Positions 1 through 64,000 of a DNA stretch of 64,000 bases are shown piece by piece (within the stretch, counting starts at the first letter, position 1; the number at the start of each line of letters is the position of its first letter). The position numbers and the translations under genes are program-made. Source of the DNA: Pseudomonadota bacterium (GTDB taxonomy: Bacteria > Bdellovibrionota > UBA1018 > CAIMNF01); assembly GCA_027488515.1 (NCBI GenBank), contig JAIYBN010000001.1, positions 811-64,810 on the forward strand. The letters run 5' to 3'. The notes under the pieces are model-generated. The model was not told the DNA's origin. It was given only the letters and a program-made list of their open reading frames with translations, and did no database searches.

Positions 1-914
1 GCGCGTCTCTTGTCGAGCTCATCCAGCTCCCGTGCGGCATTGTCGTAAGCGATGATCTTGTCTTTTTGATCGCATTTGAAGCTCGGGCCGGTGATCTGGC
101 TCGCGCAAGAATCATTTCTCAGAAGCTCACCACAGGCTTTGGTCTCGTCCCGTGGGTCCGGATTGTTGATGGCCGTGGTGCATTCATCCTGCCCGGTGGC
201 GTTCTTTTTCAAGAAATCCTGCAGCCAGAAGTCCTTGTCGTTCAGGGTCAGGAAGCTGCAAAAATCTGCGGTCCGCTTGAACACTTTGCTGTGATGGCAG
301 GCGTTCTTGTCGTCCTCGACTGCGATTCTGAGACAATCTTTGCGACAATCTTTCAGTGCCTGGTCCCGATCGGCCTTCAGCTTGTCGATGTTGACACAAT
401 CGGATCCGGAGCAGCGGTAGCGCTTGATGTCATCATTGAGTTGATCGCGTTCTTTTTCACGCTGCTTGGCATAGTCCGAGAATCCGCCGCACTGATCCAC
501 GAGGATGTCGAGATCTTCGCGATCTTTGTTGCGGGTGCTGACACTCGAGCCGCCACCGCCACCTTCATCGATATTCAGCCTGCGTCGCTGGGCCTTTGTG
601 AGATCTGCGACAGGAGTGGTCCGCACCACATAAGCGTTACCCTGCTTCAGGAAACGACTGCGCTCGGAAGTGGTATCGATCACCGATCGACGCCCCTGAT
701 TGTCGATGCACATGATCGCACTGCCTTTGGCTTCGGAAACTTCGTCCACGCTGTAAGTGTTACAAAATCTGATGCCGGTGTTCTGCACGACCGGAACATT
801 GTTCGGAGACGGGATGAGATCCGCATTCGCCTCGGGGATTCCGATTCCCGAAGGCAAAGTCATGGTGAGCGCCATCAGTGCGGCTAGCATCTTGCTGAAA
901 AAAGTCTGAGACAT
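1..914 (-). CDS. Partial CDS whose C-terminus lies off the window start. It encodes a secreted Cys-rich hypothetical protein of at least 304 aa, with an N-terminal signal peptide MSQTFFSKMLAALMALTMTLPSGIGIPEANA.
   Basis: My manual reverse-strand translation of 1..914 is open with no stops. The ATG at 914..912 has a GAGGAG RBS 8 nt upstream. The N-terminus is hydrophobic and signal-like, and there are more than 14 Cys. The annotated + ORF 66..887 is its antisense shadow. Confidence 0.6.
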   Translation of the reverse strand, partial: MSQTFFSKMLAALMALTMTLPSGIGIPEANADLIPSPNNVPVVQNTGIRFCNTYSVDEVSEAKGSAIMCIDNQGRRSVIDTTSERSRFLKQGNAYVVRTTPVADLTKAQRRRLNIDEGGGGGSSVSTRNKDREDLDILVDQCGGFSDYAKQREKERDQLNDDIKRYRCSGSDCVNIDKLKADRDQALKDCRKDCLRIAVEDDKNACHHSKVFKRTADFCSFLTLNDKDFWLQDFLKKNATGQDECTTAINNPDPRDETKACGELLRNDSCASQITGPSFKCDQKDKIIAYDNAARELDELDKRR

Positions 915-1089
915 GAGTGATCTCCTCAAAACGTCTTCTCGTCTCCAGAAGTCCTTTTCTGGAGGGGGGGTACCAAAAATAGTTTAGCGGATCCGGCCAT
1001 GAAAACAAAAAGAAACTGTTTTACTGTGGAAAATAAGCTTTTTCGGCAAAGAATTGACAGAACCTGCAATCCCTGTTTGACTGCGCTCC

Positions 1090-2229
1090 ATGGATGACGG
1101 CCCCGTCAGGTATTCCTCGATCTACCTTCATTTTCCCTTCTGCGAGACCAAGTGTCATTATTGTGACTTCTATTCGCTGGGACGGGAAAAGACCGGTCCA
1201 GATGATGCCGACCTTTTCGAGAAAGCCCTTCTGAGCGAAATCGCACTTCGCGGAGAACGCGGGGAATTCGCCGATCGCATCGAAACGATTTTTCTGGGCG
1301 GCGGAACGCCAAGCATGACTCCTCCGGAATCGATGGAACGGATCTTCAAGTCCCTGCTCAAATGGACCTCACCGGGCCAAGGGTATGAGTGGACCATGGA
1401 GGCGAATCCATCCTCCATCACCCGTGAGCGCTTCAAGGCTTACCGGGATCTGGGGATCAACCGTATCAGCATGGGAGTGCAAAGCTTGCGCTCCGACCAC
1501 CTCTTGAAGCTCGGACGGGTTCATAACGAGAGGGAAGCTCTCGATGCCCTGGAGTCAGTGTTCGAGTCGGGATTCACCAATGTCTCCACCGACTTGCTTT
1601 GCGGTGTCCCGGGGCAAACTCTCGCAGATCTCGATTCCCACATCCAAGGACTCACCGCCTTTCCTCTGACTCACTTGAGCATCTACCTGCTCACTCTGAC
1701 CCCGGGCCATCCCATGTACCGTGATCTACCCGAAGAAAGCGAACAGTTGGATCATCTTGCTTTCATTCATGAAAAAATGACCGGACTCGGTTTCGAACAT
1801 TACGAAATCTCGAATTTCGCAAAACCGGGTCACCGGGCGCGGCACAACCTGGTTTACTGGACGGGAGGATCCTACCTGGGCCTCGGGCCATCAGCCCACT
1901 CCTTCTCCAAGTCCACCCCGATCCGGTTCCGCAATCCCAACTCTCTCCATCGATGGGCAACTCCTCTTCTTGCCTCCCCCGCGCGACTTCCGGTGGAAGA
2001 ACGGGAGGAATTGACTCCGGACCAATTGGAATTGGAGAAGTGGATGCTCGCCATCCGCCTGGAGGAAGGGTTCCCGCAAGACTGGATTGATACGGATTCC
2101 CGACGGAGGAAGGTCGAGGTTCTGGTCAGAGAAGGGCTCCTCGAGTCCCATCCCCGCCTGGGTGGCCGACTCCGGGCGACCCCACGGGGATTTGCGCTCT
2201 CTGACGCACTGGTTCGCGAGCTTTCCTGA
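1090..2229 (+). CDS. hemW: Radical SAM HemN-like heme chaperone, or oxygen-independent coproporphyrinogen-III oxidase-like protein.
   Basis: CxxxCxxC radical-SAM motif (FCETKCHYCDF) near the N-terminus, HemN/HemW-like length (379 aa), and position directly upstream of grpE-dnaK as in many bacteria. Confidence 0.8.
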   Translation: MDDGPVRYSSIYLHFPFCETKCHYCDFYSLGREKTGPDDADLFEKALLSEIALRGERGEFADRIETIFLGGGTPSMTPPESMERIFKSLLKWTSPGQGYEWTMEANPSSITRERFKAYRDLGINRISMGVQSLRSDHLLKLGRVHNEREALDALESVFESGFTNVSTDLLCGVPGQTLADLDSHIQGLTAFPLTHLSIYLLTLTPGHPMYRDLPEESEQLDHLAFIHEKMTGLGFEHYEISNFAKPGHRARHNLVYWTGGSYLGLGPSAHSFSKSTPIRFRNPNSLHRWATPLLASPARLPVEEREELTPDQLELEKWMLAIRLEEGFPQDWIDTDSRRRKVEVLVREGLLESHPRLGGRLRATPRGFALSDALVRELS

Positions 2230-2255
2230 GCTTTTTCTCAACGCCCACTTGCCAA

Positions 2256-2804
2256 ATGGAAAGGGGTGCCCATAGTCTTCGCATCATGCAAGATCCAACC
2301 AATTCCAATCCCACGGAAACCCCCGAGGCTTCCGTAAGCACTCCGGACTCCCAGGTCTCTGAACTTGAAAAGAAGGCGAAAGACTGGGAACAGAAATACG
2401 TCTACCTCTATGCCGAGTTTGAGAACTTCAAGAAGCGCTCCATCAAAGAGCGCCAAGAGACCTTGAAGTTCGGCTGGGAGAACGTCGCTTCCGGCTTGCT
2501 TGAAGTTCTGGACAATTTCGACCGGGCACTGGGTTACGTGAAACCCGACACCGATTCCGCTCTGGTCAGTGGCTTGAGAATGGTTGCTCAACAGTTCAAG
2601 TCGACCCTGGAGAAGCAAGGCGTGGCCGAGATCCAAACCCTCGACCAGCCCTTCAATCCGGAACTGCACGAGTCGGTGGGCCAGATCCCGAGCGAAAAGC
2701 CTCAGGGGATCATCGTTCAGGAGCATCAAAAAGGTTACACCCTGCACGGGCGGTTGCTCCGTCCGAGTCGGGTTCTGATTTCCGGCGGCAAACCCGCCAA
2801 TTGA
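2256..2804 (+). CDS. grpE: Nucleotide exchange factor GrpE. The start is ambiguous and may be the ATG at 2286.
   Basis: Typical GrpE sequence (YLYAEFENFKKR..., C-terminal beta domain) and position immediately upstream of dnaK. Confidence 0.85.
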   Translation: MERGAHSLRIMQDPTNSNPTETPEASVSTPDSQVSELEKKAKDWEQKYVYLYAEFENFKKRSIKERQETLKFGWENVASGLLEVLDNFDRALGYVKPDTDSALVSGLRMVAQQFKSTLEKQGVAEIQTLDQPFNPELHESVGQIPSEKPQGIIVQEHQKGYTLHGRLLRPSRVLISGGKPAN

Positions 2805-2815
2805 AACCAATCGGA

Positions 2816-2843
2816 TTTGACAAACACGGGAACATTCCCATTT
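2816..2843 (+). promoter_or_regulatory. Putative sigma-32 (RpoH) heat-shock promoter upstream of dnaK.
   Basis: TTGACAA-N13-CCCATTTA resembles the sigma-32 consensus CTTGAAA-N13/14-CCCCATNT. It sits about 30 nt upstream of the dnaK start codon. Confidence 0.4.
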
Positions 2844-2874
2844 AAGAACTGTAAAGAATCACAAGGAGAAAAAT

Positions 2875-4797
2875 ATGGGTAAAATCATCGGAATTGATCT
2901 TGGAACCACGAACTCGTGCGTATCGGTCCTCGAGGGCGGCGAACCGAAAGTCATCGCCAACGCAGAAGGTGCCAACACCACTCCGTCCATTGTAGGCTTT
3001 CTCGCTTCCGGTGAAAAAGTCGTGGGCCAGTCCGCAAAGCGCCAAGCGGTCACCAACCCTGACAAGACCGTCTTCGAAGCCAAGCGCCTGATCGGACGCA
3101 AATTCGTATCCAAAGAAACCACCGAGTTCGCGAAGATCGCTCCGTTCAAAGTGGTGGAAGCCAAGAACGGAGACGCCTGGGTGAAAGTCGCCGACCGCGA
3201 TTACGCCCCTCAAGAGATCGCCGCAATGGTCCTTCAGAAGATGAAGAAGACCGCGGAAGACTACCTCGGCGAACCCGTGACTGAAGCGGTGATCACGGTG
3301 CCCGCATACTTCAACGACGCCCAACGCCAGGCGACCAAAGATGCCGGTCGAATCGCCGGTCTGGACGTGAAACGGATCATCAATGAACCGACGGCCGCAG
3401 CTCTCGCTTACGGGCTCGACAAGAAGAACAGCAACATCACCATCGCGGTATTCGACCTCGGGGGCGGAACTTTCGACGTTTCCATCCTGGAACTCGGTGA
3501 CGGCGTGTTCGAAGTGAAAGCAACCAACGGCGACACCTTTCTCGGCGGAGGAAACTTCGACCAGAAAATCATCGACTGGATGTGCGACGAATTCAAAAAA
3601 GAATCGGGTATCGACCTCCGCTCCGACAAGATGGCGCTCCAGCGACTCAAAGAAGCCGCGGAAAAAGCCAAGCACGAGCTCTCTTCCATGACCGAAACGG
3701 ACATCAACCTTCCGTTCATCACCGCGGACGCATCCGGTCCGAAGCACATGAACATCAAGCTCACCCGCTCCAAACTCGAACAGCTGGTCGACAGCCTGAT
3801 CCAGTCTCTCGCAGGTCCGTGCGAAGTGGCTTTGAAGGATGCGGGCCTCACCAAGGACAAGATCGACGAAGTGATCCTGGTCGGTGGGATGACCCGGATG
3901 CCCCGCGTCCAACAGAAGGTGAAAGAGATCTTCGGAAAAGAAGCTTCCAAAGGTGTGAATCCGGATGAAGTGGTGGCGGTCGGCGCCGCGATCCAAGGCG
4001 GCGTTCTCAAGGGCGAAGTCAAGGACGTGCTCTTGCTCGATGTCACTCCGCTTTCTCTCGGAATCGAAACCATGGGCGGCGTGTTCACGAAACTCATCGA
4101 AAAGAACACCACCATCCCTTCCAAGAAGTCACAGGTGTTCTCGACCGCCGCAGACAACCAGACCGCGGTCACCATTCACGTGCTCCAGGGAGAACGTGAT
4201 TTCGCCGAGCACAACAAGTCGCTCGGAAGGTTCGACCTGGTCGGAATCCCGTCCGCTCCTCGTGGCATGCCCCAGATCGAAGTGACCTTCGACATCGACG
4301 CGAACGGTCTCGTTCATGTCGGGGCGAAAGACCTCGGTACCGGCAAGGAACAGTCGATCAAGATCACCGCTTCGGGCGGTTTGACCGAAGAGGAAATCAA
4401 GCGCATGCAACGTGAAGCCGATGAACATCGCGCGGAAGACGAGAAGCGCAAGCAGGTGGTCAACGCCCGCAACACTCTCGACAGCATGATCTATTCCATC
4501 GAAAAGACCGTGAAGGAATCCGGTGACAAGGTCCCTGCCGAGGAAAAATCCAAGGTTGAGGCCGCACTTGCCGAAGCCCGCAAGTTCACAACTTCGAACG
4601 AACTCACCGAGATCGAAAAGGCGACCCAAGACCTGACTGCCGCTTCGAACAAGATGGCGGAGATCCTTTACAAGAATACCGGGGCACAGGGCCAGACCAC
4701 AGATGCCGGAACCCAGTCCGCTGGAACCGAAGGGCAACAGTCCACTGCCGGTAAGAGTGACGAAGACGTCATCGACGCGGACTACAAACAGGTCTGA
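2875..4797 (+). CDS. dnaK: Molecular chaperone DnaK (Hsp70).
   Basis: N-terminal [20 protein letters not shown] and other Hsp70 signatures. 640 aa. AAGGAGA RBS 7 nt upstream. Confidence 0.97.
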
Positions 4798-4866
4798 TTC
4801 AGCTCAATGATCCATATTCGGGCCTGAGACTTACCGGATTCCGGGTCTCGGGCCCGGGAAAGCAAC

Positions 4867-6027
4867 ATGGCAGACAAACGCGATTACTACGAAGTACTGG
4901 GTGTTCAAAGGGGAGCGGGGGCTGAAGAGATCAAAAAAGCCTTCCGGAAACTCGCCGTACAGTTTCATCCGGACAAGAACCCCGGAGACAAAAAATCCGA
5001 GGACAAGTTCAAGGAAGTCAACGAAGCCTACGAGCACCTCTCCGACCCCCAGAAGCGCAAGATGTACGACCAGTTCGGTCATGCAGCCGCGAACATGGGT
5101 GGAGGCGGACAAGGTCCTTTCGGAGCCGGCGGCCCGTTCGGTGGCGGTGGTGGCGCAGCTGATTTCGGAGACATTTTCGGGGACATCTTCGGAGACATTT
5201 TCGGTGGTGGACGCGGGGGACGTGGCGGCGCTCGGGGAAGACGTGCACGCGCTGGAGCTGATCTTGAAACCCAGGTCGATATCACTTTCGAGGAGGCGTA
5301 CAAAGGCGTCGAGAAGGTGATCACTTTGAACAAGCGGGTGGATTGTGAAACCTGCCTGGGGTCGGGAGCCAAGCCAGGAACCTCTCCCGAGACCTGTAAG
5401 ATCTGCAGTGGACGGGGAGAAGTCACTTTTCAACAGGGGTTTTTCGCGGTTTCGCGTCCTTGCACCCACTGTCATGGGACAGGACAGACCATCACCTCAC
5501 CCTGCGGGGGCTGCAAGGGCCAGGGAAAGACCAAGAAAACATCCCAGCTCAAAGTCACCATTCCAGCCGGGATCGACACGGGCCAACGCCTGAAATTGTC
5601 CAATGAAGGCGAGGCGGGCGAGCACGGCGGACCTCCGGGCGATCTGTACATCGTGATTCAGGTCATGGACCATGACTTCTTCAAACGGGAGGGGGCGGAC
5701 ATCATTTGTGATGCACCGATCACGTTTGTCCATGCGGCACTCGGTGCCGAACTCGACATTCCTACTCTCGATGGTAAAGTCGAGATGAAAATCCCCCCGG
5801 GAACCCAGTCGCACAAGGTCTTCAGACTGAAGAGCAAGGGACTCCCCCACATCGGCCGCGGAGGTCGTGGCGATCAGCTCGTCCGTGTGATCGTCGAAGT
5901 CCCGAATCGCTTGACGAATGAACAAGCCGAGCATCTTCGTAAGTTTGCCGAATTGACCCAGAAAGACGGCAGGGCCCATCCCTTGTCACACGGGTTTTTC
6001 GAACGGGTGAAACGTATTTTCAATTGA
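4867..6027 (+). CDS. dnaJ: Molecular chaperone DnaJ (Hsp40, type I).
   Basis: J domain with HPD, a Gly/Phe-rich region, four CxxCxGxG zinc-finger repeats and a C-terminal domain. Confidence 0.95.
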
Positions 6028-7048
6028 GCCCTGAGCAGAGATCCGGTGAATTGCGGTGCTTGATCCGTTCCAGCACCTGCTCGACCGCTTTTGCTTCCTG
6101 ACTCACCCCGGACTTGGCTGCCTGTTCCAACATACGCTGGACCAGCTCCACGGCCTTTTTGCCACCGATCTGCTCGGTCGCCAGCAACCAGACCGAACGT
6201 CCCGCAAAGTCATTCTCTTTGCCGATCCCTTCCTCGATCCACTTCCACCGCTCGTGAGGGCACACCTTCGGCAAATATTCCACGGCAACCCTGCGCAAGC
6301 CTGCATCTTCATGGTGGATCCACTTGGAGATCTCACGAACCACCGACGGATCCCTCTCCTGAAATAGCGCGCGAAGAGCCAATTGCTTCGACATGCCGTC
6401 GAAGTCCCCCGCGATCACTTTCCGGTTCATTCCCCTCACCCGTTCATCGGAACCGAACATGCGATTCAGCTCGATCAAAGGGGCCGCATTCTTCTTGCCC
6501 AATTCCTTCTGGCCGATTTCCATCATCTCCTCTTTGGTGTCCCGGACCTCGTCTTTTCCCTTTTGTGACTGATGCAGAGCTGCAAGCGCTTCCATCCGCT
6601 CTGGAACGGGTAGGTCCTTCACTTCAAGCGTCTTCTTCAACCACGCCACCTGTCCTTCACCCGGTTTTTCCCGCATTACATGGACGATGTGACTCCGGAC
6701 CAGCGGATGAGGGTCCGCCTGCAACGATTCGAACACCTCCAGGAAGTCCTTTCCTTCCTGGCTCCCGCTTGCATAAGCCACCCCCGCTCGAACCAAAGGT
6801 TGCTCATGCTTGGCCAAAGACAGAATGACCTTGGCATCGTCTTTTCGAGCCGAACTCCCCACAGTGAGAATGGACCGGTACAGGGTTCCCGGGTCGGTAC
6901 CTTCCGGGTTGCGGAGGATCCGTATGGATCGGTTCAATGCCTCCTGCGAAGGATCAACAACTCCTTGACGCTTCAAGGCCCAAAACAGTCCCGCCCCGAG
7001 CAATCCGACCACCATCACCGAAACCGCAATTTTCTTCACTGAACTCAT
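6020..7048 (-). CDS. HEAT-repeat (PBS-lyase HEAT-like) protein with an N-terminal membrane anchor or signal.
   Basis: N-terminal hydrophobic segment, and repeated DP..VR..A helical-repeat motifs ([43 protein letters not shown]). Confidence 0.6.
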
Positions 7049-7112
7049 GACACCAGTGTCTCACGGGTCACTTGCTCCTTGCAATTCCGGCACGAGGCTT
7101 TAGCCTGAAATC

Positions 7113-7913
7113 ATGAACCTTTCTTCCATTCTCGGCATCGCCGCCGCCATACTGGTCCTGCTGGTCTCGGTATTCACCTCAACGAGCAACTCGAAGATTT
7201 TCCTCGATCCTCATGGCATCCTGATTGTCATCGGAGGAACGGCAGCAGCGGGAATGCTCTGCTTCCCGCTCAAGACTTACCTCAGGGTACTCACCGTCCT
7301 GAAAAACAAAATCTTGGGGAACTATGCGTTACGCTACGACACCGTCATCAACGAGTTGGTCGACCTGGCGAAAGGCATGCGTGACAACCCTGAATACGCC
7401 AGAAACAAGGCAAAGTCGGTCAATACGCCATTCTTGAAAGACGCTCTCGAGCTCATGAACCTGGGTGGGATCTCGGAAGAATCCCTGGATGAGATCCTCC
7501 TGAAGCGCGCAGAGACCTACTCGAAGCGTTATGACCATGACGCAGTGGTGATCAAGGCCCTCTCCAAATTCCCGCCTGCATTCGGACTCATGGGGACCAC
7601 CCTCGGAATGATCTCATTGCTCCAACAGCTGGGCGGTAAAGATGCACAAAAATTCCTCGGGGTGTCGATGGCACTCGGGCTGGTTGCGACCTTTTACGGG
7701 ATCGTCCTCGCCAACCTGGTCTTCATCCCGATCGCTGAGAATCTCACTGCAGTGAACAAAGAAGATGAAACAGTCCGGGCGATCGTGATCGACGGATTGC
7801 GTCTGATCCGGAAAAAGGAACACCCGAAAATGGTCGAGGAGTATCTGAAGAGCTACCTCCTTCCCCATGAACGTTCGTCCCTCAAGACCGGTGCGGCGGC
7901 TGCAAAAGCATGA
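7113..7913 (+). CDS. motA: MotA/PomA-family stator protein, a proton-channel subunit of the MotA/TolQ/ExbB family.
   Basis: Four-TM topology with a large cytoplasmic loop and the conserved C-terminal TM3/TM4 region (GLxGTxxGM). It is translationally coupled to motB by a 4-nt overlap. Confidence 0.85.
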   Translation: MNLSSILGIAAAILVLLVSVFTSTSNSKIFLDPHGILIVIGGTAAAGMLCFPLKTYLRVLTVLKNKILGNYALRYDTVINELVDLAKGMRDNPEYARNKAKSVNTPFLKDALELMNLGGISEESLDEILLKRAETYSKRYDHDAVVIKALSKFPPAFGLMGTTLGMISLLQQLGGKDAQKFLGVSMALGLVATFYGIVLANLVFIPIAENLTAVNKEDETVRAIVIDGLRLIRKKEHPKMVEEYLKSYLLPHERSSLKTGAAAAKA

Positions 7914-8650
7914 GCGATCAAATTCCTCCATCCATCAAGCACCTGAAGCGCCCTTACCAGTCCCATGCATCGGGTGAGGACCACTCGGACGGGAACTGGC
8001 TCGTCTCCTATGCGGACATGATGACCCTCCTGGTGGGATTCTTCATCATCCTTCTGAGCTTTTCAAAGATCGACGATGAGGTCTTCGAGAAATTCAAAGA
8101 GGTGGTCGCCAAGGAATTCGGAGGGAGCTACCAGGTTCCTTACGGTGAACTCGGGGACCGCATCCAGAAGATCCTCGAGAAACAAGGTGTGGCCAATCAG
8201 TTCGCTGTGAAACAGACTCCTCTCGGGGTCGAGATTTCGTTTCTCGGAGCGGTATTTTTCGATACCGGATCTGCTGACATCAAGCCCGAAGCCCAATCCC
8301 TCATGAACACACTCCTTCCTGTTCTCAAGCAGGAGGCAGGACAATTCCAGGTGATTGTCGAAGGTCATACCGACGATGTCCCGGTAGGGAACAAAAGCCG
8401 GTTTCTCAACAACTGGGAACTTTCAGGAATCCGCGCAAGCAAAGTGATCGGCCTGTTCGAACAATACGGGTTCACCAAGTCGGTGCTCACCTCGGTGGGT
8501 TACGCGGACGGACGTCCCCTTTTTCCCAACCGGAGTACCTCGGGAGATCCCATTGAAACCAACCAGGCCAAAAACCGCCGGGTGGTGATCAAGCTGATCC
8601 ATCAAGGTGAAGGGCTGATGGGAAAACCTGAGGAAAAAGGCAAAACCTGA
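7910..8650 (+). CDS. motB: MotB-family stator protein with an OmpA-like peptidoglycan-binding domain.
   Basis: N-terminal WLVSYADMMTLL plug/TM region with a conserved Asp, and a C-terminal OmpA_C-like domain (NRRVVIKL). Confidence 0.85.
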   Translation: MSDQIPPSIKHLKRPYQSHASGEDHSDGNWLVSYADMMTLLVGFFIILLSFSKIDDEVFEKFKEVVAKEFGGSYQVPYGELGDRIQKILEKQGVANQFAVKQTPLGVEISFLGAVFFDTGSADIKPEAQSLMNTLLPVLKQEAGQFQVIVEGHTDDVPVGNKSRFLNNWELSGIRASKVIGLFEQYGFTKSVLTSVGYADGRPLFPNRSTSGDPIETNQAKNRRVVIKLIHQGEGLMGKPEEKGKT

Positions 8651-9901
8651 TCAAGAAGAAATGATCCGGTTCGCTCCCTCTTTCAACAACACAGCAGCTT
8701 TTTCACGTTCTTTTTCCACTCGGTCCCGGAGCTCGTCCAAACGGGGATAAGCGATCTCTTCGATAGACGCGGACTGGGAGTTCCGTTGGCCGCTCCGCAA
8801 CGCCTCTCTGATGTTCTCTTCAGCGATTTGAAGTTGGAAGGTGGCCGAGGCTTTCTCTGTCTTGAGCTCCTGCTCGAGGCGCTCACCCTTCTCCTTCAGC
8901 AGACGGTTCTCATTCTCGAGGTATTGGTTCACTCCCTCGACGCGCGCAATGTTGGCGCGCAGGAGCGACACTTCCCTACCCGCCAGCTCGGCATTCCCCG
9001 AGGCCGTTTCGACCTGCTCTCTCAACTCAGCACATTCGACCCGAACCTGGGACAGTTCATCCTTCAGAATCGAAACCTCGAAGCTGCGTGACTGCAGCTC
9101 GGCCTGCTGCTTCCCGTTTTCATTCTCCAGTCTGGCCATCTCGCCTCGAACAGCCGCAAGCTCTTGGCGGAGCTCATGCTCCGGATTGCGATTCGGATCG
9201 CCTCCCAGTATGAGAATCCTTTTCCTCGCTTCTTCCAACTCCTGCTCTTTCTCGTTGGCAATTTCTTCCAATCTTTGGTTGGAGGCGAGCAAGAAGCTGC
9301 GACTCTTCTGATAATCGAACTGTTGCTGTTCCTTCTCGAGCTGATGGCGCTTCTCAAGCTCGGTGATTTTTTCAAAATTCACCCTCGCTTCCGCATCCAT
9401 CCGGGCAAGGAGCTCGGTGATCCGACTCTCAAGGTCCGACTCACGCCGGGACCCTTGATGATGGCTCTCTTTCGACTCTTGTTGTGCCTGAATCAAGGAG
9501 GATCTCAATGAACGGATGGTCTCACTCGCACGGCTTTCGAGGTCACGGTAACGGGCAACGTAGTCATCCATCCGGGTTTTCAGTTCCCGTCTGACGCTTT
9601 CGACCTCGACCTGATGGCACCGTCGAACCTCGTTCAGGGTCGATTGGTGCGCGACCTCGAGGTTTTCCAAGGTCCGCTTCTGTTCGATCCAAACCGACTC
9701 GAGCGCCCTCAGGTTGCGGTTCTCGTCGATCAAATCCTGGATCCCCCTGATCTGTTCTGAGAGAAGGAGCGCCGCATCCCGCGACGCAGCCGATACAGAC
9801 TGGAGTTTCTGATAGATCTGCGCGCTCTTGATCAGATTCGGGTCATCCTGCTTTTCATTCGAATTTCGGTCCATCATGGCCTTTACAGGATAAGGCTGCA
9901 T
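8651..9901 (-). CDS. Long coiled-coil protein, hypothetical.
   Basis: 416 aa dominated by heptad-rich Glu/Arg/Leu/Gln sequence, with no TM segment. Confidence 0.6.
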   Translation of the reverse strand: MQPYPVKAMMDRNSNEKQDDPNLIKSAQIYQKLQSVSAASRDAALLLSEQIRGIQDLIDENRNLRALESVWIEQKRTLENLEVAHQSTLNEVRRCHQVEVESVRRELKTRMDDYVARYRDLESRASETIRSLRSSLIQAQQESKESHHQGSRRESDLESRITELLARMDAEARVNFEKITELEKRHQLEKEQQQFDYQKSRSFLLASNQRLEEIANEKEQELEEARKRILILGGDPNRNPEHELRQELAAVRGEMARLENENGKQQAELQSRSFEVSILKDELSQVRVECAELREQVETASGNAELAGREVSLLRANIARVEGVNQYLENENRLLKEKGERLEQELKTEKASATFQLQIAEENIREALRSGQRNSQSASIEEIAYPRLDELRDRVEKEREKAAVLLKEGANRIISS

Positions 9902-9931
9902 TCCCGCGACGACAATTCGGCAAATTTTTCC

Positions 9932-11038
9932 CTAGAGGGAGTAACCGAGTCGAATCGAAATCGCTCCGAGATCCACCCGGGTGATGTCAGAGGCCTCGAA
10001 CGCTTGTCGACTGTATACCGCTCCGAGTTCGACCCTGTGGTTATTCTCGAGCTTGTAGCTGGCCGTCAAAGAAGTTTCAGTCCCGAAGTCCTTGAGGCTG
10101 AACACACCCTTGAGTGGCGCGTAAAAGCCCTGCAAGGTCAGCCGGGCTCGATCGGTGAATTCATATCGTATCTTCGTGCCGACCCCGCCTGCAATCAGGT
10201 TGGCGAATCCGAGTTGGCTCCCGTTTGAGAACAGCGTGTAATACTGGACTCCCACCATCGGGTGCACTTGAAGTCGGGACTTGGGGTCCCTCAATGCGTA
10301 CAACAAATGAGCATGTGCACCGAGCAGTTGCGGGGCGGTATCGGTGGGCGATGAACGGACGGTCCAAAGGGTGAGAGCGAAGTCACCTGCGAGTGAGAAC
10401 TTACCGAACACCGGCTCACTCTCGAAGGTCGCTGAGACCAAACCGTTGATCGAGGCATAATCACCGAAATTCGTCTGTTTGTATCTGAGAACCGCTCCTC
10501 CCGGAGAGATCACCAACAGCCCCCAAGGCTTGCCGATTTTGTACTCCTGGACATCAGGAGCGTAGACGATGAACTTTTCCGTCTTTTTTGTCTGACCGTC
10601 CGAACCGAGCACCTGTAAGTTGAGTTCGCTCTTGATCGAATTCAGGTAGACGAAAACAACAAACATACCCCCTTCTTTCAGGGTGACCGGGTAAAGGGTG
10701 TCTCGATCCTCGATGAACACCTTGGACCCGGAATCCTTCAGAAGCGCTCGAATCTCGACAAAAGGACGTAACTTTCCGTCTTTCCGTCTCAATGCGACGG
10801 GAATACGTTGGTGAATCAGCTCCACCGTTTCGATACGCTTTGCCGGATCCGTCTCACGGGACACCTCAGCCACCCAGTTGGTCTTTTCGACAGCGACCGA
10901 GCTGGCATCATACACCTCGGGACGCAGCTCTTCCGCCGACTGCGCCCGGGATTCGCAAATCGACAGCCCGGCAAAGACTGCCATGGACCCCAACCAGCCG
11001 AAAATCTTCCGGAGTGGGACCTCAGCGGCTCGATTCAT
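9932..11038 (-). CDS. Secreted beta-rich protein, possibly an outer-membrane barrel or periplasmic protein. Hypothetical.
   Basis: N-terminal signal peptide, and a C-terminal half with alternating hydrophobic beta-strand-like pattern. Confidence 0.55.
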   Translation of the reverse strand: MNRAAEVPLRKIFGWLGSMAVFAGLSICESRAQSAEELRPEVYDASSVAVEKTNWVAEVSRETDPAKRIETVELIHQRIPVALRRKDGKLRPFVEIRALLKDSGSKVFIEDRDTLYPVTLKEGGMFVVFVYLNSIKSELNLQVLGSDGQTKKTEKFIVYAPDVQEYKIGKPWGLLVISPGGAVLRYKQTNFGDYASINGLVSATFESEPVFGKFSLAGDFALTLWTVRSSPTDTAPQLLGAHAHLLYALRDPKSRLQVHPMVGVQYYTLFSNGSQLGFANLIAGGVGTKIRYEFTDRARLTLQGFYAPLKGVFSLKDFGTETSLTASYKLENNHRVELGAVYSRQAFEASDITRVDLGAISIRLGYSL

Positions 11039-12206
11039 TTTTTACAGGCACACCTGGCTCTGCGGCGGGGATCCGCTTCGGATCCTGCTCGCGCACAAAA
11101 TAGAGTTTGAAGCCCGCAAAAATCTTGTTGGGGTCCCGGATCAGTTCACGGTTGTTGTCCCAGAGACTCTTCCACTTCGTGAACGTACCATACACCCACT
11201 GTGAGATCTTTTGGAGAGTGTCACCCCGCTTGATGAGATAGGCTTCGCCATTCTTGCTCACCGTCCGGACACCGAACACCTTGATCCGCAAACGGGACCC
11301 TTTGGTCAACACGTTCGGGTCGTTGATCACTTCTTTGTTTGAATCGAGAATCTCGCGCCATCGCGTGAGGTCCCCGAAAACCTCGAAGGCGATCTTCATC
11401 AAGGTATCCCCTTCTTTGACCCGGTAATCGATGATTTGGGCACCGTCTGCCGATGCCGGTCCGCGTGTAGCCCCGACAGGGACAACTCCGGTCTCCTTGG
11501 TAGAACCCGGCGACTTCAGCGGACTTCCGTCCGCATTGAGTGCCTGTGCTGACGCTGGATCTCGGGAAGCGATCGCCACCGCATCCGACCCGCCAGCCGC
11601 CTGCGCCCCCGATGGCTGTCCCGAGGCAACCCCGTTCACACCTGCCGGCTGTCCTGAGGCATCCCCGTTGACACCTGCCACTCGAGCCTGACCGGCTTGC
11701 ACACCTTTTCCATTCAAAATTGCGTTAGGGGCCAGGGACTTCCCTGGCTGTAATCCACCGGCCTGAGCCCCCGAGACCTGGGATCCCCCGGCTGTGCCTG
11801 ACCCGACCGATCCCTTCAGTCCTTGAGCGCTTCCTTTTGCCGCCAGGGCTCCGGCTGCACCTTTAACCTGGGAAGTAACCGAGACCACAGGATTGGCCGC
11901 TGAGCCGTTTTTACCCTGTGTTTGGGCCTGAGCCGGATCGAGACTCATTTGTCCCCCCGGGCCCGTAGCATCACGATCTGATGCTCCATCCGGCGGGGCG
12001 TCGTTTTTCGAAATCGGAATCGCATCGATTCCCTGCAATTCAGTGGCCACTTCCACAGGAGCGATCAATTCCTCTGCTTCGAGTGAGGACTGAATCGAGG
12101 GTTTTGACATCGGATTCAAAGTCGAGCAAGCCGCAACACAGACGCTGGCGACTCCGAAACTGATGGGGGCCCGTATCCGTTTGCTTTTCATCGCCGGCTC
12201 CTTCAA
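11022..12206 (-). CDS. LysM-domain lipoprotein with a Gly/Ala/Ser/Gln-rich low-complexity linker and two C-terminal LysM domains.
   Basis: Lipobox VAAC after the signal peptide. Two LysM motifs (YRVKEGDTLMKIA...; YLIKRGDTLQKIS...). Confidence 0.75.
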   Translation of the reverse strand: MKEPAMKSKRIRAPISFGVASVCVAACSTLNPMSKPSIQSSLEAEELIAPVEVATELQGIDAIPISKNDAPPDGASDRDATGPGGQMSLDPAQAQTQGKNGSAANPVVSVTSQVKGAAGALAAKGSAQGLKGSVGSGTAGGSQVSGAQAGGLQPGKSLAPNAILNGKGVQAGQARVAGVNGDASGQPAGVNGVASGQPSGAQAAGGSDAVAIASRDPASAQALNADGSPLKSPGSTKETGVVPVGATRGPASADGAQIIDYRVKEGDTLMKIAFEVFGDLTRWREILDSNKEVINDPNVLTKGSRLRIKVFGVRTVSKNGEAYLIKRGDTLQKISQWVYGTFTKWKSLWDNNRELIRDPNKIFAGFKLYFVREQDPKRIPAAEPGVPVKNESSR

Positions 12207-13189
12207 ATCTCCCCGACCGGGGGAGGCGGGGGAATCTCGTCCAAACGCTCGTCTGACAGGATGTCTTGCAAGCGAGTCAACTTGGATTGAGCTTCTTTGT
12301 CACTGGCCTCGCGGACGGTCCGGAGAAAATTGCGTTGCTGGATCAGATCCTCGAAATTCTCTTCCAAAACCCTGCGTGACGGAGAAGAAGTCGGTGTTTT
12401 CTTCATCTCGATTTCCACACGTCCCAACTCATATTCGGTGATCTTCAACAAATCCGCCGTCGGGTTCATCCGCATTGCGGTCTCCAGCTCGACCAGCGCC
12501 TCATTCAGTGCCTCACGAACCATTGTCTGGCCTGAACGGAGCCTCCGCGCATAGCCTTCAAGACGGATTTCCTTCCGGGAGAGCTCATCTAATGATGAAG
12601 CAGAAGACGACCCTGCTAAAGATCCGGCGAATTTGAATTCAGCCACTCGGGGAGCTGATTCCAGCTCAGCAATTCTGGATTTGAGTTTTTCATTGTCAGC
12701 CATCAGAGATTGAATCCGACCCTCGGATGATTCATTCTCCTGTCTCAGGTAGGCGGATTCTGTGGCGATCACTTCTTGCTGATCACGCAAGGAACTCTCG
12801 AGCTCCTGGAACAGTTGCAATTGGATGCTCATGGCTTGGATCTGTTTCGCCTGCTCCTGGGCGACCTTACTCAAGTGCTCGGTCTGGGTCCGTTGGCGGA
12901 TGGCGTCTTCCGAGATCCTCTTCTGCACCCCTTTCAGAGTTTGGATCTCTCCGATCTGCTTCAGGATGAGAGCTTTCATCTTTTCGACTTCTCCTTCGGA
13001 CTCGCCCACAGTGGCGCGACTCCGAACTGCGGCGAGCTCTTGCTCGAGCGCCACCAGACGGTCGATTTGATGTCCGACGTTATCCGAGGGTTGAATCGCT
13101 TCTTGGGTCATCGATTTCTGCCTGACATGTTCGGTTCTGATCATGGTTAGTACCACCTCAATCAGCGGTTTCGGTTGAACCCTCGCCAA
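12203..13189 (-). CDS. Coiled-coil protein, hypothetical.
   Basis: 328 aa with heptad-rich composition. It overlaps the upstream LysM gene by 4 nt, suggesting an operon. Confidence 0.55.
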   Translation of the reverse strand: MARVQPKPLIEVVLTMIRTEHVRQKSMTQEAIQPSDNVGHQIDRLVALEQELAAVRSRATVGESEGEVEKMKALILKQIGEIQTLKGVQKRISEDAIRQRTQTEHLSKVAQEQAKQIQAMSIQLQLFQELESSLRDQQEVIATESAYLRQENESSEGRIQSLMADNEKLKSRIAELESAPRVAEFKFAGSLAGSSSASSLDELSRKEIRLEGYARRLRSGQTMVREALNEALVELETAMRMNPTADLLKITEYELGRVEIEMKKTPTSSPSRRVLEENFEDLIQQRNFLRTVREASDKEAQSKLTRLQDILSDERLDEIPPPPPVGEI

Positions 13190-13371
13190 ACTTTACTTTT
13201 CTCATGGATCCCTACACGAATTCAGTTTTCGTCAAAATTCAGACACTTAGATCTGAAATCAATGATTCAAGTTTCATTCAAGCTGTCCCGAAGAAGAGAT
13301 GCACCCGATTGGATTGCGGGTCCAGACAGTAACAGATTAAAATTATTGGGTATAGGTCTGAAGAGGCACGT

Positions 13372-16300
13372 ATGCGCAAAAATAAACTGATTCTTAGACT
13401 GCGGGAGTTTTTGCTCACCCTCGGCTTCATTGCTGGGGTGAGTGCGTGTGAATTTGTTCCCCAGGAAGTGTCGATCACGACGCTCACCGGGGCAGCAGCC
13501 GAAAGAGCGGACAACGCACCCTATGCGGGATTCACCGGGATCACCGAAGCGAATACCCTCAGCGCAAATAAAGTTCAAATCAAGTGGAGCGCATCCACTG
13601 ATGAGAAAGTGATCGCTTACAACATCTATGACTCGAGCAACTTCTTCTTTCCGAAACTCCTGAAAACCGTTCTCGCTCCCGCCAACAGCTTCACCTTGAC
13701 CGGCCTGACGACGGTCACCCTGGGCACTTTCCGGGTGAAGGCCGCCACCGCCAAGAACGTGGAAGATGACAACATGGTCGACAAGTTCGCCATCCCCTAT
13801 GGCGGGATCGCCTCGGCGACCGTGACTTCCTCCACCACAGCCACTGTCAATTTCGCAGACATCAGTAACGCCGATTCTGCCGGGGTCTATTGTAAATGGG
13901 GAACGGCGACGGATTTCACCCTGGTCAAGAGCATCACCAATACCGTGGGTGTGACCTCAGCAGATTTGACCGGCCTTCTTCCCGGATCCACCTATACCTG
14001 CCGGGTCAACACGACCATCGCCGATTTCACGGACAATAACACCCTAACGGTGAGCTTCATTCCGATCGGCCAAGCCACAAGATTGCAATTTGTCACCGAG
14101 CCGGGAAGTGCACCCGCGGGAACCGCCCTCGGACCTCAACCCGTCATTCGAATTCTTGATGACAACGACAATCTGGTTTCTTCCGGGCCCGACTCGACCG
14201 CTCTGATCACCCTGACCCTGTCTGCCTTGAGTCCCTCTGCAGGCACGATCCGTGGGACCGCGACTATCGCTGCAGTCGGTGGCGTGGCCACTTTCAGTGG
14301 AATCAACTTCCAGGAAGCCGGAGTGAAGATTTTGACCGCGACCAAACAAGACACTTCGAATCAGACCGGGGGTGCGCCCAGTTTGACCAAAGATTCGAGC
14401 GAATTCACTATTGTCCCAGCAGCGGTTTCGCCTTTGGCCTCGAAATTGACTCTCACGCCAGCCTCGGTTCCAGGCTCCTATCTCATTGCCAATGGTAACG
14501 CGAGTTACACAGTCGGATTCGAACTTGCTGACCAGTATCAGAACCCGATTTCAGGGGTGAAACCCCAGTTTGCTTCCACCAATTCGAACGACACCTTGAG
14601 CCAGCCCGTTGCCAACACAGATTCGGCCGGCCTGACCTCCGGGTCGATCTCCACGACTGTGGCGGGTACCCGGACTCTCAGCATCAGCTCTCCGTCCGGT
14701 TTGACCGCCGTGACCGCCTCGGCCACCTTTGTGGCCGGCGTGGCAACCAAAGTCGGCTTTGTGCAGCAACCCCTCAACTCTCCGGCAGGGGTGGCGACGA
14801 TGAACTCGGTCCAAGCAGCAGTGCTCGACATCCAAGGGAACGTGGTGATTACCTCCAGTGCGAACATTTCTCTCTCGATCTTCAATAACGTCAGTGGGGC
14901 CAATTTGACTGGAACGACCACGGTCCAAGCGGTGAACGGAGTCGCCACTTTCAACGGTCTCGGGATCGACCGGATCGGAACCTACAAGCTGATCGCAAAC
15001 TCCGCACCACTCACTGTCGCCTACAGTAATAACTTTCAGATCGTATCCGGAGCTCCGGCGAAACTCGCCCTCTCGGGTCCTTCAAGCTTCGTATCAGGTA
15101 ATTGCAGCAACGCTCTGGCTTTCACGCTTCAACTCCAGGACATCGGCAATAACGCCGCAAATGCCACAGCGAGCACCGTGATCCAATTGACCGGTACCGG
15201 TGGCGGAGGATTCTACACCAGCTGTGCGGGAACCACTCCCGTGACGAGCGTCACCTATTCCACCGGCTCGAACACCAAGACCCTGTATTTCAAAAACCAG
15301 AAAGCCGAGAGCTTGGTCCTCACTGCTCGTGACCCGTCGCTGATCATGGCGCAGGGCACTCACAATCTGACGGTGACTCCTTCCCAAGTTTCACTCACCG
15401 GCCCGACTTCCATCATCTCGGGTCGGTGTTCTCCTGCATTCACGATCACCACATTGGGCGCTGACGGGACCACGGGAAACGTCAAAGATGAAACCCCGTT
15501 CCAGATTTCGGGCACCCTGGGAAGCGCCACCTTCTGGGAAGACTCCGCCTGTACCAACTCCCCGGTCACCAATCTCTCCTCCTTCAAAGTGGCAGCAGGT
15601 CAAAGCACCAAGGCTTTCTATGTCAAGGACCCTCTCGCTGAAACCATCTCACTGACCATCTCCGATCCGGCGAATGTGATTTCACCGGCAACCGCTCCTG
15701 TGGTGGTGTTGGTCAACGCCTCACAAATCAATTTTGTCGGACCTACCGTGGTCATCTCGGGTCAACCATCGAGTCCTTATACAGTCACTTTGATGGACTC
15801 GCTTGGGAATCCCGTTCAAGCGCCACAAAACGTGACCCTGAACATCTCAGGATTGACGGGCACACAAGCGGCGTTCTACAGCAATCCGGCTGCCACGACT
15901 TTCCTCGGTTCGGCATTTTCCATTCCGCAAGGCGCTGCCAGCCAAATGATCTACCTGAAGGACATGACTGCAGAGTCCATCAGTGTCAAGGTGGTCGATC
16001 CGGCAGGAAACCTTGCTGATTCCGCAACGATTCAAATCAAAATCTCCCCGTCCGGCATGACACTGGCCGGACCGGTTCCAGCCAATTCCAAAACCAACAT
16101 TTGTGCCGGTCCGTTTACACTGAGAACCATCGATGGTGCGGGTAATGCAGCAGGAGCGGTCACACCGATCACCGCGGGTCTGACGGGTGCCGGATACGCC
16201 GGGAAATTCTTTAATGACAGTGCTTGCTCGAATGAAATCACACAAGTCAATTTCGCAGAAGGCGTGAGCACCCGGACTTTTTACTTCAGAGGACTTTATC

Positions 16301-19251
16301 CGGACAGCTCCTCATTCTTGGCTTCAGATTCCGCCTCTCCCCCCATTTTGACTCCAGCGCAACTGTCTTGGACGGTAAGCGCTTCGCCGGGCTGGATCGG
16401 TTCCGGTCTCGGTCGTGGGGCCGGTGGTACCGCAACCGAAACCGAGGGCTCCCCTATTCTTTGGCAAAGCGGTAAAACACCCGTCGTCGGACGGATCGAT
16501 GCTCCAACCGGCGTGAACGCACTCGCATTCGATCCCTCAAAACGTTATCTTTATGTGGCCGATGCCAACTACCATCGGGTGATCAAATACGATTATCAGA
16601 CCAATCAGTACATTGGTTGGCTCGGCATGCTCACCCGCTGGGGTGGAGTCGGTCCCACCGGAGCCAACACCTTTGCTCTCAGCAGCTCCATGGGATCCAC
16701 CGCAGCAGCCTCACTCGCCAACCAGTGCATCACATTAGCTCATAACTACATCACCCCCGGGTGGTGTCAGGGGGGTATGTCGGTGGCGACCGGCTCCATC
16801 ACTTCAGGAGGCATGCATTCACCAAACGCGGTCGCCAGTGATGGAAATTACGTCTATGTCTCAAACTCGAGCAATTACAACATCACCCGGTTCAATGCCA
16901 ATACCGGCCAGTTTACGGGATGGGTCGGGCGAATTGGGAACAACTCGGGCTTGAGCCCAGGGATTGACACTGAAGGCAACTCCCTGATGAATTGCTCCTC
17001 TTCGAATGCCAACAACTCCCCGACTCCGGGATGGTGTCGATGGGGGGGGCATAGCAATAGCTACATCCAGGTCGGAACCAGCCCTGGCTTGACCTACTCC
17101 ATGACCATCGCTACGGACCAAACCGGTGAAACGTATCTTTACACCGGGAACTACGGCATGGTTTCCAGAATCAACCTGAGCACCGGTGCATTCAGCGGAT
17201 GGATCGGATGGGTACAGCTGACTTCTACAGGAGCCCCGGTTGCTTCAACTTTGGCTTCGGCTCCCGGAGCCACCAACACTTGTGCCACCACTGCGGCCAA
17301 CAACCGGACTCCCGGCTGGTGTATCGGCGGTCAGAACTGGATGAACGGTGGAATCGGTGCCGGTGGTATGGGTGCTATGGGTGGCGTCTGGGCGGATGAA
17401 GCGAACAACATCCTCTATTCCTCGATGGGCAACAATGGCGGGACCATCTACAAACACAATCTCACCACCGGGGCCTATATTGGAAACGTGACCTTCAACA
17501 ACTCTCCGATGGCTTTCAACGGGATCGCCCACATCACCTTTGATGGGACGTACTTCTACATTGCCGACACGAACCGGATCGCCAAGGTAGACACCAACGG
17601 TACACTTTGGGGCTGGATCGGAAAAGTCAACACCACCGCTTCCTTGGCCAATGCATCGGGGAATCCGAGCGGAACCTGCTCGACTGTCGGGGTGAACTCG
17701 AACACCACCGGCTGGTGTATGGGCGGAACCGCCAAATTCGGGATTGATGAAACCTCATTCTTTGGCCTAGGTGCCATCGCCTACGATGGAGCGGACGGAA
17801 TCCTCGTCGGTCAAGGAACCAACTTTCCGGCGATCAAGAAATTCGACAAAACCACCGGGAACTACCAAGGGATGCTGGTCAACGTCGGAGACAGCCCGGC
17901 GACCTGGACCGACTCCCAAGCCATTGCAGGGTTGCACGGGTTCGATGACAACTCCATGTACGCGCCCTCCGGGTTGCACTTCGATGCGGGCTCCAACAAC
18001 CTCTATGCCACCGAGGTCTTGGCTGGTCGCGTAAAACAAATCGATGCCCGTACCGGAGCCACCACAGGGTGGGTGGGTGCCGTCGGCGGATTTGTGAGTG
18101 GAATCACCCGGACGCTCGGTTGCGGAACCAACTCGATCGGGGTCACCTCCGGCTGGTGTTTGGGGGCGATGTTCCATCCCTCATTCTTCACCGCAAACAG
18201 CTGGACTCTGGCTCCGACCAATGCGGGTGGATTCATGTACTACCCCGCCGGGGTCACCAGTGACGGGACCTTTTTATATGTGACCGACATCGGCTACAAC
18301 CGGATCAACCGCTTCCGGCTCAGTGATGGCGCCTACCGTGGCTGGATCGGAGGCATCAGCGGTACGGCCACGACTGGCCCGGCCACAGCATCGGATTCTG
18401 CGTCCTGTACGAATGCCGTGAACCGGTTCACCCCCGGTTGGTGTGTGGGCGGATTGCCTACTTCAGGCAACGGCAACGGATACCTGAACTCACCGAGTGC
18501 CATCACCTTTGCTTCTGGTAATTTGTATGTGATTGACCAGGCCAATCACCGGGTATCTTCCTACAACGCCAATACAGGTGCCTTCAACGGGTGGATCGGC
18601 CGGGTCAACAGTGGGACTGGAATCAGTCCTGCTACGGTTACGAAAAGCGGCTGGGTTCTGACCAATGGCTGGTCGACGGGGGGTAACTCCACCAACGGCA
18701 GTTGCGGAAGCGACCCGGGCGGTGGATTTTGCTTCAACAACGGGCGGGGGGGCATTGCCTCCGATGGCGTGAAGCTTTACGTGGCCAACACCCAGAACAG
18801 TCGTGTCGACATGTTCACTCTGGCCACGGGTGTGTATGAGAAGTCTTCCTATACCCACCCCGGTGTATACACCAACGTTTGGACCACGACTCCAAACTTC
18901 GGGAATAACCTGGGACCCGCCTCCCTTGCTTTCTCGAACGGGCACCTCTATTACACCGTCGTGAACGGAACCACCTTGGTGGGCAAAATGAATGCGACCA
19001 CCGGAACCGTTCTCGGTTGGCGGGGTGGGATCGGGACTTCGCCTGCGGGCCCGGTCTCCAGTCCGGATTGCGTCGGTGCAACCGGTGTGACTCCTGACTG
19101 GTGTCAAGGTGGAGGTGCCGTACAAGGCCTCCTTCTCGGGAACTCGAACAACATCGGTGGTTTTGCGGCCCCTTACGGAATCACAGTGGACAATCACTTT
19201 GTCTACATCAGTGACGAAAACTCTCACAGGATCACCAGGTATCCGAAATGA
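13372..19251 (+). CDS. Giant surface lipoprotein of 1959 aa. It has N-terminal FN3/bacterial Ig-like (Big) domains and a C-terminal beta-propeller built from about 8 NHL-like repeats. Each repeat carries a Cys-x(6-10)-TPGWC-xGG loop.
   Basis: Signal peptide plus lipobox (GVSAC). Ig-like motif (RLQFVTEPGSAPAGTALGPQPVIRILDDNDN). NHL-like repeats (YVADANYHRV, YVIDQANHRV, NGWIG). GAAGAGG RBS. Confidence 0.85.
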   Translation: MRKNKLILRLREFLLTLGFIAGVSACEFVPQEVSITTLTGAAAERADNAPYAGFTGITEANTLSANKVQIKWSASTDEKVIAYNIYDSSNFFFPKLLKTVLAPANSFTLTGLTTVTLGTFRVKAATAKNVEDDNMVDKFAIPYGGIASATVTSSTTATVNFADISNADSAGVYCKWGTATDFTLVKSITNTVGVTSADLTGLLPGSTYTCRVNTTIADFTDNNTLTVSFIPIGQATRLQFVTEPGSAPAGTALGPQPVIRILDDNDNLVSSGPDSTALITLTLSALSPSAGTIRGTATIAAVGGVATFSGINFQEAGVKILTATKQDTSNQTGGAPSLTKDSSEFTIVPAAVSPLASKLTLTPASVPGSYLIANGNASYTVGFELADQYQNPISGVKPQFASTNSNDTLSQPVANTDSAGLTSGSISTTVAGTRTLSISSPSGLTAVTASATFVAGVATKVGFVQQPLNSPAGVATMNSVQAAVLDIQGNVVITSSANISLSIFNNVSGANLTGTTTVQAVNGVATFNGLGIDRIGTYKLIANSAPLTVAYSNNFQIVSGAPAKLALSGPSSFVSGNCSNALAFTLQLQDIGNNAANATASTVIQLTGTGGGGFYTSCAGTTPVTSVTYSTGSNTKTLYFKNQKAESLVLTARDPSLIMAQGTHNLTVTPSQVSLTGPTSIISGRCSPAFTITTLGADGTTGNVKDETPFQISGTLGSATFWEDSACTNSPVTNLSSFKVAAGQSTKAFYVKDPLAETISLTISDPANVISPATAPVVVLVNASQINFVGPTVVISGQPSSPYTVTLMDSLGNPVQAPQNVTLNISGLTGTQAAFYSNPAATTFLGSAFSIPQGAASQMIYLKDMTAESISVKVVDPAGNLADSATIQIKISPSGMTLAGPVPANSKTNICAGPFTLRTIDGAGNAAGAVTPITAGLTGAGYAGKFFNDSACSNEITQVNFAEGVSTRTFYFRGLYPDSSSFLASDSASPPILTPAQLSWTVSASPGWIGSGLGRGAGGTATETEGSPILWQSGKTPVVGRIDAPTGVNALAFDPSKRYLYVADANYHRVIKYDYQTNQYIGWLGMLTRWGGVGPTGANTFALSSSMGSTAAASLANQCITLAHNYITPGWCQGGMSVATGSITSGGMHSPNAVASDGNYVYVSNSSNYNITRFNANTGQFTGWVGRIGNNSGLSPGIDTEGNSLMNCSSSNANNSPTPGWCRWGGHSNSYIQVGTSPGLTYSMTIATDQTGETYLYTGNYGMVSRINLSTGAFSGWIGWVQLTSTGAPVASTLASAPGATNTCATTAANNRTPGWCIGGQNWMNGGIGAGGMGAMGGVWADEANNILYSSMGNNGGTIYKHNLTTGAYIGNVTFNNSPMAFNGIAHITFDGTYFYIADTNRIAKVDTNGTLWGWIGKVNTTASLANASGNPSGTCSTVGVNSNTTGWCMGGTAKFGIDETSFFGLGAIAYDGADGILVGQGTNFPAIKKFDKTTGNYQGMLVNVGDSPATWTDSQAIAGLHGFDDNSMYAPSGLHFDAGSNNLYATEVLAGRVKQIDARTGATTGWVGAVGGFVSGITRTLGCGTNSIGVTSGWCLGAMFHPSFFTANSWTLAPTNAGGFMYYPAGVTSDGTFLYVTDIGYNRINRFRLSDGAYRGWIGGISGTATTGPATASDSASCTNAVNRFTPGWCVGGLPTSGNGNGYLNSPSAITFASGNLYVIDQANHRVSSYNANTGAFNGWIGRVNSGTGISPATVTKSGWVLTNGWSTGGNSTNGSCGSDPGGGFCFNNGRGGIASDGVKLYVANTQNSRVDMFTLATGVYEKSSYTHPGVYTNVWTTTPNFGNNLGPASLAFSNGHLYYTVVNGTTLVGKMNATTGTVLGWRGGIGTSPAGPVSSPDCVGATGVTPDWCQGGGAVQGLLLGNSNNIGGFAAPYGITVDNHFVYISDENSHRITRYPK

Positions 19252-22200
19252 TGTTGAGTGGGGGTAAGCAAATTCTGATTTTGGCCCTGACTCTTCTGGC
19301 AGGGTGCAGATTCGGTGGAAAAGTCACCTACGACGGAACTCCGTACCGTGAGTACAAGGAGACTCCGATCGTGGAACAGCCGACCGTGGTGAGCCCGACG
19401 GGAAACCCGCACTATTCCCGCTCGAGCCTCTTCAGCATCGAGGGGTTTTGCATGGTCGGAGATACCCTCAAACTCGAAGGTGCCGACACTCAAGAAACCG
19501 TATGTCAGCCCGATTCGAGTTATCAGTTCACGATCCTCAAGACATCGGATGGTGTGTACCCCTTCCAGATCACCCAACTGGACCTGAACGGGAACGCTTC
19601 GATTTCCAGTCCTGTCGTATGGATCAGAAAAACCAGTGTGACTGCACCCACCATCACGAGCCCCGCAGTGAATCCATTTTTATCGGCTGGTGCATCACTG
19701 ACTCTTTCGGGGGCATGTGAGACCGGGTCATTCGTTTCACTCGGCGGTGATGGAGCTGGTTCGACCGAGTGCTTGAACTCTGCATACTCATTGAATTTGC
19801 CAAAAGCATCGGATGGTGACTACACCATCCGGGTAGTTGCTGCGGATCCGGCTGGAAATTCAGCCGAAACCTCGATCGAATGGAGGAAACACGCTCTTGA
19901 GGTTTCTCCCGCTTCCGTATCCATCCGGGTGGACACCCCGCAGGCTTTCACCATCACCGGAGGATCCGGATCTTACACCATGGCCCTGAGTGAGAATCTC
20001 TCGGGTGGAACCCTGAATCAGTCGACGCGAACTTATACCACCGGTAGAACGGCATATGTCACCGATAGCTTGACCGTGACCGACTCTCTCGGTGTCAGCC
20101 AATCCATCGGAATCACTACTTTAGCGGGGGACCCGGACCACATTGAAATTGTGAGCGGAGATGATCAGACCGTGCCTGTCGGCACCGTTTTTCCACAACC
20201 GCTGGTGGCCAAGTTGGCTGACCCCTACGGAAACGGCATTCCTTCCTACCCACTGGTGGTGGTTCGGACTTCGGGTGATGCCATCCTTTCAGGAAGCTCC
20301 ATCCGGATCACTGATGCCTCAGGGAACATCACTCTTCCCGCAACCATGGGGTATTCCTCACTTCGAAGCACTTTCCGAGTCTCTCCTCTTTCCGGATCCC
20401 TTCCCGATCTTGCAGGCAGTGGCGGAACCACCGTTTCATTCAAAGCTCGATCCTCCACATTGGGAACATCGTTATTTGGATCCGCATTCATGGCGGGGAA
20501 CACTCCCGTCTCAATGGTGGTGGCCAAGTTTGTCGACAGTGGTTTCGGTGACATCGCTGTTCTGAACCAAGCCGAAAACACAGTTGGAATTCTCATCGGG
20601 CGCGGGAACGGCCTTTTCGGAAAAATGAAAACCTACGGGCTGGGAGCCTGTTCCGGAGGAGTGAAAGCCGTATCAGGCGACTTGAACGAGGACGGACATG
20701 TCGATTTGGCGGTGGTCTGTAACGGATCCGGTCAGATTTCTCGTTTGCTCGGAAACGGCGATGGCACCTTTGCCATCGCTCAAGTGATGAACACGGTGGC
20801 AGTACCCTCTGGCTTGGTGCTGGCGGACTTGAACGGAGATTCCCATCTTGACCTCGCCACTGCATCGATGCAAGACAATGTGGCAGCAGTTCACTATGGC
20901 ACGGGAACCGGTGCGTTCGGATCGGCCCAAGAGTTCACAGTGGGGACCACCCCGGTGGCTCTGACCGTCATCGACTGGAATGAAGATGGCTTGAAAGACT
21001 TGGCTTTGGCTCACTCGGCAACCGGGAATGTCGGAGTTTTGTTCCGCAAAGCGGATGGAAGGTATGGAGACTTCACTGAAGGGTACTCCGGATCAGGACT
21101 GAACTCCATCACGACAGCCGATGCGGACGCCGACGGTCATCCTGACCTGATCACCACCAATTCCGTCGACACCAATCTGATCATCTTTTACGGTGACGGT
21201 CTTGGAAATCTCACCACGACCAGCAGCTTGACCACCGGCCTGTCTCCGAGCTCGGTGGTTGTGACCGATCTTGATCGTGACGGCAGAAAAGACCTGGTGG
21301 TGTCGAATACTGACGATATGAACCTCGGGACTTTCTATGGGGTGGGCACACGCCAGTTCAGTTTGCCTAAACTCGATTCGGTCAACGGGAGTCCGGTTTC
21401 TCTGGTGGTCTACGACTCAAACAGCGACACCGTCCCCGACATCTCTTTTGTGGATGTGGCAAACTCCACCGTCCGGGTACTTTCAGGCAACCCTCTGGGA
21501 CAGCTTGATTTTGTCAATCCAGTGGGGAATTCTCCCGCCCATCTGACATCCGGTGATTTTGATTCGGACGGATTTCGTGACGTGGTGGTGGTCAACCAAG
21601 GGTCCAATTCGCTCACCGTCTTCAAGGGCCTGGGGAACGGACATTTGACACTGAAATCGACGATCTCCACCGGCACCCAGCCAGTTTGGGTCGAAAGTGA
21701 GGATTTGAACCGCGACGGAAAATTGGACCTGGTCGTAGTGAACAAAGGGGGGAATTCGGCGGGGGTATTCATCGGAAAGGGCGACCTGACCTTCGAAATC
21801 ATGGTTCCCTACGGTACCGGTGACAATCCGTCCGGGGTGACCGTCGGAGATTTCAACCGGGATGGTCATTTGGATCTGGCCACCTCCAACCAGACCACAT
21901 CGAAGATCAGCCTCCTGACGGGAAATGGTGACGGGACCTTCAATCTCAAAGTCGACTCACTGACCGGCAGCGCTCCTGCGGGAATCGTTTCTGCAGACTT
22001 CAACGGAGACGGACTTCCGGATCTGGCCACCGTGAATTACTCTGACAGCTCGGTGAGTATCTTGATGGCGAACCCGGATGCAAGCTTTCGTGCTCCCGTC
22101 AATTATGCGACGGGTGGACTCCCGACGGGAATGGTCAGTGGATACTTCAACAGTGATCTATTGGTAGACTTGGCTGTGACGAACTTCGGAGACGGGACGA

Positions 22201-22520
22201 TCAGTGTCTTACACGGGGTTTCGGACGGATCGTTCTCAGCTCAAGTGGTTTACTCCGTGGATGCCAGCCCTGGAATTTTATTCGCCGGGGATTGGAACGG
22301 CAAAGGCCGGACCGACCTCATGGTTGCTCTCAACACCCAGAACGCTTTCGCATTCCTTCCCAGTATGGCCGGAGGGCAGTTCAATAACAGCTCGGAAATC
22401 TTCAACCAGGCTGGAGCGATTTCTGCGGTTTCGGGAACCGATCTCAATGGAGACGGGAAACTGGACGTTCTGGTGATCGATGGAACCAACAGCCTCTTGC
22501 AGGTGAGGCTCGGCCACTGA
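19248..22520 (+). CDS. Giant lipoprotein of 1090 aa, with N-terminal Ig-like domains and a C-terminal FG-GAP/VCBS (integrin-alpha-like) beta-propeller repeat array.
   Basis: The ATGA start/stop overlap with the upstream gene indicates translational coupling. Lipobox LAGC. More than 10 repeats of FG...DLNGDGHLDLA type. Confidence 0.85.
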   Translation: MMLSGGKQILILALTLLAGCRFGGKVTYDGTPYREYKETPIVEQPTVVSPTGNPHYSRSSLFSIEGFCMVGDTLKLEGADTQETVCQPDSSYQFTILKTSDGVYPFQITQLDLNGNASISSPVVWIRKTSVTAPTITSPAVNPFLSAGASLTLSGACETGSFVSLGGDGAGSTECLNSAYSLNLPKASDGDYTIRVVAADPAGNSAETSIEWRKHALEVSPASVSIRVDTPQAFTITGGSGSYTMALSENLSGGTLNQSTRTYTTGRTAYVTDSLTVTDSLGVSQSIGITTLAGDPDHIEIVSGDDQTVPVGTVFPQPLVAKLADPYGNGIPSYPLVVVRTSGDAILSGSSIRITDASGNITLPATMGYSSLRSTFRVSPLSGSLPDLAGSGGTTVSFKARSSTLGTSLFGSAFMAGNTPVSMVVAKFVDSGFGDIAVLNQAENTVGILIGRGNGLFGKMKTYGLGACSGGVKAVSGDLNEDGHVDLAVVCNGSGQISRLLGNGDGTFAIAQVMNTVAVPSGLVLADLNGDSHLDLATASMQDNVAAVHYGTGTGAFGSAQEFTVGTTPVALTVIDWNEDGLKDLALAHSATGNVGVLFRKADGRYGDFTEGYSGSGLNSITTADADADGHPDLITTNSVDTNLIIFYGDGLGNLTTTSSLTTGLSPSSVVVTDLDRDGRKDLVVSNTDDMNLGTFYGVGTRQFSLPKLDSVNGSPVSLVVYDSNSDTVPDISFVDVANSTVRVLSGNPLGQLDFVNPVGNSPAHLTSGDFDSDGFRDVVVVNQGSNSLTVFKGLGNGHLTLKSTISTGTQPVWVESEDLNRDGKLDLVVVNKGGNSAGVFIGKGDLTFEIMVPYGTGDNPSGVTVGDFNRDGHLDLATSNQTTSKISLLTGNGDGTFNLKVDSLTGSAPAGIVSADFNGDGLPDLATVNYSDSSVSILMANPDASFRAPVNYATGGLPTGMVSGYFNSDLLVDLAVTNFGDGTISVLHGVSDGSFSAQVVYSVDASPGILFAGDWNGKGRTDLMVALNTQNAFAFLPSMAGGQFNNSSEIFNQAGAISAVSGTDLNGDGKLDVLVIDGTNSLLQVRLGH

Positions 22521-22619
22521 GTCCATCCGGACACTGTCAATTTTGCCACAGTCCAGACCCCCCTCTTTTTTGCTAAACTAAAAGTGAAGGCAAGTCGTTA
22601 AGAACCTTAGAGGTTTCGG

Positions 22620-25600
22620 ATGTTTTGGGCGACTGTTTCAACAGGTTGGGGGGGATGCCTGAGAGTGGTTTTACCGCTCTTGTTGGTGGCTCTTTCTGCA
22701 TGTTCGATCGATGTCCCACTCAATGATGTCCGGGTCAAAGGGATCACTTTCACTTCACTCGAGGAATTGTCCTACAACTCCAGCCAAGCCTCGATCCGGA
22801 TCCGGGGAAACAATTACTTCCCTGACTCAAATCCCCTGACCACGATTCGCTTTCATTCGGATTCGATCTGCAGTTCAAGTCCCCTCGGAGAAGGCCCCGT
22901 CCGGACCTTCATCGATCCGGGAATCACAGCAGAAGTGTCGAGTACGCAAAAGACCGAGATTTGGGCATCGAACCATACGAATGACAAATGTGTTTACGTC
23001 ACCACCTATGACCCCCTTCATACGGCTCCTCCGGCGCCGCTCTTTCTCTCCTTTGATCCGGCTCCGCCTTCGACAGTGGTCTCTGCTCCGAGAATCTTCG
23101 GTGAGGTATCCGGCAATACCGTGAGTGTCAGCCTTTACGATGATTCGACCTGTGGTCACCTCATCGCTACTGGAAGCTCAGATGAGTTCACCACGGTCGG
23201 GATCGGACTGACTCTTGGTCCCGATCGTGAAACTGAAGTTTATGGAAGGTCCTTCGAACCGTTTGGAAACGGTTCAGCATGCGTGTTTCTGGGAGCGTAT
23301 TCACACGACTCTTCTGCCATCGGCGGGCCTGAACTCACCAGCGTACTCCCGGTTTCCCCCAATCGGACATCCACAACACCTCGCCTGTCCGGTAATCTTC
23401 CTGATGGCGGAACCCAAATCAAATTCTATTCTGATGCGGGATGCAAGGTCGAGATCAACTCCGGCACTTCGGAGGAGTTTTCGACTGCAGGGATCCTCCT
23501 CACGGTCGCTGAGAACCAGAAGCTCGGCGTATGGGCAAAAAATCTGGACGGGGACGGCCACTCCTCTTTTTGCACCTACTTGACCACCTACCAACACGAC
23601 AACCTCCCGCCGACTGCACCGGTGTTCACTTCCACCATTCCCGTTTCTCCGAGCGGTACGACCCTCTACCCCAAAGTGATAGGATCGATTGCCGCGGATG
23701 CGACTCAAGTCAGATTCTATAATAATCGGGCGTGTACTGTCGGAATCGGCTCAGGTACCCGCGCTGCCTACATCTCCACCGGGATTCCGGTCAGCGTGAC
23801 CGAGAACGACACCACGGTAATTTACGGTGCTTCGGTCGATGCTGCGGGCAATGCATCGAATTGCGTGGAATTGGCCTTCTTCGTTTCCGATACCATTCCT
23901 CCGGACCCACCGGTTTACGCCGGGACCGATCCGACTTCACCGACAAATAAAAGCTTCACTCCCAAAATCGAAGGGGGCGTTTCGGCTGATACCGAGACTG
24001 TCTCCCTCTTTTCAGACATATCCTGCCAGAGCCAAATCGGAACCGGACCTGCAACAGACTTCATTGCGGCGGGAATTCAGGTCACGGCAGGGAACAACGT
24101 TCCAACAACGATCTATGCGAAGTCCTACGACTTGGTTGGAAATGGAACCGAGTGCACCTACCTGACCACCTATGATCACTCCACCGCCATCCCACCTGCT
24201 CCCGTGTACCAGACCGCAAATCCGGTCACTCCGACCAATGTGACCAACAAGCCCTTTTTGATTGGCTCTCTTTCTCCGATCATCACGCAGGTACAACTGT
24301 TTGCCGATGCTGCTTGCACGACCATGATCGGAGCAGGAACCGCGAAAAACTTCAAATCGACCGGGATCGGAATCACCGTGGCGATGAATGCCGTGACTCC
24401 GGTTTATTCAAAAGCTCTCGACAAATACGGAAATGAATCGGAGTGTACGTTCTTCGTCAATTACACTCATACGAACATCATCCCTTCGCCACCGGTCTTC
24501 CAGTCCTACTCCCCTACCCCTCCTACGCGAATCAGCTCCACTCCAATGATCAAAGGCACGGCTCCCACCAATCCGGTCGCGATCATTCCGAGTTCCCGTC
24601 TGGTGTTTTACGACAGCCAATTCTGTGTGAACCGGATCGGTCTCGGGAGCGTTGCCGACTTTCAAGGAGGCGGAATCCAGGTCAATGCTGGGGTGAATGC
24701 GATCACTAACATCCATGCTCGGGCCTTCGATGACGCCGGAAACGGCAGTCCCTGCACCAACATGTCCCCCTACACCCATGACATCCTCTTGCCGGGTCGC
24801 CCGATTTTCCTGTCCTCTTCTCCCGGAAGCCCGTCTTACAACCGGCAAGCATTGGTCAGGGGTTACCTGGGTCCGACAAGTGACTTCCTGTCTGCTTCAA
24901 CGGTCACCCTGTTTTCGGATGAGGCTTGTACCCAGCAAATCGGCCACGGTCCAGTCGGTCTGTTCACGACCACAGGAGTCGAGGCTACCATGCTTTTCAA
25001 CACCACCACCATGGTTTACGGGTTCACGACGAACATTGTCGGGTCTGACTCCATTTGTTCGTACTTGACCAACTTCCTACACGCCCCCGAGGGTGGGAGT
25101 GAGCTGATGGCAAGTGCACTCATGAACGGCTCGGTGATTCTGTCCTGGCTTCCTGACTTCGTGGCCAATCCCGCACCGGATTATCATGTGAAGCGGTCGA
25201 CTCGCCCTGGCGGACCTTATTCCACGATCCAGATCACCAAATCTGCCAACTTCAAAGATGTCTACACCACGAATGGTGAAACTTACTACTACATCATTGA
25301 ATCGATCAACTCGACCGGAAAGAGCGTGTACTCCAACGAGGCAAACGCCCAAGCGCTCACTTCAAGACCGATCGCACCCACCTCAATCAGCGCCACTCCC
25401 GGCTCAGGGAAGGTATCCCTCGATTGGCAAGCGGACATCAAGGATTTGACCTATACCGTCCTGCGATCCTTCACATCTGGGGGTCCTTACCAAGTGCTCG
25501 CATCCCAGTTGAACACCACTTCTTACGTGGATGACACCGCTCCCAATGATCAGGCGGTCTACTACGTTGTCAAGGCAGTCAATCCGGCGGGTGTCAGTCC

Positions 25601-28600
25601 GGCATCCCCCGAAGCTTCGGCCATGGCCAAGGACCAGCCACCCGCTCCGACACGCCTGACTGCAGCTTGGGCGATCGGTGCATGCGGATACGGAACGACC
25701 GGTGTGATGTTGACCTGGAGTGCCCCGGCGTACCAGAGCGGATTCTTTGTGAACTTTGCTACCACCAGTGGCGCGACACAGAGGATTGCGCGGGTCACTG
25801 GTACCTCCTACCTTTCATGTATGCCGACTTGGGGTGGGAATGTCGATCCGAACTACCCCTTACCCCCTGACTATGAAGAATACTATACGGTAGCGGCAGA
25901 CTGGGGAGGTTACCCGGGAGCCCAATCGAACGAAGTGGTCCTGAACCATGTCATGCCCACCTTGAGCCTCACACCCGGAAATAATGAAATCGTAGTAGAC
26001 TGGACACCGGCCGGGAACGCACCTTCTTACATTCTCAGACGTGCTCTTTCGCCGAATGGACCGTGGACCGTCATTGGCAATATTTCGGGGAGCTACTACC
26101 TCGACTCCTCTGTCACCAACGGAACGGCTTACTACTACACGGTGGAGCCGGTATACGTTGCGGGAACCCAGTACGGGATCATTTCCACATATGCATCAGC
26201 CATCCCCGGTCCGAATCCGGGTGCTCCCACCAATCCAAAGCTGATCATTGCTAACAATCGCGCCTATTTGCGCTGGACCGCACCCACTCATTATGCAGGG
26301 TTCAATGTCTATTCAGCATCGGCACCGGGTGGCCCTTGGACCTTGCGGTACACTTCTCCAATCAACGAATGGCAAGACCTGGTCCCGCAATTCGGCATGA
26401 ATTACTATCGGGTCACAACACGTTGGGGCGAAAGCTATGAATCGGCCCCGACGGCGACTCTTTCATTCCGAAACGGGGTGACCACCACGATCAATGCGAC
26501 TGCCAATGCCACAGCTGTCACAGTGACTTGGAACTCCGTGATCGGGGCATCGAAGTACATTTTGAAGCGAAGCACCACTTCGAGAGGGCCGTACACGGTC
26601 ATCTCGAGCAATGCGGCCAGCCCCTATACAGACTTGGCCGTCATCGCAGACACCGCCTACTACTACGTGGTGGCCGCCGAGTTTGCTGACACTACCCAAG
26701 GACAAGATTCAGCCGAAACCAGTGCCATGCCTGGAAACGGTAAAGTCCCTACAGGCTTGACGGTCACCTCGGTCGGCTCGAACACCGTGAACTTGACTTG
26801 GGGTCGGGTCACCGGGGCGAGTGGCTATCGGGTTTACTGGGGTCTGACCAATAACGGACCCTATGACCAAATCCCACTCATGAGTTCGGTCAACTCGATC
26901 TCTATTCCGAGCTTGAATGCGGACACAACCTACTACTTCAAGGTCACTTCATTTTCTCCGGGAGAGTCGACTCGATCCGCACAAATTGCCGCAACCACCC
27001 GGAACACACCATCCGCTCCCTTGGTGGTAGCCGGAAACAACTCAGTGAAGGTGGACTGGGGCGGAGTGAGCGGGGTATCGGGTTACAATGTTCAGCGATC
27101 CACCGACGGGACTACTTTCACCACGATCGCATCGAACCTCTCGACCTTTACTTTGACTGATACAGGACTCACGAACGGACAGATTTATTTTTACCGGATT
27201 ATCGCGGTATTCTCGAACGGTTCCCAGACCTCTCCCACCAGCACATCAGTGACTCCGGGCGTGGTCCCGCGGGTCCCGGCTGGATTGGCAGTCGTCGGGA
27301 ACTCGAACGGTACCGAAATCACGCTCACGTGGGCGCCGGTCCCGGGAGCAACCAGTTATGGAATCTACACCTACCAAGGAGGCACCTACACCTCCTACGG
27401 GTCCAGCACCAACAACTCCGAGCAGCTCTTCGGGCAGGTGGAAGGGACTCCCATTTCATTTGCAGTGACCGCACTCAACGGGACGAACGAGTCCGGCTAT
27501 TCTTCCGTGGTGACAGTGGTCCCCTCGAACTCGGGCACTGCTCCAACGGCGATCATGTCTGGTAGTGCTGTACAAATCACCTGGTCGAGTGATCCGTACG
27601 CATCCGCATACACCCTGGAGCGTTCCGAAGATTCCATCAACTTCCAAGCGATCGCTACAGGGATCGCCACACTGTCCCATACTGACAGCGCAGTCATTTC
27701 GGGCCAGGCATATTTTTACCGCTACAGACCGGAATATACGGGAGGGCACATCGGAGCACCCTCGGCGACGAGCGCCCCTGTGACCCCGGGCAATTCCCTG
27801 CTGACTCCGGCAAACCTCGTGGCGAAAGCCAGCGATGTGGCCCAGGTCTCGCTACAATGGGTTCAATCTCCCAATGCTGTATCCTACAGCGTTTACCGGA
27901 GTGGCACAGCTGGCGGGCCCTATGTATTCAAGGCATCAGTGACAGCGCCGGATACATTCTATGTGGACAACACCGTCATCCCTGGATCGGCGTACTATTA
28001 TGTGGTCACTTCTGTGAATGATTCCGGGGTCAATTCTCCGTACTCCAATGAATCTGGAGTCGACTTCACAGTGAGTGTTCCTTCAGGCCTGGCAGCCAAT
28101 CCGGCCAATGGGACCACCCAGTTGAGTTGGAATCCCGCCGGAGGGGCCAACCAGTATTATCTATACCGCTCTCTTGAAGAGACCGGATCTTATTCACTGA
28201 TCTATTCAGGGGCATCCACCAGCTTCATTGATCCGGACATCACTCATGGAGTCGACTACTACTACAAGGTGGCGGCTAGGTTCTCAGGCGCGGGCACTTC
28301 TCATACCTCGGCAGCCGTCATGGCGACCGGGATCGCGACCTTGGACCTCGTAGTGCCGATCGAACTCACCGATCAACCCTTGGCGTCGGACGTGAATGAA
28401 GTGACTTTCGAGAGTACTCAAACCAGCTTCGACCCGGACGACTATGACGGAAGCAGAACCTATTCTCTTGAAACAGTGGCCATGAATCTGGACTCGACCG
28501 ATCGGAGTCTCAAGTGGGTGGATTCGAACGGAAGTGAAGTGGGTGAAGTGGTCATCACTGCCGGCACGACCGCTCCTACCCTGTTCCGGAACACCATCAC

Positions 28601-29528
28601 GATCCCGTCGGGTCTGACAGCATATCGACTCAGGTCCCAGGGAACTACTGAGCCTGCACAGCTTCAAGTGATGAGTGCACGGCTGATGGTGAAGCAAGTC
28701 GGAGCGACGCGGACGAAGCTGTACTTCCCACTCCTTTCCAAGTCTTCAACCCCGTCCTCATCTGATTCCTTGAATCCATTGCATGGCACCATGAGTACGG
28801 ACTACTCGACTCTTCCTTCAGCACAACGATTTACCAGACACCTTTCCGCTCAATCCACCCTTGGAGAGTTCAACAGCTGGGAGCTGGAAGCAGTTGTTTC
28901 TGCCCAACAAGACGCTATCGGCAGCTTTGCTCTCAGAAATTTGAGCCAGAATGCATTGGTCGAAGACTCCCAGACCTACTTCAAATCCGACACCGTCACG
29001 CTCTCGAGAGTGCCGATCTCGGACGGACTCGAAAACTTCTCCACTGCCAATGAGGACAATCAGTATGACCTTGTTGTCCGATGCGACCGTAATTGCACGA
29101 ACTCGGTACAGATCTTCAAAGCAGGCCTGTGGCTGAAGGTGCTCAACCTTTCCCAGGTAGAGGTCGTTCAACGACTCACCCTAGGCGCGTCCTATCCTGA
29201 AGGGGCTCCGGTCTTGACTGATTCGCGTGCAGTGGTTGACCTGAGTGGATATTCGAATCCATCTTTCGGACTGAATGTAACCGCCTCCACTCCGATGATG
29301 ACGATCTTGGATGTTTTGTTGTCCTCCTCGGGCACTTCGAACTCATCCACGAGCGGCCTGAACCCGGTCCCAGGATCGACTCTTTCGTTCGGATTACCGG
29401 ACATGACGACACAGGCTACGCCGATGAATTTGAGCCTCACGAACGGAGATCGCCTCGTGGTGGAAGTGAGTGGGCAGGCGGGGGCTGTGGTGCGGGAGGC
29501 GGGGCTGGTGATTCGTGCACACCGCTAA
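22620..29528 (+). CDS. Giant lipoprotein of 2302 aa. It contains about 8 tandem ~100-aa two-Cys Ig-like repeats, then about 11 fibronectin type III domains, then a ~400-aa C-terminal domain.
   Basis: Lipobox LSAC. Recurring C.YLTTY.HD..(L/I)PP.PV(F/Y) repeat boundaries. FN3 signatures (YYYVV, GVS.YS, W..V.GA..Y). Confidence 0.85.
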   Translation: MFWATVSTGWGGCLRVVLPLLLVALSACSIDVPLNDVRVKGITFTSLEELSYNSSQASIRIRGNNYFPDSNPLTTIRFHSDSICSSSPLGEGPVRTFIDPGITAEVSSTQKTEIWASNHTNDKCVYVTTYDPLHTAPPAPLFLSFDPAPPSTVVSAPRIFGEVSGNTVSVSLYDDSTCGHLIATGSSDEFTTVGIGLTLGPDRETEVYGRSFEPFGNGSACVFLGAYSHDSSAIGGPELTSVLPVSPNRTSTTPRLSGNLPDGGTQIKFYSDAGCKVEINSGTSEEFSTAGILLTVAENQKLGVWAKNLDGDGHSSFCTYLTTYQHDNLPPTAPVFTSTIPVSPSGTTLYPKVIGSIAADATQVRFYNNRACTVGIGSGTRAAYISTGIPVSVTENDTTVIYGASVDAAGNASNCVELAFFVSDTIPPDPPVYAGTDPTSPTNKSFTPKIEGGVSADTETVSLFSDISCQSQIGTGPATDFIAAGIQVTAGNNVPTTIYAKSYDLVGNGTECTYLTTYDHSTAIPPAPVYQTANPVTPTNVTNKPFLIGSLSPIITQVQLFADAACTTMIGAGTAKNFKSTGIGITVAMNAVTPVYSKALDKYGNESECTFFVNYTHTNIIPSPPVFQSYSPTPPTRISSTPMIKGTAPTNPVAIIPSSRLVFYDSQFCVNRIGLGSVADFQGGGIQVNAGVNAITNIHARAFDDAGNGSPCTNMSPYTHDILLPGRPIFLSSSPGSPSYNRQALVRGYLGPTSDFLSASTVTLFSDEACTQQIGHGPVGLFTTTGVEATMLFNTTTMVYGFTTNIVGSDSICSYLTNFLHAPEGGSELMASALMNGSVILSWLPDFVANPAPDYHVKRSTRPGGPYSTIQITKSANFKDVYTTNGETYYYIIESINSTGKSVYSNEANAQALTSRPIAPTSISATPGSGKVSLDWQADIKDLTYTVLRSFTSGGPYQVLASQLNTTSYVDDTAPNDQAVYYVVKAVNPAGVSPASPEASAMAKDQPPAPTRLTAAWAIGACGYGTTGVMLTWSAPAYQSGFFVNFATTSGATQRIARVTGTSYLSCMPTWGGNVDPNYPLPPDYEEYYTVAADWGGYPGAQSNEVVLNHVMPTLSLTPGNNEIVVDWTPAGNAPSYILRRALSPNGPWTVIGNISGSYYLDSSVTNGTAYYYTVEPVYVAGTQYGIISTYASAIPGPNPGAPTNPKLIIANNRAYLRWTAPTHYAGFNVYSASAPGGPWTLRYTSPINEWQDLVPQFGMNYYRVTTRWGESYESAPTATLSFRNGVTTTINATANATAVTVTWNSVIGASKYILKRSTTSRGPYTVISSNAASPYTDLAVIADTAYYYVVAAEFADTTQGQDSAETSAMPGNGKVPTGLTVTSVGSNTVNLTWGRVTGASGYRVYWGLTNNGPYDQIPLMSSVNSISIPSLNADTTYYFKVTSFSPGESTRSAQIAATTRNTPSAPLVVAGNNSVKVDWGGVSGVSGYNVQRSTDGTTFTTIASNLSTFTLTDTGLTNGQIYFYRIIAVFSNGSQTSPTSTSVTPGVVPRVPAGLAVVGNSNGTEITLTWAPVPGATSYGIYTYQGGTYTSYGSSTNNSEQLFGQVEGTPISFAVTALNGTNESGYSSVVTVVPSNSGTAPTAIMSGSAVQITWSSDPYASAYTLERSEDSINFQAIATGIATLSHTDSAVISGQAYFYRYRPEYTGGHIGAPSATSAPVTPGNSLLTPANLVAKASDVAQVSLQWVQSPNAVSYSVYRSGTAGGPYVFKASVTAPDTFYVDNTVIPGSAYYYVVTSVNDSGVNSPYSNESGVDFTVSVPSGLAANPANGTTQLSWNPAGGANQYYLYRSLEETGSYSLIYSGASTSFIDPDITHGVDYYYKVAARFSGAGTSHTSAAVMATGIATLDLVVPIELTDQPLASDVNEVTFESTQTSFDPDDYDGSRTYSLETVAMNLDSTDRSLKWVDSNGSEVGEVVITAGTTAPTLFRNTITIPSGLTAYRLRSQGTTEPAQLQVMSARLMVKQVGATRTKLYFPLLSKSSTPSSSDSLNPLHGTMSTDYSTLPSAQRFTRHLSAQSTLGEFNSWELEAVVSAQQDAIGSFALRNLSQNALVEDSQTYFKSDTVTLSRVPISDGLENFSTANEDNQYDLVVRCDRNCTNSVQIFKAGLWLKVLNLSQVEVVQRLTLGASYPEGAPVLTDSRAVVDLSGYSNPSFGLNVTASTPMMTILDVLLSSSGTSNSSTSGLNPVPGSTLSFGLPDMTTQATPMNLSLTNGDRLVVEVSGQAGAVVREAGLVIRAHR
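22990..25210 (+). repeat. Intragenic tandem repeat array: about 8 repeats of ~300 bp, each encoding a ~100-aa two-Cys domain.
   Basis: Periodic recurrence of (S/T)xC(T/V)(Y/F)L(T/G)(T/A)Y.H and PP(A/S/D)P(V/L)(F/Y) motifs in the translation. Confidence 0.7.
25210..28300 (+). repeat. Intragenic tandem array of about 11 FN3-encoding units, each ~270-300 bp.
   Basis: Recurring YYY(V/K)V, GxSxxS and LxWxxV motifs at roughly 90-100 aa spacing. Confidence 0.65.
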
Positions 29529-29530
29529 CC

Positions 29531-30574
29531 CCCCTAACTGTCCCCTTTGACTTCACCTGAAATACTGTCAAGATCGGATCAATACCGTATTGTGGTAGCG
29601 CAGGTAAATATACAGGTGATCTATCAGTCCCTCAGGCTTCTTGGTCGTGCACCAGGTGCGTCGAAAAAGCCGATTGAGATTCGCTCTCAGCATCGCGCAG
29701 GTATGGTTGAGCGCAAAAAGCGGATCAAAGACGAGTTTCTTCAACTCTCCCTGCCCCGTGATTGCACCCCGAGCACCCGGGTGAGCGATGTGATCCACAT
29801 TCTTCAGGTGTCTTTTGATGAACCTCGGGTAATGTGGATTCTGATCAGACTCAAGAATTGATCCGGAATGCACCACGGGTTTCAGTGTCCTGAACAGGAG
29901 ATCCCAGCCATTCGGGCGCTCGTCTTTGCGGTACCCGTACTTACGTCTTGAAATCTCGGCAAGCTTTCCCCTGGCAGGCATCCGCGAAACCTGAAAGCCC
30001 AGTATTTCTCGGGTGTTTTTGCTTACAGCTAAAGATACGCTCAAGGGTTTGCACTTGGTGTGTTCAAAGGTCTCTAAGTCATCAAACTGGATCTCTGAGA
30101 TTGGGGTACCTGCGAGTTCAATCAGTCTACTTTCATGCTCAGCCTTCGCTCGTGCTGCTACCATTCGAAATTTTCGTACAATCGTCTTTGGATTGACCCG
30201 AAGGAGAATCGCCATCCGTCGCTGACTCACTCCGGATGAGAACAGTTGCGCGACCACATGATTGAGGTCGCGCTTTTTCTGTCGATAGTCGGGGGAATGG
30301 GTACTTGCCGAGAAGTGGCGCCCACAATTTTTACAATGATACTTTGTGATGAACCGCCGGTCACGTGTCCGGTAGAAGGAGCCTTTCCGGACGATGAGTC
30401 TTGATCCAGGACTCGACTTTCCACCTGGATTTAGGAGGGAGGGCTGACGATCGCAATTGGGGTTCGGACAGCGTCTTTTCATGACCCAAGCAAAGGCAAG
30501 TCAAAGGCCAATGAGCGCAGGGTCTTGGAATCTTCAGCTGGACCGGAAAGGGAAGCATAAGGGGGCAGTTGGGG
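29531..30574 (-). mobile_element. Insertion sequence of about 1.04 kb (IS1595-family-like or IS1-like) with imperfect terminal inverted repeats.
   Basis: The left end 29531..29547 (cccctaactgtcccctt) and the right end 30559..30574 (reverse complement ccccaactgccccctt) match at 15 of 17 positions with 1 gap. A single transposase ORF lies inside. Confidence 0.7.
29568..30482 (-). CDS. IS transposase with an N-terminal zinc ribbon and a DDE domain, IS1595-like or IS1-like.
   Basis: N-terminal C2C2 motif (CPNPNC...CKNCGRHF), followed by an acidic-residue-containing catalytic region (FDDLETFEH..., ILESDQNPHY). 304 aa. Confidence 0.75.
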   Translation of the reverse strand: MKRRCPNPNCDRQPSLLNPGGKSSPGSRLIVRKGSFYRTRDRRFITKYHCKNCGRHFSASTHSPDYRQKKRDLNHVVAQLFSSGVSQRRMAILLRVNPKTIVRKFRMVAARAKAEHESRLIELAGTPISEIQFDDLETFEHTKCKPLSVSLAVSKNTREILGFQVSRMPARGKLAEISRRKYGYRKDERPNGWDLLFRTLKPVVHSGSILESDQNPHYPRFIKRHLKNVDHIAHPGARGAITGQGELKKLVFDPLFALNHTCAMLRANLNRLFRRTWCTTKKPEGLIDHLYIYLRYHNTVLIRS

Positions 30575-31213
30575 CTAGAATTGGAAGTAGGCAGCCGCCC
30601 CCACCGAGAAATAACTCAAACTCGACGGTTCCGGCCCTGTGGTCGTTGCGGTGAACGAAGTCGCAAGCTCGCCTCTGACCCCGAATCCCTTTGAACTGAG
30701 TGGGACGTCTGCACCGAGGCGGGCCCCGAAAAACAAGGCCGACGCACTCAGGCTCGTGACCAGGTCGGGTGGAGGACGCTCAATCGTACCACTCGCCAGA
30801 CCGATCCCTGCCCCGAGATACGGGAGAATTCGTCTGACCAGAAGGGTGGTTTCCGTTCCAGAATCATTCGACCCCCACGACTGCTGAAAGAGGTAATACC
30901 GTGCGAAAACACCGGTGAACCCCACCCCGGCCGAGAACGGTCCTAGTCTGAAGCCCCTCGAGTGGCTGATCGCGGCAGTGAGTCGGTCGCTCAGGATCCT
31001 TTCGATCCCGATCTCCATCGTCCCGATTCCTTCACTCCGGGTCACCAGTCCCGGAACACTCGATGTCAAAGAGGAGTTTCTCTTGATACCGGCGCCCCCG
31101 AACCCGAGCCCTACCACTGCGCGGTAGTCACCCGCCCATACATCCGTCGTCATCAGCAACAGCGGAATGAGCAGGAGTTTCGGATCAAGCCGCATTACGA
31201 TCCGCCGAATCAT
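30575..31213 (-). CDS. Small outer-membrane beta-barrel protein of the OmpA/OmpW-like 8-strand class.
   Basis: Signal peptide, alternating beta-strand pattern, and a C-terminal Phe (…AAAYFQF) typical of OMPs. It overlaps the upstream gene by 29 nt. Confidence 0.65.
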   Translation of the reverse strand: MIRRIVMRLDPKLLLIPLLLMTTDVWAGDYRAVVGLGFGGAGIKRNSSLTSSVPGLVTRSEGIGTMEIGIERILSDRLTAAISHSRGFRLGPFSAGVGFTGVFARYYLFQQSWGSNDSGTETTLLVRRILPYLGAGIGLASGTIERPPPDLVTSLSASALFFGARLGADVPLSSKGFGVRGELATSFTATTTGPEPSSLSYFSVGAAAYFQF

Positions 31214-32996
31214 CCTGGTCCCCGAAAGATCCCTGATATGCCATGATCAATTGGATCTCTCCTGCATCCACCAACTGGCGGACACGCGTCGCCAACTGGT
31301 TCAGGAGGATGTTCTGTTCCTTCTCGGTGAAGCTGTTCTCACGTTCGAGGTCGTCAGAAGCCACGATCGCAGTCATCGGAGGACAAAGGCCGATCACGCG
31401 GTCACGGCTGTCCATGCGCATCCGCAAGAATGCCACCACTTCATCCGGCATCGCCTTGGAGAACACCGGTCTCAAGGCAGAGTCATTCCACTCATGCAGG
31501 AAGGCGAGGCTGAACTGGGAACACTTGTACGCTTCGATGCCCGGACCCGAAAGCTGAGGCAAGAGCGCCATCTCTTCCATCGGGGTGAAAGCCGAGATCA
31601 ACTTCTGCAAAGCGGACTCGATGACCACCACGTCTTTCCGGTCGTCCGGACGGATGCTGGAGCGGAATTGATGCTCGTAGTTCCTCAAGTCGTCGGTTGC
31701 GATCTCGCTCATGCTCAATGCTTCATTGAGGAGCTCCAACTTGGTTTCCTCGTCCTGGTTCGACACATACTGCTGTCTCAAACCTTCCGGCATGAACATC
31801 GCCACGAGAGTCTTCATCTTCGAGTTCTGCTGGATGAGAACCTCTTGAAGCATGTTGTTCTTCATCGAAGAGACATAAGAGAACGGGCGTTCCAGTGCCT
31901 CGGAACCGAGGTTCATCACCATCATGATGTCCCAGTAAACCTTTTTCAGGAGGTCGCGCTTCTCGACCGGAGAAACTTCGGGCATCTTGCTGAACGCATT
32001 GGAAAGGTCTTTCATCGCATCGGCGGGGACGGGAAGCTTACCCATCTCGGACCCGACCGCTTCAGAAAAACAAGCCATCCGCATCATTCCCTCGTCACCC
32101 ATGTCACACCAGGAACGCACCAGGTTTTCCGACTCGCCGGCCAGTTTGGAAACGAGGTGGAGGAGCCGCTTGTTGTAATCACGGATCTCTCGAACCGCCT
32201 TGGCTTCCTCCGCTTCATTCCTGACCGTCTCGATGGTTCCATCCGAGCTGGCGTTGGACGCCCCGCTCTGATTCACCGTACTTGCACCCGCTGAGTCTGC
32301 GGCGGCTGCCCGCTCTGCAGCTTCCATCTTCTGGCTACGATTGTTGAACAAGCCCCACATCAGGGCAGCTGCGAAAATGGCGAAGGCGAGCACCAGCTGG
32401 CCTGCGAGGCCTTGGAATTGCTCGAGCTTCTCGAAAAAACTCCGCTGATTCTCGACCGGATCCGCATAGTACGCGACCGTGACGTTCGCAGAGCTCCCGA
32501 ACTCGCCGCTCACACGCTGCTTGAGCCAGGTTTCAATCTGTTCCTTGGCCGCATTCTGGACCGAGGGTTTCAGACCCACCCGGATGTTGGCGGTCTTGAC
32601 GCGGTAATCGCCGACGAACTGGTTGATCTTGGCACGAAGTTCAGGGGTCATGGCCGCCTTCAGGGCCTCGTCCAAGTCAATGGAGCCGAGCAAAAGGTCG
32701 CCAGGAAGTCCGTTCTCTTCCTCTTCCTCTTCTGGCTTGTCGGTCTCACGGGCTTTTTCAACCAGAACCAACTCGGCTCCCACTGTGAAGCTCTGACGAT
32801 CGATGAACGTGGAGAGCCCTTGGGAATAACGCTTGATCAAGAGGTCTTCGAGCAAGGCCTTCGCAGAAATCGCCCCACCCTCGAGTCCGAGGGTGTCTGA
32901 ACCTTTGACCGACGGTGCAGCGTCTGCCGGGGCTGCTCTTGCCGAGGTGTGGAAAGGAAGAATGAACAACGCGATCCAGAGAAAAAGCCGCTTCAT
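31185..32996 (-). CDS. Bitopic inner-membrane protein with a signal peptide and periplasmic N-domain, a single TM, and a cytoplasmic domain with a FliG-C/MgtE-N-like C-terminus.
   Basis: Signal peptide, and a central TM segment (QLVLAFAIFAAALMWGLF). The C-terminal ...EKEQNILLNQLATRVRQLVDAGEIQL resembles the FliG C-terminal motif ending in GEI. Confidence 0.6.
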   Translation of the reverse strand: MKRLFLWIALFILPFHTSARAAPADAAPSVKGSDTLGLEGGAISAKALLEDLLIKRYSQGLSTFIDRQSFTVGAELVLVEKARETDKPEEEEEENGLPGDLLLGSIDLDEALKAAMTPELRAKINQFVGDYRVKTANIRVGLKPSVQNAAKEQIETWLKQRVSGEFGSSANVTVAYYADPVENQRSFFEKLEQFQGLAGQLVLAFAIFAAALMWGLFNNRSQKMEAAERAAAADSAGASTVNQSGASNASSDGTIETVRNEAEEAKAVREIRDYNKRLLHLVSKLAGESENLVRSWCDMGDEGMMRMACFSEAVGSEMGKLPVPADAMKDLSNAFSKMPEVSPVEKRDLLKKVYWDIMMVMNLGSEALERPFSYVSSMKNNMLQEVLIQQNSKMKTLVAMFMPEGLRQQYVSNQDEETKLELLNEALSMSEIATDDLRNYEHQFRSSIRPDDRKDVVVIESALQKLISAFTPMEEMALLPQLSGPGIEAYKCSQFSLAFLHEWNDSALRPVFSKAMPDEVVAFLRMRMDSRDRVIGLCPPMTAIVASDDLERENSFTEKEQNILLNQLATRVRQLVDAGEIQLIMAYQGSFGDQDDSADRNAA

Positions 32997-33634
32997 GGAT
33001 TACCTCCCTGTTTCGAAGCAGGGACCCTACCCTGCTTCGCACGCGCGATCATTTTGATCGCGTCTTCCATCTTGGGGTCGTACTTCAGGGCCTGCTCGTA
33101 CCACTTGATACTTTCTGCGAACTTACCCTGGACGAAATAGATGGAGGCTCTCATGGAGAGTGCCCTTGGAAAATCAGGATATTCGGCGATCACCCGGTCG
33201 AGTTCGATCTGCGCCCGCTCGTATTCTTTCTTCAGGGCGAACTTTTGGGCCGCAAAAAGGCGGTCGAGGATCTCTCCGGCGATTTTCGCCTGTTTTGCAT
33301 CATCCCCCTCTTTCATCTTCACATCGAGAGAAGTGAGCAGCGTCCCGAACCGCGTGGACGGAACACTCTGTTTCTGGGTCACATAGCCCTTTTTCTCGAC
33401 GACGAAGTTGAAGTATTCACCGGCCAGGATGTCCGGACCTGCCACCTCTTTCAATGTGGAGGGGGAGATTTCCACCGGGGTCCTGCCCACCGACTTTTTC
33501 ACCCCGGTTTTGGGGTTCTCCACAAAAACTTCCGCATCGATCGGATCGCTCTTCACTTGGAAGGAAGCGCTCGCGCATCCGAGTGCGGAGGTGATTGAAA
33601 TCAGTGCCAGTGAAACGAGAGTGTGTCTCATCAT
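32993..33634 (-). CDS. Lipoprotein with a PEGA-like beta domain and TPR repeats.
   Basis: Lipobox (TSALGC), and TPR-like helical repeats in the C-terminal half (YERAQIELDRVIAEYPDFPRALSMRASIYFVQGKFAESIKWYEQALKYDP). Confidence 0.65.
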   Translation of the reverse strand: MMRHTLVSLALISITSALGCASASFQVKSDPIDAEVFVENPKTGVKKSVGRTPVEISPSTLKEVAGPDILAGEYFNFVVEKKGYVTQKQSVPSTRFGTLLTSLDVKMKEGDDAKQAKIAGEILDRLFAAQKFALKKEYERAQIELDRVIAEYPDFPRALSMRASIYFVQGKFAESIKWYEQALKYDPKMEDAIKMIARAKQGRVPASKQGGNP

Positions 33635-33751
33635 ACCGGCTTCTTCGGCGAACCCGCGGAAGATCTTGAGTGCGTCAAAATAACAGCGGTGTTTTGAGGA
33701 AATCTTTGCCCATTGTATCGTCTCGCCCCTGCGCTAAACTCATGAACGACG

Positions 33752-35140
33752 ATGCTGACCGAAAATGGAAAAACAGGATCGACTGCGACAGGAAAAAACC
33801 GGGCGACCGCCACGTCCTGGTATTATCTGGATGGCGATGTCGAGAAGCGGATCTCTTGGGATGCCTTGCTCATGGCCTACGATCTGGGGCAAATCAAGGG
33901 AACCACCTTGGTTTGGTCCACTGACTTGAGCGGTTGGCAACGCCTCGAGACCGTTCTGGGTGAACGGTCGATCCGGCGTCCGGTGATGGGCGCCCCTCAG
34001 AAGCCACAGTCTCCCCGTCCGAACTCTCCGACAGGCTCATCCCGTCCCCTGACGAGTGGCTCTGCCACCGTGGATGCCCCGGTTTACGCCAGCAACCGTC
34101 CGGACCCCGCCCCCCGGTACAGCGACACCACAGTGGAAGTCGCGGCGGCTCCGAGAAGAGCGTCTTATCCGGTCCGGATCATCGAGATTCCCAGGATCGA
34201 GGTCCGCACGGTTGAGTCCAAGCGGATCTCGATTCCCACACAGCTCATTGGCGCGATTCTCCTCGTCGCAGGGACCTGGTGGTATGCGGCGCCGAAGTCC
34301 GCCCCTTTTGAGACCCTTCAAGCCGACATGAGCCAGGAAGACTACTTCCGGGTGAATTCCCTTTTCAAAAGCACGGATGCCCGGAACGAGACCCTGATCG
34401 CTGCCATCCGGGGCAAAGGATTCACTCCTGCTTTCCACGTTTTTTCGAAGCTTCCTGACCAGACTGAACTCCAACTGTCCTTGAAAGGGGTTCCGGGTAC
34501 TCTTCTCAATCAGCCCAGATACGAGTCGCGTCAACGGGTGAAGATCCGGCAGGGACGAGCCACAAGCGAGAACTTCGTCAATCATGACGGAGGTCCTCTT
34601 CCGTACGGCGAATACACTCTCAGTGTGACTTCGATCGCAAACGGCGAGCTCCTTTCTGAACGGACTTATTTCATCGCGGGCCAAAAGCCTGCCGACTACG
34701 AGAATCAACTGAAGGCCTCTCTCGAGGCCCATGCACTGAAAGCCAAGAACGAGAAAAAAGAACTGGTCCAGATTTTGAACCTCATCCGGAACCAGTTTGA
34801 GCTGAACGCCTCCCGATTCAATCACTACTACAACCGGGTTTCGACAGGACAAACCATGATGACCTGGCCGAAATTCCGGGCGGAATGGGCGACGACCCAG
34901 GACCAGATCCGGATGACCCTTGAAAGCGGCAATCCGACAGAGGTCCGGAACACCCGGATCCTGGAGCAACAGCACCAAGGGATTCTGAATCTGGACAGGG
35001 ACCTGCGTCAACTGCAGGCTGAACAGGATCGCTTCCTGAACAGCGGAGCCAATGACGCCGCGAGTCTGAACCGTCTCGAATCTTTGTCTGAAGAACTCGC
35101 CGAGCAGATCTTCAAGATCCGTTCCAAACTGAATGATTGA
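33752..35140 (+). CDS. Membrane protein with an N-terminal GYF-like (DUF4339) domain, a Pro-rich linker, a TM segment and a C-terminal coiled-coil domain.
   Basis: WYYLDGD...GQIKGTTLVW...GW motif. Pro-rich region. Hydrophobic segment IGAILLVAGTWWYAA. Confidence 0.55.
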   Translation: MLTENGKTGSTATGKNRATATSWYYLDGDVEKRISWDALLMAYDLGQIKGTTLVWSTDLSGWQRLETVLGERSIRRPVMGAPQKPQSPRPNSPTGSSRPLTSGSATVDAPVYASNRPDPAPRYSDTTVEVAAAPRRASYPVRIIEIPRIEVRTVESKRISIPTQLIGAILLVAGTWWYAAPKSAPFETLQADMSQEDYFRVNSLFKSTDARNETLIAAIRGKGFTPAFHVFSKLPDQTELQLSLKGVPGTLLNQPRYESRQRVKIRQGRATSENFVNHDGGPLPYGEYTLSVTSIANGELLSERTYFIAGQKPADYENQLKASLEAHALKAKNEKKELVQILNLIRNQFELNASRFNHYYNRVSTGQTMMTWPKFRAEWATTQDQIRMTLESGNPTEVRNTRILEQQHQGILNLDRDLRQLQAEQDRFLNSGANDAASLNRLESLSEELAEQIFKIRSKLND

Positions 35141-35180
35141 GCCCTTCCGGTCATTGACTCCCGGAAGAGGCTGACGCTTA

Positions 35181-36947
35181 ATGGGTGGAATGGCTCACCA
35201 CTGGCGTAAAGCATTGATTTTGTGCGCTTCAATCCTCGCAATTCCGGGGTGCGCCACCCTACCTGCACCCCGCACCGGACTTCCTCCCACCAGGAACACC
35301 GGAGGTGAGAGCTCTTTCGAGTCGGATATCAAAAAGATCCAGGGGATGTACACCCGCGGGGAGTATGCCCGAGCCATCGAGAGCCTGAGTCGGATTCACG
35401 AGCCTGAACTCCGGAACTCGGAAAAAACCGAGTACTGGAACCTGAAAGGACTCGTGCGCCTGGCGGAAAAAAATCCGAATGCGGCCATCATCAATTTCAA
35501 GCGGGCCCTCCAATTCAATCCTTTTCCGGATCACCAGCCCTATTATCAATTCAACCTCGCAACCGCCTATCTCGATGCAGGAAAACCGGCTGAATCCAAA
35601 AAAGCGGCGGATTCCATCCCGATCGATGAAATGGGATCGACCGACCGGAAAAAAGTCATCGCGCTCCGGGAAAGAGTGAACAAGATCCTCGCCGGACAGG
35701 GAGATCAAAAGGCCCTTCCGGAAGGAGCCCAAGCCACACCCACTCCGGTGGCCATGGTCACCCCCACCCCTCCTCCGGCGATGGAACTCTACAGCGGGCC
35801 CGTGAACCGCAAGCGCATCGGAGTACTCCTTCCGCTGAGTGGCAAATACGAGAACTTCGGAAAACGGGTCCAGCGTGCGGTGGAGCTCGCGTTTCAGAGT
35901 TCGACGGATGAGCAAAGCAAATCGTTCGAGTTGATTCCGGTCGACAGCGGTGACTCGGCTGAAAGTCACGAAGTGGCACTGAAGAAGTTGGTGGAAGAGC
36001 AGGAAGTCATCGCCGTCATCGGACCGCTGCTCGGGAAACATCTCGATTCTCTGCGGAACAAAGCGGCCTTTTACCAGATTCCCCTGATCTCGGTGGCGCA
36101 GGTCCAGGGTGACGCGGATCCGCAGATCTTCTCGTGCTCCATTTCGATCCAGGATCAAGCGGCGAGAATTGCGAAGTATGCCGTCCAGACCTTGGGCCTC
36201 ACCCGCTTTGCCATTCTGGGGCCGGACAACAAGGCCGGAGAAGAAATGGCTCATGCCTTCTGGACGGAACTGGAACGGCTCAACGGTGAAGTGAAGGCCT
36301 TCGAACTCTACGACCCCGACCTGACCGACTTCCGTGAGCCGGTGGACAAGACCCTCGGTCTCTTCTACACCGAGACCCGCGCCAAAGAGCTCCAGGAGTT
36401 GGCCGAGAAGCGGAAGGAACTGAACATCACCCGGAAAACCATGAAGACCCAACAGTACTTCAATCTCCCTCCGGTGATGGACTTCGAAGCGGTATTCATC
36501 GCCGACGAGGCGCGAACAGCCGGTCAAGTCATCCCCACTTTCGCTTACCGGGACGCCAAAGGACTCAAATACCTCGGAATTTCATCCTGGAATTCCCCCC
36601 AGCTCATCCAAAGGGCCGGAGACCTGGTCGAGGGCGCGGCGTTTCCTGTCGCATTCAACACCCTGAATCCGCCCGAAGAGACGAAGCAATTTTACGATCT
36701 GTTCCACAGCACCCACTCCAGTTATCCGGGTGAGCTCGAAGCTGTGGCCTTCGACGCTGCGGTCCTCGTCCTGGAGACCCTGAAAGAGGCTCCAGGAACC
36801 CGCGGTGAATTCACCAGTCGACTCGAGGCTCGGAAGAATGTTCCGGGGGCGACCGGATCCCTGAATGTGGTGGGTCACCGTTGCTCGAGGAATCTTGACC
36901 TCTATCGGGTCAAAAAAGGCGCTTTCGAGCCGGTCGGAGAACCATGA
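35181..36947 (+). CDS. LpoA-like lipoprotein: N-terminal TPR domain fused to a type-1 periplasmic-binding-protein (LivK-like) domain.
   Basis: Lipobox IPGC, TPR repeats, and a C-terminal PBP1 fold signature (IAVIGPLLG, FAILGPDN, EAVFIAD). Confidence 0.6.
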   Translation: MGGMAHHWRKALILCASILAIPGCATLPAPRTGLPPTRNTGGESSFESDIKKIQGMYTRGEYARAIESLSRIHEPELRNSEKTEYWNLKGLVRLAEKNPNAAIINFKRALQFNPFPDHQPYYQFNLATAYLDAGKPAESKKAADSIPIDEMGSTDRKKVIALRERVNKILAGQGDQKALPEGAQATPTPVAMVTPTPPPAMELYSGPVNRKRIGVLLPLSGKYENFGKRVQRAVELAFQSSTDEQSKSFELIPVDSGDSAESHEVALKKLVEEQEVIAVIGPLLGKHLDSLRNKAAFYQIPLISVAQVQGDADPQIFSCSISIQDQAARIAKYAVQTLGLTRFAILGPDNKAGEEMAHAFWTELERLNGEVKAFELYDPDLTDFREPVDKTLGLFYTETRAKELQELAEKRKELNITRKTMKTQQYFNLPPVMDFEAVFIADEARTAGQVIPTFAYRDAKGLKYLGISSWNSPQLIQRAGDLVEGAAFPVAFNTLNPPEETKQFYDLFHSTHSSYPGELEAVAFDAAVLVLETLKEAPGTRGEFTSRLEARKNVPGATGSLNVVGHRCSRNLDLYRVKKGAFEPVGEP

Positions 36948-38377
36948 ACCGCCCTGTCCACAGGATCGAATGGGTGGCCTTTTTCATCCTTCTCATCGGG
37001 CATGCAGTGGCAGCTTGGACCTCGTTCGGCTACCACCATCCTGACGAACACTATCAAATCCTCGAGTGGGCCAACCACTTTCTCGGACTCAACCGGGACG
37101 CATCCACACTCCCTTGGGAGTATGCCGCCCAGATCCGGCCTTGGTTCCAGCCCCTGCTCCATGCGGGATGGATGAAACTCCTGATCACTTTCGGCATTTA
37201 CGAACCCTTCACGGCAGCCACCTTGGTTCAGGGAATCTACGGTGCCCTGAACGTGTGGCTTCTCGTGAAAATCTGGAGATTCCTACGGGAACGCTATGAC
37301 CTCGCACCCCACGGCTCCCTGGCGATAGCGCTCCTCTGGTTCCTCCCCTACATCCATGTTCGGACCTCGAGTGAGAACCTCGCCGGCATCTTGCTCTCCT
37401 GGGGTCTGCTTGGAATGTTGCAAAGCAGGAGTGCTTTCAGGAACGGCCTGTTTTTCGGATTCGCCTTCCTGGCCAGGTATCAGATCGCCCTCGGGCTCGC
37501 GGGACTCGGCCTGGCACTGGTGGTCCGGGCAAGGGGAGTCCGGAAGGCCCACTTCGCCCTACTCGGCGGATTCCTGGTCCCACTCGCCTTGGGAGTCCTG
37601 CTGGATCGGATCGGATACGGAAACTGGGTGCTCAGCCCCTACCTCTATTTCAAGGTGAACCTGCTGGACGGGGTCGCAGCACGCTACAATCCCTATCCCT
37701 GGTGGATGTATTTTGAATGGATCCTCCAATTGAATCCGCTGGTTTCGATTCCTCTTTTCCTGGGTACACTCGGGTTCTTCAAAAACGCAAAAGAGGAAGA
37801 CGGGTGGGTGCTTTCTCCGTTCGTGTGGTCATTCTTCATACTCCACTGCCTGATCACCAACAAAGAATACCGGTTTCTCTTCCCGGTCATGAACTGGGTG
37901 CCCTTCATGGCCCTCGTTCATTTCCAGAATTTCTCGATCAAGATGTCCCGTCCGGCTTGGTGGATCCCCTTCGCAATCGTCAATCTTCCGGCTTTTGCGA
38001 TCTCGACCCTCCACGGAGCTTCCATGCGAACGCTCGGGGCGCCCTTTCTGGCACACAGGAATCTCGATCCTGCTCTACCGGTGGTGGCCGCCCGTGATTA
38101 CCGGGGTCAGCCACCCTACTATACCTTTGCGGACCACCCACTGACCGTCTTCGGGAGTCCTGAAGAACTCGGAAGATCCCTTGAAAAGCCCGGGCCTACC
38201 CAGGTGCTCCTCGACGGCAAAGCGGACGATCCGGCATACGAGCGGATTCGAATGACCCTGGAAAAAAGATCCTGCCATTTGCGGGATTCAGTGGTCCCCG
38301 AGTGGCTCGGAAAGATCATTCTGAAAACGCCTGCAGGTCGTTCACTCCCCCGGATCGAATGGCACTATTGCCCTTAG
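36944..38377 (+). CDS. Integral-membrane GT-C glycosyltransferase of the GT22 (Alg9/PIG-B-like mannosyltransferase) family.
   Basis: Conserved N-terminal loop motif HPDEHYQ (HxDExFQ signature of Glyco_transf_22). More than 10 predicted TM helices. 4-nt overlap with the upstream LpoA-like gene. Confidence 0.55.
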   Translation: MNRPVHRIEWVAFFILLIGHAVAAWTSFGYHHPDEHYQILEWANHFLGLNRDASTLPWEYAAQIRPWFQPLLHAGWMKLLITFGIYEPFTAATLVQGIYGALNVWLLVKIWRFLRERYDLAPHGSLAIALLWFLPYIHVRTSSENLAGILLSWGLLGMLQSRSAFRNGLFFGFAFLARYQIALGLAGLGLALVVRARGVRKAHFALLGGFLVPLALGVLLDRIGYGNWVLSPYLYFKVNLLDGVAARYNPYPWWMYFEWILQLNPLVSIPLFLGTLGFFKNAKEEDGWVLSPFVWSFFILHCLITNKEYRFLFPVMNWVPFMALVHFQNFSIKMSRPAWWIPFAIVNLPAFAISTLHGASMRTLGAPFLAHRNLDPALPVVAARDYRGQPPYYTFADHPLTVFGSPEELGRSLEKPGPTQVLLDGKADDPAYERIRMTLEKRSCHLRDSVVPEWLGKIILKTPAGRSLPRIEWHYCP

Positions 38378-38384
38378 ATTGCCC

Positions 38385-40064
38385 TCAGGCGCGGGCACTT
38401 TCAATCAGGTCTTTGGCGTTTTTCAATGCGGCAGGCGTGAGCTTTTCGGATCCGAGCATTCGCGCAATCTCATCCCGGCGCTCGGCATCACTCAAGCACC
38501 GCACCTCGGTGACCGTACGACCTTTCGAAGATTGTTTGCTGATGGAAAGGTGGTGATCGGCGAAGCAGGCCACTTGGGGCACATGGGTGATGCACAACAC
38601 CTGGTTGTATCCGGCCACCGACTTCAATTTTTTCCCCACCGTGAAAGCGGTCTGTCCGCCCAATCCTGCATCGATCTCGTCGAACAGATAGACTCCGATG
38701 CCGCCCTTGTCCGCGATCACCCTCCGAATGGCCAGCATCAGACGGGACAATTCGCCACCGGAAACGATCTTCTGGATCGGCTTTTTCTCCTCACCGAGAT
38801 TCGTCCGGACCAGGAGCTCTGCTACGGTCCCCAGGGACTCGCCTCCCCACGAAGCGAGGTCATCCGAGAAAACGAGCGAAAATCCGACTTCGGCGTCCTG
38901 CATGCGGAGCTCTTTCAGCTCCTTGGAAACGGCCTTGCTGAGACCATCCGCTCCTTTTTTGCGCTTCTCGAAAAGTTCCTTTGCGAGCTTGAGAGCCACC
39001 TTCCTTTCCTCCCCGTACTCGCTCTCCAGCGAATCCAAACGGGTCGAAAGATGGGTCAGGAGATCGATTTCCTCACGGAGCTTCACCTGATACCCGATGA
39101 TTTCATCGAGGAGGTTTCCGTACTTCCGTTTCAGATTCGTGATCAAGCTCAGACGCTCCTGGACCTGCTCCAGGCGGTCCGGACTCAGGTCTGCGCGTGA
39201 GGTGTAAGCCCTCGATGCATGGGCGGCGTCTTCGACCTCGGCCAATGCCCTTTCGATCGAGGATTGGAGGGACTCGACACCCTCATCCATCTGACACAAG
39301 GACTTGACCTTGGAGAGTGCGATCCGGAGCGCATTGAGGGCTCCTTCCTCACCATCCAGAGCATCATGAACCTGGTTCGCAAGTGACATCCTTTGCCCGA
39401 CAGACTGCAGGAGGCGTTTTTCAGTCGCAAGGGTTTCGTCTTCTCCGGGAACCAAGGCCGCCGCTTCCAACTCCTCGAGTTGAAACTGCAAAAACGCGAG
39501 GCGCTGGACACGTTCCTCTTCCTTTTTCTTGAGCGACTCCCACTCTTCGAGCAAAGTCACGGTCTTGCGGTACTGGGTCGACGCTTTTTTCTGCAGATCT
39601 TCGATGCCGGAAAACCGGTCCAGAAGCGCGATCTGGACGACCGACTTGAAGAGTGACTGGTGTTCGTGTTGACCACACAGATCGATCAAATCCTCACAAA
39701 CCGTCGAGAGCATGTTCAAAGTCGCAAGTTGCCCGTTCAAGAAGATCCGGTTTTTCCCGCTCTTGCTGACTGTGCGCTTGATCAGCAATTCGTTTCCGTC
39801 GCATTCGATACCGATTTCCTGCAGCCGGACCTTGAGCCAGGGAAGTTGTTCAATGTCAAAATACCCTTCCACCACCGCCTCGTCCGCTCCTGAACGGATG
39901 GTCTCGCTGTTGGCACGTCCTCCGAGCAGAAGTGAAATCGCCTCGAGGACGATGGACTTCCCGGCGCCCGTTTCTCCGGACAGGATGTTGAGACCCCGCT
40001 CGAAGGGGATCTCGGCATTCTCGATCAGGGCGAAATTACGGATCTTGATGGTCTGGATCATCAC
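38385..40064 (-). CDS. recN: DNA repair protein RecN.
   Basis: N-terminal Walker A (GETGAGKS), a long coiled-coil middle, a C-terminal signature and D-loop. 559 aa. Confidence 0.93.
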   Translation of the reverse strand: MMIQTIKIRNFALIENAEIPFERGLNILSGETGAGKSIVLEAISLLLGGRANSETIRSGADEAVVEGYFDIEQLPWLKVRLQEIGIECDGNELLIKRTVSKSGKNRIFLNGQLATLNMLSTVCEDLIDLCGQHEHQSLFKSVVQIALLDRFSGIEDLQKKASTQYRKTVTLLEEWESLKKKEEERVQRLAFLQFQLEELEAAALVPGEDETLATEKRLLQSVGQRMSLANQVHDALDGEEGALNALRIALSKVKSLCQMDEGVESLQSSIERALAEVEDAAHASRAYTSRADLSPDRLEQVQERLSLITNLKRKYGNLLDEIIGYQVKLREEIDLLTHLSTRLDSLESEYGEERKVALKLAKELFEKRKKGADGLSKAVSKELKELRMQDAEVGFSLVFSDDLASWGGESLGTVAELLVRTNLGEEKKPIQKIVSGGELSRLMLAIRRVIADKGGIGVYLFDEIDAGLGGQTAFTVGKKLKSVAGYNQVLCITHVPQVACFADHHLSISKQSSKGRTVTEVRCLSDAERRDEIARMLGSEKLTPAALKNAKDLIESARA

Positions 40065-41017
40065 TTTCCTCCGAAGTTGAGTTTTTCACGCAGCAGGGAA
40101 AAATAATCGCGGTTGGGTGAGGTTACGATCTTGAGTTTGTGTTTTTTGAACCTCGAAATACGGATCAGATCCCCGTCCTTCAGGTCGAGGCCGTTCTGCC
40201 CGTCGAGGGTCAGGTAGACGTGACCGGGCATGGACTCAAGCATCAATTCGACATTCACATCGTCCGGAAGGACCAAAGTTCGCTGAGTCAGGCCGTGCGG
40301 ACAGATCGGTGTGAGCAACATGCACCCGAGATGGGGCATGACAATCGGACCGCCCGCTGCGAGCGAATAAGCGGTCGAACCGGTCGGAGTGCTGATGATC
40401 ATCCCGTCCGCACGGACCGTATTGGCCCACTCGCCGTTGACATTGATTTTCACCCCGATGATCCGTGCGATCGCACCCTTGGAAACCACCGCATCATTGA
40501 CCACCAGGTCCTTGAGCACGGTCTTGCCCTTCCGGATCACACTCACCTCGAGCATGACACGCTCTGAAATCGCAATGGATCCGGTGTTCAGGATCCGGTG
40601 GATGACATCGTGGAGCTCGTCCTTGCGGACTTCAGTGAGGAATCCGAGAGTACCCATGTTGATCCCGAGAATCGGGATACTCACGTCCTTCATCAGACGT
40701 GCCGCACTCAGATAAGTGCCGTCACCTCCGAGTACGACGATGAGATCGACCTTGCGGGCCAGCACCGACTTCTTGACCACTTTCAATTTACGGAAACGCT
40801 CGGACCCGAGCGAACGGAGCACTTTGGCACTCTCGTCACAGAAATAAACCTGGTAGCCCCGGTTGAGCAGGAGATCGGCCAACTCGAGAGACAAGGCAGC
40901 AGCCTCATTGTGATGGTGCTTGATGATGATTCCGAGACGCTGGACCTTGATCTTCATTTCTCCACGTTTTCTCCCAAATCCCGCCAAAATGCCACATTGA
41001 CAATCGGTTTTTGACAT
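40061..41017 (-). CDS. nadK: NAD(+) kinase.
   Basis: GGDGT motif (VVLGGDGTYL), NE/D short motif and DGxxxxTPTGSTAYSLSAGG motif. 4-nt overlap with recN. Confidence 0.92.
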   Translation of the reverse strand: MSKTDCQCGILAGFGRKRGEMKIKVQRLGIIIKHHHNEAAALSLELADLLLNRGYQVYFCDESAKVLRSLGSERFRKLKVVKKSVLARKVDLIVVLGGDGTYLSAARLMKDVSIPILGINMGTLGFLTEVRKDELHDVIHRILNTGSIAISERVMLEVSVIRKGKTVLKDLVVNDAVVSKGAIARIIGVKINVNGEWANTVRADGMIISTPTGSTAYSLAAGGPIVMPHLGCMLLTPICPHGLTQRTLVLPDDVNVELMLESMPGHVYLTLDGQNGLDLKDGDLIRISRFKKHKLKIVTSPNRDYFSLLREKLNFGGK

Positions 41018-41040
41018 AGGAAAACCTTGGGTACTGGGGG

Positions 41041-42732
41041 TTGATCATGCACCGCTTCATTGCTGGAATCGGTTCGATGCTGATCGGTCTGGGCATCGCC
41101 TGGACCGGGCCAACCCGTGCCAGCGCGGCTCCGGTCGAGCCGGACTGGTCCTCCACTGCACAAATCGATCCGGCCGGAAGACCGAATCCATATGGCTGGC
41201 CCGAGGGCGTTTTCGAAGAGAAAGTCCGCAAAGGTCGCCTGCACGCTCTTCAGTACCCGCTCGAGATCACCGGCCTCCTGGTCCCTGAGCGCCAATCCTT
41301 GCGTGTGCTCGATTCCAAGCCGGGTGACCCGCTTTTCGGACTGATGCGGTCCGCCTTGTCGCTCGGATCCGAATTCAAAGACTTCAAGGGATTCTGGAAA
41401 TGGCTCGGATTGCACGATTACCCCGAGCAAGAAGGGGAGATTCCCTTCCCGAAAGGCATCCGACCCGCTCTCCCGATGGGGGTCTCCTTGGTCGAGCGAG
41501 GCTCCATCCGGGGTGTGACCTTGAGCTGCGCAGCTTGTCACTCTGCGAAACTCTTCGGTCGTCCGATCCTCGGACTCACGAACCGCTTTCCACGGGCGAA
41601 CTCTTTCTTCATTCACGGAAAACAGGCCACCCGGTGGATCAAGCCCGGACTGTTCGCATCGATGACCGGAGCCAACCGTGAGGAAATCAAGATGTACACG
41701 GAGACCCGCGAGCGGATCGCCTCTGTCGGATTGAAAATGCCGGAGACTCTGGGACTCGACACCTCCCTCGCCCAGGTCGCCCTGTCTCTCGCCCGTCGGG
41801 CGGAAAGCCCTTGGGCCGAGCGTGATCCCGTGATTTCCGCCCGACCCCGCCCGAACCCCCTGGAAAAGGAAGTCGCAGACAGCAAGCCGGCTCCCTGGTG
41901 GACGGTGAAGTACAAGACCCGCTGGCTGTCAGACGGAAGCGTGATTTCGGGAAATCCGATCTTCACCAACTTCCTCTGGAACGAGATCGGGCGTGGCGCC
42001 GACCTGCCGGAACTCGTGCTTTGGATGGAGCAGAACCGGGGGATCATCGAAGACTTGACCACAGCGGTTTTCGCCACTCGAGCCCCCGAATGGAAAGAGT
42101 TCCTTTCGGCCTATCCGATCGACCTCGAGCGGGCCCGACGTGGCGAACGTCTTTACCGGGAATCCTGCGCCGGATGTCACGGACAATACGAAAAAAGCTG
42201 GAATGCCCCCGACTCCGGAACCACCATCGGGGTCCGCTATCCGACCCGCACCCGGATCAAGGATGTGGGAACCGATCCGGGGCGTCGCCTGGGCATGAAG
42301 GAACTGGCCCGCGCACTGAATCCACTTCGTTTTTCACAGCAGTACGACATCGTGATCGAGGAGCAAGCCGGATACGTGCCCCCTCCACTGGACGGAATCT
42401 TCGCCCGATTCCCCTACTTCCACAACAATTCCATCCCGAACCTGTGTGCCCTGATGACGCCTCCTGCGCACCGACCGAAAACCTATTACTCCGGAGAAGT
42501 CGAAGATCCTTCGAAACACTTTGATCCGGACTGTGTCGGGTATCCGGTCGGACCGAAAACCCCTCCGGAATGGCGTACCGCGAAGGATTCAGCCGAACAT
42601 CTGTTCGACACGGGCAGGCCGGGACTCTCCAATGACGGTCACTACCGGAAAATCTTCACCCGCGAGGACGGGAGTGAAAAATTCACGCCGATTCAGAAGC
42701 GTGACTTGATCGAGTTCCTGAAAACACTCTAA
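41041..42732 (+). CDS. Secreted diheme c-type cytochrome of 563 aa.
   Basis: Signal peptide and two CxxCH motifs (CAACH, CAGCH). Confidence 0.7.
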   Translation: MIMHRFIAGIGSMLIGLGIAWTGPTRASAAPVEPDWSSTAQIDPAGRPNPYGWPEGVFEEKVRKGRLHALQYPLEITGLLVPERQSLRVLDSKPGDPLFGLMRSALSLGSEFKDFKGFWKWLGLHDYPEQEGEIPFPKGIRPALPMGVSLVERGSIRGVTLSCAACHSAKLFGRPILGLTNRFPRANSFFIHGKQATRWIKPGLFASMTGANREEIKMYTETRERIASVGLKMPETLGLDTSLAQVALSLARRAESPWAERDPVISARPRPNPLEKEVADSKPAPWWTVKYKTRWLSDGSVISGNPIFTNFLWNEIGRGADLPELVLWMEQNRGIIEDLTTAVFATRAPEWKEFLSAYPIDLERARRGERLYRESCAGCHGQYEKSWNAPDSGTTIGVRYPTRTRIKDVGTDPGRRLGMKELARALNPLRFSQQYDIVIEEQAGYVPPPLDGIFARFPYFHNNSIPNLCALMTPPAHRPKTYYSGEVEDPSKHFDPDCVGYPVGPKTPPEWRTAKDSAEHLFDTGRPGLSNDGHYRKIFTREDGSEKFTPIQKRDLIEFLKTL

Positions 42733-44186
42733 GCGGCTCTTCTTTTCCCGAAACCCACCGCCAACATCAGAAAGAACATCGCATTGATGGCGATCAACTC
42801 CACACCGAGTCGATACCCGCCGAACCATAGTGCACTGTTCAGATCGAGAACAGCGGTGAGAGAGACGGATCCGAGACAGAGAAACGGTACCCGTGCCGGC
42901 TCGAGTCTCCAGGACGTGAAGATCCCGATACCGTATAGCCCGATCAGTGGACCGTAGGTGTACCCCGAGCACCGGAGCACCAGATCGATCAGGGAGCGTG
43001 CTTCGAGAGCGTGGATCACCAGGATGAGAAGCAGGATCACCACAGCTGCGAGGACATGGATCAGACGGACCGGAATCCTGTCCTTCAGTCTCTCCGGCAG
43101 AAGGTCGATCTCGATCGACGAGGCGATTGCAGGAAGAATCGTCCCGGCACTGCTGAAGGTCGCGGCTGAGAGACCTATCAGAAACATCATCGCGGCTCCT
43201 GTTCCGAGGGAACCGAGCGCCAGGGCGGGCAAAACCCGGTCGGAAGCAACCGCACCTCCGGCCAGGGTCGGAAGAGCCAGGTTACCGACCGCATAGGCTT
43301 CCCGGGTCAGTGCACCGAGAGCCATGAACACGAAATTCACGGCCACCATCACGAATGCCAGGGTGAACATGTTCTTCTGCGCTTCCTTGAGACTCCGGCA
43401 ACTCAGATTCATTTGCATGATGTTCTGATCGAGACCGTTCATGGAACTCGTGATGAGCATGCCACCGAACAGGGACTTCAGGAAAAAGTCCGGCTTCATC
43501 GGATCCCAGGTGAAAATCCTCGGTGCAGCAACGGCCTTCAAAGGATCGGGAGAGAGCTTCCAGAGAGCGACAAAAAGGAAGAAAACCGAGCCGAGAAGGA
43601 TCACCGACTGGTAAGCCTCGGTCCAAACCAGACTCTTGATGCCGCCCTTGTAGGTGTAGAGGACGATCAGGGCCATGGCGAGTGCGAAGGAGAATGTCGG
43701 ACTGAAGCCGAGCCCCCCGAGCAGGCACTGGTGCAGGATCATCACCGAGATGTAAAGCCGGGCCGCCGAGCCGAACGTCCGGGAAGCGATGAAAAGAAGT
43801 GACGCCGTCTTCTGGGCCGGAACCCCGAACCGTTCCCCGAGGTAGGAGTAGATCGAAATCAGATTCCGTCGGTAATACAGTGGCAACAGCACCGTCGTGA
43901 TGACCATGTACCCGAGGAAGTATCCGAGCACGATCTGGAAGTAGGAATACTCTTGGGAAAAGACGGAACCGGGTACTGAAACGAAGGTCACTCCGGAGAC
44001 CGAGTCACTGATCATCCCGAGGGTGATCAGCCACCAGGTGGAATCGTGATTGCCGATGTAGTAATCCGACAAGGTGGCCGACCGGGAGCGGTAGAAAGCC
44101 AGAAGAAGCAGGCTCACAAAATAGGCCGAAAGCGCCGCCAGTCCGAGGCCCGGATTCGAAAAACGGGTGAGTTCCATCATGGCCAC
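42729..44186 (-). CDS. Sodium:solute symporter family (SSF) transporter.
   Basis: About 13 TM helices and an SSF-like sequence. 485 aa. Confidence 0.75.
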   Translation of the reverse strand: MAMMELTRFSNPGLGLAALSAYFVSLLLLAFYRSRSATLSDYYIGNHDSTWWLITLGMISDSVSGVTFVSVPGSVFSQEYSYFQIVLGYFLGYMVITTVLLPLYYRRNLISIYSYLGERFGVPAQKTASLLFIASRTFGSAARLYISVMILHQCLLGGLGFSPTFSFALAMALIVLYTYKGGIKSLVWTEAYQSVILLGSVFFLFVALWKLSPDPLKAVAAPRIFTWDPMKPDFFLKSLFGGMLITSSMNGLDQNIMQMNLSCRSLKEAQKNMFTLAFVMVAVNFVFMALGALTREAYAVGNLALPTLAGGAVASDRVLPALALGSLGTGAAMMFLIGLSAATFSSAGTILPAIASSIEIDLLPERLKDRIPVRLIHVLAAVVILLLILVIHALEARSLIDLVLRCSGYTYGPLIGLYGIGIFTSWRLEPARVPFLCLGSVSLTAVLDLNSALWFGGYRLGVELIAINAMFFLMLAVGFGKRRAA

Positions 44187-44277
44187 AGTGTACGGTGGAT
44201 TCGCAATTATTCAACCGTTTTGATTGAAGAAAATTCCTCTTGTGCTTTACCTGAAAAAAAGGGATAACTCGCCTGCC

Positions 44278-45042
44278 ATGACGCCTTTTGAATCCAACAT
44301 CGACCGGAATGTCGACATCGTCGTCGCTCGAGACGTCTTCAAGACATTCGAGAGTTTCGAGGCTCTGAAAGGCATCAACCTCACCGTGAAAAAAGGTGAG
44401 GTGGTGGTGATCATCGGCCCTTCCGGATCCGGAAAGAGCACCTTCATCCGGACATTGAACCGCCTCGAGGGCTTTGACCGGGGCGAGATCGTGATCGACG
44501 GCGTCCGTCTCGAAGACGGTGCGAATCTCGACACCATCCGTCGCGAAGTCGGGATGGTTTTCCAGAATTTCAATCTTTTCCCCCACCTCACCGTCCTGCA
44601 GAACATCACTCTTGCACCCGTCAAGGTCCGGAAAATGGATCCTCAGGTCGCAGAGCGCCTCGCCATGGAACTGTTGAAGCGGGTCGGAATCGTGGAGCAG
44701 GCCCACAAGTATCCGGGCAGCCTCTCCGGTGGCCAACAACAGCGTGTGGCCATCGCCCGTGCACTCGCCATGCAACCCAAGGTGATGCTGTTCGACGAAC
44801 CGACTTCCGCACTCGACCCGGAGATGGTGAATGAGGTTCTCGCCGTGATGAAAGAACTCGCAGTTTCGGGAATGACCATGATCGTGGTCACTCACGAGAT
44901 GGGGTTCGCTCGAGAAGTGGCGGACCGGATCATCTTTTTCGACCAGGGACGGATCGTGGAAGAGGGCTCCCCTGACAAGATCTTCAAGACCCCCTCTGAA
45001 GAGCGCACCCGGGCTTTCCTCGGCCAGATTCTGAGCCACTGA
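44278..45042 (+). CDS. ABC transporter ATP-binding protein of the polar amino acid GlnQ/HisP type. The ORF could extend to 44224.
   Basis: Walker [10 protein letters not shown], signature [15 protein letters not shown], Walker [13 protein letters not shown]-loop. Confidence 0.85.
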
Positions 45043-45082
45043 CTCGAACCGACCGTGGCACGGACCTTGAACCCTGACGGGC

Positions 45083-45961
45083 ATGGTACCGATCCACTAC
45101 ACGCATTGTCGCACTCTCTGCAAAGGTGACGCGGATTCCTTTTTCAAGGATCTCCCCGAAAGTGGTTTTTCCATTGTGGGAACCAGGTCCCCGCAGAGTC
45201 GATCGATCCGCCTGGTGGATGAAACCGTGGACTCTCTCAAAGGATCGGGATTGACCGTCATCTCCGGGCTCGCCCGTGGAATCGACGAAGCCGCCCACCG
45301 GGCCGCACTCCGGGCCGGTCTCCGGACTCTCGCCATTGTCGGTTCCGGCATCGATGTGGATTACCCCGCCGGTTCCGCCCGACTCAAAGAGGACATTGTG
45401 AACAGCGGAGGAATGATTCTATCCCCTTTTCCGGATGGAACACCTCCGTTACCGAGACATTTCCACGAGCGGAACCGCCTCATCGCCGAGTGGGCCCGGG
45501 CGGTTTGGGTGGTGGAAGGAGCTGCGGTCTCGGGAACCTTGAACACCGCTCAGTGGGCATCCAGGCTCGACCGTGATCTTTACGCCACACCGGCTTTTCC
45601 GGGTGATCCCTGCTTCAGCGGGAATGAAAAACTGCTTTCACGCTCCCGACCGGAACGCCATCCCTTCGCGCTACCCTTCTACGGAGTGAGCAGCCTTCTC
45701 GACACTTGGCCCGAACTGCTCGAACCTCAGAAGAGCTTCTTCCACTCACTTCCCGATCATCCCTTGGACCGACTGGTGACCCGACTCGAGTCCGAGTTCG
45801 GCGAATGCCGCCTTCCCCTGCTCCAGGAGCATTGGAGTCCGGACGATTGGAGCGGTTTCACCCGGGTGCTTCAGGAGGCGCTCGATGCAGGACGGATCAG
45901 GATCGAACCCACCGGCCAGATCCGGGTTCAACTCCCCTCTCAAACTCCCGGAAAATCCTGA
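45083..45961 (+). CDS. dprA: DNA-processing protein DprA/Smf.
   Basis: GLARGIDEAAHRAAL...LAIVGSGIDVDYP...ILSPFP...RNRLIA...VVEGAAVSGTLNTA motif series. Confidence 0.8.
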   Translation: MVPIHYTHCRTLCKGDADSFFKDLPESGFSIVGTRSPQSRSIRLVDETVDSLKGSGLTVISGLARGIDEAAHRAALRAGLRTLAIVGSGIDVDYPAGSARLKEDIVNSGGMILSPFPDGTPPLPRHFHERNRLIAEWARAVWVVEGAAVSGTLNTAQWASRLDRDLYATPAFPGDPCFSGNEKLLSRSRPERHPFALPFYGVSSLLDTWPELLEPQKSFFHSLPDHPLDRLVTRLESEFGECRLPLLQEHWSPDDWSGFTRVLQEALDAGRIRIEPTGQIRVQLPSQTPGKS

Positions 45962-47112
45962 ATACGAAGGACATCCCCCGGAGAGTGATCCACCGCCCTT
46001 TGGACCGCCCGCTCCAGCTCTCCGAGATTGCCCGGCCAATCCCGCGAAACCAGCCAGGAAAGGACCTCCCGGTCGATCGACTTCACCGGAACTCCACGGC
46101 GACGGCAAGCCCGCGAAAGGAAATACGGTAAAAGGTCCGACTCAAAATCCGCCGTCCGGTTCCGGAGTGGCAGCAGACCGAGCACCGAAGCGGTGAGTTT
46201 GTAATAAAGCTCGACATGAAACAGACCTTCGCGGACCTCACGGTCGAGATCCCGCGAACTGGTGGCGATGATCCTGAAGTCCGTCGGGAACAAGCGGACT
46301 CCGCCCACCCTCGAAAAACTCTCGGTCTCGAGCATGTTGAACACCGCATTCTGCGCCTCGATCGAAAGACTGTCGATCTCTTCGATGAACAGCGTCCCTC
46401 CTTGGGCCAGTTCGAAAACCCCCGGCTTGCTGAAGTGATTCACCGGACTCGCACCTTTTTCGACCCCGAACAACTCACTCAGCTGGAAGACCGGGGGGAG
46501 AGTGGCGCAAGAAACCTGGACGAACGCGTGCCGGGACCGGTCGGACTTTCTGTGGATTTCATAGGCCACGGACCGTTTGCCGGTACCGACCTCTCCTGAC
46601 ATCCAGACCGATGAGTCGGTTTTGGCAATCCTCTCCACTTCCTCACGCAAACGGATCGTGGAGGGCTCACGACCGAACAAAGGCACAGGCACCGGCCCGA
46701 CTCCGACCGCACTCATGATTTCCAGTGCGGGCTCGCGTCGCCTGAACCGGCGACTCTGGCAGGCTTTTTCGAGGGTCCGCAAAAGATCCCCGTGATCGAA
46801 AGGTTTCACCACGAAATCAAAGGCCCCCGCCTTGAGAGCAGAAACCGCTCGCTCGACGGTCGCGTAAGCCGTGAGCAGGATCACCGGAAGATCCGGGGTG
46901 TATTGATGACAATACTGTAGCACTTCCATGCCGTCATGATCGGGCATCTGAAGATCGGTGAGCACCGCCGCGAGATCCTCGGTGTCGATCACATTCTTGG
47001 CCTCTTCGAAGCCAGAGAATGCCACGGCGTCGTAACCGGCACGAACGAGCGTGGCCTCGAGAATCATCCTGAGATTGGATTCATCATCAATGATGACGAC
47101 CTTATCGCGCAT
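45940..47112 (-). CDS. NtrC-family (sigma-54-activator-like AAA+) response regulator that is atypical: it lacks the GAFTGA motif and the C-terminal HTH.
   Basis: Receiver domain, then an AAA+ domain (GEVGTGKRSVA, ELFG, WPGNLGELE). The region equivalent to GAFTGA reads GASPVNHFSKPG. The protein ends about 20 aa after the WPGN box. Confidence 0.75.
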   Translation of the reverse strand: MRDKVVIIDDESNLRMILEATLVRAGYDAVAFSGFEEAKNVIDTEDLAAVLTDLQMPDHDGMEVLQYCHQYTPDLPVILLTAYATVERAVSALKAGAFDFVVKPFDHGDLLRTLEKACQSRRFRRREPALEIMSAVGVGPVPVPLFGREPSTIRLREEVERIAKTDSSVWMSGEVGTGKRSVAYEIHRKSDRSRHAFVQVSCATLPPVFQLSELFGVEKGASPVNHFSKPGVFELAQGGTLFIEEIDSLSIEAQNAVFNMLETESFSRVGGVRLFPTDFRIIATSSRDLDREVREGLFHVELYYKLTASVLGLLPLRNRTADFESDLLPYFLSRACRRRGVPVKSIDREVLSWLVSRDWPGNLGELERAVQRAVDHSPGDVLRIQDFPGV

Positions 47113-49063
47113 CCGGATACCCCACTTCCACCCGGGTTCCTTGACCCGGCACCGATTCGAGTTTGAGCCATCCCCGGTCGAACCGGATCAGGCGTTCGCA
47201 AATGGAAAGTCCGAGTCCGGTCCCGTTACCCGAGGAGGTGAAAAAAGGCTCGAGCACCCTTGACCTGACCGCATCGCTCATCCCGATCCCGTTGTCCGTC
47301 ACCGAGAACCCCCCCGCCTCGACCCGAACAACAATCTCGGCATGTCGCACCCCTTCGAGGGCTTTGACCGAGTTCTGGATCAGATTGGAAAGAACCTGCT
47401 GGATGGAATCCGGAACGACCTCCACCGGAACCGGGTGATCCCGTCCCTCGAAACGGAGTTGAACCGTCGAAGGAACGAGGAATGCCGTGTTGGTGATCGC
47501 GCGGGGAAGAAGCGCACAGAGATCGATCCGTTGGCGACCGCCTTGGGGATTCCTCGAGAAATCCAGAAACTGCCCCACCAGCCGGTTCAACCGGGCGGTT
47601 TCATCTCGGATGACCTCGACGAAGGGGCCTGTGTCTTGAAGCAGGTCGGCCGCACCCCGGATGGATCCCAAGGGGTTCCGGATCTCGTGAGCCAGACCGG
47701 CCGCCATCTCTCCGAGAAGGATCAATCGCTCGCGTTCACGGACTTCACCGATCCGGGCCAAGCGGAAAACGTTGGCACCGAGTTCACTCATCAGTTCGGG
47801 AGCCGCCGGGAAGGGGAAAAAACGCTCGTCCGGACTCCACCGTCCGGCCGGAAGGCGGATGCGGATGAGTACGACGACTTTCTCGTTCGAATATGCAGGA
47901 AGGATCCCGTCAAAACCGGCCGCATCGAGATACTCGAGGATCATTTCGATCGGTCTACGACTCTCGCGGGTGTACAGTGCGTCCCGCTCCTGCTCGAGAA
48001 TTCCCCGGTGCAATACCGGAGGAAGCCCCTTCTCGCGGAGTTCGTAAAGGTAGGACTCCACATTTTCAGGCAAATCCACCCCTGCGGGATCGAGAGTGAT
48101 TTCCACCCTCTCGGCACCGTGGGTCTTCATGAAGAATTGCCTCAGGCCCTCCTGCAAGTCTTCCAGCGATGTCACTGCAGAGAGAAGGATCCGGAACCGG
48201 TCGACGGTCTCCTTCTCTTCGTCGTGTGTCCGTGGAAAGAGCTTACGACCGATGAAGCGGAAGAAAGTCACCAACGGACTCCAAAGAGCGAGTACCGCGA
48301 AGGAAATCAAAAAGGAATTGAGCAAGAACAGGGGAAACGACCTGCTGATCGTGTTGTACAAAAGGGCGAAAAATCCGGTCAGCACGAGGGACAGGGTGAG
48401 CACCGCCAGAAACCGTGACACCAGGGAGTCGAGTCCGAAAAGTTTTCTCGGATTGATGATCTGGCTCGCGAAACCCAGATACACGGCGAACAAGAGGTTG
48501 CCGATCGACGGAATCCCCGTCCCCATCCAAGGAATGTGGTCGAAGGTGCAGAAAGCAAGCGAGAGGATCGGCCCGAGATACAGGAACGTTTTCCGGCCTC
48601 TCGGTAGGTTTCCGGAGCCGGGTCCGGAACTCATTCGGGCTTCGAGGAAAAGCAGATGGAAGTACTCCAGCAGGATGAATGAAGGCCAGAATCCGGTCGC
48701 GAGCTTGAATGCCTCACCATGACCGAGAGAAAACGCGATCAGAAAACACAGCACCGCACCGCCGGCCAACGACATCAGAAAAAGGAGCCGACTGAAGGCA
48801 TCGACTTTCCGGACGAGAAAGCTCGACATGAGCAGTACCCCGGTCGGTGCGAGCAGTACGTTACAGAAAAGATGGATGTCGTAAGAAAGACGACCGAAAA
48901 GAGTCGCATGCGACACGAAACTCAGGGCCCAGACCGAGACGAGAAAGCACAGGAAGGAGAAGAGCACCGAAACCCGGTTCCTCCAGTGTCTGAAGAGGGT
49001 CCACACCCCGATCGTCAGGGCCACGAGACCGAGGATGAGGGAAGTCTGCTTCAACAATTCCAT
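47102..49063 (-). CDS. Sensor histidine kinase with a multi-TM (about 8 helices) N-terminal sensor domain.
   Basis: HisKA (LAHEIRNPL) and HATPase_c (GTGLGLSICERLI). It overlaps the downstream response regulator by 11 nt. Confidence 0.8.
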   Translation of the reverse strand: MELLKQTSLILGLVALTIGVWTLFRHWRNRVSVLFSFLCFLVSVWALSFVSHATLFGRLSYDIHLFCNVLLAPTGVLLMSSFLVRKVDAFSRLLFLMSLAGGAVLCFLIAFSLGHGEAFKLATGFWPSFILLEYFHLLFLEARMSSGPGSGNLPRGRKTFLYLGPILSLAFCTFDHIPWMGTGIPSIGNLLFAVYLGFASQIINPRKLFGLDSLVSRFLAVLTLSLVLTGFFALLYNTISRSFPLFLLNSFLISFAVLALWSPLVTFFRFIGRKLFPRTHDEEKETVDRFRILLSAVTSLEDLQEGLRQFFMKTHGAERVEITLDPAGVDLPENVESYLYELREKGLPPVLHRGILEQERDALYTRESRRPIEMILEYLDAAGFDGILPAYSNEKVVVLIRIRLPAGRWSPDERFFPFPAAPELMSELGANVFRLARIGEVRERERLILLGEMAAGLAHEIRNPLGSIRGAADLLQDTGPFVEVIRDETARLNRLVGQFLDFSRNPQGGRQRIDLCALLPRAITNTAFLVPSTVQLRFEGRDHPVPVEVVPDSIQQVLSNLIQNSVKALEGVRHAEIVVRVEAGGFSVTDNGIGMSDAVRSRVLEPFFTSSGNGTGLGLSICERLIRFDRGWLKLESVPGQGTRVEVGYPDAR

Positions 49064-49762
49064 TCAAATCCCGAAAACCGTGAACGCCACCCACAGCGCC
49101 AATCCACTGACGAGAGGAATCGAAAAGTTGTCGTCAATGTCGAGCGGGATCATCTCCGCCCCACCCCCGGCCAAACCTCCTGCAAGGGCGGTCAGTGCTG
49201 ACGCGAAGGCGGGAACTCCAGAGAAAAAAAGGTAAAAAAAGGCAATCACTGCGCAAATGCCCATGCCTGCGGCCGTACCGATCAAGGACTTCCCGTTTGA
49301 GAATCTCAGACCCTTGTGACCCCAGGTGATTCCGAAAATGGACGACACGGGGTCCCCGATGGCGAGGAAAAGAATCGACAAGATCGCGATGGGTTTCGGG
49401 AAAATGGCGACTGAAAGGAGCACCGACCCCACATAAAAGGGGGTTCCACTCACCCGGTTCACTTCACTGGATCTCATGACCGGTCCCATCACCTTGATGG
49501 CGATCGCATTCAGGCGGGGAAACCTGAGTCGTGCGTACTCACCGGCGAGAAAAAAGGCGAGCCCTGCCGAAAGCAGACCGACGCAGACGCTCTTGGGAGT
49601 CCCGAGTCCGTAAACCAGGGCCATGAACACTCCCATCCCGCAATGCCAGACCTTCCTTCCAAGGTGGAGATCGTTCCTGAGGCGCAAGCGCCAAGAGGGT
49701 GACAGTGAGGGACGTTCCTGCATGTGCAGATCGTATAACGAATGGATTTCCTTGACAATCAC
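49064..49762 (-). CDS. Polytopic membrane protein of the CTP_transf_1-like family (dolichol/phytol/diacylglycerol kinase or CdsA-like).
   Basis: About 6-7 TM helices and a Gly-rich C-terminal region. It is contiguous with the HK gene. Confidence 0.4.
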   Translation of the reverse strand: MIVKEIHSLYDLHMQERPSLSPSWRLRLRNDLHLGRKVWHCGMGVFMALVYGLGTPKSVCVGLLSAGLAFFLAGEYARLRFPRLNAIAIKVMGPVMRSSEVNRVSGTPFYVGSVLLSVAIFPKPIAILSILFLAIGDPVSSIFGITWGHKGLRFSNGKSLIGTAAGMGICAVIAFFYLFFSGVPAFASALTALAGGLAGGGAEMIPLDIDDNFSIPLVSGLALWVAFTVFGI

Positions 49763-50797
49763 CCCTCGTATTTTAGGCTAAAAGGACAGGCGGTTTCTAG
49801 GATGGAAACGAACATGTCACTGAAAGACCCACGCTCGATGACCCATGGCACTCAATTCAATTCCCGGAGTCCTTTTTTGAAGCAGCAGATCTGGGCGATC
49901 GGCGGCGGCAAGGGTGGCGTCGGAAAAAGCCTGCTCTCCTCTTCACTGGCTTTCACTCTCGCCAAAATGGGATACAGCACTCTCGTCGTCGACCTCGACC
50001 TCGGTGGTGCGAACCTCCATACCGTGCTCGGCCAGTCGCCTCCGGCCAAATGCCTGTCCGACTTTCTGAACGGGTCCGCTCCCGAGCTGAAAGACTGTAT
50101 CGTCCAGACCCAGTTCCAGAACCTGCAGATGATCGCCGGAGCCAAGGACGACCTGAAAATCACGCAAATTTCAAAAGAGAAAATCCAAAGCATCCTCTCA
50201 GCCCTCGACCGGATGAATCATCACTTTGTGATTCTCGACCTCGGGGCGGGCACAAGCGCCTACACCCTCGAGTTCTTCAACCACGCTGAGATCGGAATCA
50301 TCACCGCACTGCCTGAGCCGACCTCGATCGAGAACGCTTACCGTTTCATCAAGGCGAGCTACTACAGCCGACTTCTCGATGTCCCTCGTTTCGAGGGCAT
50401 CCGCCCTCTGATCGAGGCCGCCATGACACCGAATCACCCGCTTGGGATTCAATCTCCCCAGCAACTCCTCACCGAAACCAACTTCCAGAATCCGGCCCTG
50501 GCCATGGAACTCAGGAACGCCATCAAGAACTTCCGTCCCAAACTGGTGATCAACCAGACCCGGAGCCAGACGGATGTGGACGTCGGATTTTCGATGAAAA
50601 GCGTGGCAAAAAAGTACTTCGGGATCGATCTCGATTACCTCGGCTATATCGAATACGAGCCGAACGTCTGGCAGTCGGTCCGGAAAATGCGACCGATTCT
50701 TGCCGAATATCCCCATTCCCGGATCGCGGTTCACATCGACCGGATTGTCAATTACCTGTTGAAACAAGCCAGGATTGAACATACCCTTGCAGAATAA
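49742..50797 (+). CDS. ParA/MinD-family P-loop ATPase. The true start is possibly at 49814.
   Basis: Deviant Walker A IGGGKGGVGKS and a MinD/ParA-like fold. Confidence 0.75.
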   Translation: MDFLDNHPSYFRLKGQAVSRMETNMSLKDPRSMTHGTQFNSRSPFLKQQIWAIGGGKGGVGKSLLSSSLAFTLAKMGYSTLVVDLDLGGANLHTVLGQSPPAKCLSDFLNGSAPELKDCIVQTQFQNLQMIAGAKDDLKITQISKEKIQSILSALDRMNHHFVILDLGAGTSAYTLEFFNHAEIGIITALPEPTSIENAYRFIKASYYSRLLDVPRFEGIRPLIEAAMTPNHPLGIQSPQQLLTETNFQNPALAMELRNAIKNFRPKLVINQTRSQTDVDVGFSMKSVAKKYFGIDLDYLGYIEYEPNVWQSVRKMRPILAEYPHSRIAVHIDRIVNYLLKQARIEHTLAE

Positions 50798-50799
50798 AT

Positions 50800-51474
50800 A
50801 TGCACCTCAACGAGGATCCCCTCAGCCTGTATGACCTTCTGGAGCTCACGCCGGACGCGACGCCGCAGGAGATCCGTTCCGCCTACCTCCGGCTGAAATC
50901 GGCTTACGGCAAGGACAACATCGCCCACTACGGCGTGTTCTCAAGGGAAGAGACCGAGCAGATGCTCAAAAACGTCGAGAACGCCTACCTCGTGCTCTCG
51001 AATCCGGAAAAACGTCGGGCCTACGATCAAGGTCACGGCATGAATCCGGGGATCCCTACCGCTCCGGTCTCCATGCCAGAGCCGTCGGGAGACACCTGGC
51101 CCAATCCCTCGAGTGCAAGCCTGGCCTCACTGACCTTCGGCCGTTCCGACAGCCCGGTGAGTGTCACCCCGGCCAAGGAAATCCTTTCTCCAGAACCGGA
51201 CACGGTCCTGGGTGCTGAAGAAACCTGGACAGGCCCCGTTCTTCGCAAGATCCGGGAATCCCGGAGGATCACTCTCGAGGATCTTTCGGATTACACGAGG
51301 ATTTCGAGGTCCTACCTCCACGCCCTGGAGGAAGAGAACTTCGCCAAGCTCCCGGCAGTGGTGTATGTGCGGGGTTTTTTGCAGCAGATCAGTAAACGCC
51401 TGAAGCTTCCGGTGGACCAGGTCACCCGGCACTACTTGGAACGGATGAAGGCGTCTCTTCCCGAAAAAGTCTGA
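50800..51474 (+). CDS. J-like domain protein lacking the HPD motif, fused to a RodZ-like HTH (HTH_25) domain.
   Basis: N-terminal LYDLLELTPDATPQEIRSAYLRLKSAY...RRAYDQ is DnaJ-like, but there is no HPD tripeptide. The C-terminal ITLEDLSDYTRISRSYLHALEEENFAKLPAVVYVRGFLQQISKRL matches the RodZ N-terminal HTH. Confidence 0.65.
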   Translation: MHLNEDPLSLYDLLELTPDATPQEIRSAYLRLKSAYGKDNIAHYGVFSREETEQMLKNVENAYLVLSNPEKRRAYDQGHGMNPGIPTAPVSMPEPSGDTWPNPSSASLASLTFGRSDSPVSVTPAKEILSPEPDTVLGAEETWTGPVLRKIRESRRITLEDLSDYTRISRSYLHALEEENFAKLPAVVYVRGFLQQISKRLKLPVDQVTRHYLERMKASLPEKV

Positions 51475-51476
51475 AA

Positions 51477-52484
51477 ATGAGCCGGAAGTGGATCATTCTG
51501 GTCCCCGGAGATGTGGCAGACCGGGCTGACAAGTCTTTGCTCCGTTTACTCGAGGACGAAGAGGGCGCCCCGTCCTTGTCCCGCTCCCAACTGCAAAAAT
51601 TGATGGATGCGGAGCAGGTCACCTCGGGTGGAAAGCCGGTCCGGGGAAAAGACCGCTTGAATCCCGGATCCGAGATCGTCATCGAGATTCCAGAGCCGAC
51701 ACCCCTGGATGTGGTCGCTGAAGACATCCCGCTCGACATCCTGTTCGAGGACGAGCACCTCCTGGTGGTGAACAAACAACCCGGACTCACCGTCCACCCT
51801 TCGGAAACCCAGAGGTCCGGAACCTTGGTGAACGCACTCCTTCACAGGATCAAGGACCTGAGCGGAATCGGCGGTGTATTGAGGCCCGGGATCGTCCACA
51901 GGATCGACAAGGACACCAGTGGCGCCTTGGTGGTCAGTAAGACAGATGCGGCCCATGCGGGACTCGCAGCCCTCTTCGCCCGTCACGACATCGAACGGAG
52001 GTACTGGGCGTTTTGCTACGGATCCCCCCGATGGGAGGATGAATTCCGCTTCGAATCGACCCTGGGTCGCAGCCAGCAAGATCGAAAAAAAATGGCCGTG
52101 AATGTCGAGAACGGTCGGAAAGCCGTCTCGATATTCCGCAAACTCGATGAGTATTCCCAAACGGGAAAATCCCCGTTTGCCAGCTGGATCGAGGCACGTC
52201 TCATGACAGGACGGACCCACCAGGTCCGTGTGCACCTCACCCACCTCCACCACTCCTTGTTGGGCGATCCGGTGTACGGAACTCCCACGGATTCCCAAGC
52301 CAAATGGAAACTGCTCCCTCTCGAAATTCAGCGGGCGGTGAAGGCACTTCCAGGACAGGCACTGCACGCCCGCATTCTCGGATTCCGGCATCCTGTCACC
52401 GGGCAGGAACTCCGCTTTGAAGCCCCCCTTCCACCGGCTCTCCGGGCCATGGTGGATCGACTCGGCGCCGACCAGAATAGTTGA
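51477..52484 (+). CDS. rluD: 23S rRNA pseudouridine synthase of the RluA family, RluD-like with an S4 domain.
   Basis: S4-like N-terminus, catalytic HRIDKDTSG motif. 335 aa. Confidence 0.85.
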   Translation: MSRKWIILVPGDVADRADKSLLRLLEDEEGAPSLSRSQLQKLMDAEQVTSGGKPVRGKDRLNPGSEIVIEIPEPTPLDVVAEDIPLDILFEDEHLLVVNKQPGLTVHPSETQRSGTLVNALLHRIKDLSGIGGVLRPGIVHRIDKDTSGALVVSKTDAAHAGLAALFARHDIERRYWAFCYGSPRWEDEFRFESTLGRSQQDRKKMAVNVENGRKAVSIFRKLDEYSQTGKSPFASWIEARLMTGRTHQVRVHLTHLHHSLLGDPVYGTPTDSQAKWKLLPLEIQRAVKALPGQALHARILGFRHPVTGQELRFEAPLPPALRAMVDRLGADQNS

Positions 52485-52578
52485 CTGTTTTGGTTTAAAA
52501 ACAAAGTAAAAACAAATCCCTAAAGCAATCCTCCGGGCTCTCCGAACTGTTCCTTGAGTACAACCTGTTGGAGGGTAA

Positions 52579-55059
52579 ATGGTAACTAACTACGACGGCG
52601 AACAGATTGAAATCCCACAAACACTACCGATGCTTCCTGTACGGGATATTGTTGTATTTCCCTATATGATCATTCCTTTATTCGTGGGTCGTGATTCTTC
52701 CATCCGTAGCGTGGAAGAAGCGCTTTCCAAAACCGACCGCCTGATTTTTCTTTCTTCCCAGAAGAACATCGCGGACGAACAACCGACTCCGGACGGAATT
52801 TACGAAACCGGAACCGTCGCCATGATCATGCGCATGCGCAAGCTCCCCGACGGCCGGATCAAAATCCTGACTCAGGGCCTGTGCAAAGCCCGTGTCAAGA
52901 AATTCACTCAAACCGCTCCTTTCTACGAAGTGCAAGTGGAACAGGTCCAGGAAGTGGCCAACGAGAAAAAGGCCGAATCCGAAGCCCTCATGCGCACCAT
53001 CAAAGAACAGATCGAACGGATGATCAGCCTCGGCAAGGTTCTTGCCCCTGACATCATGATGGTTCTCGAGAACATCACCGAGCCGAGCCGCATGGCGGAC
53101 CTCGTCGCCTCCAACCTCGGACTGAAGGTCAGCACGGCCCAGGATGTGCTCGAAATCCACGACCCGTTCGTGAAGCTCCAGAAGATCAACGAGATCCTCA
53201 CCAAGGAGACCGAAGTTCTGAGCATCCAGGCGAAGATCCGTTCGCAAACCAAGGATGAGATCAGCAAGTCGCAGAAGGAATATTTCCTCCGCGAACAGAT
53301 GAAGCAGATCAAGAGCGAACTCGGCGACAATGATCCCAAGGCAGAGGAAATCAACGAACTCCGCGAGAAGGTCATGAACGCCAAGATGCCGGCGAATGTC
53401 GAGCAAGAAGCCATGAAACAGCTTCAGCGCCTCGAACGCATGCATCCTGAAAGTTCCGAAGCTTCGATGATGCGGACCTACATCGAATGGATGACCGACA
53501 CCCCTTGGGGCAAGGCGTCTGTCGACAATCTCGATCTCGATCACGCAATGGAGATCCTGGACGACGATCATTACAAGCTCGACAAGATCAAAGAGCGGAT
53601 CATCGAATTCCTCGCGGTCCGTAAGCTCAAAAAGGACAACATGAAGGGGCCGATCCTGTGCTTCTCCGGTCCTCCGGGTGTCGGTAAGACCTCCCTCGGG
53701 AAGTCGATTGCCAAGGCCCTCGGCCGTGAATTCGTCCGGATCTCCCTCGGCGGAGTGAAGGATGAAGCGGAAATCCGCGGTCACCGCCGGACGTACGTCG
53801 GCGCCCTCCCCGGTCGTATCATCCAAGGCTTGAAGCAAGCGGGAACCAACAATCCCGTCTTCATCCTGGACGAGCTCGACAAGATGGGGACCGACTACAA
53901 AGGCGATCCTTCGGCTGCATTGCTCGAAGTGCTCGATCCGGAACAGAATTACGCGTTCCGCGACCACTACCTCAATGTGCCGATCGACCTGACCAATGTC
54001 ATGTTCATCACCACTTGTAACGCCCTCGAGCAGATTCCGGCGCCTCTCCGCGACCGGATGGAAGTGATCCAGCTCTCCGGATACACCCAGGAAGAGAAAC
54101 ACTTCATCTCTCGCAGATACTTGATCGAGAAGCAGATCCTCGAAAACGGGCTCACTTCCGACCAGATCGAATTCACCGATGCCGGTATCAGCGCCATCGT
54201 CGAGAACTACACCCGTGAAGCCGGGTTGCGGAATCTCGAACGCCTGGTGGGAACCGTCTGCCGCAAGACCGCTCGCATGGTGGCTGAAGGCAAGACCGAC
54301 CGCACCGTGATCGATCCTGCGATGGTGGCCAAGTTCCTCGGACCAGCGGTTTACTCCCGCGAAGACGAGCAGGAAAGGGACGAGGTCGGTATTTCGACCG
54401 GACTCGCCTGGACCTCGGTGGGTGGCGAGATCCTCTATGTGGAGACCGCTACGACCCGCGGCAAGGGGGGCATGCTCCTCACCGGCCAGCTCGGCGATGT
54501 GATGAAGGAATCGGCACAGGCCGCTCTCGGTCTGATCCGGTGGCGCGCAGCCGACTTCGGAATCAACTCCGACGTACTGAGCGAAACCGACATCCATGTG
54601 CACTTCCCTCAGGGAGCCATCCCCAAGGACGGACCTTCAGCCGGGATCACCATGGCCACAGCCATGATCTCCCGCCTGACCGGAATCCCGGTCCGCAGGG
54701 ATGTGGCGATGACCGGTGAAATCACCCTCACCGGCCGGGTGCTCCCGATCGGCGGACTGAAGGAGAAATCCCTCGCCGCGATGAGACACGGGATCAAGAC
54801 CATCATCATTCCGGAGAAGAACCGGAAAGACCTGGAAGAGATCCCCGAAGAGTACCGCAAGCACCTCAACTTCGTACCGGTGAAATCCATCGATGAAGTG
54901 CTCGAGGTGGCCCTCACCGAGAAGATCCTTCCGATCGAAGGAAACCTCCCCGGTGCCGGCGGCGAAACTCACGAGACCCGTCCTACCAAGACCAAGAAAC
55001 AGAAACCGGTTGCGGCAGCCGAACCTGCTGTTGCCAAATCAACCAAGCGTGCCGCTTAA
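52579..55059 (+). CDS. lon: ATP-dependent Lon protease.
   Basis: LON N-domain, AAA+ (GPPGVGKTS), protease domain (PKDGPSAG). 826 aa. Confidence 0.96.
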
Positions 55060-55087
55060 AACCGGCAGGTTGTACTCAATCCAGGGA

Positions 55088-55120
55088 GCCCGGGCCGATC
55101 ACATTGGCCCGGGCTTTCCT
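55088..55120 (+). terminator. Probable intrinsic terminator downstream of lon.
   Basis: Perfect 9-bp GC-rich stem gcccgggcc/ggcccgggc with a 9-nt loop, followed by tttcct. Confidence 0.5.
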
Positions 55121-55137
55121 CATGACAGAACCGGGAC

Positions 55138-56115
55138 ATGACACTTACCAGCACCCTTCTTTGCGTGTTGTTGATCAGTTGCTCTTTTGTGCTCTCCTCG
55201 AGTGAGATCGCACTGTTCTCGCTGTCACGTGTGCAACTCAAACGGATCAGGGACGAGTCCGAACCCTTGTTCCGGCGCATCCGGACCCTGATCCAAGACT
55301 CGATGGGGCTCTTGATCACGGTTCTCCTGTTCAACGAGATCGTGAACATTTCCCTCGCTTCGATCCTCACCACCCGGATCGTGGAACCGATGAAGCTCGA
55401 CTGGAAAATGAGCGCCCTACTCGGCATCCTGATCACCACACCTGTCATGCTGATCGCATGCGAGCTGACTCCGAAAGTCATCGCGAGCAAGGCGAATCAG
55501 ATGATCATCTCGACCTTCCTCCCGCTCGTTTATCCGCTCTACCTCCTCATGCGCCCGGTGGTCTCCATCATCCGGTTTTTCATCCCCGCCCCTCCGGTGA
55601 AAGAGCTCCATCAGCTCCACGAAGAGGACTTCATCATCCTGGCGGAAGAGCAAACAGAGACAGGCCATTTGCACGAGACCGAACTGGAACTCATCAAGAA
55701 TGTGTTCGAGATGGATGACACCCGCGTCGAACAGCTCGCGACACCGATCAAAAAAATCATCACGGTTCCATCGAGCGCCACTGTCGAGCAAGCTTCCATG
55801 ATCATCCTGAAGGACCGGATCTACTCCCGGATCCCGGTTTATGACCGGAATCTCGATGACATTGTCGGAGTGATCAACTCGAAAGACCTCGCCGAACTCA
55901 AGGTCCGACCCGAGATGCGAAGTGAGAACGTGATGACTCTCGCCAACGAACCCCTCACCGTGGCCAGCACCCTCACCATCGACGCCTTGTTCAGGAAGAT
56001 GAAATCGAAGAAAATCCAGGTCGCATTCACCCGGGGGACGAACGGCAAGATCGCCGGGATGATCACTCTTCAGGACATTCTGGACACCCTGATCGAGGAG
56101 GCGTTCGAAGAATGA
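55138..56115 (+). CDS. CNNM/HlyC/CorC-family membrane protein with DUF21 and a CBS pair, but lacking the C-terminal CorC_HlyC domain.
   Basis: N-terminal 4-TM DUF21 region and tandem CBS domains. 325 aa. Confidence 0.75.
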   Translation: MTLTSTLLCVLLISCSFVLSSSEIALFSLSRVQLKRIRDESEPLFRRIRTLIQDSMGLLITVLLFNEIVNISLASILTTRIVEPMKLDWKMSALLGILITTPVMLIACELTPKVIASKANQMIISTFLPLVYPLYLLMRPVVSIIRFFIPAPPVKELHQLHEEDFIILAEEQTETGHLHETELELIKNVFEMDDTRVEQLATPIKKIITVPSSATVEQASMIILKDRIYSRIPVYDRNLDDIVGVINSKDLAELKVRPEMRSENVMTLANEPLTVASTLTIDALFRKMKSKKIQVAFTRGTNGKIAGMITLQDILDTLIEEAFEE

Positions 56116-57377
56116 CCGCTCTCTCGCCCGGCACCATCGCCATCGTCTTGATGTTCATCCTGATCGAGGGATTCTACTCGGGCAGCGAGCTCGCACTGCT
56201 GTCGATGGACAAGCTCACCCTGAAAAGGAAGGGCAAGCAAGGAAACCGGGGGGCACAACTGGCTCTCCGCCTGCTGAAATCGCCCGACCGGATCCTTTCG
56301 TCCACCCTGCTCATGACCAGCACCTGTGTGATGGGAACTTCGGTGGTGCTCACCCTCGAGTTCCGCAGGCTGATGGGAGAACACGGCGAAGCCTATGCGG
56401 CGACGATCGGGTCGCTGCTCGTGATCGTGTTCGGTGAATTGATCCCGAAGTTCATGTACAGGCGCTTCGCGGACGTCCTCGTCCCCAAAGTCGCCTACCC
56501 CATCTTCCTGACTCAAAAAGTGCTCTCGCCCCTGATCCGCTTGATGACCCTTTACACCTCGCAGATCACCCGGATCGTGACCCCCATGGAGATGGTCTGG
56601 AGCGGAAAAAAGCAGAGCGTGAAAGAAGAACTTCACGGTCTTCTCACCTCGGACTCGGGGGACACCCAGATCAAGTCCAACGAGAAGCGGCTCATCCGTA
56701 AAATCCTCCGCTTCCGGGACCGGATCGCGAAAGACGGATTGGTGCCCTTGGTCCAGGTGGACGCCATCGAGAAGCAAAGCTCACTGCTCGAGGCCTTCGA
56801 ACTCTACCGGGAAAAGAAGCATTCCCGTATTCCTGTTTTTGACGAGCGGATCGACAACATCATCGGAGTGCTCGAACTTCACACCATCTTCCGCCAGAAT
56901 GATTTGAGACAAAGGATCGACCGGTTCATCAAACCTGCGGTCTATGTCGCCGAGAACCAGAAACTCGAAGAGATCCTCAACCGCATGATCGAAGAGGACT
57001 TTCAGTTGGCGGTGGTCGTGGACGAGTACGGAGGAGCGGTCGGGATCCTGACCCGTGAGGACATTTTCGAACAGATTGTGGGCGATCTCGAGGACGAGGA
57101 CGATCTCGAGAAAAAACTGATTCGATCCACCTCGGAGACCTCCTGGATCATCAAGGCAAGGGCGACCATCACCCAGATCAATGAAGAACTGCAGATCGAG
57201 ATCCCCGAGGGAGATTACGACACCTTGGGCGGCTTCCTGTTGCGTCAATTTTCCCGCATTCCCGAGCCTGGCGATGAGCTCTATTTCGAGACACCTGCCG
57301 GAAACCTGCGATTCACCGTCAAAGATGCGACACGCAGGAGAATCGAGAGCGTCAGCATTGAAAGAATCACGTCGTGA
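56112..57377 (+). CDS. corC: CNNM/HlyC/CorC-family transporter with DUF21, a CBS pair and a CorC_HlyC domain.
   Basis: Same architecture as the upstream gene, plus a C-terminal transporter-associated domain. 4-nt overlap with the upstream gene. Confidence 0.75.
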   Translation: MTALSPGTIAIVLMFILIEGFYSGSELALLSMDKLTLKRKGKQGNRGAQLALRLLKSPDRILSSTLLMTSTCVMGTSVVLTLEFRRLMGEHGEAYAATIGSLLVIVFGELIPKFMYRRFADVLVPKVAYPIFLTQKVLSPLIRLMTLYTSQITRIVTPMEMVWSGKKQSVKEELHGLLTSDSGDTQIKSNEKRLIRKILRFRDRIAKDGLVPLVQVDAIEKQSSLLEAFELYREKKHSRIPVFDERIDNIIGVLELHTIFRQNDLRQRIDRFIKPAVYVAENQKLEEILNRMIEEDFQLAVVVDEYGGAVGILTREDIFEQIVGDLEDEDDLEKKLIRSTSETSWIIKARATITQINEELQIEIPEGDYDTLGGFLLRQFSRIPEPGDELYFETPAGNLRFTVKDATRRRIESVSIERITS

Positions 57378-57404
57378 GCCTACACTGTTCATGAGGGGTG
57401 CCGA

Positions 57405-57815
57405 ATGAAGGATGCATTCAAAACCGTTCTGATTGCTGATGATATTCCCTATGTCCGTAAGACTCTGAAACAGATTCTTCAGAATCGCGGTTACCGGGTG
57501 GTGGGCGAGGCCGAAAACGGAGATGATGCCGTCCGCCTCTACTTCGAAACCAGGCCGGACCTCGTCATCATGGATCTGGTGATGCCCAGAATGAACGGTG
57601 TGGATGCCACGCGGGTGATTCTGAAGCGCGATCCCGATGCGAGGATCGTGATTCTCTCGGCGATGACCCAGGAGAACTTGGTGACCGAGGCCATCCAGGC
57701 CGGCGCCAAGGATTACGTGATCAAGCCTTTCCAGACAGACGAGGTCATGAGGGTCATTCAGGAAAGCCTTTCCACAGGCTCGATTCAAACCGCCGCTGCC
57801 GGCGGGGCCGCCTGA
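57405..57815 (+). CDS. Single-domain CheY-like response regulator (receiver only).
   Basis: Receiver motifs: DD, the phospho-acceptor Asp in LVIMDLVMP, and the conserved Thr/Lys near the C-terminus (KDYVIKPF). Confidence 0.8.
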   Translation: MKDAFKTVLIADDIPYVRKTLKQILQNRGYRVVGEAENGDDAVRLYFETRPDLVIMDLVMPRMNGVDATRVILKRDPDARIVILSAMTQENLVTEAIQAGAKDYVIKPFQTDEVMRVIQESLSTGSIQTAAAGGAA

Positions 57816-57825
57816 GGTTGGGTGA

Positions 57826-58116
57826 ATGTTCTCTTTCCTCTCGGCGATCCTGAAATATTCGATCTTCGCTTTGGTCGTGCTCGTGTTCTCCCATGTGATC
57901 GAGATCCAGGGGGTCACGGTTTCACGCCACGTCGAGAAGTGGGTGAAAATCGCAGGGGTCTACAACCCCGAGCGACAGGCAAAATTGCTCACCGAGGAAT
58001 ACAAGGCCAGCCTCGAAGCCAGGATGAAAGAACTCCACAAACTGGATGCTGACATCAGTCCCGAAGATCAAAAAGCGTTGAGGCAGATCATCGAGCGTTC
58101 GGAACAAAAAAAGTGA
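57826..58116 (+). CDS. Small membrane-anchored protein of 96 aa, with an N-terminal TM and a charged helical tail. Hypothetical.
   Basis: Hydrophobic N-terminus (ILKYSIFALVVLVF) and a K/E-rich C-terminus. Confidence 0.45.
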   Translation: MFSFLSAILKYSIFALVVLVFSHVIEIQGVTVSRHVEKWVKIAGVYNPERQAKLLTEEYKASLEARMKELHKLDADISPEDQKALRQIIERSEQKK

Positions 58117-58129
58117 TGGTCGATCCGGA

Positions 58130-58309
58130 TCACCGGCCAGAGCCCGCGTTCTGAGCCGAGCGTCCTTTTGCCACCGAAAGAGAAGCCAGGACCAGATCCG
58201 CACGATTCTTCGAGCAGAGCGCTTTGCCGCTTTGTTTGCTCGAAACCACTGCAGCAGAAGCGGAAGATGCGAAGGCAGTCAGGAGGGCGATCAAAGTCAT
58301 GATTTTCAT
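58130..58309 (-). CDS. Small secreted cationic peptide, paralogue A: 59-aa precursor with a predicted signal peptide.
   Basis: MKIMTLIALLTAFASSASA signal, GGAG RBS, and an internal start within the annotated 97-aa ORF. It is a paralogue of 58550..58735. Confidence 0.55.
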   Translation of the reverse strand: MKIMTLIALLTAFASSASAAVVSSKQSGKALCSKNRADLVLASLSVAKGRSAQNAGSGR

Positions 58310-58549
58310 AGTCACTCCGATGGGGTGGGAAGATTCCCGTTTTCGCACAACGTACCGCTCACCCAGAGATAATGCACGGGGTGTGCCAAAAAGCGGGGTT
58401 CCAGACCATAGTGAATTAATCAATCATTACATGATCTTGGATAAATAAACCCATTCCGTTTCTCCTCAGAATGACGATCGGGAAGACGACGACTGTCTCA
58501 ACTTTAGACAGGGCCGCTTCCCGATGTACAGAGGGCATGATTTTGGAGA

Positions 58550-58735
58550 TCAGCGTCCAGATCCGGCTTGATTCGACTTGGATACCTGCGATCCGGAACC
58601 GGCTGCGAACTTGACCTGGTGGTCTTGTTCGTTTTTGGTGCAATGAGCTTTACCGGATTGCTTGCTCGACACGACTCCGCCGATAGCAGGGGATGCAAAT
58701 GCAGTAAATAGGGCCAAAAGGGTGAAGATTTTCAT
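58550..58735 (-). CDS. Small secreted cationic peptide, paralogue B: 61-aa precursor.
   Basis: MKIFTLLALFTAFASPAIG signal, GGAGG RBS, and the shared motifs VVSSKQSGKAxCxKN and C-terminal AGSGR. Confidence 0.55.
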   Translation of the reverse strand: MKIFTLLALFTAFASPAIGGVVSSKQSGKAHCTKNEQDHQVKFAAGSGSQVSKSNQAGSGR

Positions 58736-58951
58736 ACGTCCTCCGACGGTTCTCATTCTCTCAACTTCCGCTCGACGTACCACTTGTCCGGAGTATTGCA
58801 GAGGATGTGCCAATCCGGGCGCGCACCCCACGAAGATCGCAAAGTCCGGTCATTTCAGAGGATTTTCTCTACAAAACGACCGAAGCCCCACGGCCTCCCG
58901 GACTGAAAGGCCCTTTCTCTCCTGACAGCTGTCCAAATTCCATACAGGTTT

Positions 58952-59644
58952 TCAGCTGTCGTTTGCGTTCCACGCTTCGAGCTCCCGAACCAGACGCGCC
59001 TCCCAAAGGTGGCGCCAATCGGGCCCCTTGAGATCGGACGGGATCCCCTCCAGGTCCGAGATCCGGGTCATGACCTCTCCTCCGAAGCCGCAGGGAGAGA
59101 AATCCCGGAAAGGCATCAGGTCATTCACCACGTTCATGGCAAGGCCGTGGTAAGTCACCCACTTCCGGACTGCCACACCGACCGATGCGAGCTTCAGCTT
59201 TCCCGACCAAACCCCGCTTCCAGCGGAGTCCCGATGGACCCGGACTCCTTCGCGAGCGAGAGCGCGGATCCACCACTCCTCGAGGAATCGAACATACTTT
59301 TCAACGTCCCGGCCCAAGTGCGCCCCCAACCGACCCGTGCCTCCCAAGGAAAGGATCGGATAGACCACAAGCTGCCCGGGCCCGTGCCAGGTCAAATCCC
59401 CTCCCCGCTCGATCTCCACATAATCCGTTCCGAGGGGGACGAGCGGAGGGGGCATGGCCCGATCTGACCTTTGCGCGGACCACTGGAGCCCGCGCCCCCG
59501 CGTGATCACCGGATGGTGCTCGCAAAAAATGAAGGTGTCGGAGATCTCTCCCCGGATCCTCTTTTCCAGGAGTTCCAACATGAGCGCATGGACCTCGGAG
59601 AACTTCCGCGTTCCTGGAAGGGAAAGGATCTCGAAACCCGTCAT
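58952..59644 (-). CDS. lipB: Lipoyl(octanoyl) transferase.
   Basis: RGG..TWHGPGQLV, K(x)GVAV..TYHGLAMN and catalytic Cys (SPCGF) motifs. Confidence 0.9.
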   Translation of the reverse strand: MTGFEILSLPGTRKFSEVHALMLELLEKRIRGEISDTFIFCEHHPVITRGRGLQWSAQRSDRAMPPPLVPLGTDYVEIERGGDLTWHGPGQLVVYPILSLGGTGRLGAHLGRDVEKYVRFLEEWWIRALAREGVRVHRDSAGSGVWSGKLKLASVGVAVRKWVTYHGLAMNVVNDLMPFRDFSPCGFGGEVMTRISDLEGIPSDLKGPDWRHLWEARLVRELEAWNANDS

Positions 59645-61053
59645 TTCTTCGGTTTGAAAATATGGATCGGGTGACCGAGTGCGACCTCGGCCGCTTCCAT
59701 AATGGTCTCGGGAAGCGTAGGATGGGCATGCACCGTCAGGGCGAGATCTTCGACATGCGCCCCCATCTCGATCGCCAGAGTCGCCTCGGCGATCAAATTG
59801 GAAGCTTCAGCCCCGACAATGTGGCAACCGAGCAAAGTGCCCTTTTTGGCATCACTCACGAGCTTGACCATCCCGTCGGGTTCTCCCACCGAGAGTGCCC
59901 GGCCGTTTGCAGCGAACGGAAACAGTCCGATCTGGACCGTGAGTCCCTTTGATTTGGCCTCGGCTTCGGTCAACCCCACGGTCGCGATCTCAGGATCGGT
60001 GAAGATCACCGCAGGCATCGCGCGCACATCGTAGACCGTTTTCATCCCGCCGATCGCCTCGGCCGCAACCATTCCTTCTTTCGAGCCTTTGTGGGCGAGC
60101 AGCGGTTGCCCGGCCACATCACCGATGGCGAAAATGTTCGGAACCGAAGTCCGACGCTGGGAATCGACAGGAATGAAGCCCTTCGAATCCGCCTTCACCC
60201 CGGCCTTCTCGAGGCCCAAACCTGCGGTGTTGGGGGTGCGACCGATGGTCACCAGCACCCGATCGAACTTCTCTTTCACTTCACCGGCGGAGGAAGAAAA
60301 CACCACCTCGACCGAGTTTTGGAGCTTCTTGACCGACTTCACCGTGGTCGAAGTCTGGACCTTCACTCCACGTTTTTCGAGGCCTTTTTGAACCACTCGG
60401 ACCAAGTCGGGATCGACGATTCCGAGAAGTGCGGGACCCGCTTCCACCACGGTCACTTTGGATCCGACCTTGGCGTAAAAGGTGCCAAGCTCGAGACCGA
60501 TGTATCCGCCACCCACGCAAAGGAGGGTCTCCGGAACTGCTTCCTGAGCGAGCCCCCCGGTGGAATCGAGAACGAGCTTCTGATCCACTTCGAATCCGGG
60601 TATCTCAGCAGGACGCGAACCCGTTGCGATCACGGCTTGCTTGAACCGGACCTTGTCTTCCCCGTCCTGTGTCTTCACGGAGAGTTCGGTGGAGGACACG
60701 AAGCGTGCGTCTCCGGCCAACACGCTGCAACCGTTGGCTTTGAGGAGCTGGGCCACGCCACCGGTGAGCTTTTTGACCACTTCACCCTTCCAGCCCTGGA
60801 GCTGCTTCATGTCGAGCTTGGCCGAATCGGTGCCACTGATCCCCATGGATCCGGCATGACGGATCTTGTCGAAGGTGCTTCCCGCATGAATGAGCGCCTT
60901 GGACGGAATACAGCCCACGTTCAGGCAGACTCCCCCGACCTGGGCACGCTCCACGACGATGACTTTTTTCCCGAGCTGGGCGAGACGGATCGCGCAAACA
61001 TAACCTGCGGGTCCGGCACCGATCACCACCACATCACAATCATGATTTTTCAT
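59641..61053 (-). CDS. lpdA: Dihydrolipoyl dehydrogenase (E3).
   Basis: FAD GAGPAGY and redox-active CLNVGCIPSK. 470 aa. Confidence 0.95.
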   Translation of the reverse strand: MKNHDCDVVVIGAGPAGYVCAIRLAQLGKKVIVVERAQVGGVCLNVGCIPSKALIHAGSTFDKIRHAGSMGISGTDSAKLDMKQLQGWKGEVVKKLTGGVAQLLKANGCSVLAGDARFVSSTELSVKTQDGEDKVRFKQAVIATGSRPAEIPGFEVDQKLVLDSTGGLAQEAVPETLLCVGGGYIGLELGTFYAKVGSKVTVVEAGPALLGIVDPDLVRVVQKGLEKRGVKVQTSTTVKSVKKLQNSVEVVFSSSAGEVKEKFDRVLVTIGRTPNTAGLGLEKAGVKADSKGFIPVDSQRRTSVPNIFAIGDVAGQPLLAHKGSKEGMVAAEAIGGMKTVYDVRAMPAVIFTDPEIATVGLTEAEAKSKGLTVQIGLFPFAANGRALSVGEPDGMVKLVSDAKKGTLLGCHIVGAEASNLIAEATLAIEMGAHVEDLALTVHAHPTLPETIMEAAEVALGHPIHIFKPKK

Positions 61054-61070
61054 TTTCGCCTCCGGCCCGA

Positions 61071-62306
61071 TCAGAGCGTTTCAAGGAGCAGGAGCCCCGG
61101 ATTTTCGATGTATTCAATGAAGGTCTTCATGAACTCGGCCGCTTCGGCGCCGTCGATGATCCGGTGATCCAGGCTCATCGAGAAATAAGTCCAATCCCGG
61201 ATGGCGAGACGCTCGCGTCCGTTCCGGTTCACCACCACCGGCTTGCGGAAGATCTTGTTGAAGCCCAGAATGGCGACTTCCGGATGATTGATCACCGGAG
61301 TCGCAAAGAGTCCTCCGATCGAACCCGCATTGGTCAATGTGATGGTGCTGCCCTGGAAATCTTCCATGGTGAGCTTTTTCTTCCGTGCGCGGTCCACCAC
61401 ATCGGCAATTTCACGGGCGAGCTCGAAGATCGACTTCTGCTCGACATGCTTGATCACCGGAACCGTGAGGCCGTCCTCGGTCTGCACGGAGAGGGAAATG
61501 TTGAAGGTGTGGTGGGTCAGGATTTCCTGTGCGGCTTCATCGACCGTGGAGTTGATCCGGGGATGTTGTTTCAGAGCCGCAACCATCGCCTTCAAGATGA
61601 ACGGAAGATAAGTCAGCTTGATGCCTTTCTTTTCGGCGATCAACTTGGCCTTCGACCTCAGCTTGACGAGTTCGGTTGCATCCGCTTCTTCCACATAGGT
61701 GAAGTGCGCGGCTTTGTCCTTGGATTGGCGCATCTTTTCGGAGATTTTCTTGCGCATCCCGCGGATCGCAGTGCGCTCAACCGATCCGGCGGCAAATGAT
61801 TTGGTCGCCGAAGCCGGTGCCGCACTCAATGATTGCTCCAAATCCGCCAAAAGCACCCGACCGTGAGGACCGGATCCGCGAACGCGGCCGAGATCGATGC
61901 CTTTTTCGCGGGCTGCTTTGCGGGTCGCAGGCGAAGCCAGAACATCACCCGACACCGGAGCTGCTGCAGCCGGAGGGGTGGCGACAGAAGCGGCGGGAGC
62001 CGGACTCGTGGCTTTCGCCGGAGCGGCAGTCGGAGCCGGGGCATGGGCAGCGGCAGGAGCGGCGACCTTCGATCCACTCACTTCAGCGACCACCATCAAC
62101 TGGTGGACTTTGACGATCTCGCCTTCTTTGGCAACCAACTGAACGATCTTTCCCGAGAATGGAGAAGGAATTTCAATCGTGGCCTTGTCGGTCATCACTT
62201 CGCAAAGCGGCTGGTCGTCCCGGACGGATTCGCCCTCCTTGACCCTCCACTTGACCAATTCGCCTTCGTTCACGCCTTCTCCGAGTTCGGGTAGTCTGAA
62301 TTCCAT
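61071..62306 (-). CDS. 2-oxoacid dehydrogenase E2 dihydrolipoamide acyltransferase, with a single lipoyl domain.
   Basis: Lipoyl-Lys motif (VMTDKATIEIPSP), Ala/Pro-rich linker, PSBD, and catalytic DHRxIDG. Confidence 0.9.
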   Translation of the reverse strand: MEFRLPELGEGVNEGELVKWRVKEGESVRDDQPLCEVMTDKATIEIPSPFSGKIVQLVAKEGEIVKVHQLMVVAEVSGSKVAAPAAAHAPAPTAAPAKATSPAPAASVATPPAAAAPVSGDVLASPATRKAAREKGIDLGRVRGSGPHGRVLLADLEQSLSAAPASATKSFAAGSVERTAIRGMRKKISEKMRQSKDKAAHFTYVEEADATELVKLRSKAKLIAEKKGIKLTYLPFILKAMVAALKQHPRINSTVDEAAQEILTHHTFNISLSVQTEDGLTVPVIKHVEQKSIFELAREIADVVDRARKKKLTMEDFQGSTITLTNAGSIGGLFATPVINHPEVAILGFNKIFRKPVVVNRNGRERLAIRDWTYFSMSLDHRIIDGAEAAEFMKTFIEYIENPGLLLLETL

Positions 62307-62332
62307 TTGTCTCTCTCCTTGTGTTTCGGGCC

Positions 62333-63301
62333 TTATTTGTTTTGTCTGATCAAACCTTCGAGGAACAACTCTGCAGCCTTGTAACTCGAGCGCACCATCG
62401 GTCCTGCCGCGACGTAAAGGAAGCCGGCCGCTTGAGCCTGCTTTTCAAGCGTTGCGAACTCTTCGGGCGAATAATAGCGCTCCACCGGCAAGTGACTGAG
62501 GGAAGGCCGCAAATACTGTCCGAGAGTGAGCACATCCACTCCTGCTTCCCGCAAATCGGCAAACGCCTGTTGGATCTCACCGTCTTCTTCGCCGAGTCCG
62601 AGCATGATCGCGCTTTTGGTGTGAAGCGCCTGCCCCCTGGACCGGGCATGGGCCCGGGCGAAACGAAGGGTTTCCAGACTCTGCGCGTATCCGGCCCGCG
62701 GATCGCGGACTCTGTACTGCAAACGGTAAACCGTCTCGATGTTATGGGCGTAAACGTCCAATCCGGACTCGACGATGGTGGCGACATCCGCCTCGTTGCC
62801 ACGGAAATCCGGAACCAGGGCTTCCACGAGAAGCGCCGGGTCGAGTCGCTTCAATTCACGGATCGTGGTCGCAAAATGGGAAGCGCCTCCGTCCGGAAGA
62901 TCGTCACGGTCCACCGAGGTGAGGACCACGTACTTCAACTTCAAGGCCGCGACCGCCTCTGCGATCTTGTAGGGCTCTTCCGGGTCGAGCGGAGGAGGCC
63001 TACGGGCGGTCTTCACGGCGCAAAACCGGCATGCCCGCGTACAGACTTCGGTTCCGAGCATGAAGGTTGCGGTACCACTCGCCCAACACTCGGCGACGTT
63101 CGGACAATGGGCCTCTTCACAAACGGTATGGAGCCCTCGCTCACGAAGGAGGCCCTTGATCTTGGAATAATTCTCACCGGCAGGTGGCCGGATTTTCAGC
63201 CACTCGGGCTTCCGCAACGGAGCAATCTGCCTCGCCTCGGAAGGAAGAAGGGGACGCTCTTGATCAGAACGGGAATCGGCAAGCTTGGACGTCATCAACA
63301 C
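62333..63301 (-). CDS. lipA: Lipoyl synthase.
   Basis: Two Cys clusters (CEEAHCPN; CTRACRFC radical-SAM). 322 aa. Confidence 0.93.
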
Positions 63302-63380
63302 TCCGCACCAGAATTTGGGAAATCCCCCTCATCCTAGCGGAAACGCTGTGCGTCACTCAATGAAAAACGAGGCGAAAGGT

Positions 63381-63596
63381 TCACTTACCTTCGCTGGAAT
63401 CACCCGGCTTCTCTACCTTGTCACCGGGAGCCTGAACCACGACCTGGTCAGGATTGTTTCCAGCATCAGGAGCGCACCCCCCCTGGTCCACAGCACAGGT
63501 CTTACAGCAGGTGCTCGACTGGTTTTCAGTCTTCGCAGCCGCCCAAGCCGAATTTGTACCAACCAGAAGGAAGCCCAGAACCAGAATTGCTTTCAT
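63381..63596 (-). CDS. Small secreted 4-Cys protein of 71 aa.
   Basis: Signal peptide MKAILVLGFLLVGTNSAWA. The mature region has a CCKTC...GGC motif. A purine-rich, Shine-Dalgarno-like stretch lies upstream. Confidence 0.5.
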   Translation of the reverse strand: MKAILVLGFLLVGTNSAWAAAKTENQSSTCCKTCAVDQGGCAPDAGNNPDQVVVQAPGDKVEKPGDSSEGK

Positions 63597-63668
63597 CCTT
63601 ACCTTACCTCTCTCAATCAGTTTAACCAGTCGTCCGCGCGACGGTCAATATTAAACAAGATCAATTGA

Positions 63669-64000
63669 TCAAATGGACATCGTCACGCCGGCCGGTGCGG
63701 TGATGTCGATCAGACTCTGCAGGGCCCTCATCACCTCCACAGACACGCTCGCGCCACCGTTGCTGTCCACCTTGTCGACTTCTCCACTGTTTTTGTAGGT
63801 GAACTTCACGGTACCCAGCTTGGCATCCCGGATCTCGACCGGTTTGGACAGCTCGTTGTACTTGAAAGTGAGCTGACGACCGGCTTGATCGACCAGTGCG
63901 CTGATCCTGCCCTGGGAGTCGTAGATCAACTTCACCAGCTTCTTGTCACTGTTACGGGCAACCAGGAGGTTCCCGGTGGCCTTGTCGTATTCGAACTCGC
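63669..64000 (-). CDS. Partial CDS: the C-terminal end of a YD-repeat (RHS/teneurin-like) protein, whose N-terminus lies beyond the window end.
   Basis: Reverse-strand frame is open to the window edge, with YD repeats (EFEYDKATGNLL; KLIYDSQGRISALVDQAGRQLTFKYNE). Confidence 0.5.
   Translation of the reverse strand, partial: EFEYDKATGNLLVARNSDKKLVKLIYDSQGRISALVDQAGRQLTFKYNELSKPVEIRDAKLGTVKFTYKNSGEVDKVDSNGGASVSVEVMRALQSLIDITAPAGVTMSI

Follow-up and report, generated by a model that had tools for sequence, protein, structure and literature searches.

In the gliding machinery of Myxococcus and Bdellovibrio, Agl-Glt, an ion-driven motor is associated with GltJ, GltC and the GltABH-GltK-CglB proteins (PMC11761067, PMC3169522, PMC11135422). 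In gliding and T9SS of Bacteroidota, the ion-driven motor GldLM acts through lipoprotein-containing periplasmic parts on giant repetitive surface adhesins, which are moved along the cell (PMC8986121, PMC9870892). Tol-Pal, TonB transport and secretion by T9SS likewise depend on ion-driven 5:2 motors (PMC9389320, PMC12505986). The locus analysed here lies in a 64-kb window (the whole stretch of DNA considered, 64,000 nucleotides) from an uncultured member of the Bdellovibrionota and carries three genes for giant fibre-like lipoproteins, g1, g2 and g3, close to a flagellar-type stator and to a rotor-like protein, J603. This neighbourhood suggests an undescribed motor-linked envelope machine; no description of such a machine was found in the literature searched.

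An earlier note on this DNA had described the trio as an operon of three large same-strand genes with lipoprotein signals and Ig-like, FN3, NHL-like and FG-GAP modules, preceded by an AT-richer leader, and each of these features was recovered. The coordinates of g1 (13372..19251, + strand, 1959 aa), g2 (19248..22520, +, 1090 aa) and g3 (22620..29528, +, 2302 aa) are exact and the three ORFs contain no internal stop. The stop of g1 and the start of g2 overlap in the sequence ATGA, and g3 follows g2 after 99 nt. The leader upstream of g1 (13190..13371, + strand) has a GC content of 0.40, versus 0.56 for the 64-kb window, and displays a GAGG ribosome-binding site right before the ATG. The three genes are very probably co-transcribed. 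The leader shows no consensus promoter of sigma70, sigma54 or sigma28 type, no sigma54 or sigma28 promoter is common to the g1 upstream regions across nine loci, and between positions 12900 and 30700 sigma70-like and terminator-like sites are no commoner than in shuffled sequence. Over the whole window, sigma54 matches number 30 versus 23 expected, none of them in a cluster promoter, no promoter common to the cluster was found, and an Rfam scan returned zero families at threshold. A tRNA scan of the window gave a single doubtful call, outside the trio region. Two further readings of the trio were dropped, as pseudogenes, because stops are absent and lengths are conserved among orthologs, and as a defence or phage element, to which nothing points.

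Each giant protein starts with a signal peptide ending in a lipobox, VSAC in g1, LAGC in g2 and LSAC in g3. According to a PROSITE PS51257-style rule (positive N-region, hydrophobic core and [LVI][ASTVI][GAS]C at about 15-40 residues from the start), g1 (Cys26) and g2 (Cys20) pass strictly and g3 (Cys28) only in a relaxed form, as its residues 1-7 are without K or R and R15 precedes the hydrophobic core. The lipobox is conserved, the rule being passed by 27/31 orthologous N-termini of the trio versus 3/62 background ORFs of at least 200 aa; together with the recurrent three-gene order, this brings the pattern far beyond chance. The many conserved Cys residues of the trio proteins suggest an extracytoplasmic location; a place in the outer membrane or at the surface, and a function in attachment, are putative. 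For lipoproteins of a diderm bacterium, g1-g3 would be unusually large even on the most cautious view, and their architecture unusually rigid.

The three proteins can be read as variations on a common plan, in which an N-terminal lipid anchor is followed by an Ig/FN3 stalk and a distal head. Pfam searches detected fn3, Big_1 and NHL in g1, FG-GAP_3 (12 stretches) and Big_13 in g2, and fn3 in g3. The tandem Ig-like/FN3 stalk, a trait of fibrillar adhesins, is present in all of them, with 9 domains in g1, about 4 in g2 (an Ig region of about 380 aa) and 20 in g3. In g1, two FN3 domains (about aa 55-213) and seven Ig-like domains of Big_1 type (aa 214-988) precede at least ten NHL-like blades (about aa 1000-1959), which bear Cys-loop inserts of the type TPGWC..GG. 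The Ig-like region of g2 (about aa 40-420, Big_13/Big_1-like) is followed by 13-14 FG-GAP blades (aa 430-1074), interpreted as a pair of 7-bladed propellers. g3 contains eight Cys-containing Ig-like domains (aa 43-821), twelve FN3 domains (aa 833-1887) and, at the C-terminus, about 415 aa (about aa 1888-2302) of an all-beta region specific to the family. The confident part of the model of this region resembles jelly-rolls of the CBM6/36 type; as the AF2 model is poor (mean pLDDT 57), owing to only four fragment homologs, a CBM-like jelly-roll is a tentative call for the distal head of g3. PDB sequence searches with the g3 C-terminus and with the propeller half of g1 gave nothing useful. The best explanation for the heads is two NHL propellers in g1, two FG-GAP propellers in g2 and a putative CBM-like jelly-roll region in g3.

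The trio is maintained in uncultured relatives of predatory Bdellovibrio, represented by MAGs and metagenomes. Its order, length (to about ±2%) and domain count are kept in at least 11 Bdellovibrionota metagenome loci at 36-45% identity. All sufficiently long orthologous loci except one retain the three-gene order. In L012, g1-g2 and the genes of K213, J603 and I212 (K-J-I, see below) are present and g3 is absent from its expected position. Orthologs measure 1927-1997 aa for g1, 1089-1119 aa for g2 and 2286-2312 aa for g3, and their domain numbers are fixed (8 Ig and 12 FN3 in g3, 7 Ig in g1), a geometry better suited to part of a machine than to an adhesin evolving freely. Proximal stalks are better conserved than distal heads, a pattern to be expected from a base that docks on conserved machinery and from heads that meet variable ligands. 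g1, g2 and g3 are three conserved protein families of fixed geometry, now labelled 'hypothetical', and the view of the earlier note that they form no named system agrees with the literature and databases searched, which hold no annotation or description of the trio.

The trio is the largest part of a conserved cluster and not a self-contained unit. Upstream of it are encoded a divergent, flagellar-type stator A subunit (7113..7913, + strand; MotA/PomA-like, with R90 conserved) and a stator B subunit (7910..8650, +) with a MotB plug and an OmpA-type peptidoglycan-binding domain. Three genes of the opposite strand follow. D368 (9932..11038, -) has a signal peptide and a beta-rich C-terminal part and is a putative outer-membrane barrel by sequence inspection; it adjoins the trio in 6 loci and matched no family when an assignment was attempted. 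E394 (11022..12206, -), a lipoprotein (VAAC) with two LysM peptidoglycan-binding domains, and F328 (12203..13189, -), a coiled-coil protein without signal peptide and with a Pro-rich C-terminus (PPPPPVGEI), both recur with the trio. On the other side, the K-J-I operon opens with K213 (32993..33634, -), a lipoprotein (LGC) carrying a TPR domain at its C-terminus, and further includes J603 (31185..32996, -), a FliF/FliG-like membrane protein, and I212 (30575..31213, -), a small outer-membrane beta-barrel ending in YFQF, whose family matches Pfam OMP_b-brl in 4/7 orthologs. In L462 (33752..35140, +), a GYF_2 domain at the N-terminus is joined by a Pro-rich linker to one TM helix, beyond which lies a coiled-coil part in the periplasm. 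The IS1-like transposase inserted between g3 and this operon (29568..30482, -) is lineage-specific and lies outside the system.

D368, E394, F328, K-J-I, MotA-MotB and the GYF protein are found no farther than about 10 kb from the trio, in at least four different arrangements, flanked across loci by unrelated housekeeping genes and with a local GC content of 37% to 64%. One contig carries g2-g3-K-J-I-MotA-MotB contiguously on a single strand, and L462 orthologs come after MotAB in two loci (L054 and L053). In L001, the trio is present and K-J-I is absent from the 3 kb of downstream sequence available. Clustering within one phylum can partly be due to inheritance. Given this context of MotAB, J603, GYF, TPR, LysM and barrel proteins, the likeliest reading of the trio is no longer a passive surface assembly; it becomes the output module of an envelope machine linked to a motor.

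J603 displays a signal peptide, a periplasmic domain similar to FliF RBM3 (about aa 40-176), one TM helix (about aa 197-220) and a cytoplasmic domain similar to the middle and C-terminal parts of FliG (about aa 250-590), that is, a torque-receiving domain of FliG type with ARM-like middle and C-terminal parts. The similarity to FliG and FliF is seen by profiles and structure comparison only (mean pLDDT of the model 65), and a PDB sequence search with J603 alone gave nothing useful. Its family comprises 256 representatives, nearly all full length; the family sequence search did not retrieve canonical FliGs, from which, judged by sequence, the family is distinct. Genes of this family overlap or abut motA/motB also in distant loci without the trio (L055 and L056), so that the core does not require the trio. 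The stator subunits give full-length matches to PomA/MotA/MotP and MotB/MotD/MotS, their best PDB matches being flagellar stator structures, with scores far under equivalog cut-offs, consistent with a specialised paralog. Bdellovibrio-type bacteria carry several flagellar stators, and for this reason MotAB could also be an ordinary one. In low-identity alignments, every J603 ortholog examined keeps the acidic pair equivalent to FliG D288 and D289, and R90 of MotA is kept in 4/4; the equivalent of FliG R281 is absent from J603, whose torque-helix Arg residues are not conserved. MotA position 98 (E98) is N, Q or T, with a conserved acidic residue at 94 instead, which weakened the idea of a MotA/FliG charge co-variation (R90 and D288-D289 kept, E98 and R281 lost), and we did not retain it.

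The proposed machine appears to be neither Agl-Glt nor T9SS/SprB nor a flagellum. Like Agl-Glt, the locus encodes an ion-driven inner-membrane motor from the MotA/TolQ superfamily, a single-pass membrane protein with a GYF domain (GltJ there, L462 here) and a TPR connector (GltC there, K213 here), and both come from one broad lineage of bacteria that prey or glide; the outer-membrane barrels holding a lipoprotein adhesin (GltABH-GltK-CglB) would have their counterparts in I212, possibly D368, and g1-g3. Yet when stators are classified after PMC12505986 as TolQ/TolR-type (GIT clade) or flagellar, the one here is a flagellar-type MotAB with plug and OmpA domain, whereas AglRQS is TolQ/R-like. 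Its proposed FliF/FliG-like partner is absent from Agl-Glt, and the 'adhesins' here are three proteins of 120-250 kDa made of Ig, FN3 and propeller modules. In the window cluster, judged by domain and family signatures, we found no GltD, GltE, GltG, TonB-C, FHA or vWA (CglB) signature and no Glt-named NCBIfam match; the Glt analogues are limited to the GYF_2 TM protein, the TPR lipoprotein, the small barrel and the putative second barrel. A copy of Agl-Glt was rejected because the motor is of the wrong type.

With T9SS/SprB, the locus shares an ion-driven motor, lipoprotein-containing periplasmic parts and giant repetitive proteins, the coupling between them being proposed here. The giants are however N-terminally lipidated instead of CTD-anchored, the proposed motor partner is FliG-like and not GldM, and the phylum is another one. 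Pfam and NCBIfam gave no CTD (Por_Secre_tail) or Gld match for g1-g3 or their neighbours, and the sole T9SS-labelled match is a 27-bit FG-GAP overlap against a cut-off of 600 bits; T9SS cargo was rejected since the CTD is absent. As for the flagellar core, J603 differs from it in being one short protein of about 600 aa that has a lone RBM-like domain and lacks the FliG N-domain, from which canonical FliG is not retrievable by sequence and in which the torque-helix Arg residues are not conserved. Export gate, rod, hook, FliM/FliN, filament and chemotaxis genes are absent from the cluster, the 64-kb window and the orthologous loci of about 20 kb. Finally, the membrane anchor, Ig-like/FN3 stalk and putative distal binding domain of the trio, together with its Big_1 and Big_13 matches, echo fibrillar adhesins such as Leptospira LigA/LigB or the Big_1 arrays of invasin/intimin. 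Lig proteins are lipoprotein-anchored too. Nevertheless, the trio differs from them by repeat numbers invariant over deep divergence, by heads read as double beta-propellers, and by a fixed operon that encodes three distinct proteins and is tied to motor genes in the genome.

The genes themselves, with their lipoboxes and domain architecture, and their conservation, clustering and similarity of fold are observed; from them we infer an outer-membrane or surface location of the trio, its coupling to the motor, ring formation by J603 and a biological role. On these genomic grounds, there is a nearly even chance that the trio serves a non-flagellar, stator-driven machine as its envelope-distal adhesin module. 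In this multi-gene machine of uncultured Bdellovibrionota, g1-g3 would be the parts contacting the ligand. The flagellar-type MotA/MotB stator would form the energising core and act on J603, a predicted single-pass inner-membrane protein with a ring-building FliF-like domain in the periplasm and a torque-receiving FliG-like domain in the cytoplasm. Ion-driven movement of the J603 assembly could then be transmitted across the periplasm by K213 (TPR), E394 (LysM), I212 (barrel), D368 (putative barrel) and L462 (GYF), and would move, tension or expose the giant lipoproteins, leading to surface translocation or to contact with prey or substrate. Such a machine might resemble AglRQS-Glt-CglB or GldLM-SprB in principle. 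A more specific proposal, which we hold as somewhat doubtful, is that of an unrecognised non-flagellar machine in which a minimal rotor, consisting of a natural FliF(RBM)-TM-FliG(MC) fusion and driven by dedicated flagellar-type MotAB stators, transmits force through the envelope to three giant lipid-anchored fibres.

The trio might alternatively consist of stand-alone fibrillar adhesins or a surface coat for passive binding of prey, substrate or neighbour cells, the proximity of MotAB and J603 reflecting shared regulation or inherited gene order. An Ig/FN3 stalk with a propeller or lectin-like head is indeed a typical adhesin architecture, heads diverge faster than stalks, and J-MotAB without the trio (L055, L056), as well as the trio without K-J-I in the sequence at hand (L001), would be explained. 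We nonetheless consider this unlikely. The repeat arrays of free adhesins are usually variable, whereas repeat number and total length are invariant here over deep divergence, and the partner genes track the trio through the rearrangements and differing genomic flanks described above, up to the contig where they are contiguous with g2-g3 on one strand.

It is quite improbable that the cluster provides accessory or scaffold parts of a (sheathed) flagellar motor comparable to the motor disks and cages known from Vibrio and Campylobacter (FlgP, FlgT, PflA/B), MotAB being then a true flagellar stator, the J603, TPR, LysM and barrel proteins a periplasmic or inner-membrane scaffold, and the giants periplasm-facing elements. 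A 20-domain stalk would measure about 70-80 nm (from typical domain size), more than the periplasm width, another FliG-like protein anchored in the membrane would be a competitor of FliG for the stator and not a scaffold, and family matches to FlgP, FlgT, PflA or MotX/Y are lacking, as are the flagellar and chemotaxis genes, in spite of a flagellar-type stator with plug and peptidoglycan-binding domain and of the flagellar folds of J603. TPR proteins and lipoproteins are also typical motor-scaffold parts in other lineages, and both occur in this cluster. Moreover, surface exposure is not the default for Lol-type lipoproteins, which face the periplasm when sorted by Lol, as this explanation would have it. 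This counts against the trio as an envelope-distal adhesin module, and so does the absence of any known surface-export device (Slam, T9SS, T5SS). Giant lipoproteins need some dedicated surface route. This need, the adjoining I212, D368 and TPR lipoprotein, and the other envelope systems powered by ion-driven 5:2 motors (PMC9389320, PMC12505986) would fit a stator-energised function in export, insertion, outer-membrane maintenance or of Tol-Pal type, with the trio as cargo of MotAB/J603. That role is very unlikely in our opinion: the cluster lacks a translocon-like large barrel, a secretin and an ATPase, I212 is a small barrel of about 8 strands, and the FliG- and FliF-like folds speak for receiving torque and building rings, not for an extended transducer like TonB or TolA.

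If the coupling of the trio to the stator is true, the flagellar MotA-FliG interface would have found a use beyond the flagellum, with fibres of the outer membrane or surface taking the place of rod and filament. This would bear on the evolution of flagellar torque generation from simpler ion-driven envelope motors, and on how Bdellovibrio-like predators without full Myxococcus-type Glt sets contact surfaces and prey. The FliF-TM-FliG fusion machine, if real, would add a third kind of motor-driven adhesin system, built independently of Agl-Glt and GldLM/SprB, and could be a living relative of a pre- or post-flagellar rotor-stator module. Our analysis also defines the g1, g2 and g3 families and the FliF/FliG-like family of 256 members, all 'hypothetical' at present. 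A feature of the g2 family is a conserved C-[RKH]-x-G-G motif following the lipobox, a possible lipoprotein sorting motif.

Three giant genes, g1 (13372..19251), g2 (19248..22520) and g3 (22620..29528), form a conserved operon of lipobox-bearing stalk-and-head proteins inside a conserved gene cluster. All lie on the forward strand and encode 1959, 1090 and 2302 aa, exactly as the earlier note on this DNA had it, and the sequence equally bears out the ATGA overlap of the g1 stop with the g2 start and the gap of 99 nt between g2 and g3. None contains an internal stop and lengths are conserved among orthologs, with no sign of pseudogenisation. A GAGG ribosome-binding site stands directly before g1 and before g3, and the 182-nt leader of g1 is, as had been remarked, AT-richer (GC 0.40 versus 0.56 for the window). 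Within the 16 kb of the trio, neither promoter-like sites (7 versus 8.8 in shuffled sequences) nor terminator-like sites (10 versus 17.1) are in excess. Because of the overlap, the short gap and this lack of excess internal signals, the predicted layout fits a single transcript.

The FN3, Ig-like, NHL and FG-GAP modules recognized in the earlier note were recovered by Pfam (fn3, Big_1 and NHL in g1; 12 FG-GAP_3 stretches and Big_13 in g2; fn3 in g3). Iterative HMMs built on five orthologs refined these counts to 2 FN3, 7 Ig-like domains and at least 10 NHL-like blades in g1, an Ig-like region of ~380 aa and 13-14 FG-GAP blades, read as two putative 7-bladed propellers, in g2, and 8 Cys-containing Ig-like domains, 12 FN3 and ~415 aa in g3. 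Domain counts are identical among orthologs despite 36-45% identity, lengths vary by only ~2% (g1 1927-1997, g2 1089-1119, g3 2286-2312 aa), and membrane-proximal stalks are more conserved than distal heads. For g2, ~25 full-length relatives are 35-41% identical and some close ones 82-84%; none of these proteins is named. The named records with trio orthologs are all Bdellovibrionota MAGs (Oligoflexia, Pseudobdellovibrionaceae, Bdellovibrionaceae, Bacteriovoracaceae), with no cultured strain among the matches. By gene-context comparison, the order g1-g2-g3 is kept in all sufficiently long loci but one, L012 (CAIKYX010000209, Oligoflexia bin-3925), where 260..8386 carries g1-g2 without g3 at that position; in this lineage g3 is either absent or encoded elsewhere.

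The N-terminal lipoboxes are VSAC in g1, LAGC in g2 and LSAC in g3. Under a PROSITE-PS51257-style rule with every in-frame start tried, 27 of 31 trio-ortholog N-termini from 11 loci passed, the failures including one by the length limit alone and one by an Asn at position -2. Since the rule is passed by just 3 of the window's 62 other ORFs of 200 aa or more, the lipobox is a conserved feature and not a chance one; acylation is predicted from this signal. Lipoprotein signal, synteny and intact reading frames, the points on which the earlier note had staked its proposal, therefore all hold. After the Cys, g2 displays a conserved [RKH]-x-G-G in every ortholog with a complete N-terminus, or nearly all (window 19305..19322, g2 residues 20-25); C-L-G-G-G is frequent in g3 orthologs, as is C-x-P-x-[DE] in those of g1. 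These motifs may serve lipoprotein sorting or docking.

The same neighbour families, designated by letter and length in aa, recur around the trio, in the window from 7113 (motA start) to 35140. They are the stator pair MotA/MotB; D368, with a signal peptide, a beta-rich C-terminal part and no family match, a putative barrel from sequence alone; E394, a predicted lipoprotein with two LysM domains; the coiled-coil protein F328 (12203..13189, reverse strand); the predicted TPR lipoprotein K213; the membrane protein J603; I212, a predicted small OM barrel (Pfam OMP_b-brl in 4/7 orthologs); and L462 (33752..35140, forward strand), a GYF_2-domain single-pass membrane protein. An IS1-like transposase (29568..30482, reverse strand; NCBIfam transpos_IS1, E=1.5e-10) separates g3 from the K-J-I operon in this lineage only, its 3' end being also present in L005; in other genomes I-J-K adjoins g3 directly without it. 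Loci L002, L003 and L007 show E-D-g1-g2-g3 and then convergent I-J-K, one contig carries g2-g3-K-J-I-MotA-MotB on a single strand, LysM-D-K-J-I-MotA-MotB-GYF adjoins g3 in L054, and MotAB, GYF and K-J-I are convergent with g3-g2 in L053. Flanking housekeeping genes vary by locus, as does local GC (37% to 64%). As the genes are shuffled yet stay together in such differing surroundings, their clustering has been maintained through rearrangement and is not merely inherited order.

Some details of these loci deserve mention. In L012, g1-g2 are followed by a HEAT-repeat gene like that at window 6020..7048, and directly then by I, J and K. Between motB and D368 the window encodes C416 (8651..9901, reverse strand), a 416-aa all-coiled-coil protein found otherwise only in the closest relative, L005, which seems a lineage-specific addition. 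F328 has a proline-rich C-terminal tail (PPPPPVGEI in the window, PPLPP in L013), absent from some orthologs. GYF domains bind proline motifs, and this tail and the cytoplasmic GYF domain of L462 may be interaction partners.

Over their full length, MotA and MotB match the flagellar models PomA/MotA/MotP and MotB/MotD/MotS. They carry a plug, have an OmpA-type domain for peptidoglycan binding and find flagellar stators as best PDB matches; their scores (~134 bits) lie far below equivalog cut-offs (237-394 bits for MotA models, 259-312 bits for flagellar MotB-type models). In J603 a signal peptide is followed by a periplasmic alpha/beta domain (~140 aa), a single TM helix and, in the cytoplasm, a helical domain of ~340 aa. 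Its orthologs match Pfam FliG_M (4/6) and FliG_C (2/6), and its profile matches the FliG structure 1lkv across the middle and C-terminal domains (E=1.4e-4). With the AF2 model (mean pLDDT 65, C-domain about 90), Foldseek retrieved FliG best (4fhr_B, E=6e-4), then FliF and PrgK. Given these sequence and fold matches, J603 resembles a minimal FliF(RBM3)-TM-FliG(MC) fusion of natural origin; the literature searched describes engineered FliF-FliG fusions only and no natural membrane-anchored FliG-like protein. J603 orthologs keep the acidic pair of the torque helix and an MFxF-like motif, but not the Arg residues of that helix. MotA R90 is kept in 4/4 cluster-linked MotAs, but as the acidic residue is at position 94 rather than 98, charge co-variation between MotA and J603 is only weakly suggestive. 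Exhaustive HMMER search gave 256 J603-family representatives, nearly all full length (580-700 aa), and no canonical FliG, so that the family is distinct from FliG and rare. Two distant members overlap or abut motB/motA, with other large proteins replacing the trio nearby: L055 (1..10417) encodes MotA-MotB-J with proteins of 387, 410 (vWA-like DxSxS motif) and 1579 aa, and in L056 (7321..17321) an 858-aa protein with N-terminal similarity to g1 residues 11-214 precedes J-MotA-MotB, the locus also encoding a K-like TPR lipoprotein and one further protein of 200 aa. By this linkage without the trio, J and MotAB are the invariant core and the giant proteins a variable, lineage-specific module.

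The cluster thus combines genes for a stator of flagellar type and a FliF/FliG-like membrane protein with those for connectors of peptidoglycan, OM and TPR type. We tentatively propose, at somewhat less than even likelihood, that the MotAB stator would drive the J603 assembly, whose movement would be transmitted across the envelope to g1-g3 as the ligand-contacting output in surface translocation, powered adhesion or prey contact. The structural models are of only moderate confidence, and it is rather unlikely that the rotor-stator pair of the flagellum is here put to a non-flagellar use of a wholly new category. The surface assembly suggested by the earlier note is partly supported, with a conserved predicted-lipoprotein trio, and substantially extended, to a motor-gene cluster which that note had missed. 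Against a motor output count J-MotAB without the trio and, in the limited L001 sequence, the trio without K-J-I; the trio could instead be passive adhesins or a surface coat, its linkage regulatory or inherited only, which we find rather unlikely given clustering kept through rearrangement. The least probable reading is that the motor powers export or envelope maintenance and the trio is its cargo.

The closest systems in working principle are Agl-Glt/CglB (PMC11761067, PMC3169522, PMC11135422) and GldLM/SprB (PMC8986121). The cluster belongs to neither: it is not Agl-Glt because its motor, as classified in PMC12505986, is of flagellar and not of TolQR type, and Glt, TonB-C and vWA signatures were not found in the trio or the window cluster, and not T9SS/SprB because T9SS parts and CTDs are missing from the trio and its neighbours. 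Nor is it a flagellum, since export, rod, hook and switch genes are absent from cluster, window and loci; a flagellar-motor accessory or periplasmic scaffold, which the stator matches would suit, is accordingly improbable. The literature searched gives no account of the trio, and the cluster would be an ion-motor-linked envelope/adhesin machinery made from different parts than known examples.

Elsewhere in the window, ARAGORN called a 95-nt tRNA-Ala(TGC) (54802..54896, reverse strand), probably a false positive as it lies wholly within the Lon protease ORF (52579..55059, forward strand) and Rfam reports no tRNA there. At 45940..49063 (reverse strand) are a histidine kinase and a sigma54-dependent response regulator (receiver and AAA+, no HTH detected); the ERZ1426828 contig has a similar pair at a distance of ~4 kb from the cluster, and a search for sigma54 promoters at the cluster operons found none. 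By a post hoc, uncorrected analysis the heptamer TGAGACA, rare overall (30 matches in 363 kb), is concentrated before g1 in four genomes, at 75-220 nt, and before the LysM-led operon in two further ones (L002 3955, 4052; L003 4068; L004 3913; L008 3864, 3989; L054 7082, 7177, 7207; L013 21845, 21914). In the window it occurs at 7057 (reverse strand), between motA and the divergent HEAT-repeat gene and 9 nt ahead of the latter's ATG, and the g1 leader has CAGACA variants only (13239, 13322). This heptamer may be a shared regulator site.

Follow-up and report, generated by a model that had tools for sequence, protein, structure and literature searches.

Tandem NHL propellers with paired-cysteine loops at their blade junctions in a giant putative surface lipoprotein of a Bdellovibrionota bacterium

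The window, a 64,000-nucleotide stretch of contig JAIYBN010000001.1 (assembly GCA_027488515.1), holds a cluster of three genes for large putative lipoproteins; these and all features below lie on the + strand and are given in window coordinates. The first gene, ORF1 (13372..19251), encodes 1959 aa, in which a lipoprotein signal is followed by an Ig-like stalk and a double NHL propeller makes up the C-terminal part; Logan contig SRR16126847_4993 carries exactly the same protein. Its stop codon overlaps (ATGA) the start of the second gene, for a 1090-aa FG-GAP/VCBS propeller lipoprotein (19248..22520), and downstream follows a fn3-rich giant lipoprotein of 2302 aa (22620..29528). On inspection, the N-terminus of each of the three is lipobox-like. 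The gene order, with the NHL giant first, then the FG-GAP protein and then the fn3 giant, recurs at loci L050 and L052, so the latter two are conserved neighbours of the NHL giant.

The ORF1 N-terminus, MRKNKLILRLREFLLTLGFIAGVSAC, shows on inspection n- and h-regions followed by a lipobox-like VSAC, and we place the signal peptide at 13372..13449, ending ..FIAGVSA|C26. ORF1 thus appears to be exported to an oxidising compartment as a putative lipoprotein; it has no beta-barrel anchor and would be lipid-anchored instead. The stalk (13450..16371) consists of fn3, Big_1 and Ig-like modules, according to Pfam (Big_1 at 36.9 bits, above its cut-off of 34.9, with fn3 also matched) and module alignment; Invasin_D3 is recorded in relatives. 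An intimin/invasin-like architecture, with Big_1 or Invasin_D3 type repeats leading up to a distal binding domain at the C-terminus, is a candidate for ORF1. Self-BLAST of the stalk detected no repeats. Manual MAFFT alignment gave four modules of ~110 aa at aa 557–1000, three of which have a C-x39-41-C pair of their own.

Downstream of the stalk, the initial annotation had recognised an NHL-type propeller, and this was borne out. The strands it quoted (YVADANYHRV, YVIDQANHRV and GWIG) are all present in the ORF1 translation, and Pfam NHL (PF01436) gives 37.9 bits where the cut-off is 20, with other family members at 49.6–228 bits. Profile searching of PDB sequences matched TRIM71, Pizza/PknD and Thin. 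An AF2 model of the C-terminal region (m99dd646a32b8), built from a 45-sequence alignment, reached a pLDDT of 88.5 and a pTM of 0.91, superseding an eight-sequence run of only moderate quality (pLDDT 69.5). DSSP counted 12 blades in the model, and Foldseek superposed it on the NHL domains of TRIM71 (TMt 0.84) and Thin (0.81). Foldseek also matched tandem double propellers, which gave the best whole-domain matches (TMt up to 0.56).

The last ~960 aa of ORF1 are accordingly modelled as two tandem six-bladed NHL beta-propellers. Propeller 1 (blades 1–6, aa 1048–1502; 16513..17877) was delimited by DSSP and by the Foldseek matches to six-bladed NHL domains, and propeller 2 (blades 7–12, aa 1532–1958; 17965..19245) by DSSP of the model. 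The linker between them at junction 6->7 (17887..17973, W..DD.S...P.G) is devoid of a Cys loop in every canonical family member. With twelve blades modelled in two six-bladed propellers, an eight-unit propeller does not fit; a single eight-bladed propeller and a single 12-bladed ring were both rejected. Single-propeller members also exist in the family. Blade 12 has three strands only, and the protein terminates right behind it. An N-terminal SPGWIG strand (16384..16413) probably pairs with blade 12, supplying its fourth, "velcro" strand and closing the propeller: model 2 shows residues 7–10 (aa 1007–1010) as a strand, with a block pLDDT of 80, and the W-x-G ahead of blade 1 is conserved across the family. 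In Aip1, too, the last blade is completed by an N-terminal strand.

One alternative reading is catalytic, namely that the domain is a six-bladed propeller enzyme of the lactonase/SGL/arylesterase/strictosidine-synthase kind with loops acting as active-site lids. Some relatives carry the automatic annotation "sugar lactone lactonase YvrE", and Pfam returned weak matches to Arylesterase, SGL and Lactonase. These matches are short, local and confined to the generic B-strand region: SGL, at 19.5 bits, stays below its cut-off of 26.3 and Lactonase, at 12.7, below its cut-off of 21.7, and Arylesterase, at 26.7 bits, contains no individually significant stretch. The best fold matches are non-enzymatic NHL domains, and a lipid anchor, long Ig stalk and terminal head make the architecture of an adhesin. 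We consider an enzymatic role extremely improbable.

The C-terminal 959 aa contain just 16 Cys, at aa 1119–1911, which fall into eight close pairs with spacings of C-x8 to C-x13; seven of the eight end in (T/S)xGWC-xGG. Six of these seven are C1119-x12-C1132 at junction 1->2 (..ITPGWCQGG, 16726..16776), C1208-x13-C1222 at 2->3 (..PTPGWCRWGG, 16993..17049), C1304-x12-C1317 at 3->4 (..RTPGWCIGG, 17281..17331), C1436-x12-C1449 at 5->6 (..NTTGWCMGG, 17677..17727), C1584-x11-C1596 at 7->8 (..VTSGWCLGA, 18121..18165) and C1679-x11-C1691 at 8->9 (..FTPGWCVGG, 18406..18453); the seventh is C1900-x10-C1911 at 11->12 (..VTPDWCQGGG, 19069..19116). Chance or low complexity as the origin of the motif was excluded by comparison with 20,000 shuffled versions of these 959 aa. 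The pattern [TS][PTS][GD]WC.G occurred 6 times against a shuffle mean of 0.00075 (maximum 1), C-x(8-13)-C 8 times against 1.18 (maximum 6), and the dipeptide WC 7 times against 0.46 (maximum 5).

All eight strings quoted in the initial annotation occur in the ORF1 translation, and seven of them are indeed copies of one motif. The seventh in order, SCGSDPGGGFCFNNG (SCGSDPGGGFC, 18703-18744), is not homologous to the rest. It represents an extra pair, C1778-x8-C1787 (18700..18744), flanking a conserved DPGGGF segment, and both Cys are missing from all 16 other subfamily members compared. The pair is thus specific to ORF1, and next to it at junction 9->10 lies the canonical loop minus both Cys, GISPATVTKSGWVLTNGWSTGG (TNGWSTGG, 18619..18684), identified by subfamily comparison; relatives in the subfamily keep GC..GWC.GG there. 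Junctions 4->5, 6->7 and 10->11 have no loop. From the alignments, then, ORF1 has lost loops 4->5 and 10->11 outright and both Cys of 9->10, and has gained a new C-x8-C pair near the last of these.

At some 30 residues or more, the loop extends the D->A' connection between successive blades, in every case following the GWxG D strand and preceding the A strand of the next blade. It was correct that the loops are regularly inserted. All of them sit in D->A' connections, and the seven canonical loops are modelled alike, with a short turn at the first Cys and bridge residues both at WC and behind GG; in these junctions, pLDDT is ~85–95 for most 10-residue blocks. It was not correct that each blade carries one, since the loops sit between blades and are missing from three junctions. 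Placement on one face would follow from convention, D->A' connections lying on the top or "cup" face of a propeller (PMC6107167). The insertion adds the excess that makes the repeat period long: P0004, the most regular member, has ~63 aa, and ORF1 has 83–152 aa, outside the NHL-typical 40–45 residues; the blade core is still NHL-like.

Conservation relative to ORF1 is 94% at the Cys, 70% at TPGW, 38% in the strands and 16% in the loop interior. The frame of Cys, TPGW and GG is, by this alignment, the most conserved part of the domain, around a highly variable interior.

The Cys were proposed to be paired, and family comparison agrees: among 1007 aligned junctions there are 986 with two Cys, 20 without any, one with three and not one with a single Cys, the 20 double losses not all being phylogenetically independent. 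The Cys count is even in 110 of 123 propeller regions. Across these alignments the two Cys of a loop behave as an obligate pair, lost or gained together. Loss of one loop leaves its neighbours intact, in the family at large and in ORF1, which places the pairing within a loop. Given obligate pairing and a lipoprotein signal peptide, a putative intraloop disulfide is favoured, and we regard the comparative evidence as arguing strongly for it. The Cys might otherwise coordinate metal or act as redox-active or cross-linking thiols, for instance in Cys4 sites shared by adjacent loops or through Trp-Cys chemistry at the invariant WC. A both-or-none pattern says only that two Cys are needed together, and W precedes the second Cys in 395 of 412 canonical units. 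Yet two thiols alone rarely form a metal site, and the repeat unit has no conserved His, Asp or further Cys; sites shared between loops do not sit well with whole-loop losses that leave adjoining loops intact, nor free thiols with an export and lipidation signal. Such chemistry is very unlikely, and we retain the disulfide as our reading.

An exhaustive profile search for the family returned 720 matches at E<=1e-30, and three or more loops were present in 130 of the proteins examined, so the family numbers at least 130 proteins. When the unit profile was used in a word-index homologue search, six short fragments only were recovered, badly under-reporting relative to the exhaustive search. The canonical pattern is LLLLL-LLLLL-, five loops per propeller, and LLLLL- in single-propeller members; the subfamily including ORF1 has lost two or three loops and kept the domain. 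Bdellovibrionota MAGs account for 39 of 48 genome loci, a taxonomic picture that is a sample rather than a census because the locus scan, which used eight closer units, relied on a single peptide pattern. The nearest genome match was 92% over one unit.

The suspicion that the loop is not a standard propeller feature proved justified. No curated family model in Pfam or NCBIfam covers the Cys loop, and PDB NHL chains leave it unmatched, the strongest aligning to profile positions 2–30/40 only. Literature searches on the TPGWC loop, Bdellovibrio NHL repeats and NHL blade disulfides found no description of the motif. The Cys loop is an undescribed yet structurally modest variant of the well-known NHL fold. 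The NHL blade with a Cys-stapled D-A loop is a clean, easily modelled repeat missed by current domain libraries, and a dedicated profile would correct the present labelling of family proteins as "hypothetical" or, mistakenly, "lactonase".

Taken as a whole, we think it likely that ORF1 carries tandem NHL propellers with disulfide-stapled D->A' loops as the head of an Ig-stalked surface adhesin. In the canonical form, every one of the five covalent D->A' connections of a propeller bears a ~30-residue insertion of consensus GWIG-x-(I/V)-x3-PTGG-x2-G-C-x8-TPGW-C-x-GG, which would be stapled by an intraloop disulfide between its two Cys, typically C-x12-C. An insertion at each of five junctions would therefore give each propeller five stapled loops arranged as a ring on the D-A face, the "cup" usually used for ligands. 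The double propeller would be the distal binding head of the lipid-anchored protein, and may act with the FG-GAP and fn3 giant lipoproteins encoded alongside it in this Bdellovibrio-like bacterium. A ligand-binding role for the loops themselves is putative.

The loops might instead be purely architectural, bracing blades or thickening the rim, with binding left to other surfaces or domains. Their frame is invariant and their interior of low information, and the ORF1 subfamily has shed two or three of them yet retains the domain. Loop interiors are rich in Gly, Ala, Ser and Thr, so they may serve as spacers free of constraint and form no binding surface. However, D->A' connections by topology lie on the canonical binding face, five ~30-residue insertions per propeller must reshape the cup, and a fixed scaffold holding a variable interior is also compatible with a recognition surface. 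A purely architectural role seems unlikely to us, and we keep to loops that may contribute to a binding head. The bolder proposal that the five-loop rings are a diversifiable recognition surface, and the three-gene cluster an unrecognised Bdellovibrio-like apparatus for attachment to prey or substrate, is speculative and on balance improbable.

Target recognition by Bdellovibrionota is so far little understood (PMC10769870). In these bacteria, mostly known from MAGs only, the family picks out a large group of giant surface lipoproteins, and if the loops do bind, they would be candidate specificity determinants. For protein design, the family offers a natural symmetric propeller with a stapled loop displayed between each blade and the next.

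Among known systems, the closest in fold are the NHL propellers of TRIM71/LIN-41, Brat, Thin, the M. tuberculosis PknD sensor domain and the designed Pizza proteins. They share the blade signature P.G.a.D..g.lYVaD..N.Ri, four-stranded blades and a six-fold ring (TM 0.81–0.84 to the predicted model). Their blades are ~42 aa, as against repeat units of about 63–150 aa here, and the present family differs further in its D->A' insertion with an invariant Cys pair and in having two propellers in tandem. The double propellers of Aip1, EML-type proteins, UTP tandem WD40 proteins and LRP6 (YWTD pairs) likewise have two per chain. Unlike ORF1, they are built of WD40 or YWTD blades, arranged 7+7 or 6+6 with EGF spacers; they are unrelated to this family in sequence and have no per-junction Cys loops.

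Long D-to-A connections are themselves known in NHLRC2, whose NHL propeller has unusually long coils on the "cup" face joining strand D to the next strand A (PMC6107167). In that cytosolic eukaryotic single-propeller protein, by contrast, the segments have no conserved repeated motif and no Cys pair. Cys-hairpin NHL blades of the P0008/P0009 type (Actinobacteria-like) use the same insertion site, after the D-strand FG, and have a short Cys pair (FGK.VN.GAG.PD.CT..T.C..G). Their loop is far shorter, C-x2 to C-x6, and differs from that of the present family in having neither the TPGWC-GG frame nor GWIG.

The product of the window ORF at 13372..19251 (+), ORF1, is 1959 aa long. Its C-terminal 959 aa contain 16 Cys, confined to aa 1119-1911 and arranged in pairs, eight in all, whose spacing ranges from C-x8 to C-x13. 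Seven of the eight pairs end in (T/S)(P/T/S)(G/D)WC-x-G(G/A), each with a GW(I/V/L/R)G strand 18–37 residues upstream; all eight strings quoted in the initial annotation are found in the translation. The motif is absent from every other reading frame of the 64-kb window. Chance was ruled out as its origin by 20,000 composition-preserving shuffles of the 959-aa region: the strict motif was observed 6 times versus a mean of 0.00075 and a maximum of 1, and C-x(8-13)-C 8 times versus a mean of 1.18 and a maximum of 6. With shuffles so far below the observed counts, the Cys loops are real.

Pfam assigned NHL to ORF1 at 37.9 bits (cut-off 20), plus fn3 and Big_1; an NCBIfam scan of ORF1 gave no match. 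A phmmer search of PDB sequences with ORF1 found the TRIM71 NHL domain, and a profile of 58 repeat units (A1) matched PknD-derived Pizza proteins, PknD itself (1rwi, 1.7e-10), Thin and NHLRC2. In its best matches the profile aligns over positions 2–30/40 only, the A-B-C strands of an NHL blade, and the Cys loop itself was unmatched in any solved chain among the PDB sequences. The first AF2 model, built on eight sequences, was of middling quality (pLDDT 69.5); the second, from a 45-sequence alignment (A4), reached pLDDT 88.5 and pTM 0.91. DSSP divided the second model into twelve blades, eleven described as four-long-stranded; blade 10 has three long strands and a short bridge, and blade 12 has three strands, after which the protein ends at once. 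The N-terminal SPGWIG segment (aa 1005-1010) is a strand in the same model, and W-x-G at this position is conserved across the family in A4; we infer that it pairs with blade 12, most probably supplying the fourth strand as a 'velcro' closure. In Foldseek, part of the model superposed on two six-bladed NHL domains, that of TRIM71 (TMt 0.84, rmsd 3.5) and that of Thin (TMt 0.81); over the whole domain, tandem double propellers matched best, and the first model gave a similar picture. These matches indicate that the C-terminal domain, as modelled, is two six-bladed NHL propellers. The NHL identity first proposed stands, by the Pfam score; a single eight-bladed propeller is rejected on the twelve DSSP blades and the six-bladed Foldseek matches.

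Every looped junction follows the same order: the C strand, a TG..(F/Y).GWIG hairpin, coil, the Cys loop, G.G.G....P, and strand A of the next blade. The hairpin is strand D, which extends a further 3–6 residues in the model, and the Cys loop is laid out as Cys1, 8–13 residues, then TPGW-Cys2-x-GG. In ordinary NHL repeats strand D leads with hardly any gap into the G.G.G.F..P.G segment (TRIM71 alignment), so the Cys motif adds some 30 residues or more to the D->A' connection as an insertion. The C-D hairpin D..TG...GW(I/V)G, its Trp near-invariant, occurs in all blades (e.g., SDGAYRGWIGG, window 18322-18354, aa 1651-1661); it is presumably closer to the Trp-docking hairpin of PQQ/BamB-type propellers than to the usual NHL D strand. 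The seven canonical ORF1 loops were modelled alike, with a short turn from Cys1 and bridge residues ahead of TPGW, at WC and past the GG, and most 10-residue blocks at looped junctions have pLDDT of 85–95. Only at the first (1->2; window 16669-16731, aa ~1100-1120) is Cys1 preceded by ~25 additional residues, modelled as two helices. By convention the D-A and B-C connections form a propeller's top 'cup' face, commonly the binding or active site (PMC6107167); by that topology all loops of one propeller should lie on one face.

A word-index search yielded nine relatives only. When 1.84 billion representatives were searched exhaustively with the unit profile (hmmsearch), 47,205 matched at E<=1e-3, a set made up of NHL proteins at large, and 720 at E<=1e-30. 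At least three Cys loops are present in 130 proteins of a set comprising the window protein, the word-index matches and the top 150 representatives; source annotations of family members read 'hypothetical protein' or 'sugar lactone lactonase YvrE'. The consensus over 412 canonical units is SPRGIAVDGTYLYVADSGNHRIQRYDLSTGAFVGWIGRISTTPTGGAAGCTGAAVGGFTPGWCTGGTSTSGTGDGGFNSP. Blades and junctions were mapped for each protein, writing L for a junction with a loop and a dash for one without. The dominant pattern is LLLLL-LLLLL-, that is, twelve blades with loops at the five internal junctions of each propeller, no loop at junction 6->7 and nothing past blade 12. Junction 6->7 is instead a conserved linker, W..DD.S...P.G, consistent with a crossing between propellers. 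Single-propeller members have the pattern LLLLL- (e.g., P0071, P0076, P0077, P0086, P0102 and P0103). The window protein has LLL-L-LLL-L-, common to a subfamily of ~1900–2020 aa (P0051, P0058, P0064, P0073, P0074, P0087 and others), throughout which junctions 4->5 and 10->11 are loop-less. The regular placement claimed earlier holds in that the loop is always in the D->A' connection, but junction mapping finds it missing at 4->5, 6->7 and 10->11 of the window protein.

Most subfamily members carry a canonical loop, GC-x(11-16)-GWC-xGG, at junction 9->10, and a conserved DPGGGF segment comes after it. The window protein and its two closest relatives, P0001 and P0002, keep this loop with both Cys lost (..VLTNGWSTGG, aa 1750-1771). 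The string SCGSDPGGGFCFNNG, counted in the initial annotation among eight instances, is a separate pair, C1778/C1787, placed either side of the DPGGGF segment and, of 17 sequences compared, present only in the window protein. Its homology to the other seven loops was rejected, as it adjoins the Cys-less canonical loop and is a window-only pair. We speculate that C1778/C1787 may be a new staple compensating for the lost Cys. Given the Cys loss at 9->10 and no loop at 4->5 and 10->11, the homologous window loops number seven, of which propeller 1 has four and propeller 2 the other three.

Across 1007 aligned junction segments from 130 proteins, two Cys were present in 986, none in 20, three in 1 and one in 0; the modal spacing was C-x12-C (532 cases) and the commonest ending TPGWC (431 cases). 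Independent loss at ~2% per position would be expected to leave ~39 single-Cys loops and 0.4 double losses. Loops adjoining a lost loop keep both Cys, which places each Cys partner in its own loop. Propeller-region Cys counts were even in 110 of 123 proteins, and the odd counts examined came from stray single Cys at loop-less junctions, never in canonical loops. A lipobox-like VSA|C closes the ORF1 signal peptide, and those of the two downstream proteins close with LAG|C and LSA|C; on this basis the propeller domain is predicted to be exported. Secreted Bdellovibrio proteins are known to contain structural disulfides (PMC10792529). Both-or-none Cys, retention in neighboring loops, even counts and the export signal together make an intraloop disulfide the most likely reading, one we hold with considerable confidence. 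A metal or redox role for the pairs is not a serious competitor.

Identity of 44 other sequences to the window protein over A4 was 94% for the paired Cys, 70% for TPGW and 57% for xGG, compared with 38% for long beta-strands, 20% for other loops and 16% for the loop interior. No part of the domain is more constrained than the insertion frame, and few parts are less constrained than the insertion interior. This contrast fits a rigid scaffold displaying variable residues, and fits equally well an architectural brace with an unconstrained spacer. Among rival readings only a purely architectural role for the loops is a serious contender, and it bears on function rather than structure; an enzymatic propeller is not a serious one. 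The established parts are an exported lipoprotein, an Ig-like stalk (fn3, Big_1), a terminal double NHL propeller and the regular D-A Cys-pair insertion. In the adhesin reading, each Cys pair would be a disulfide locking the insertion into a fixed shape, five loops per propeller would build up the cup face, and the double propeller would serve as the distal binding head of a surface adhesin, acting with two co-encoded giant lipoproteins.

The view that the loop is not a standard NHL feature was borne out: it is covered by no Pfam-A (2025) or NCBIfam (2026) model and matches no PDB sequence, and full-text literature searches found no description of a TPGWC loop. Two other NHL proteins, P0008 and P0009, likewise hold a Cys hairpin at the same D->A junction, though a much shorter one (FGK.VN.GAG.PD.CT..T.C..G, C-x2 to C-x6), which looks like a second, independent flavor of Cys-braced NHL blade. 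Cys-braced D-A connections are thus a recurring solution, of which the TPGWC loop is the most elaborate and best-conserved form. The novelty is a Cys-loop version of a known fold, not a new kind of system; it should interest repeat-family curators, Bdellovibrionota surface-protein workers and designers of symmetric propellers, and would not surprise a propeller specialist.

The exact ORF1 protein was found in one Logan contig, SRR16126847. Scanning one genome per GTDB species with [FLI]TPGWC[TLV]GG confirmed 48 loci, all in MAGs: 39 in Bdellovibrionota (Bdellovibrionales, Pseudobdellovibrionaceae, Bacteriovoracaceae, Oligoflexia), 3 in Myxococcota, 1 in Bacillota, and 5, the best match (92% identity) among them, whose label goes no further than Proteobacteria, Pseudomonadota or Deltaproteobacteria. 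In the window, the NHL giant (13372..19251) heads a cluster (13372-29528) with an FG-GAP/VCBS propeller lipoprotein (19248..22520, 1090 aa), whose gene overlaps the first at an ATGA start/stop, and an fn3 giant, ORF3 (22620..29528, 2302 aa). This gene order recurs in two subfamily-bearing metagenomic contigs, L050 (10001-25991) and L052 (3726-25868), in both of which the NHL giant is duplicated in tandem; the loci of P0016, of canonical pattern, and P0005 lack such a three-gene cluster. Upstream and divergent in the window (8651-13189, minus strand) are four ORFs of 328–416 aa, one with a LysM domain and three without a Pfam match; the cluster in L052, too, is preceded by a LysM gene. The N-terminal ~750 aa of ORF3 (window 22620-~24900) comprise about eight tandem ~95-aa modules with two Cys each (..FYSDxxC...(~50 aa)...C.YLTTYxHD), matching no Pfam family. 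The ORF1 stalk (window 15040-16371, aa 557-1000) consists of four tandem Ig-like modules of ~110 aa, three with a C-x39-41-C pair and the third (aa 776-889) with neither Cys, the same both-or-none behavior as in the propeller loops.

Follow-up and report, generated by a model that had tools for sequence, protein, structure and literature searches.

The window, by which we mean the whole 64,000-nucleotide stretch of DNA analysed here, carries a block of three genes encoding giant lipoproteins. The third of them, G3, is organized as a lipobox signal, eight two-Cys Ig-like repeats, 12 FN3 domains and a 397-aa C-terminal region, referred to below as the head. The features are as follows, with each two-Cys repeat delimited by its Cys pair, the repeat profile and the consensus.

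13372..19251, plus strand: G1, 1,959-aa lipoprotein (lipobox VSAC), first gene of the block, with FN3, Big_1 and NHL/SGL-type propeller matches
19248..22520, plus strand: G2, 1,090-aa lipoprotein (lipobox LAGC), with PKD/Big_13 matches and an FG-GAP propeller
22620..29528, plus strand: G3, complete open reading frame of a 2,302-aa giant lipoprotein, stop included (2,302 open codons; full-length orthologues)
22620..22703, plus strand: signal peptide and lipobox L-S-A-C of G3, read from the sequence (Cys28 codon 22701-22703; Ser at residue +2)
22743..23036, plus strand: two-Cys Ig-like repeat 1 (aa 42-139; Cys84/Cys124), the most divergent copy
23037..23327, plus strand: two-Cys Ig-like repeat 2 (aa 140-236; Cys178/221)
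23328..23618, plus strand: two-Cys Ig-like repeat 3 (aa 237-333; Cys275/318)
23619..23909, plus strand: two-Cys Ig-like repeat 4 (aa 334-430; Cys372/415)
23910..24200, plus strand: two-Cys Ig-like repeat 5 (aa 431-527; Cys469/512), the modelled copy
24201..24491, plus strand: two-Cys Ig-like repeat 6 (aa 528-624; Cys566/609)
24492..24800, plus strand: two-Cys Ig-like repeat 7 (aa 625-727; Cys669/712), with a 6-aa insertion kept in orthologues
24801..25094, plus strand: two-Cys Ig-like repeat 8 (aa 728-825; Cys770/813)
25095..28334, plus strand: 12 FN3-type domains (internal jackhmmer, E 7e-11 to 6e-39 per domain; Pfam fn3)
FN3 domains 1-6: aa 826-914, 915-1005, 1009-1106 (aberrant, with its own Cys1022/1067), 1109-1195, 1196-1282, 1284-1370
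FN3 domains 7-12: aa 1371-1462, 1463-1547, 1548-1634, 1635-1721, 1723-1814, 1817-1905
28335..29525, plus strand: C-terminal head (aa 1906-2302, 397 aa), three tandem jelly-roll-like beta modules (AF2, Foldseek, hhalign, conservation)
ending at 28709 (aa 2030), plus strand: head module M1
28710-29147, plus strand: head module M2 (aa 2031-2176), with an invariant CxxxC at 2155/2159
29148-29525, plus strand: head module M3 (aa 2177-2302), the most variable
30575..32996, minus strand: o30575 and o31185, two conserved neighbours, beside G3 in 9 of 12 loci (only o31185 in locus L013)

The hydrophobic N-terminus of G3 is followed by LVALSAC, in agreement with the [LVI][ASTVI][GAS]C pattern of bacterial lipoproteins. 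Cys28 is invariant across 11 aligned G3 orthologues, and a lipobox was also found in 11 further orthologue N-termini, that is, in all those inspected. G3 is, as predicted from its sequence, a lipid-anchored protein of uncultured Bdellovibrio-like bacteria, the acylation itself being a prediction. Since the giants G1 and G2 upstream carry lipoboxes too, the label of a third giant lipoprotein, given to this locus in a preliminary description, is correct. The architecture outlined there (a repeat array, then FN3 domains, then a nameless C-terminal region) is likewise borne out in the open reading frame at 22620..29528, while its start at 22990 falls inside repeat 1 and has to be moved, the array beginning at 22743. 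We hold the G3 architecture and the family assignment of the repeat given below, both taken apart from any adhesin role, with high confidence.

The start of G2 overlaps the stop of G1 by 4 nt, and G3 starts 99 nt past the stop of G2. G3 occurs in 12 genomic loci, all of them in Bdellovibrionota metagenome-assembled genomes, and full-length orthologues stand at 32-39% identity; synteny extends to G2 in nine loci and to G1 in seven, together with a 3'-end fragment of G1 in L013. The giant-lipoprotein block and the entire architecture of G3 are conserved across Bdellovibrionota metagenome assemblies, which is a new finding. Of the two neighbours, o30575 (212 aa, signal peptide, C-terminal YFQF) looks from its sequence like a small outer-membrane beta-barrel, and o31185 (603 aa) combines a signal peptide with a single membrane helix at its centre; neither matched any family, and their membership of the G1-G3 system is uncertain. 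A LysM protein was also observed near the block in several loci, in an order relative to the block that is not kept.

A profile built from the units finds exactly eight two-Cys repeats of 97-103 aa each (E 6e-28 to 1e-39 per domain), where about eight copies of some 100 aa had been described, and the repeat motif reported at that time agrees with the computed consensus. The conserved pairing of the Cys residues also stands; their spacing, formerly given as about 45 aa, is really 43 residues, and 40 in repeat 1. The repeats follow each other with a period, measured from the Cys positions, of 94-103 aa, are joined by Pro-rich linkers and share 17-38% amino-acid identity. Among 1,554 repeat instances, 1,479 have both Cys residues, 42 have a single one and 2 have none, and all 16 repeat Cys of G3 are invariant in 11 orthologues. 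The AF2 model of repeat 5 is beta-rich (pLDDT 85), and its best Foldseek matches in the PDB are Ig/FN3-like (CD2, CEACAM, the Fn3-like domain of CbhA, intimin D00-D0), all of them weak (E of at least 0.13, TM 0.4-0.5). Based on the co-occurrence of the Cys residues and the general geometry of the Ig fold, the Ig-like domains of G3 are probably braced by disulfides.

The two-Cys repeat is not directly recognized by Pfam, NCBIfam or PHROGs. Seven single repeats searched against Pfam gave no Big family even at E<=10, and the whole of G3 gave only fn3, GH85_C and Ig_J_second at E<=1, the gathering thresholds of Big_6 and Big_13 not being reached. Profile-profile comparison links the repeat to these families nonetheless. 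The eight G3 repeats align with those of protein P0017, which pass Pfam Big_6 with 363 bits over 13 stretches, at an hhalign probability of 99.2% (E 2e-19), over the full length, in register and with both Cys aligned. Taken alone, they also match the repeats of P0002 (Big_6 178.6 bits, Big_13 71.7 bits) at an hhalign probability of 98.8%, and repeat alignment A1 matches A2 (repeats passing the Big_6 threshold) at 99.4%. Homology to Big_6 (PF17936) and Big_13 (PF19077) is in this way found by means of accepted member domains, and the G3 repeat is, on sequence grounds, a divergent two-Cys branch of the common bacterial Ig-like family Big_6/Big_13, occurring in 2,551 representative proteins. The repeat was previously called unrecognised, which holds for direct database names and does not hold for profile-profile links at 98.8-99.4%; a new fold class is not supported, given these matches of about 99%. 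An HMM-HMM comparison with Big families had been suggested as a check on novelty, and its outcome goes mostly against novelty, with the Cys pair still a distinctive subfamily feature.

The G3 repeat shares with Big_6, Big_13, NCBIfam Ca_tandemer (NF033510) and the OmpL47-type domain (NF047446) a length of about 95 aa, a tandem arrangement, Pro-rich linkers and a common order of motifs (P-x-SP...TP-x-I-x-G, V-x-L-Y, T-x-I-Y-A-x-A-x-D-x-A-G-N-x-S, Y-x-x-D-x-x-x-P). It differs in not reaching their models directly and in its nearly invariant Cys pair 43 residues apart; typical Big_6 members of Gram-positive surface proteins are not known to have such a pair. The Spore coat protein U/Csu-type pilin domain (PF05229, SCPU) was rejected: with 13.5 and 15.9 bits, repeats 2 and 6 stay below its cut-off of 22.4, and their matches are confined to profile positions 75-121 of 138. 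Over that same partial region, SCPU gives the relatives P0001 and P0008 summed scores of 63-65 bits. A search of the literature library found no paper on this protein family.

Behind the two-Cys repeats, an internal iterative profile places 12 FN3-type domains at aa 822-1905, the third being aberrant. Membership is given by Pfam fn3 (PF00041; 40.5 bits against a cut-off of 25), the defining features being the gathering threshold and tandem units of about 90 aa with the pattern W...Y-x-V/R...Y-Y-Y-x-V. The long FN3 array described earlier is therefore real, with 12 domains by internal profile instead of about 11.

For the C-terminal region, described earlier as about 400 aa with no nameable motif, the length is 397 aa and the description remains apt, as Pfam, NCBIfam and PHROGs gave no match in aa 1906-2302. 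The AF2 model is all-beta with a pLDDT of 93.7 and a pTM of 0.92, which indicates that the head is one packed unit, and its modules resemble each other in internal hhalign comparisons (M1-M2 86%, M1-M3 79%). In Foldseek the head is matched best by single-chain C1q (5hkj, E 3e-10), single-chain APRIL/BAFF (4zch) and the triple jelly roll of STIV (4ind), along with CBM-like domains from Cry/Vip toxins and proteins of phages or giant viruses, one of which is a "C1q domain-containing protein"; TM-scores are 0.16-0.27 over all head matches. Single-chain C1q and TNF-family trimers match at E 3e-10 to 1e-6 and probability 1.0, but with TM of only 0.23-0.25. Like 5hkj (recombinant single-chain C1q), 4zch and 4ind (STIV A223), the head has three jelly rolls in about 400 residues (E 3e-10 to 2e-7, probability 0.99-1.0). 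It differs from them in having no sequence similarity and a TM of only 0.18-0.25, so that the mutual arrangement of the jelly rolls is unmatched, and 5hkj and 4zch are engineered fusions, not natural single chains. Membership of the C1q/TNF family by sequence was rejected, with no Pfam match and with no match of a profile of 29 heads to PDB sequences better than E 2.9. As modelled, the C-terminal region of G3 is a new, confidently predicted three-jelly-roll head with local resemblance to single-chain C1q/TNF heads. It is found in G3 orthologues only, 55 sequences having it at their extreme C-terminus.

Considering these features together, we lean, with no great assurance, towards G3 being a monomeric, lipid-anchored "beads-on-a-string" envelope protein that may act as a long-reach surface adhesin. 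The domains of the block (FG-GAP, NHL, PKD, Big_1, FN3) are typical extracellular interaction modules. A lipobox is evidence of lipidation, not of surface exposure, and lipoproteins of the outer membrane may be turned towards the periplasm.

A structural role in the envelope deserves serious weight, even if it seems unlikely to us: the head would then dock on G1, G2 or another self component, with G1-G3 making up a conserved surface layer, spacer or sheath-associated scaffold. The strictly co-conserved gene order of G1-G3, as for subunits of one assembly, and the putative small outer-membrane barrel o30575 and membrane protein o31185 that travel with the block are in line with such a coat. So is the similar, moderate rate at which all regions of G3 evolve, the head showing 30-39% identity among orthologues like the rest of the protein; as it is not hypervariable, a conserved ligand or structural role fits better than prey-specific recognition. 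Against a coat, M3 is more variable (25% identity, one invariant column of 126) than M1 (39%, 12 of 126), which is the pattern of a distal specificity surface, and a tandem Ig/FN3 stalk with a jelly-roll head is established as the usual build of adhesins.

We regard it as very unlikely that G3 faces the periplasm, either stretched out beneath the outer membrane on its inner side or reaching the peptidoglycan, and that its jelly rolls are carbohydrate-binding modules directed at the wall of the cell itself. Lol-type delivery to the outer membrane is all that a lipobox with Ser at +2 predicts, no export factor for surface lipoproteins was recognized near G3, and the LysM protein lies close by in several loci, all of which would suit this location. 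However, 20 beta-sandwich domains, about 70-80 nm long if extended, would far exceed the width of the periplasm, combinations of FN3, FG-GAP, NHL and PKD are typical of extracellular proteins, and the LysM gene does not keep its order relative to the block.

The preliminary description had further warned of a DNA periodicity of about 300 bp leading to repeat-number variation and assembly collapse. Tandem Repeats Finder reports no array near a 300-bp period in the locus; the three arrays that it does list are short, at about two copies each, and have periods of 7-12 nt. Mean nucleotide identity between units is 44% for the two-Cys repeats and 37% for the FN3 domains, and the longest exact match between units is 11 nt and 12 nt, respectively; no DNA periodicity is present that could cause changes in repeat number or collapse of the assembly. 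The count of eight is found in 43 full-length orthologue representatives (clusters; 2,250-2,400 aa), and an independent relative at 85% identity has its eight repeats at the same positions as these distant clusters; five more proteins of orthologue length (2,281-2,324 aa) show seven repeats at the same detection threshold. The repeats are positionally orthologous: in 60% of comparisons a repeat is matched best by the one of the same index, where chance would give 12.5%. A new, unstable repeat whose count of eight might be an artefact merits next to no credence, for although single repeats have no direct Pfam match and the protein does have a real period, equivalent to about 291 nt, the assignment to Big_6/Big_13-type repeats, the divergence of the units in DNA and their fixed number and positions all speak against it. 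The G3 repeats are ancient, individually conserved modules, and a recombination-prone array is refuted.

Several known systems invite comparison. Leptospira LigA and LigB are lipoproteins with 12-13 tandem Big_2 domains, LigB having a C-terminal non-repeat domain. G3 resembles them in its lipobox anchor, its long stalk of diverged tandem Ig-like repeats and its distinct C-terminal domain, and Lig is the closest analogue for the way in which G3 probably works. The Ig-like family is another one, with no Big_2 match in G3, and Lig has neither an FN3 array nor a triple jelly-roll head and belongs to another phylum, with no evidence of common descent. The giant T1SS/RTX repeat adhesins (LapA, SiiE, the Marinomonas ice-binding adhesin, Bap/Blp) use type I secretion, have no lipobox, are stiffened by Ca2+ and usually consist of near-identical repeats that are repetitive in DNA. 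Like them, G3 is built as a megadalton-class rod of tandem Ig-like domains, which would hold ligand-binding modules away from the cell; it differs in its lipobox, its low amino-acid identity between repeats and its lack of DNA repeats. A T1SS/RTX adhesin of the Ca_tandemer type was accordingly rejected, there being no Ca_tandemer or RTX match, a lipobox and repeats only 44% identical in nucleotides.

The mosaic adhesive trimer (MAT) fibres of Bdellovibrio bacteriovorus are surface-displayed homotrimers with diversified tips (Caulton et al. 2024, PMC10769870). The tips of Bd2439 and Bd2734 are trimeric TNF/C1q-like jelly rolls, Bd2439 binding GlcNAc, and the word "lipoprotein" is absent from that paper (PMC10769870). 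Like the MAT proteins, G3 is a long fibre-like protein from a predator of the same phylum, and the best fold matches of its head are C1q/TNF heads. Set against the published description of MAT, G3 differs in combining, within one chain, a lipobox and an Ig/FN3 stalk with three jelly rolls that are not identical, and in its conserved architecture.

Read as a lipid-anchored adhesin, G3 would be lipidated at Cys28 and, with Ser at +2, sorted to the outer membrane. Each Ig-like domain would receive a disulfide from the Cys after strand B to the Cys before the last strand through a periplasmic oxidation system, and a stalk of 20 domains would separate the head from its lipid anchor by about 70-80 nm. 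At that distance the head might bind a ligand, perhaps a glycan presented by prey or substrate, by analogy with the sugar-binding TNF/C1q-like fibre tips of Bdellovibrio, and G3 would work together with the co-conserved G1 (NHL propellers) and G2 (FG-GAP propeller). In its boldest form, which we consider quite unlikely, the head would be a natural single-chain pseudo-trimeric C1q/TNF-like lectin arisen by jelly-roll triplication and mounted on a monomeric, disulfide-stapled, lipid-anchored stalk of about 75 nm, and G3 would form with G1 and G2 a conserved and as yet undescribed contact apparatus with which Bdellovibrionota may seize their prey.

The three giant lipoproteins of the window each carry a lipobox, in agreement with the preliminary description, which had presented G3 as the third of them:

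13372 to 19251, plus strand: G1, 1,959 aa, lipobox IAGVSAC; FN3, Big_1 and NHL/SGL propeller matches
19248 to 22520, plus strand: G2, 1,090 aa, lipobox LLAGC; PKD/Big_13 matches and an FG-GAP propeller
22620 to 29528, plus strand: G3, open for 2,302 codons, lipobox LSAC

The N-terminus of G3 (MFWATVSTGWGGCLRVVLPLLLVALSAC) runs through a hydrophobic stretch into a canonical lipobox (L-S-A-C) with Cys28 as the lipobox Cys and Ser at position +2. The repeat array is followed by 12 FN3-type domains (aa 822-1905, by an iterative internal profile), with G3 passing the Pfam fn3 threshold, and by a C-terminal region of 397 residues (the head, aa 1906-2302), described earlier as ~400 aa with no nameable motif and indeed lacking any family match in Pfam, NCBIfam and PHROGs. 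The feature is real and was well described apart from small numbers: the FN3 domains are 12 and not about 11, the conserved Cys spacing is 43 aa and not about 45, and the repeat array starts at 22743 and not at 22990. The third FN3 domain (25644-25937, plus strand; aa 1009-1106) is aberrant, with a Cys pair of its own (1022/1067) and a long insertion ahead of its last strands; these atypical features are mostly retained in the orthologues.

After Cys28, the next 16 Cys of G3 fall into eight pairs with a period of 94-103 aa and a spacing of 43 aa within each pair (40 aa in the first). A profile built from the units detected exactly eight domains (each at E 6e-28 to 1e-39), as anticipated by the earlier estimate of about eight copies:

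aa 42-139, plus strand: repeat 1, Cys 84/124
aa 140-236, plus strand: repeat 2, Cys 178/221
aa 237-333, plus strand: repeat 3, Cys 275/318
aa 334-430, plus strand: repeat 4, Cys 372/415
aa 431-527, plus strand: repeat 5, Cys 469/512
aa 528-624, plus strand: repeat 6, Cys 566/609
aa 625-727, plus strand: repeat 7, Cys 669/712
aa 728-825, plus strand: repeat 8, Cys 770/813

The repeats share 17-38% pairwise identity, and their computed consensus agrees with the motif first read from the sequence. The unit had been called unrecognised, which is literally correct for routine annotation: scans of Pfam (whole protein and single repeats), NCBIfam and PHROGs gave no match for it, and relaxing the Pfam cut-off to E<=10 brought no Big family match for any single G3 repeat. 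Profile-profile comparison, on the other hand, places it with the Big_6/Big_13 type. The word-indexed protein search returned only two relatives of the repeat region, P0001, a 1,128-aa lipoprotein with nine two-Cys repeats, and the fragment P0002. On the repeats of P0002, Pfam Big_6 reaches 178.6 bits (8 stretches) and Big_13 71.7 bits, and NCBIfam Ca_tandemer and the OmpL47-type domain score as well. In profile-profile comparison, the window-type repeats matched those of P0002 with 99.4% probability (E 5e-21); the in-register alignment spans 94 of 97 columns and pairs both Cys. The eight window repeats alone matched those of P0002 at 98.8% and those of P0017, a relative scoring 363 bits on Big_6 over 13 stretches, at 99.2% (E 2e-19). 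Because of these profile matches, we assign the two-Cys unit to a divergent branch of the Big_6/Big_13-type bacterial Ig-like domain, that is, to an unmodelled branch of a known family and to no new kind of domain.

For repeat 5, AF2 gave a confident, beta-rich model (pLDDT 85, core >90). Ig/FN3-like sandwiches lead the PDB matches of this model, but with E no better than 0.13 and TM 0.4-0.5. Neither model comparison nor sequence profiles against the PDB gave a close solved structure for the repeat, the profile searches returning chance-level matches only for both repeat and head. A pilin-like identity was rejected, since the matches to SCPU (spore coat protein U / Csu pilin domain, Pfam) are partial, covering profile positions ~62-125 of 138, and sub-threshold in the window (repeats 2 and 6, 23037-23327 and 24201-24491). 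The SCPU scores of the relatives P0001 and P0008 sum to 63-65 bits, and the partial matches could stem from a Cys-containing beta-hairpin motif that the two domains have in common, or from chance. The genomic context of P0001, the nearest non-orthologous relative, revealed no shared neighbours.

To call this family rare would have been wrong. When 1.84 billion representative proteins were searched exhaustively with a profile, 2,551 relatives emerged at E<=0.001 (486 at E<=1e-30), as well as ~55 orthologues. The word-indexed search gave only 2 for the repeat region and 4 for the head, its 8,000-candidate prefilter being saturated by low-complexity, Ser/Thr-rich repeat proteins. These 2,551 representatives constitute a sizeable repeat-protein set escaping the current Big_6/Big_13 models, an annotation gap that a dedicated two-Cys model would mend. 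Among the two-Cys members, P0017, P0037, P0076 and P0002 are strongly Big_6-positive, and the window protein, P0008 and P0010 are invisible to Pfam; most members that have a name are listed as 'hypothetical protein', with metagenome-assembled genomes of Bdellovibrionales or Halobacteriovoraceae as their sources.

Of the 1,554 repeat instances counted in the window protein, P0003-P0006 and the top 150 proteins, 1,479 have both Cys, 42 have one and 2 have neither. This sample is biased to Cys-containing matches because the query profile itself contains both Cys. Despite this bias, the near absence of single-Cys copies is as a disulfide predicts. The first Cys follows the strand V-x-L-Y-S-D, and the second follows D-x-x-G-N-x-S, ahead of the last strand. 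The loops concerned, BC and FG in an Ig-like fold, sit at the same end of the domain, and a loop-to-loop disulfide staple is therefore geometrically plausible by analogy with these folds.

The ~300-bp periodicity had been expected to make the locus prone to repeat-number variation and assembly collapse, an expectation that is refuted and was dropped, since neither Tandem Repeats Finder (minimum score 30) nor a seed-and-extend search detected a unit-length DNA repeat. Tandem Repeats Finder gave three short arrays only (~two copies each, periods of 7-12 nt), and the longest repeated stretches were 33-35 nt at 62-77% identity. The longest exact inter-unit matches (11 nt in the two-Cys units, 12 nt in the FN3 units) and the mean inter-unit nucleotide identities (44% and 37%, respectively) are far too low for homologous recombination or assembly collapse. 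Besides, eight repeats occur in the same place in each of 43 full-length orthologue representatives. The same-index repeat was the best match in 60% of 14,448 comparisons (12.5% expected by chance), and the diagonal of the window-versus-orthologue matrix was the maximum in every row, tied with one other cell for repeat 6. These comparisons indicate that the G3 repeats are old and each conserved individually. For assembly quality control, periodicity in the protein alone is thus no predictor of DNA-level instability.

Ten orthologues align end to end with the window G3 at 32-39% identity; the lipobox Cys, 16/16 repeat Cys and a CxxxC at 2155/2159 are invariant across the aligned orthologues. 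A scan of one genome per species gave 12 loci. For 11 of them, the source is a metagenome-assembled genome assigned by its label to Bdellovibrionales, Bdellovibrionaceae, Bacteriovoracaceae or Oligoflexia; the twelfth, L005, belongs to a relative at 85% identity labelled only 'Proteobacteria bacterium'. Pseudobdellovibrionaceae and Pseudobdellovibrio sp. are among the source names of orthologues. All members seen are annotated as 'hypothetical' or 'FN3 domain-containing', and literature searches found no paper on the G3 family. The order G1-G2-G3 recurs in every related locus with sufficient upstream sequence. Seven loci (L005-L009, L012, L016) have both G1 and G2 ahead of G3; in L013, G2 and a 3'-terminal piece of G1 are present, and in L015 a 3'-terminal piece of G2. 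Identity over the block is 31-45% across the related loci recovered and 84-93% in one close relative. G1 and G2 overlap by 4 nt, G3 starts 99 nt further on, and no promoter-like site on the plus strand or convincing terminator was found between the three genes, which is consistent with a single operon. Bd0109, a hit-locus protein considered as a possible FG-GAP relative of G2, was dropped, as the paper checked contains neither 'FG-GAP', 'propeller' nor 'integrin'.

The following genes lie around the block:

7113 to 7913 and 7910 to 8650, plus strand: overlapping MotA/MotB-like stator pair
9932 to 11038, minus strand: protein without family match, divergent, upstream of G1
11022 to 12206, minus strand: LysM-domain protein, divergent, upstream of G1
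12203 to 13189, minus strand: protein without family match, divergent, upstream of G1
30575 to 31213, minus strand: o30575, 212 aa, signal peptide, C-terminus YFQF, no family match
31185 to 32996, minus strand: o31185, 603 aa, signal peptide, one central membrane helix, no family match

The genes o30575 and o31185 overlap by 29 nt and adjoin the block in almost every related locus, with varying orientation; because of its signal peptide and YFQF end, o30575 looks like a small outer-membrane beta-barrel. Between them and G3 sits a 304-aa ORF (29568-30482, minus strand) whose match to an IS1-family transposase is weak (41 bits against a cut-off of 100). Among the related loci it was detected only in L005, and the more distant ones gave no match. 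In several loci, homologues of the LysM-domain protein and its two companions lie no more than 10 kb from the block, in shuffled order. For each of the named flagellar stator families, the MotA/MotB-like pair scores well under the equivalog cut-off. It was rejected as an energising motor, as it resembles an ordinary flagellar stator and as MotA, found within 10 kb of the block also in L006 and L007, differs in position in both.

Of the sequences collected, 55 carry the head; all of them are G3 orthologues, and in each it forms the very C-terminus. No sequence relatives of the head were found outside the G3 family. Its AF2 model (29 sequences; pLDDT 93.7, pTM 0.92) is all-beta with three groups of ~eight strands, and the high pTM indicates that the modules M1 (to aa 2030), M2 (aa 2031-2176) and M3 (aa 2177-2302) pack as one body. 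Profile comparison relates M1 to M2 (86% probability) and to M3 (79%), with M2-M3 not significant, and hints at an ancient triplication. The best Foldseek PDB match was the single-chain recombinant C1q head 5hkj (E 3e-10), together with full-length Cry1A-type protoxins, the Cbln1 C1q trimer, the STIV triple jelly roll 4ind and the single-chain APRIL-BAFF-BAFF 4zch. The viral models that matched best were phage and giant-virus proteins of ~400 aa (one bears the name 'C1q domain-containing') and minor tail proteins. TM-scores were only 0.16-0.27 throughout. The jelly-roll similarity is secure at the level of the predicted modules; at these scores a C1q-like arrangement of the three relative to one another is at most a possibility.

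M1 is the most conserved module among orthologues (39% identity, 12 invariant columns in 126), and the terminal M3 (29148-29525, plus strand) the least (25%, 1 in 126), a pattern expected if a distal module set ligand specificity. The head as a whole has diverged evenly and moderately, which speaks against prey-specific recognition. The invariant C-x-x-x-C of M2 (29082-29096; aa 2155-2159) is flanked by two long predicted strands and probably forms a disulfide that closes a hairpin, with a metal site as an alternative.

Domain order, lipobox, conservation and fold classes of G3 are observed. In the proposed mechanism, G3 would be acylated at Cys28 and sent to the outer membrane. Its eight Ig-like domains, once oxidised, would form disulfide-stapled beads. 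Together with the twelve FN3 domains they would build a stalk of ~70-80 nm, assuming ~3.5-4 nm per domain, presenting the jelly-roll head for ligand binding. We lean towards G3 as a candidate Ig-repeat lipoprotein adhesin of a predatory lineage. The same protein could serve as a structural coat or scaffold component, which we hold to be a rather unlikely role, and a lipoprotein facing the periplasm seems improbable.

The only characterised adhesins of Bdellovibrio-like predators are trimeric MAT fibres (PMC10769870). Those of B. bacteriovorus are surface-displayed, with two tips being trimeric and TNF/C1q-like, and one binding GlcNAc (PMC10769870). This fibre family is the closest functional precedent in the phylum for the proposed role of G3. 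In contrast to the MAT fibres, G3 is a single chain with a lipobox and Ig/FN3 beads, and its architecture is conserved whereas theirs is mosaic.

Overall, the conserved G1-G2-G3 block in an uncultured predator lineage and the predicted triple jelly-roll head, specific to the G3 family, merit specialist attention. For the recognition and holding of prey by Bdellovibrio-like predators, the G1-G2-G3 locus offers a second adhesin candidate with an architecture different from that of the MAT fibres.
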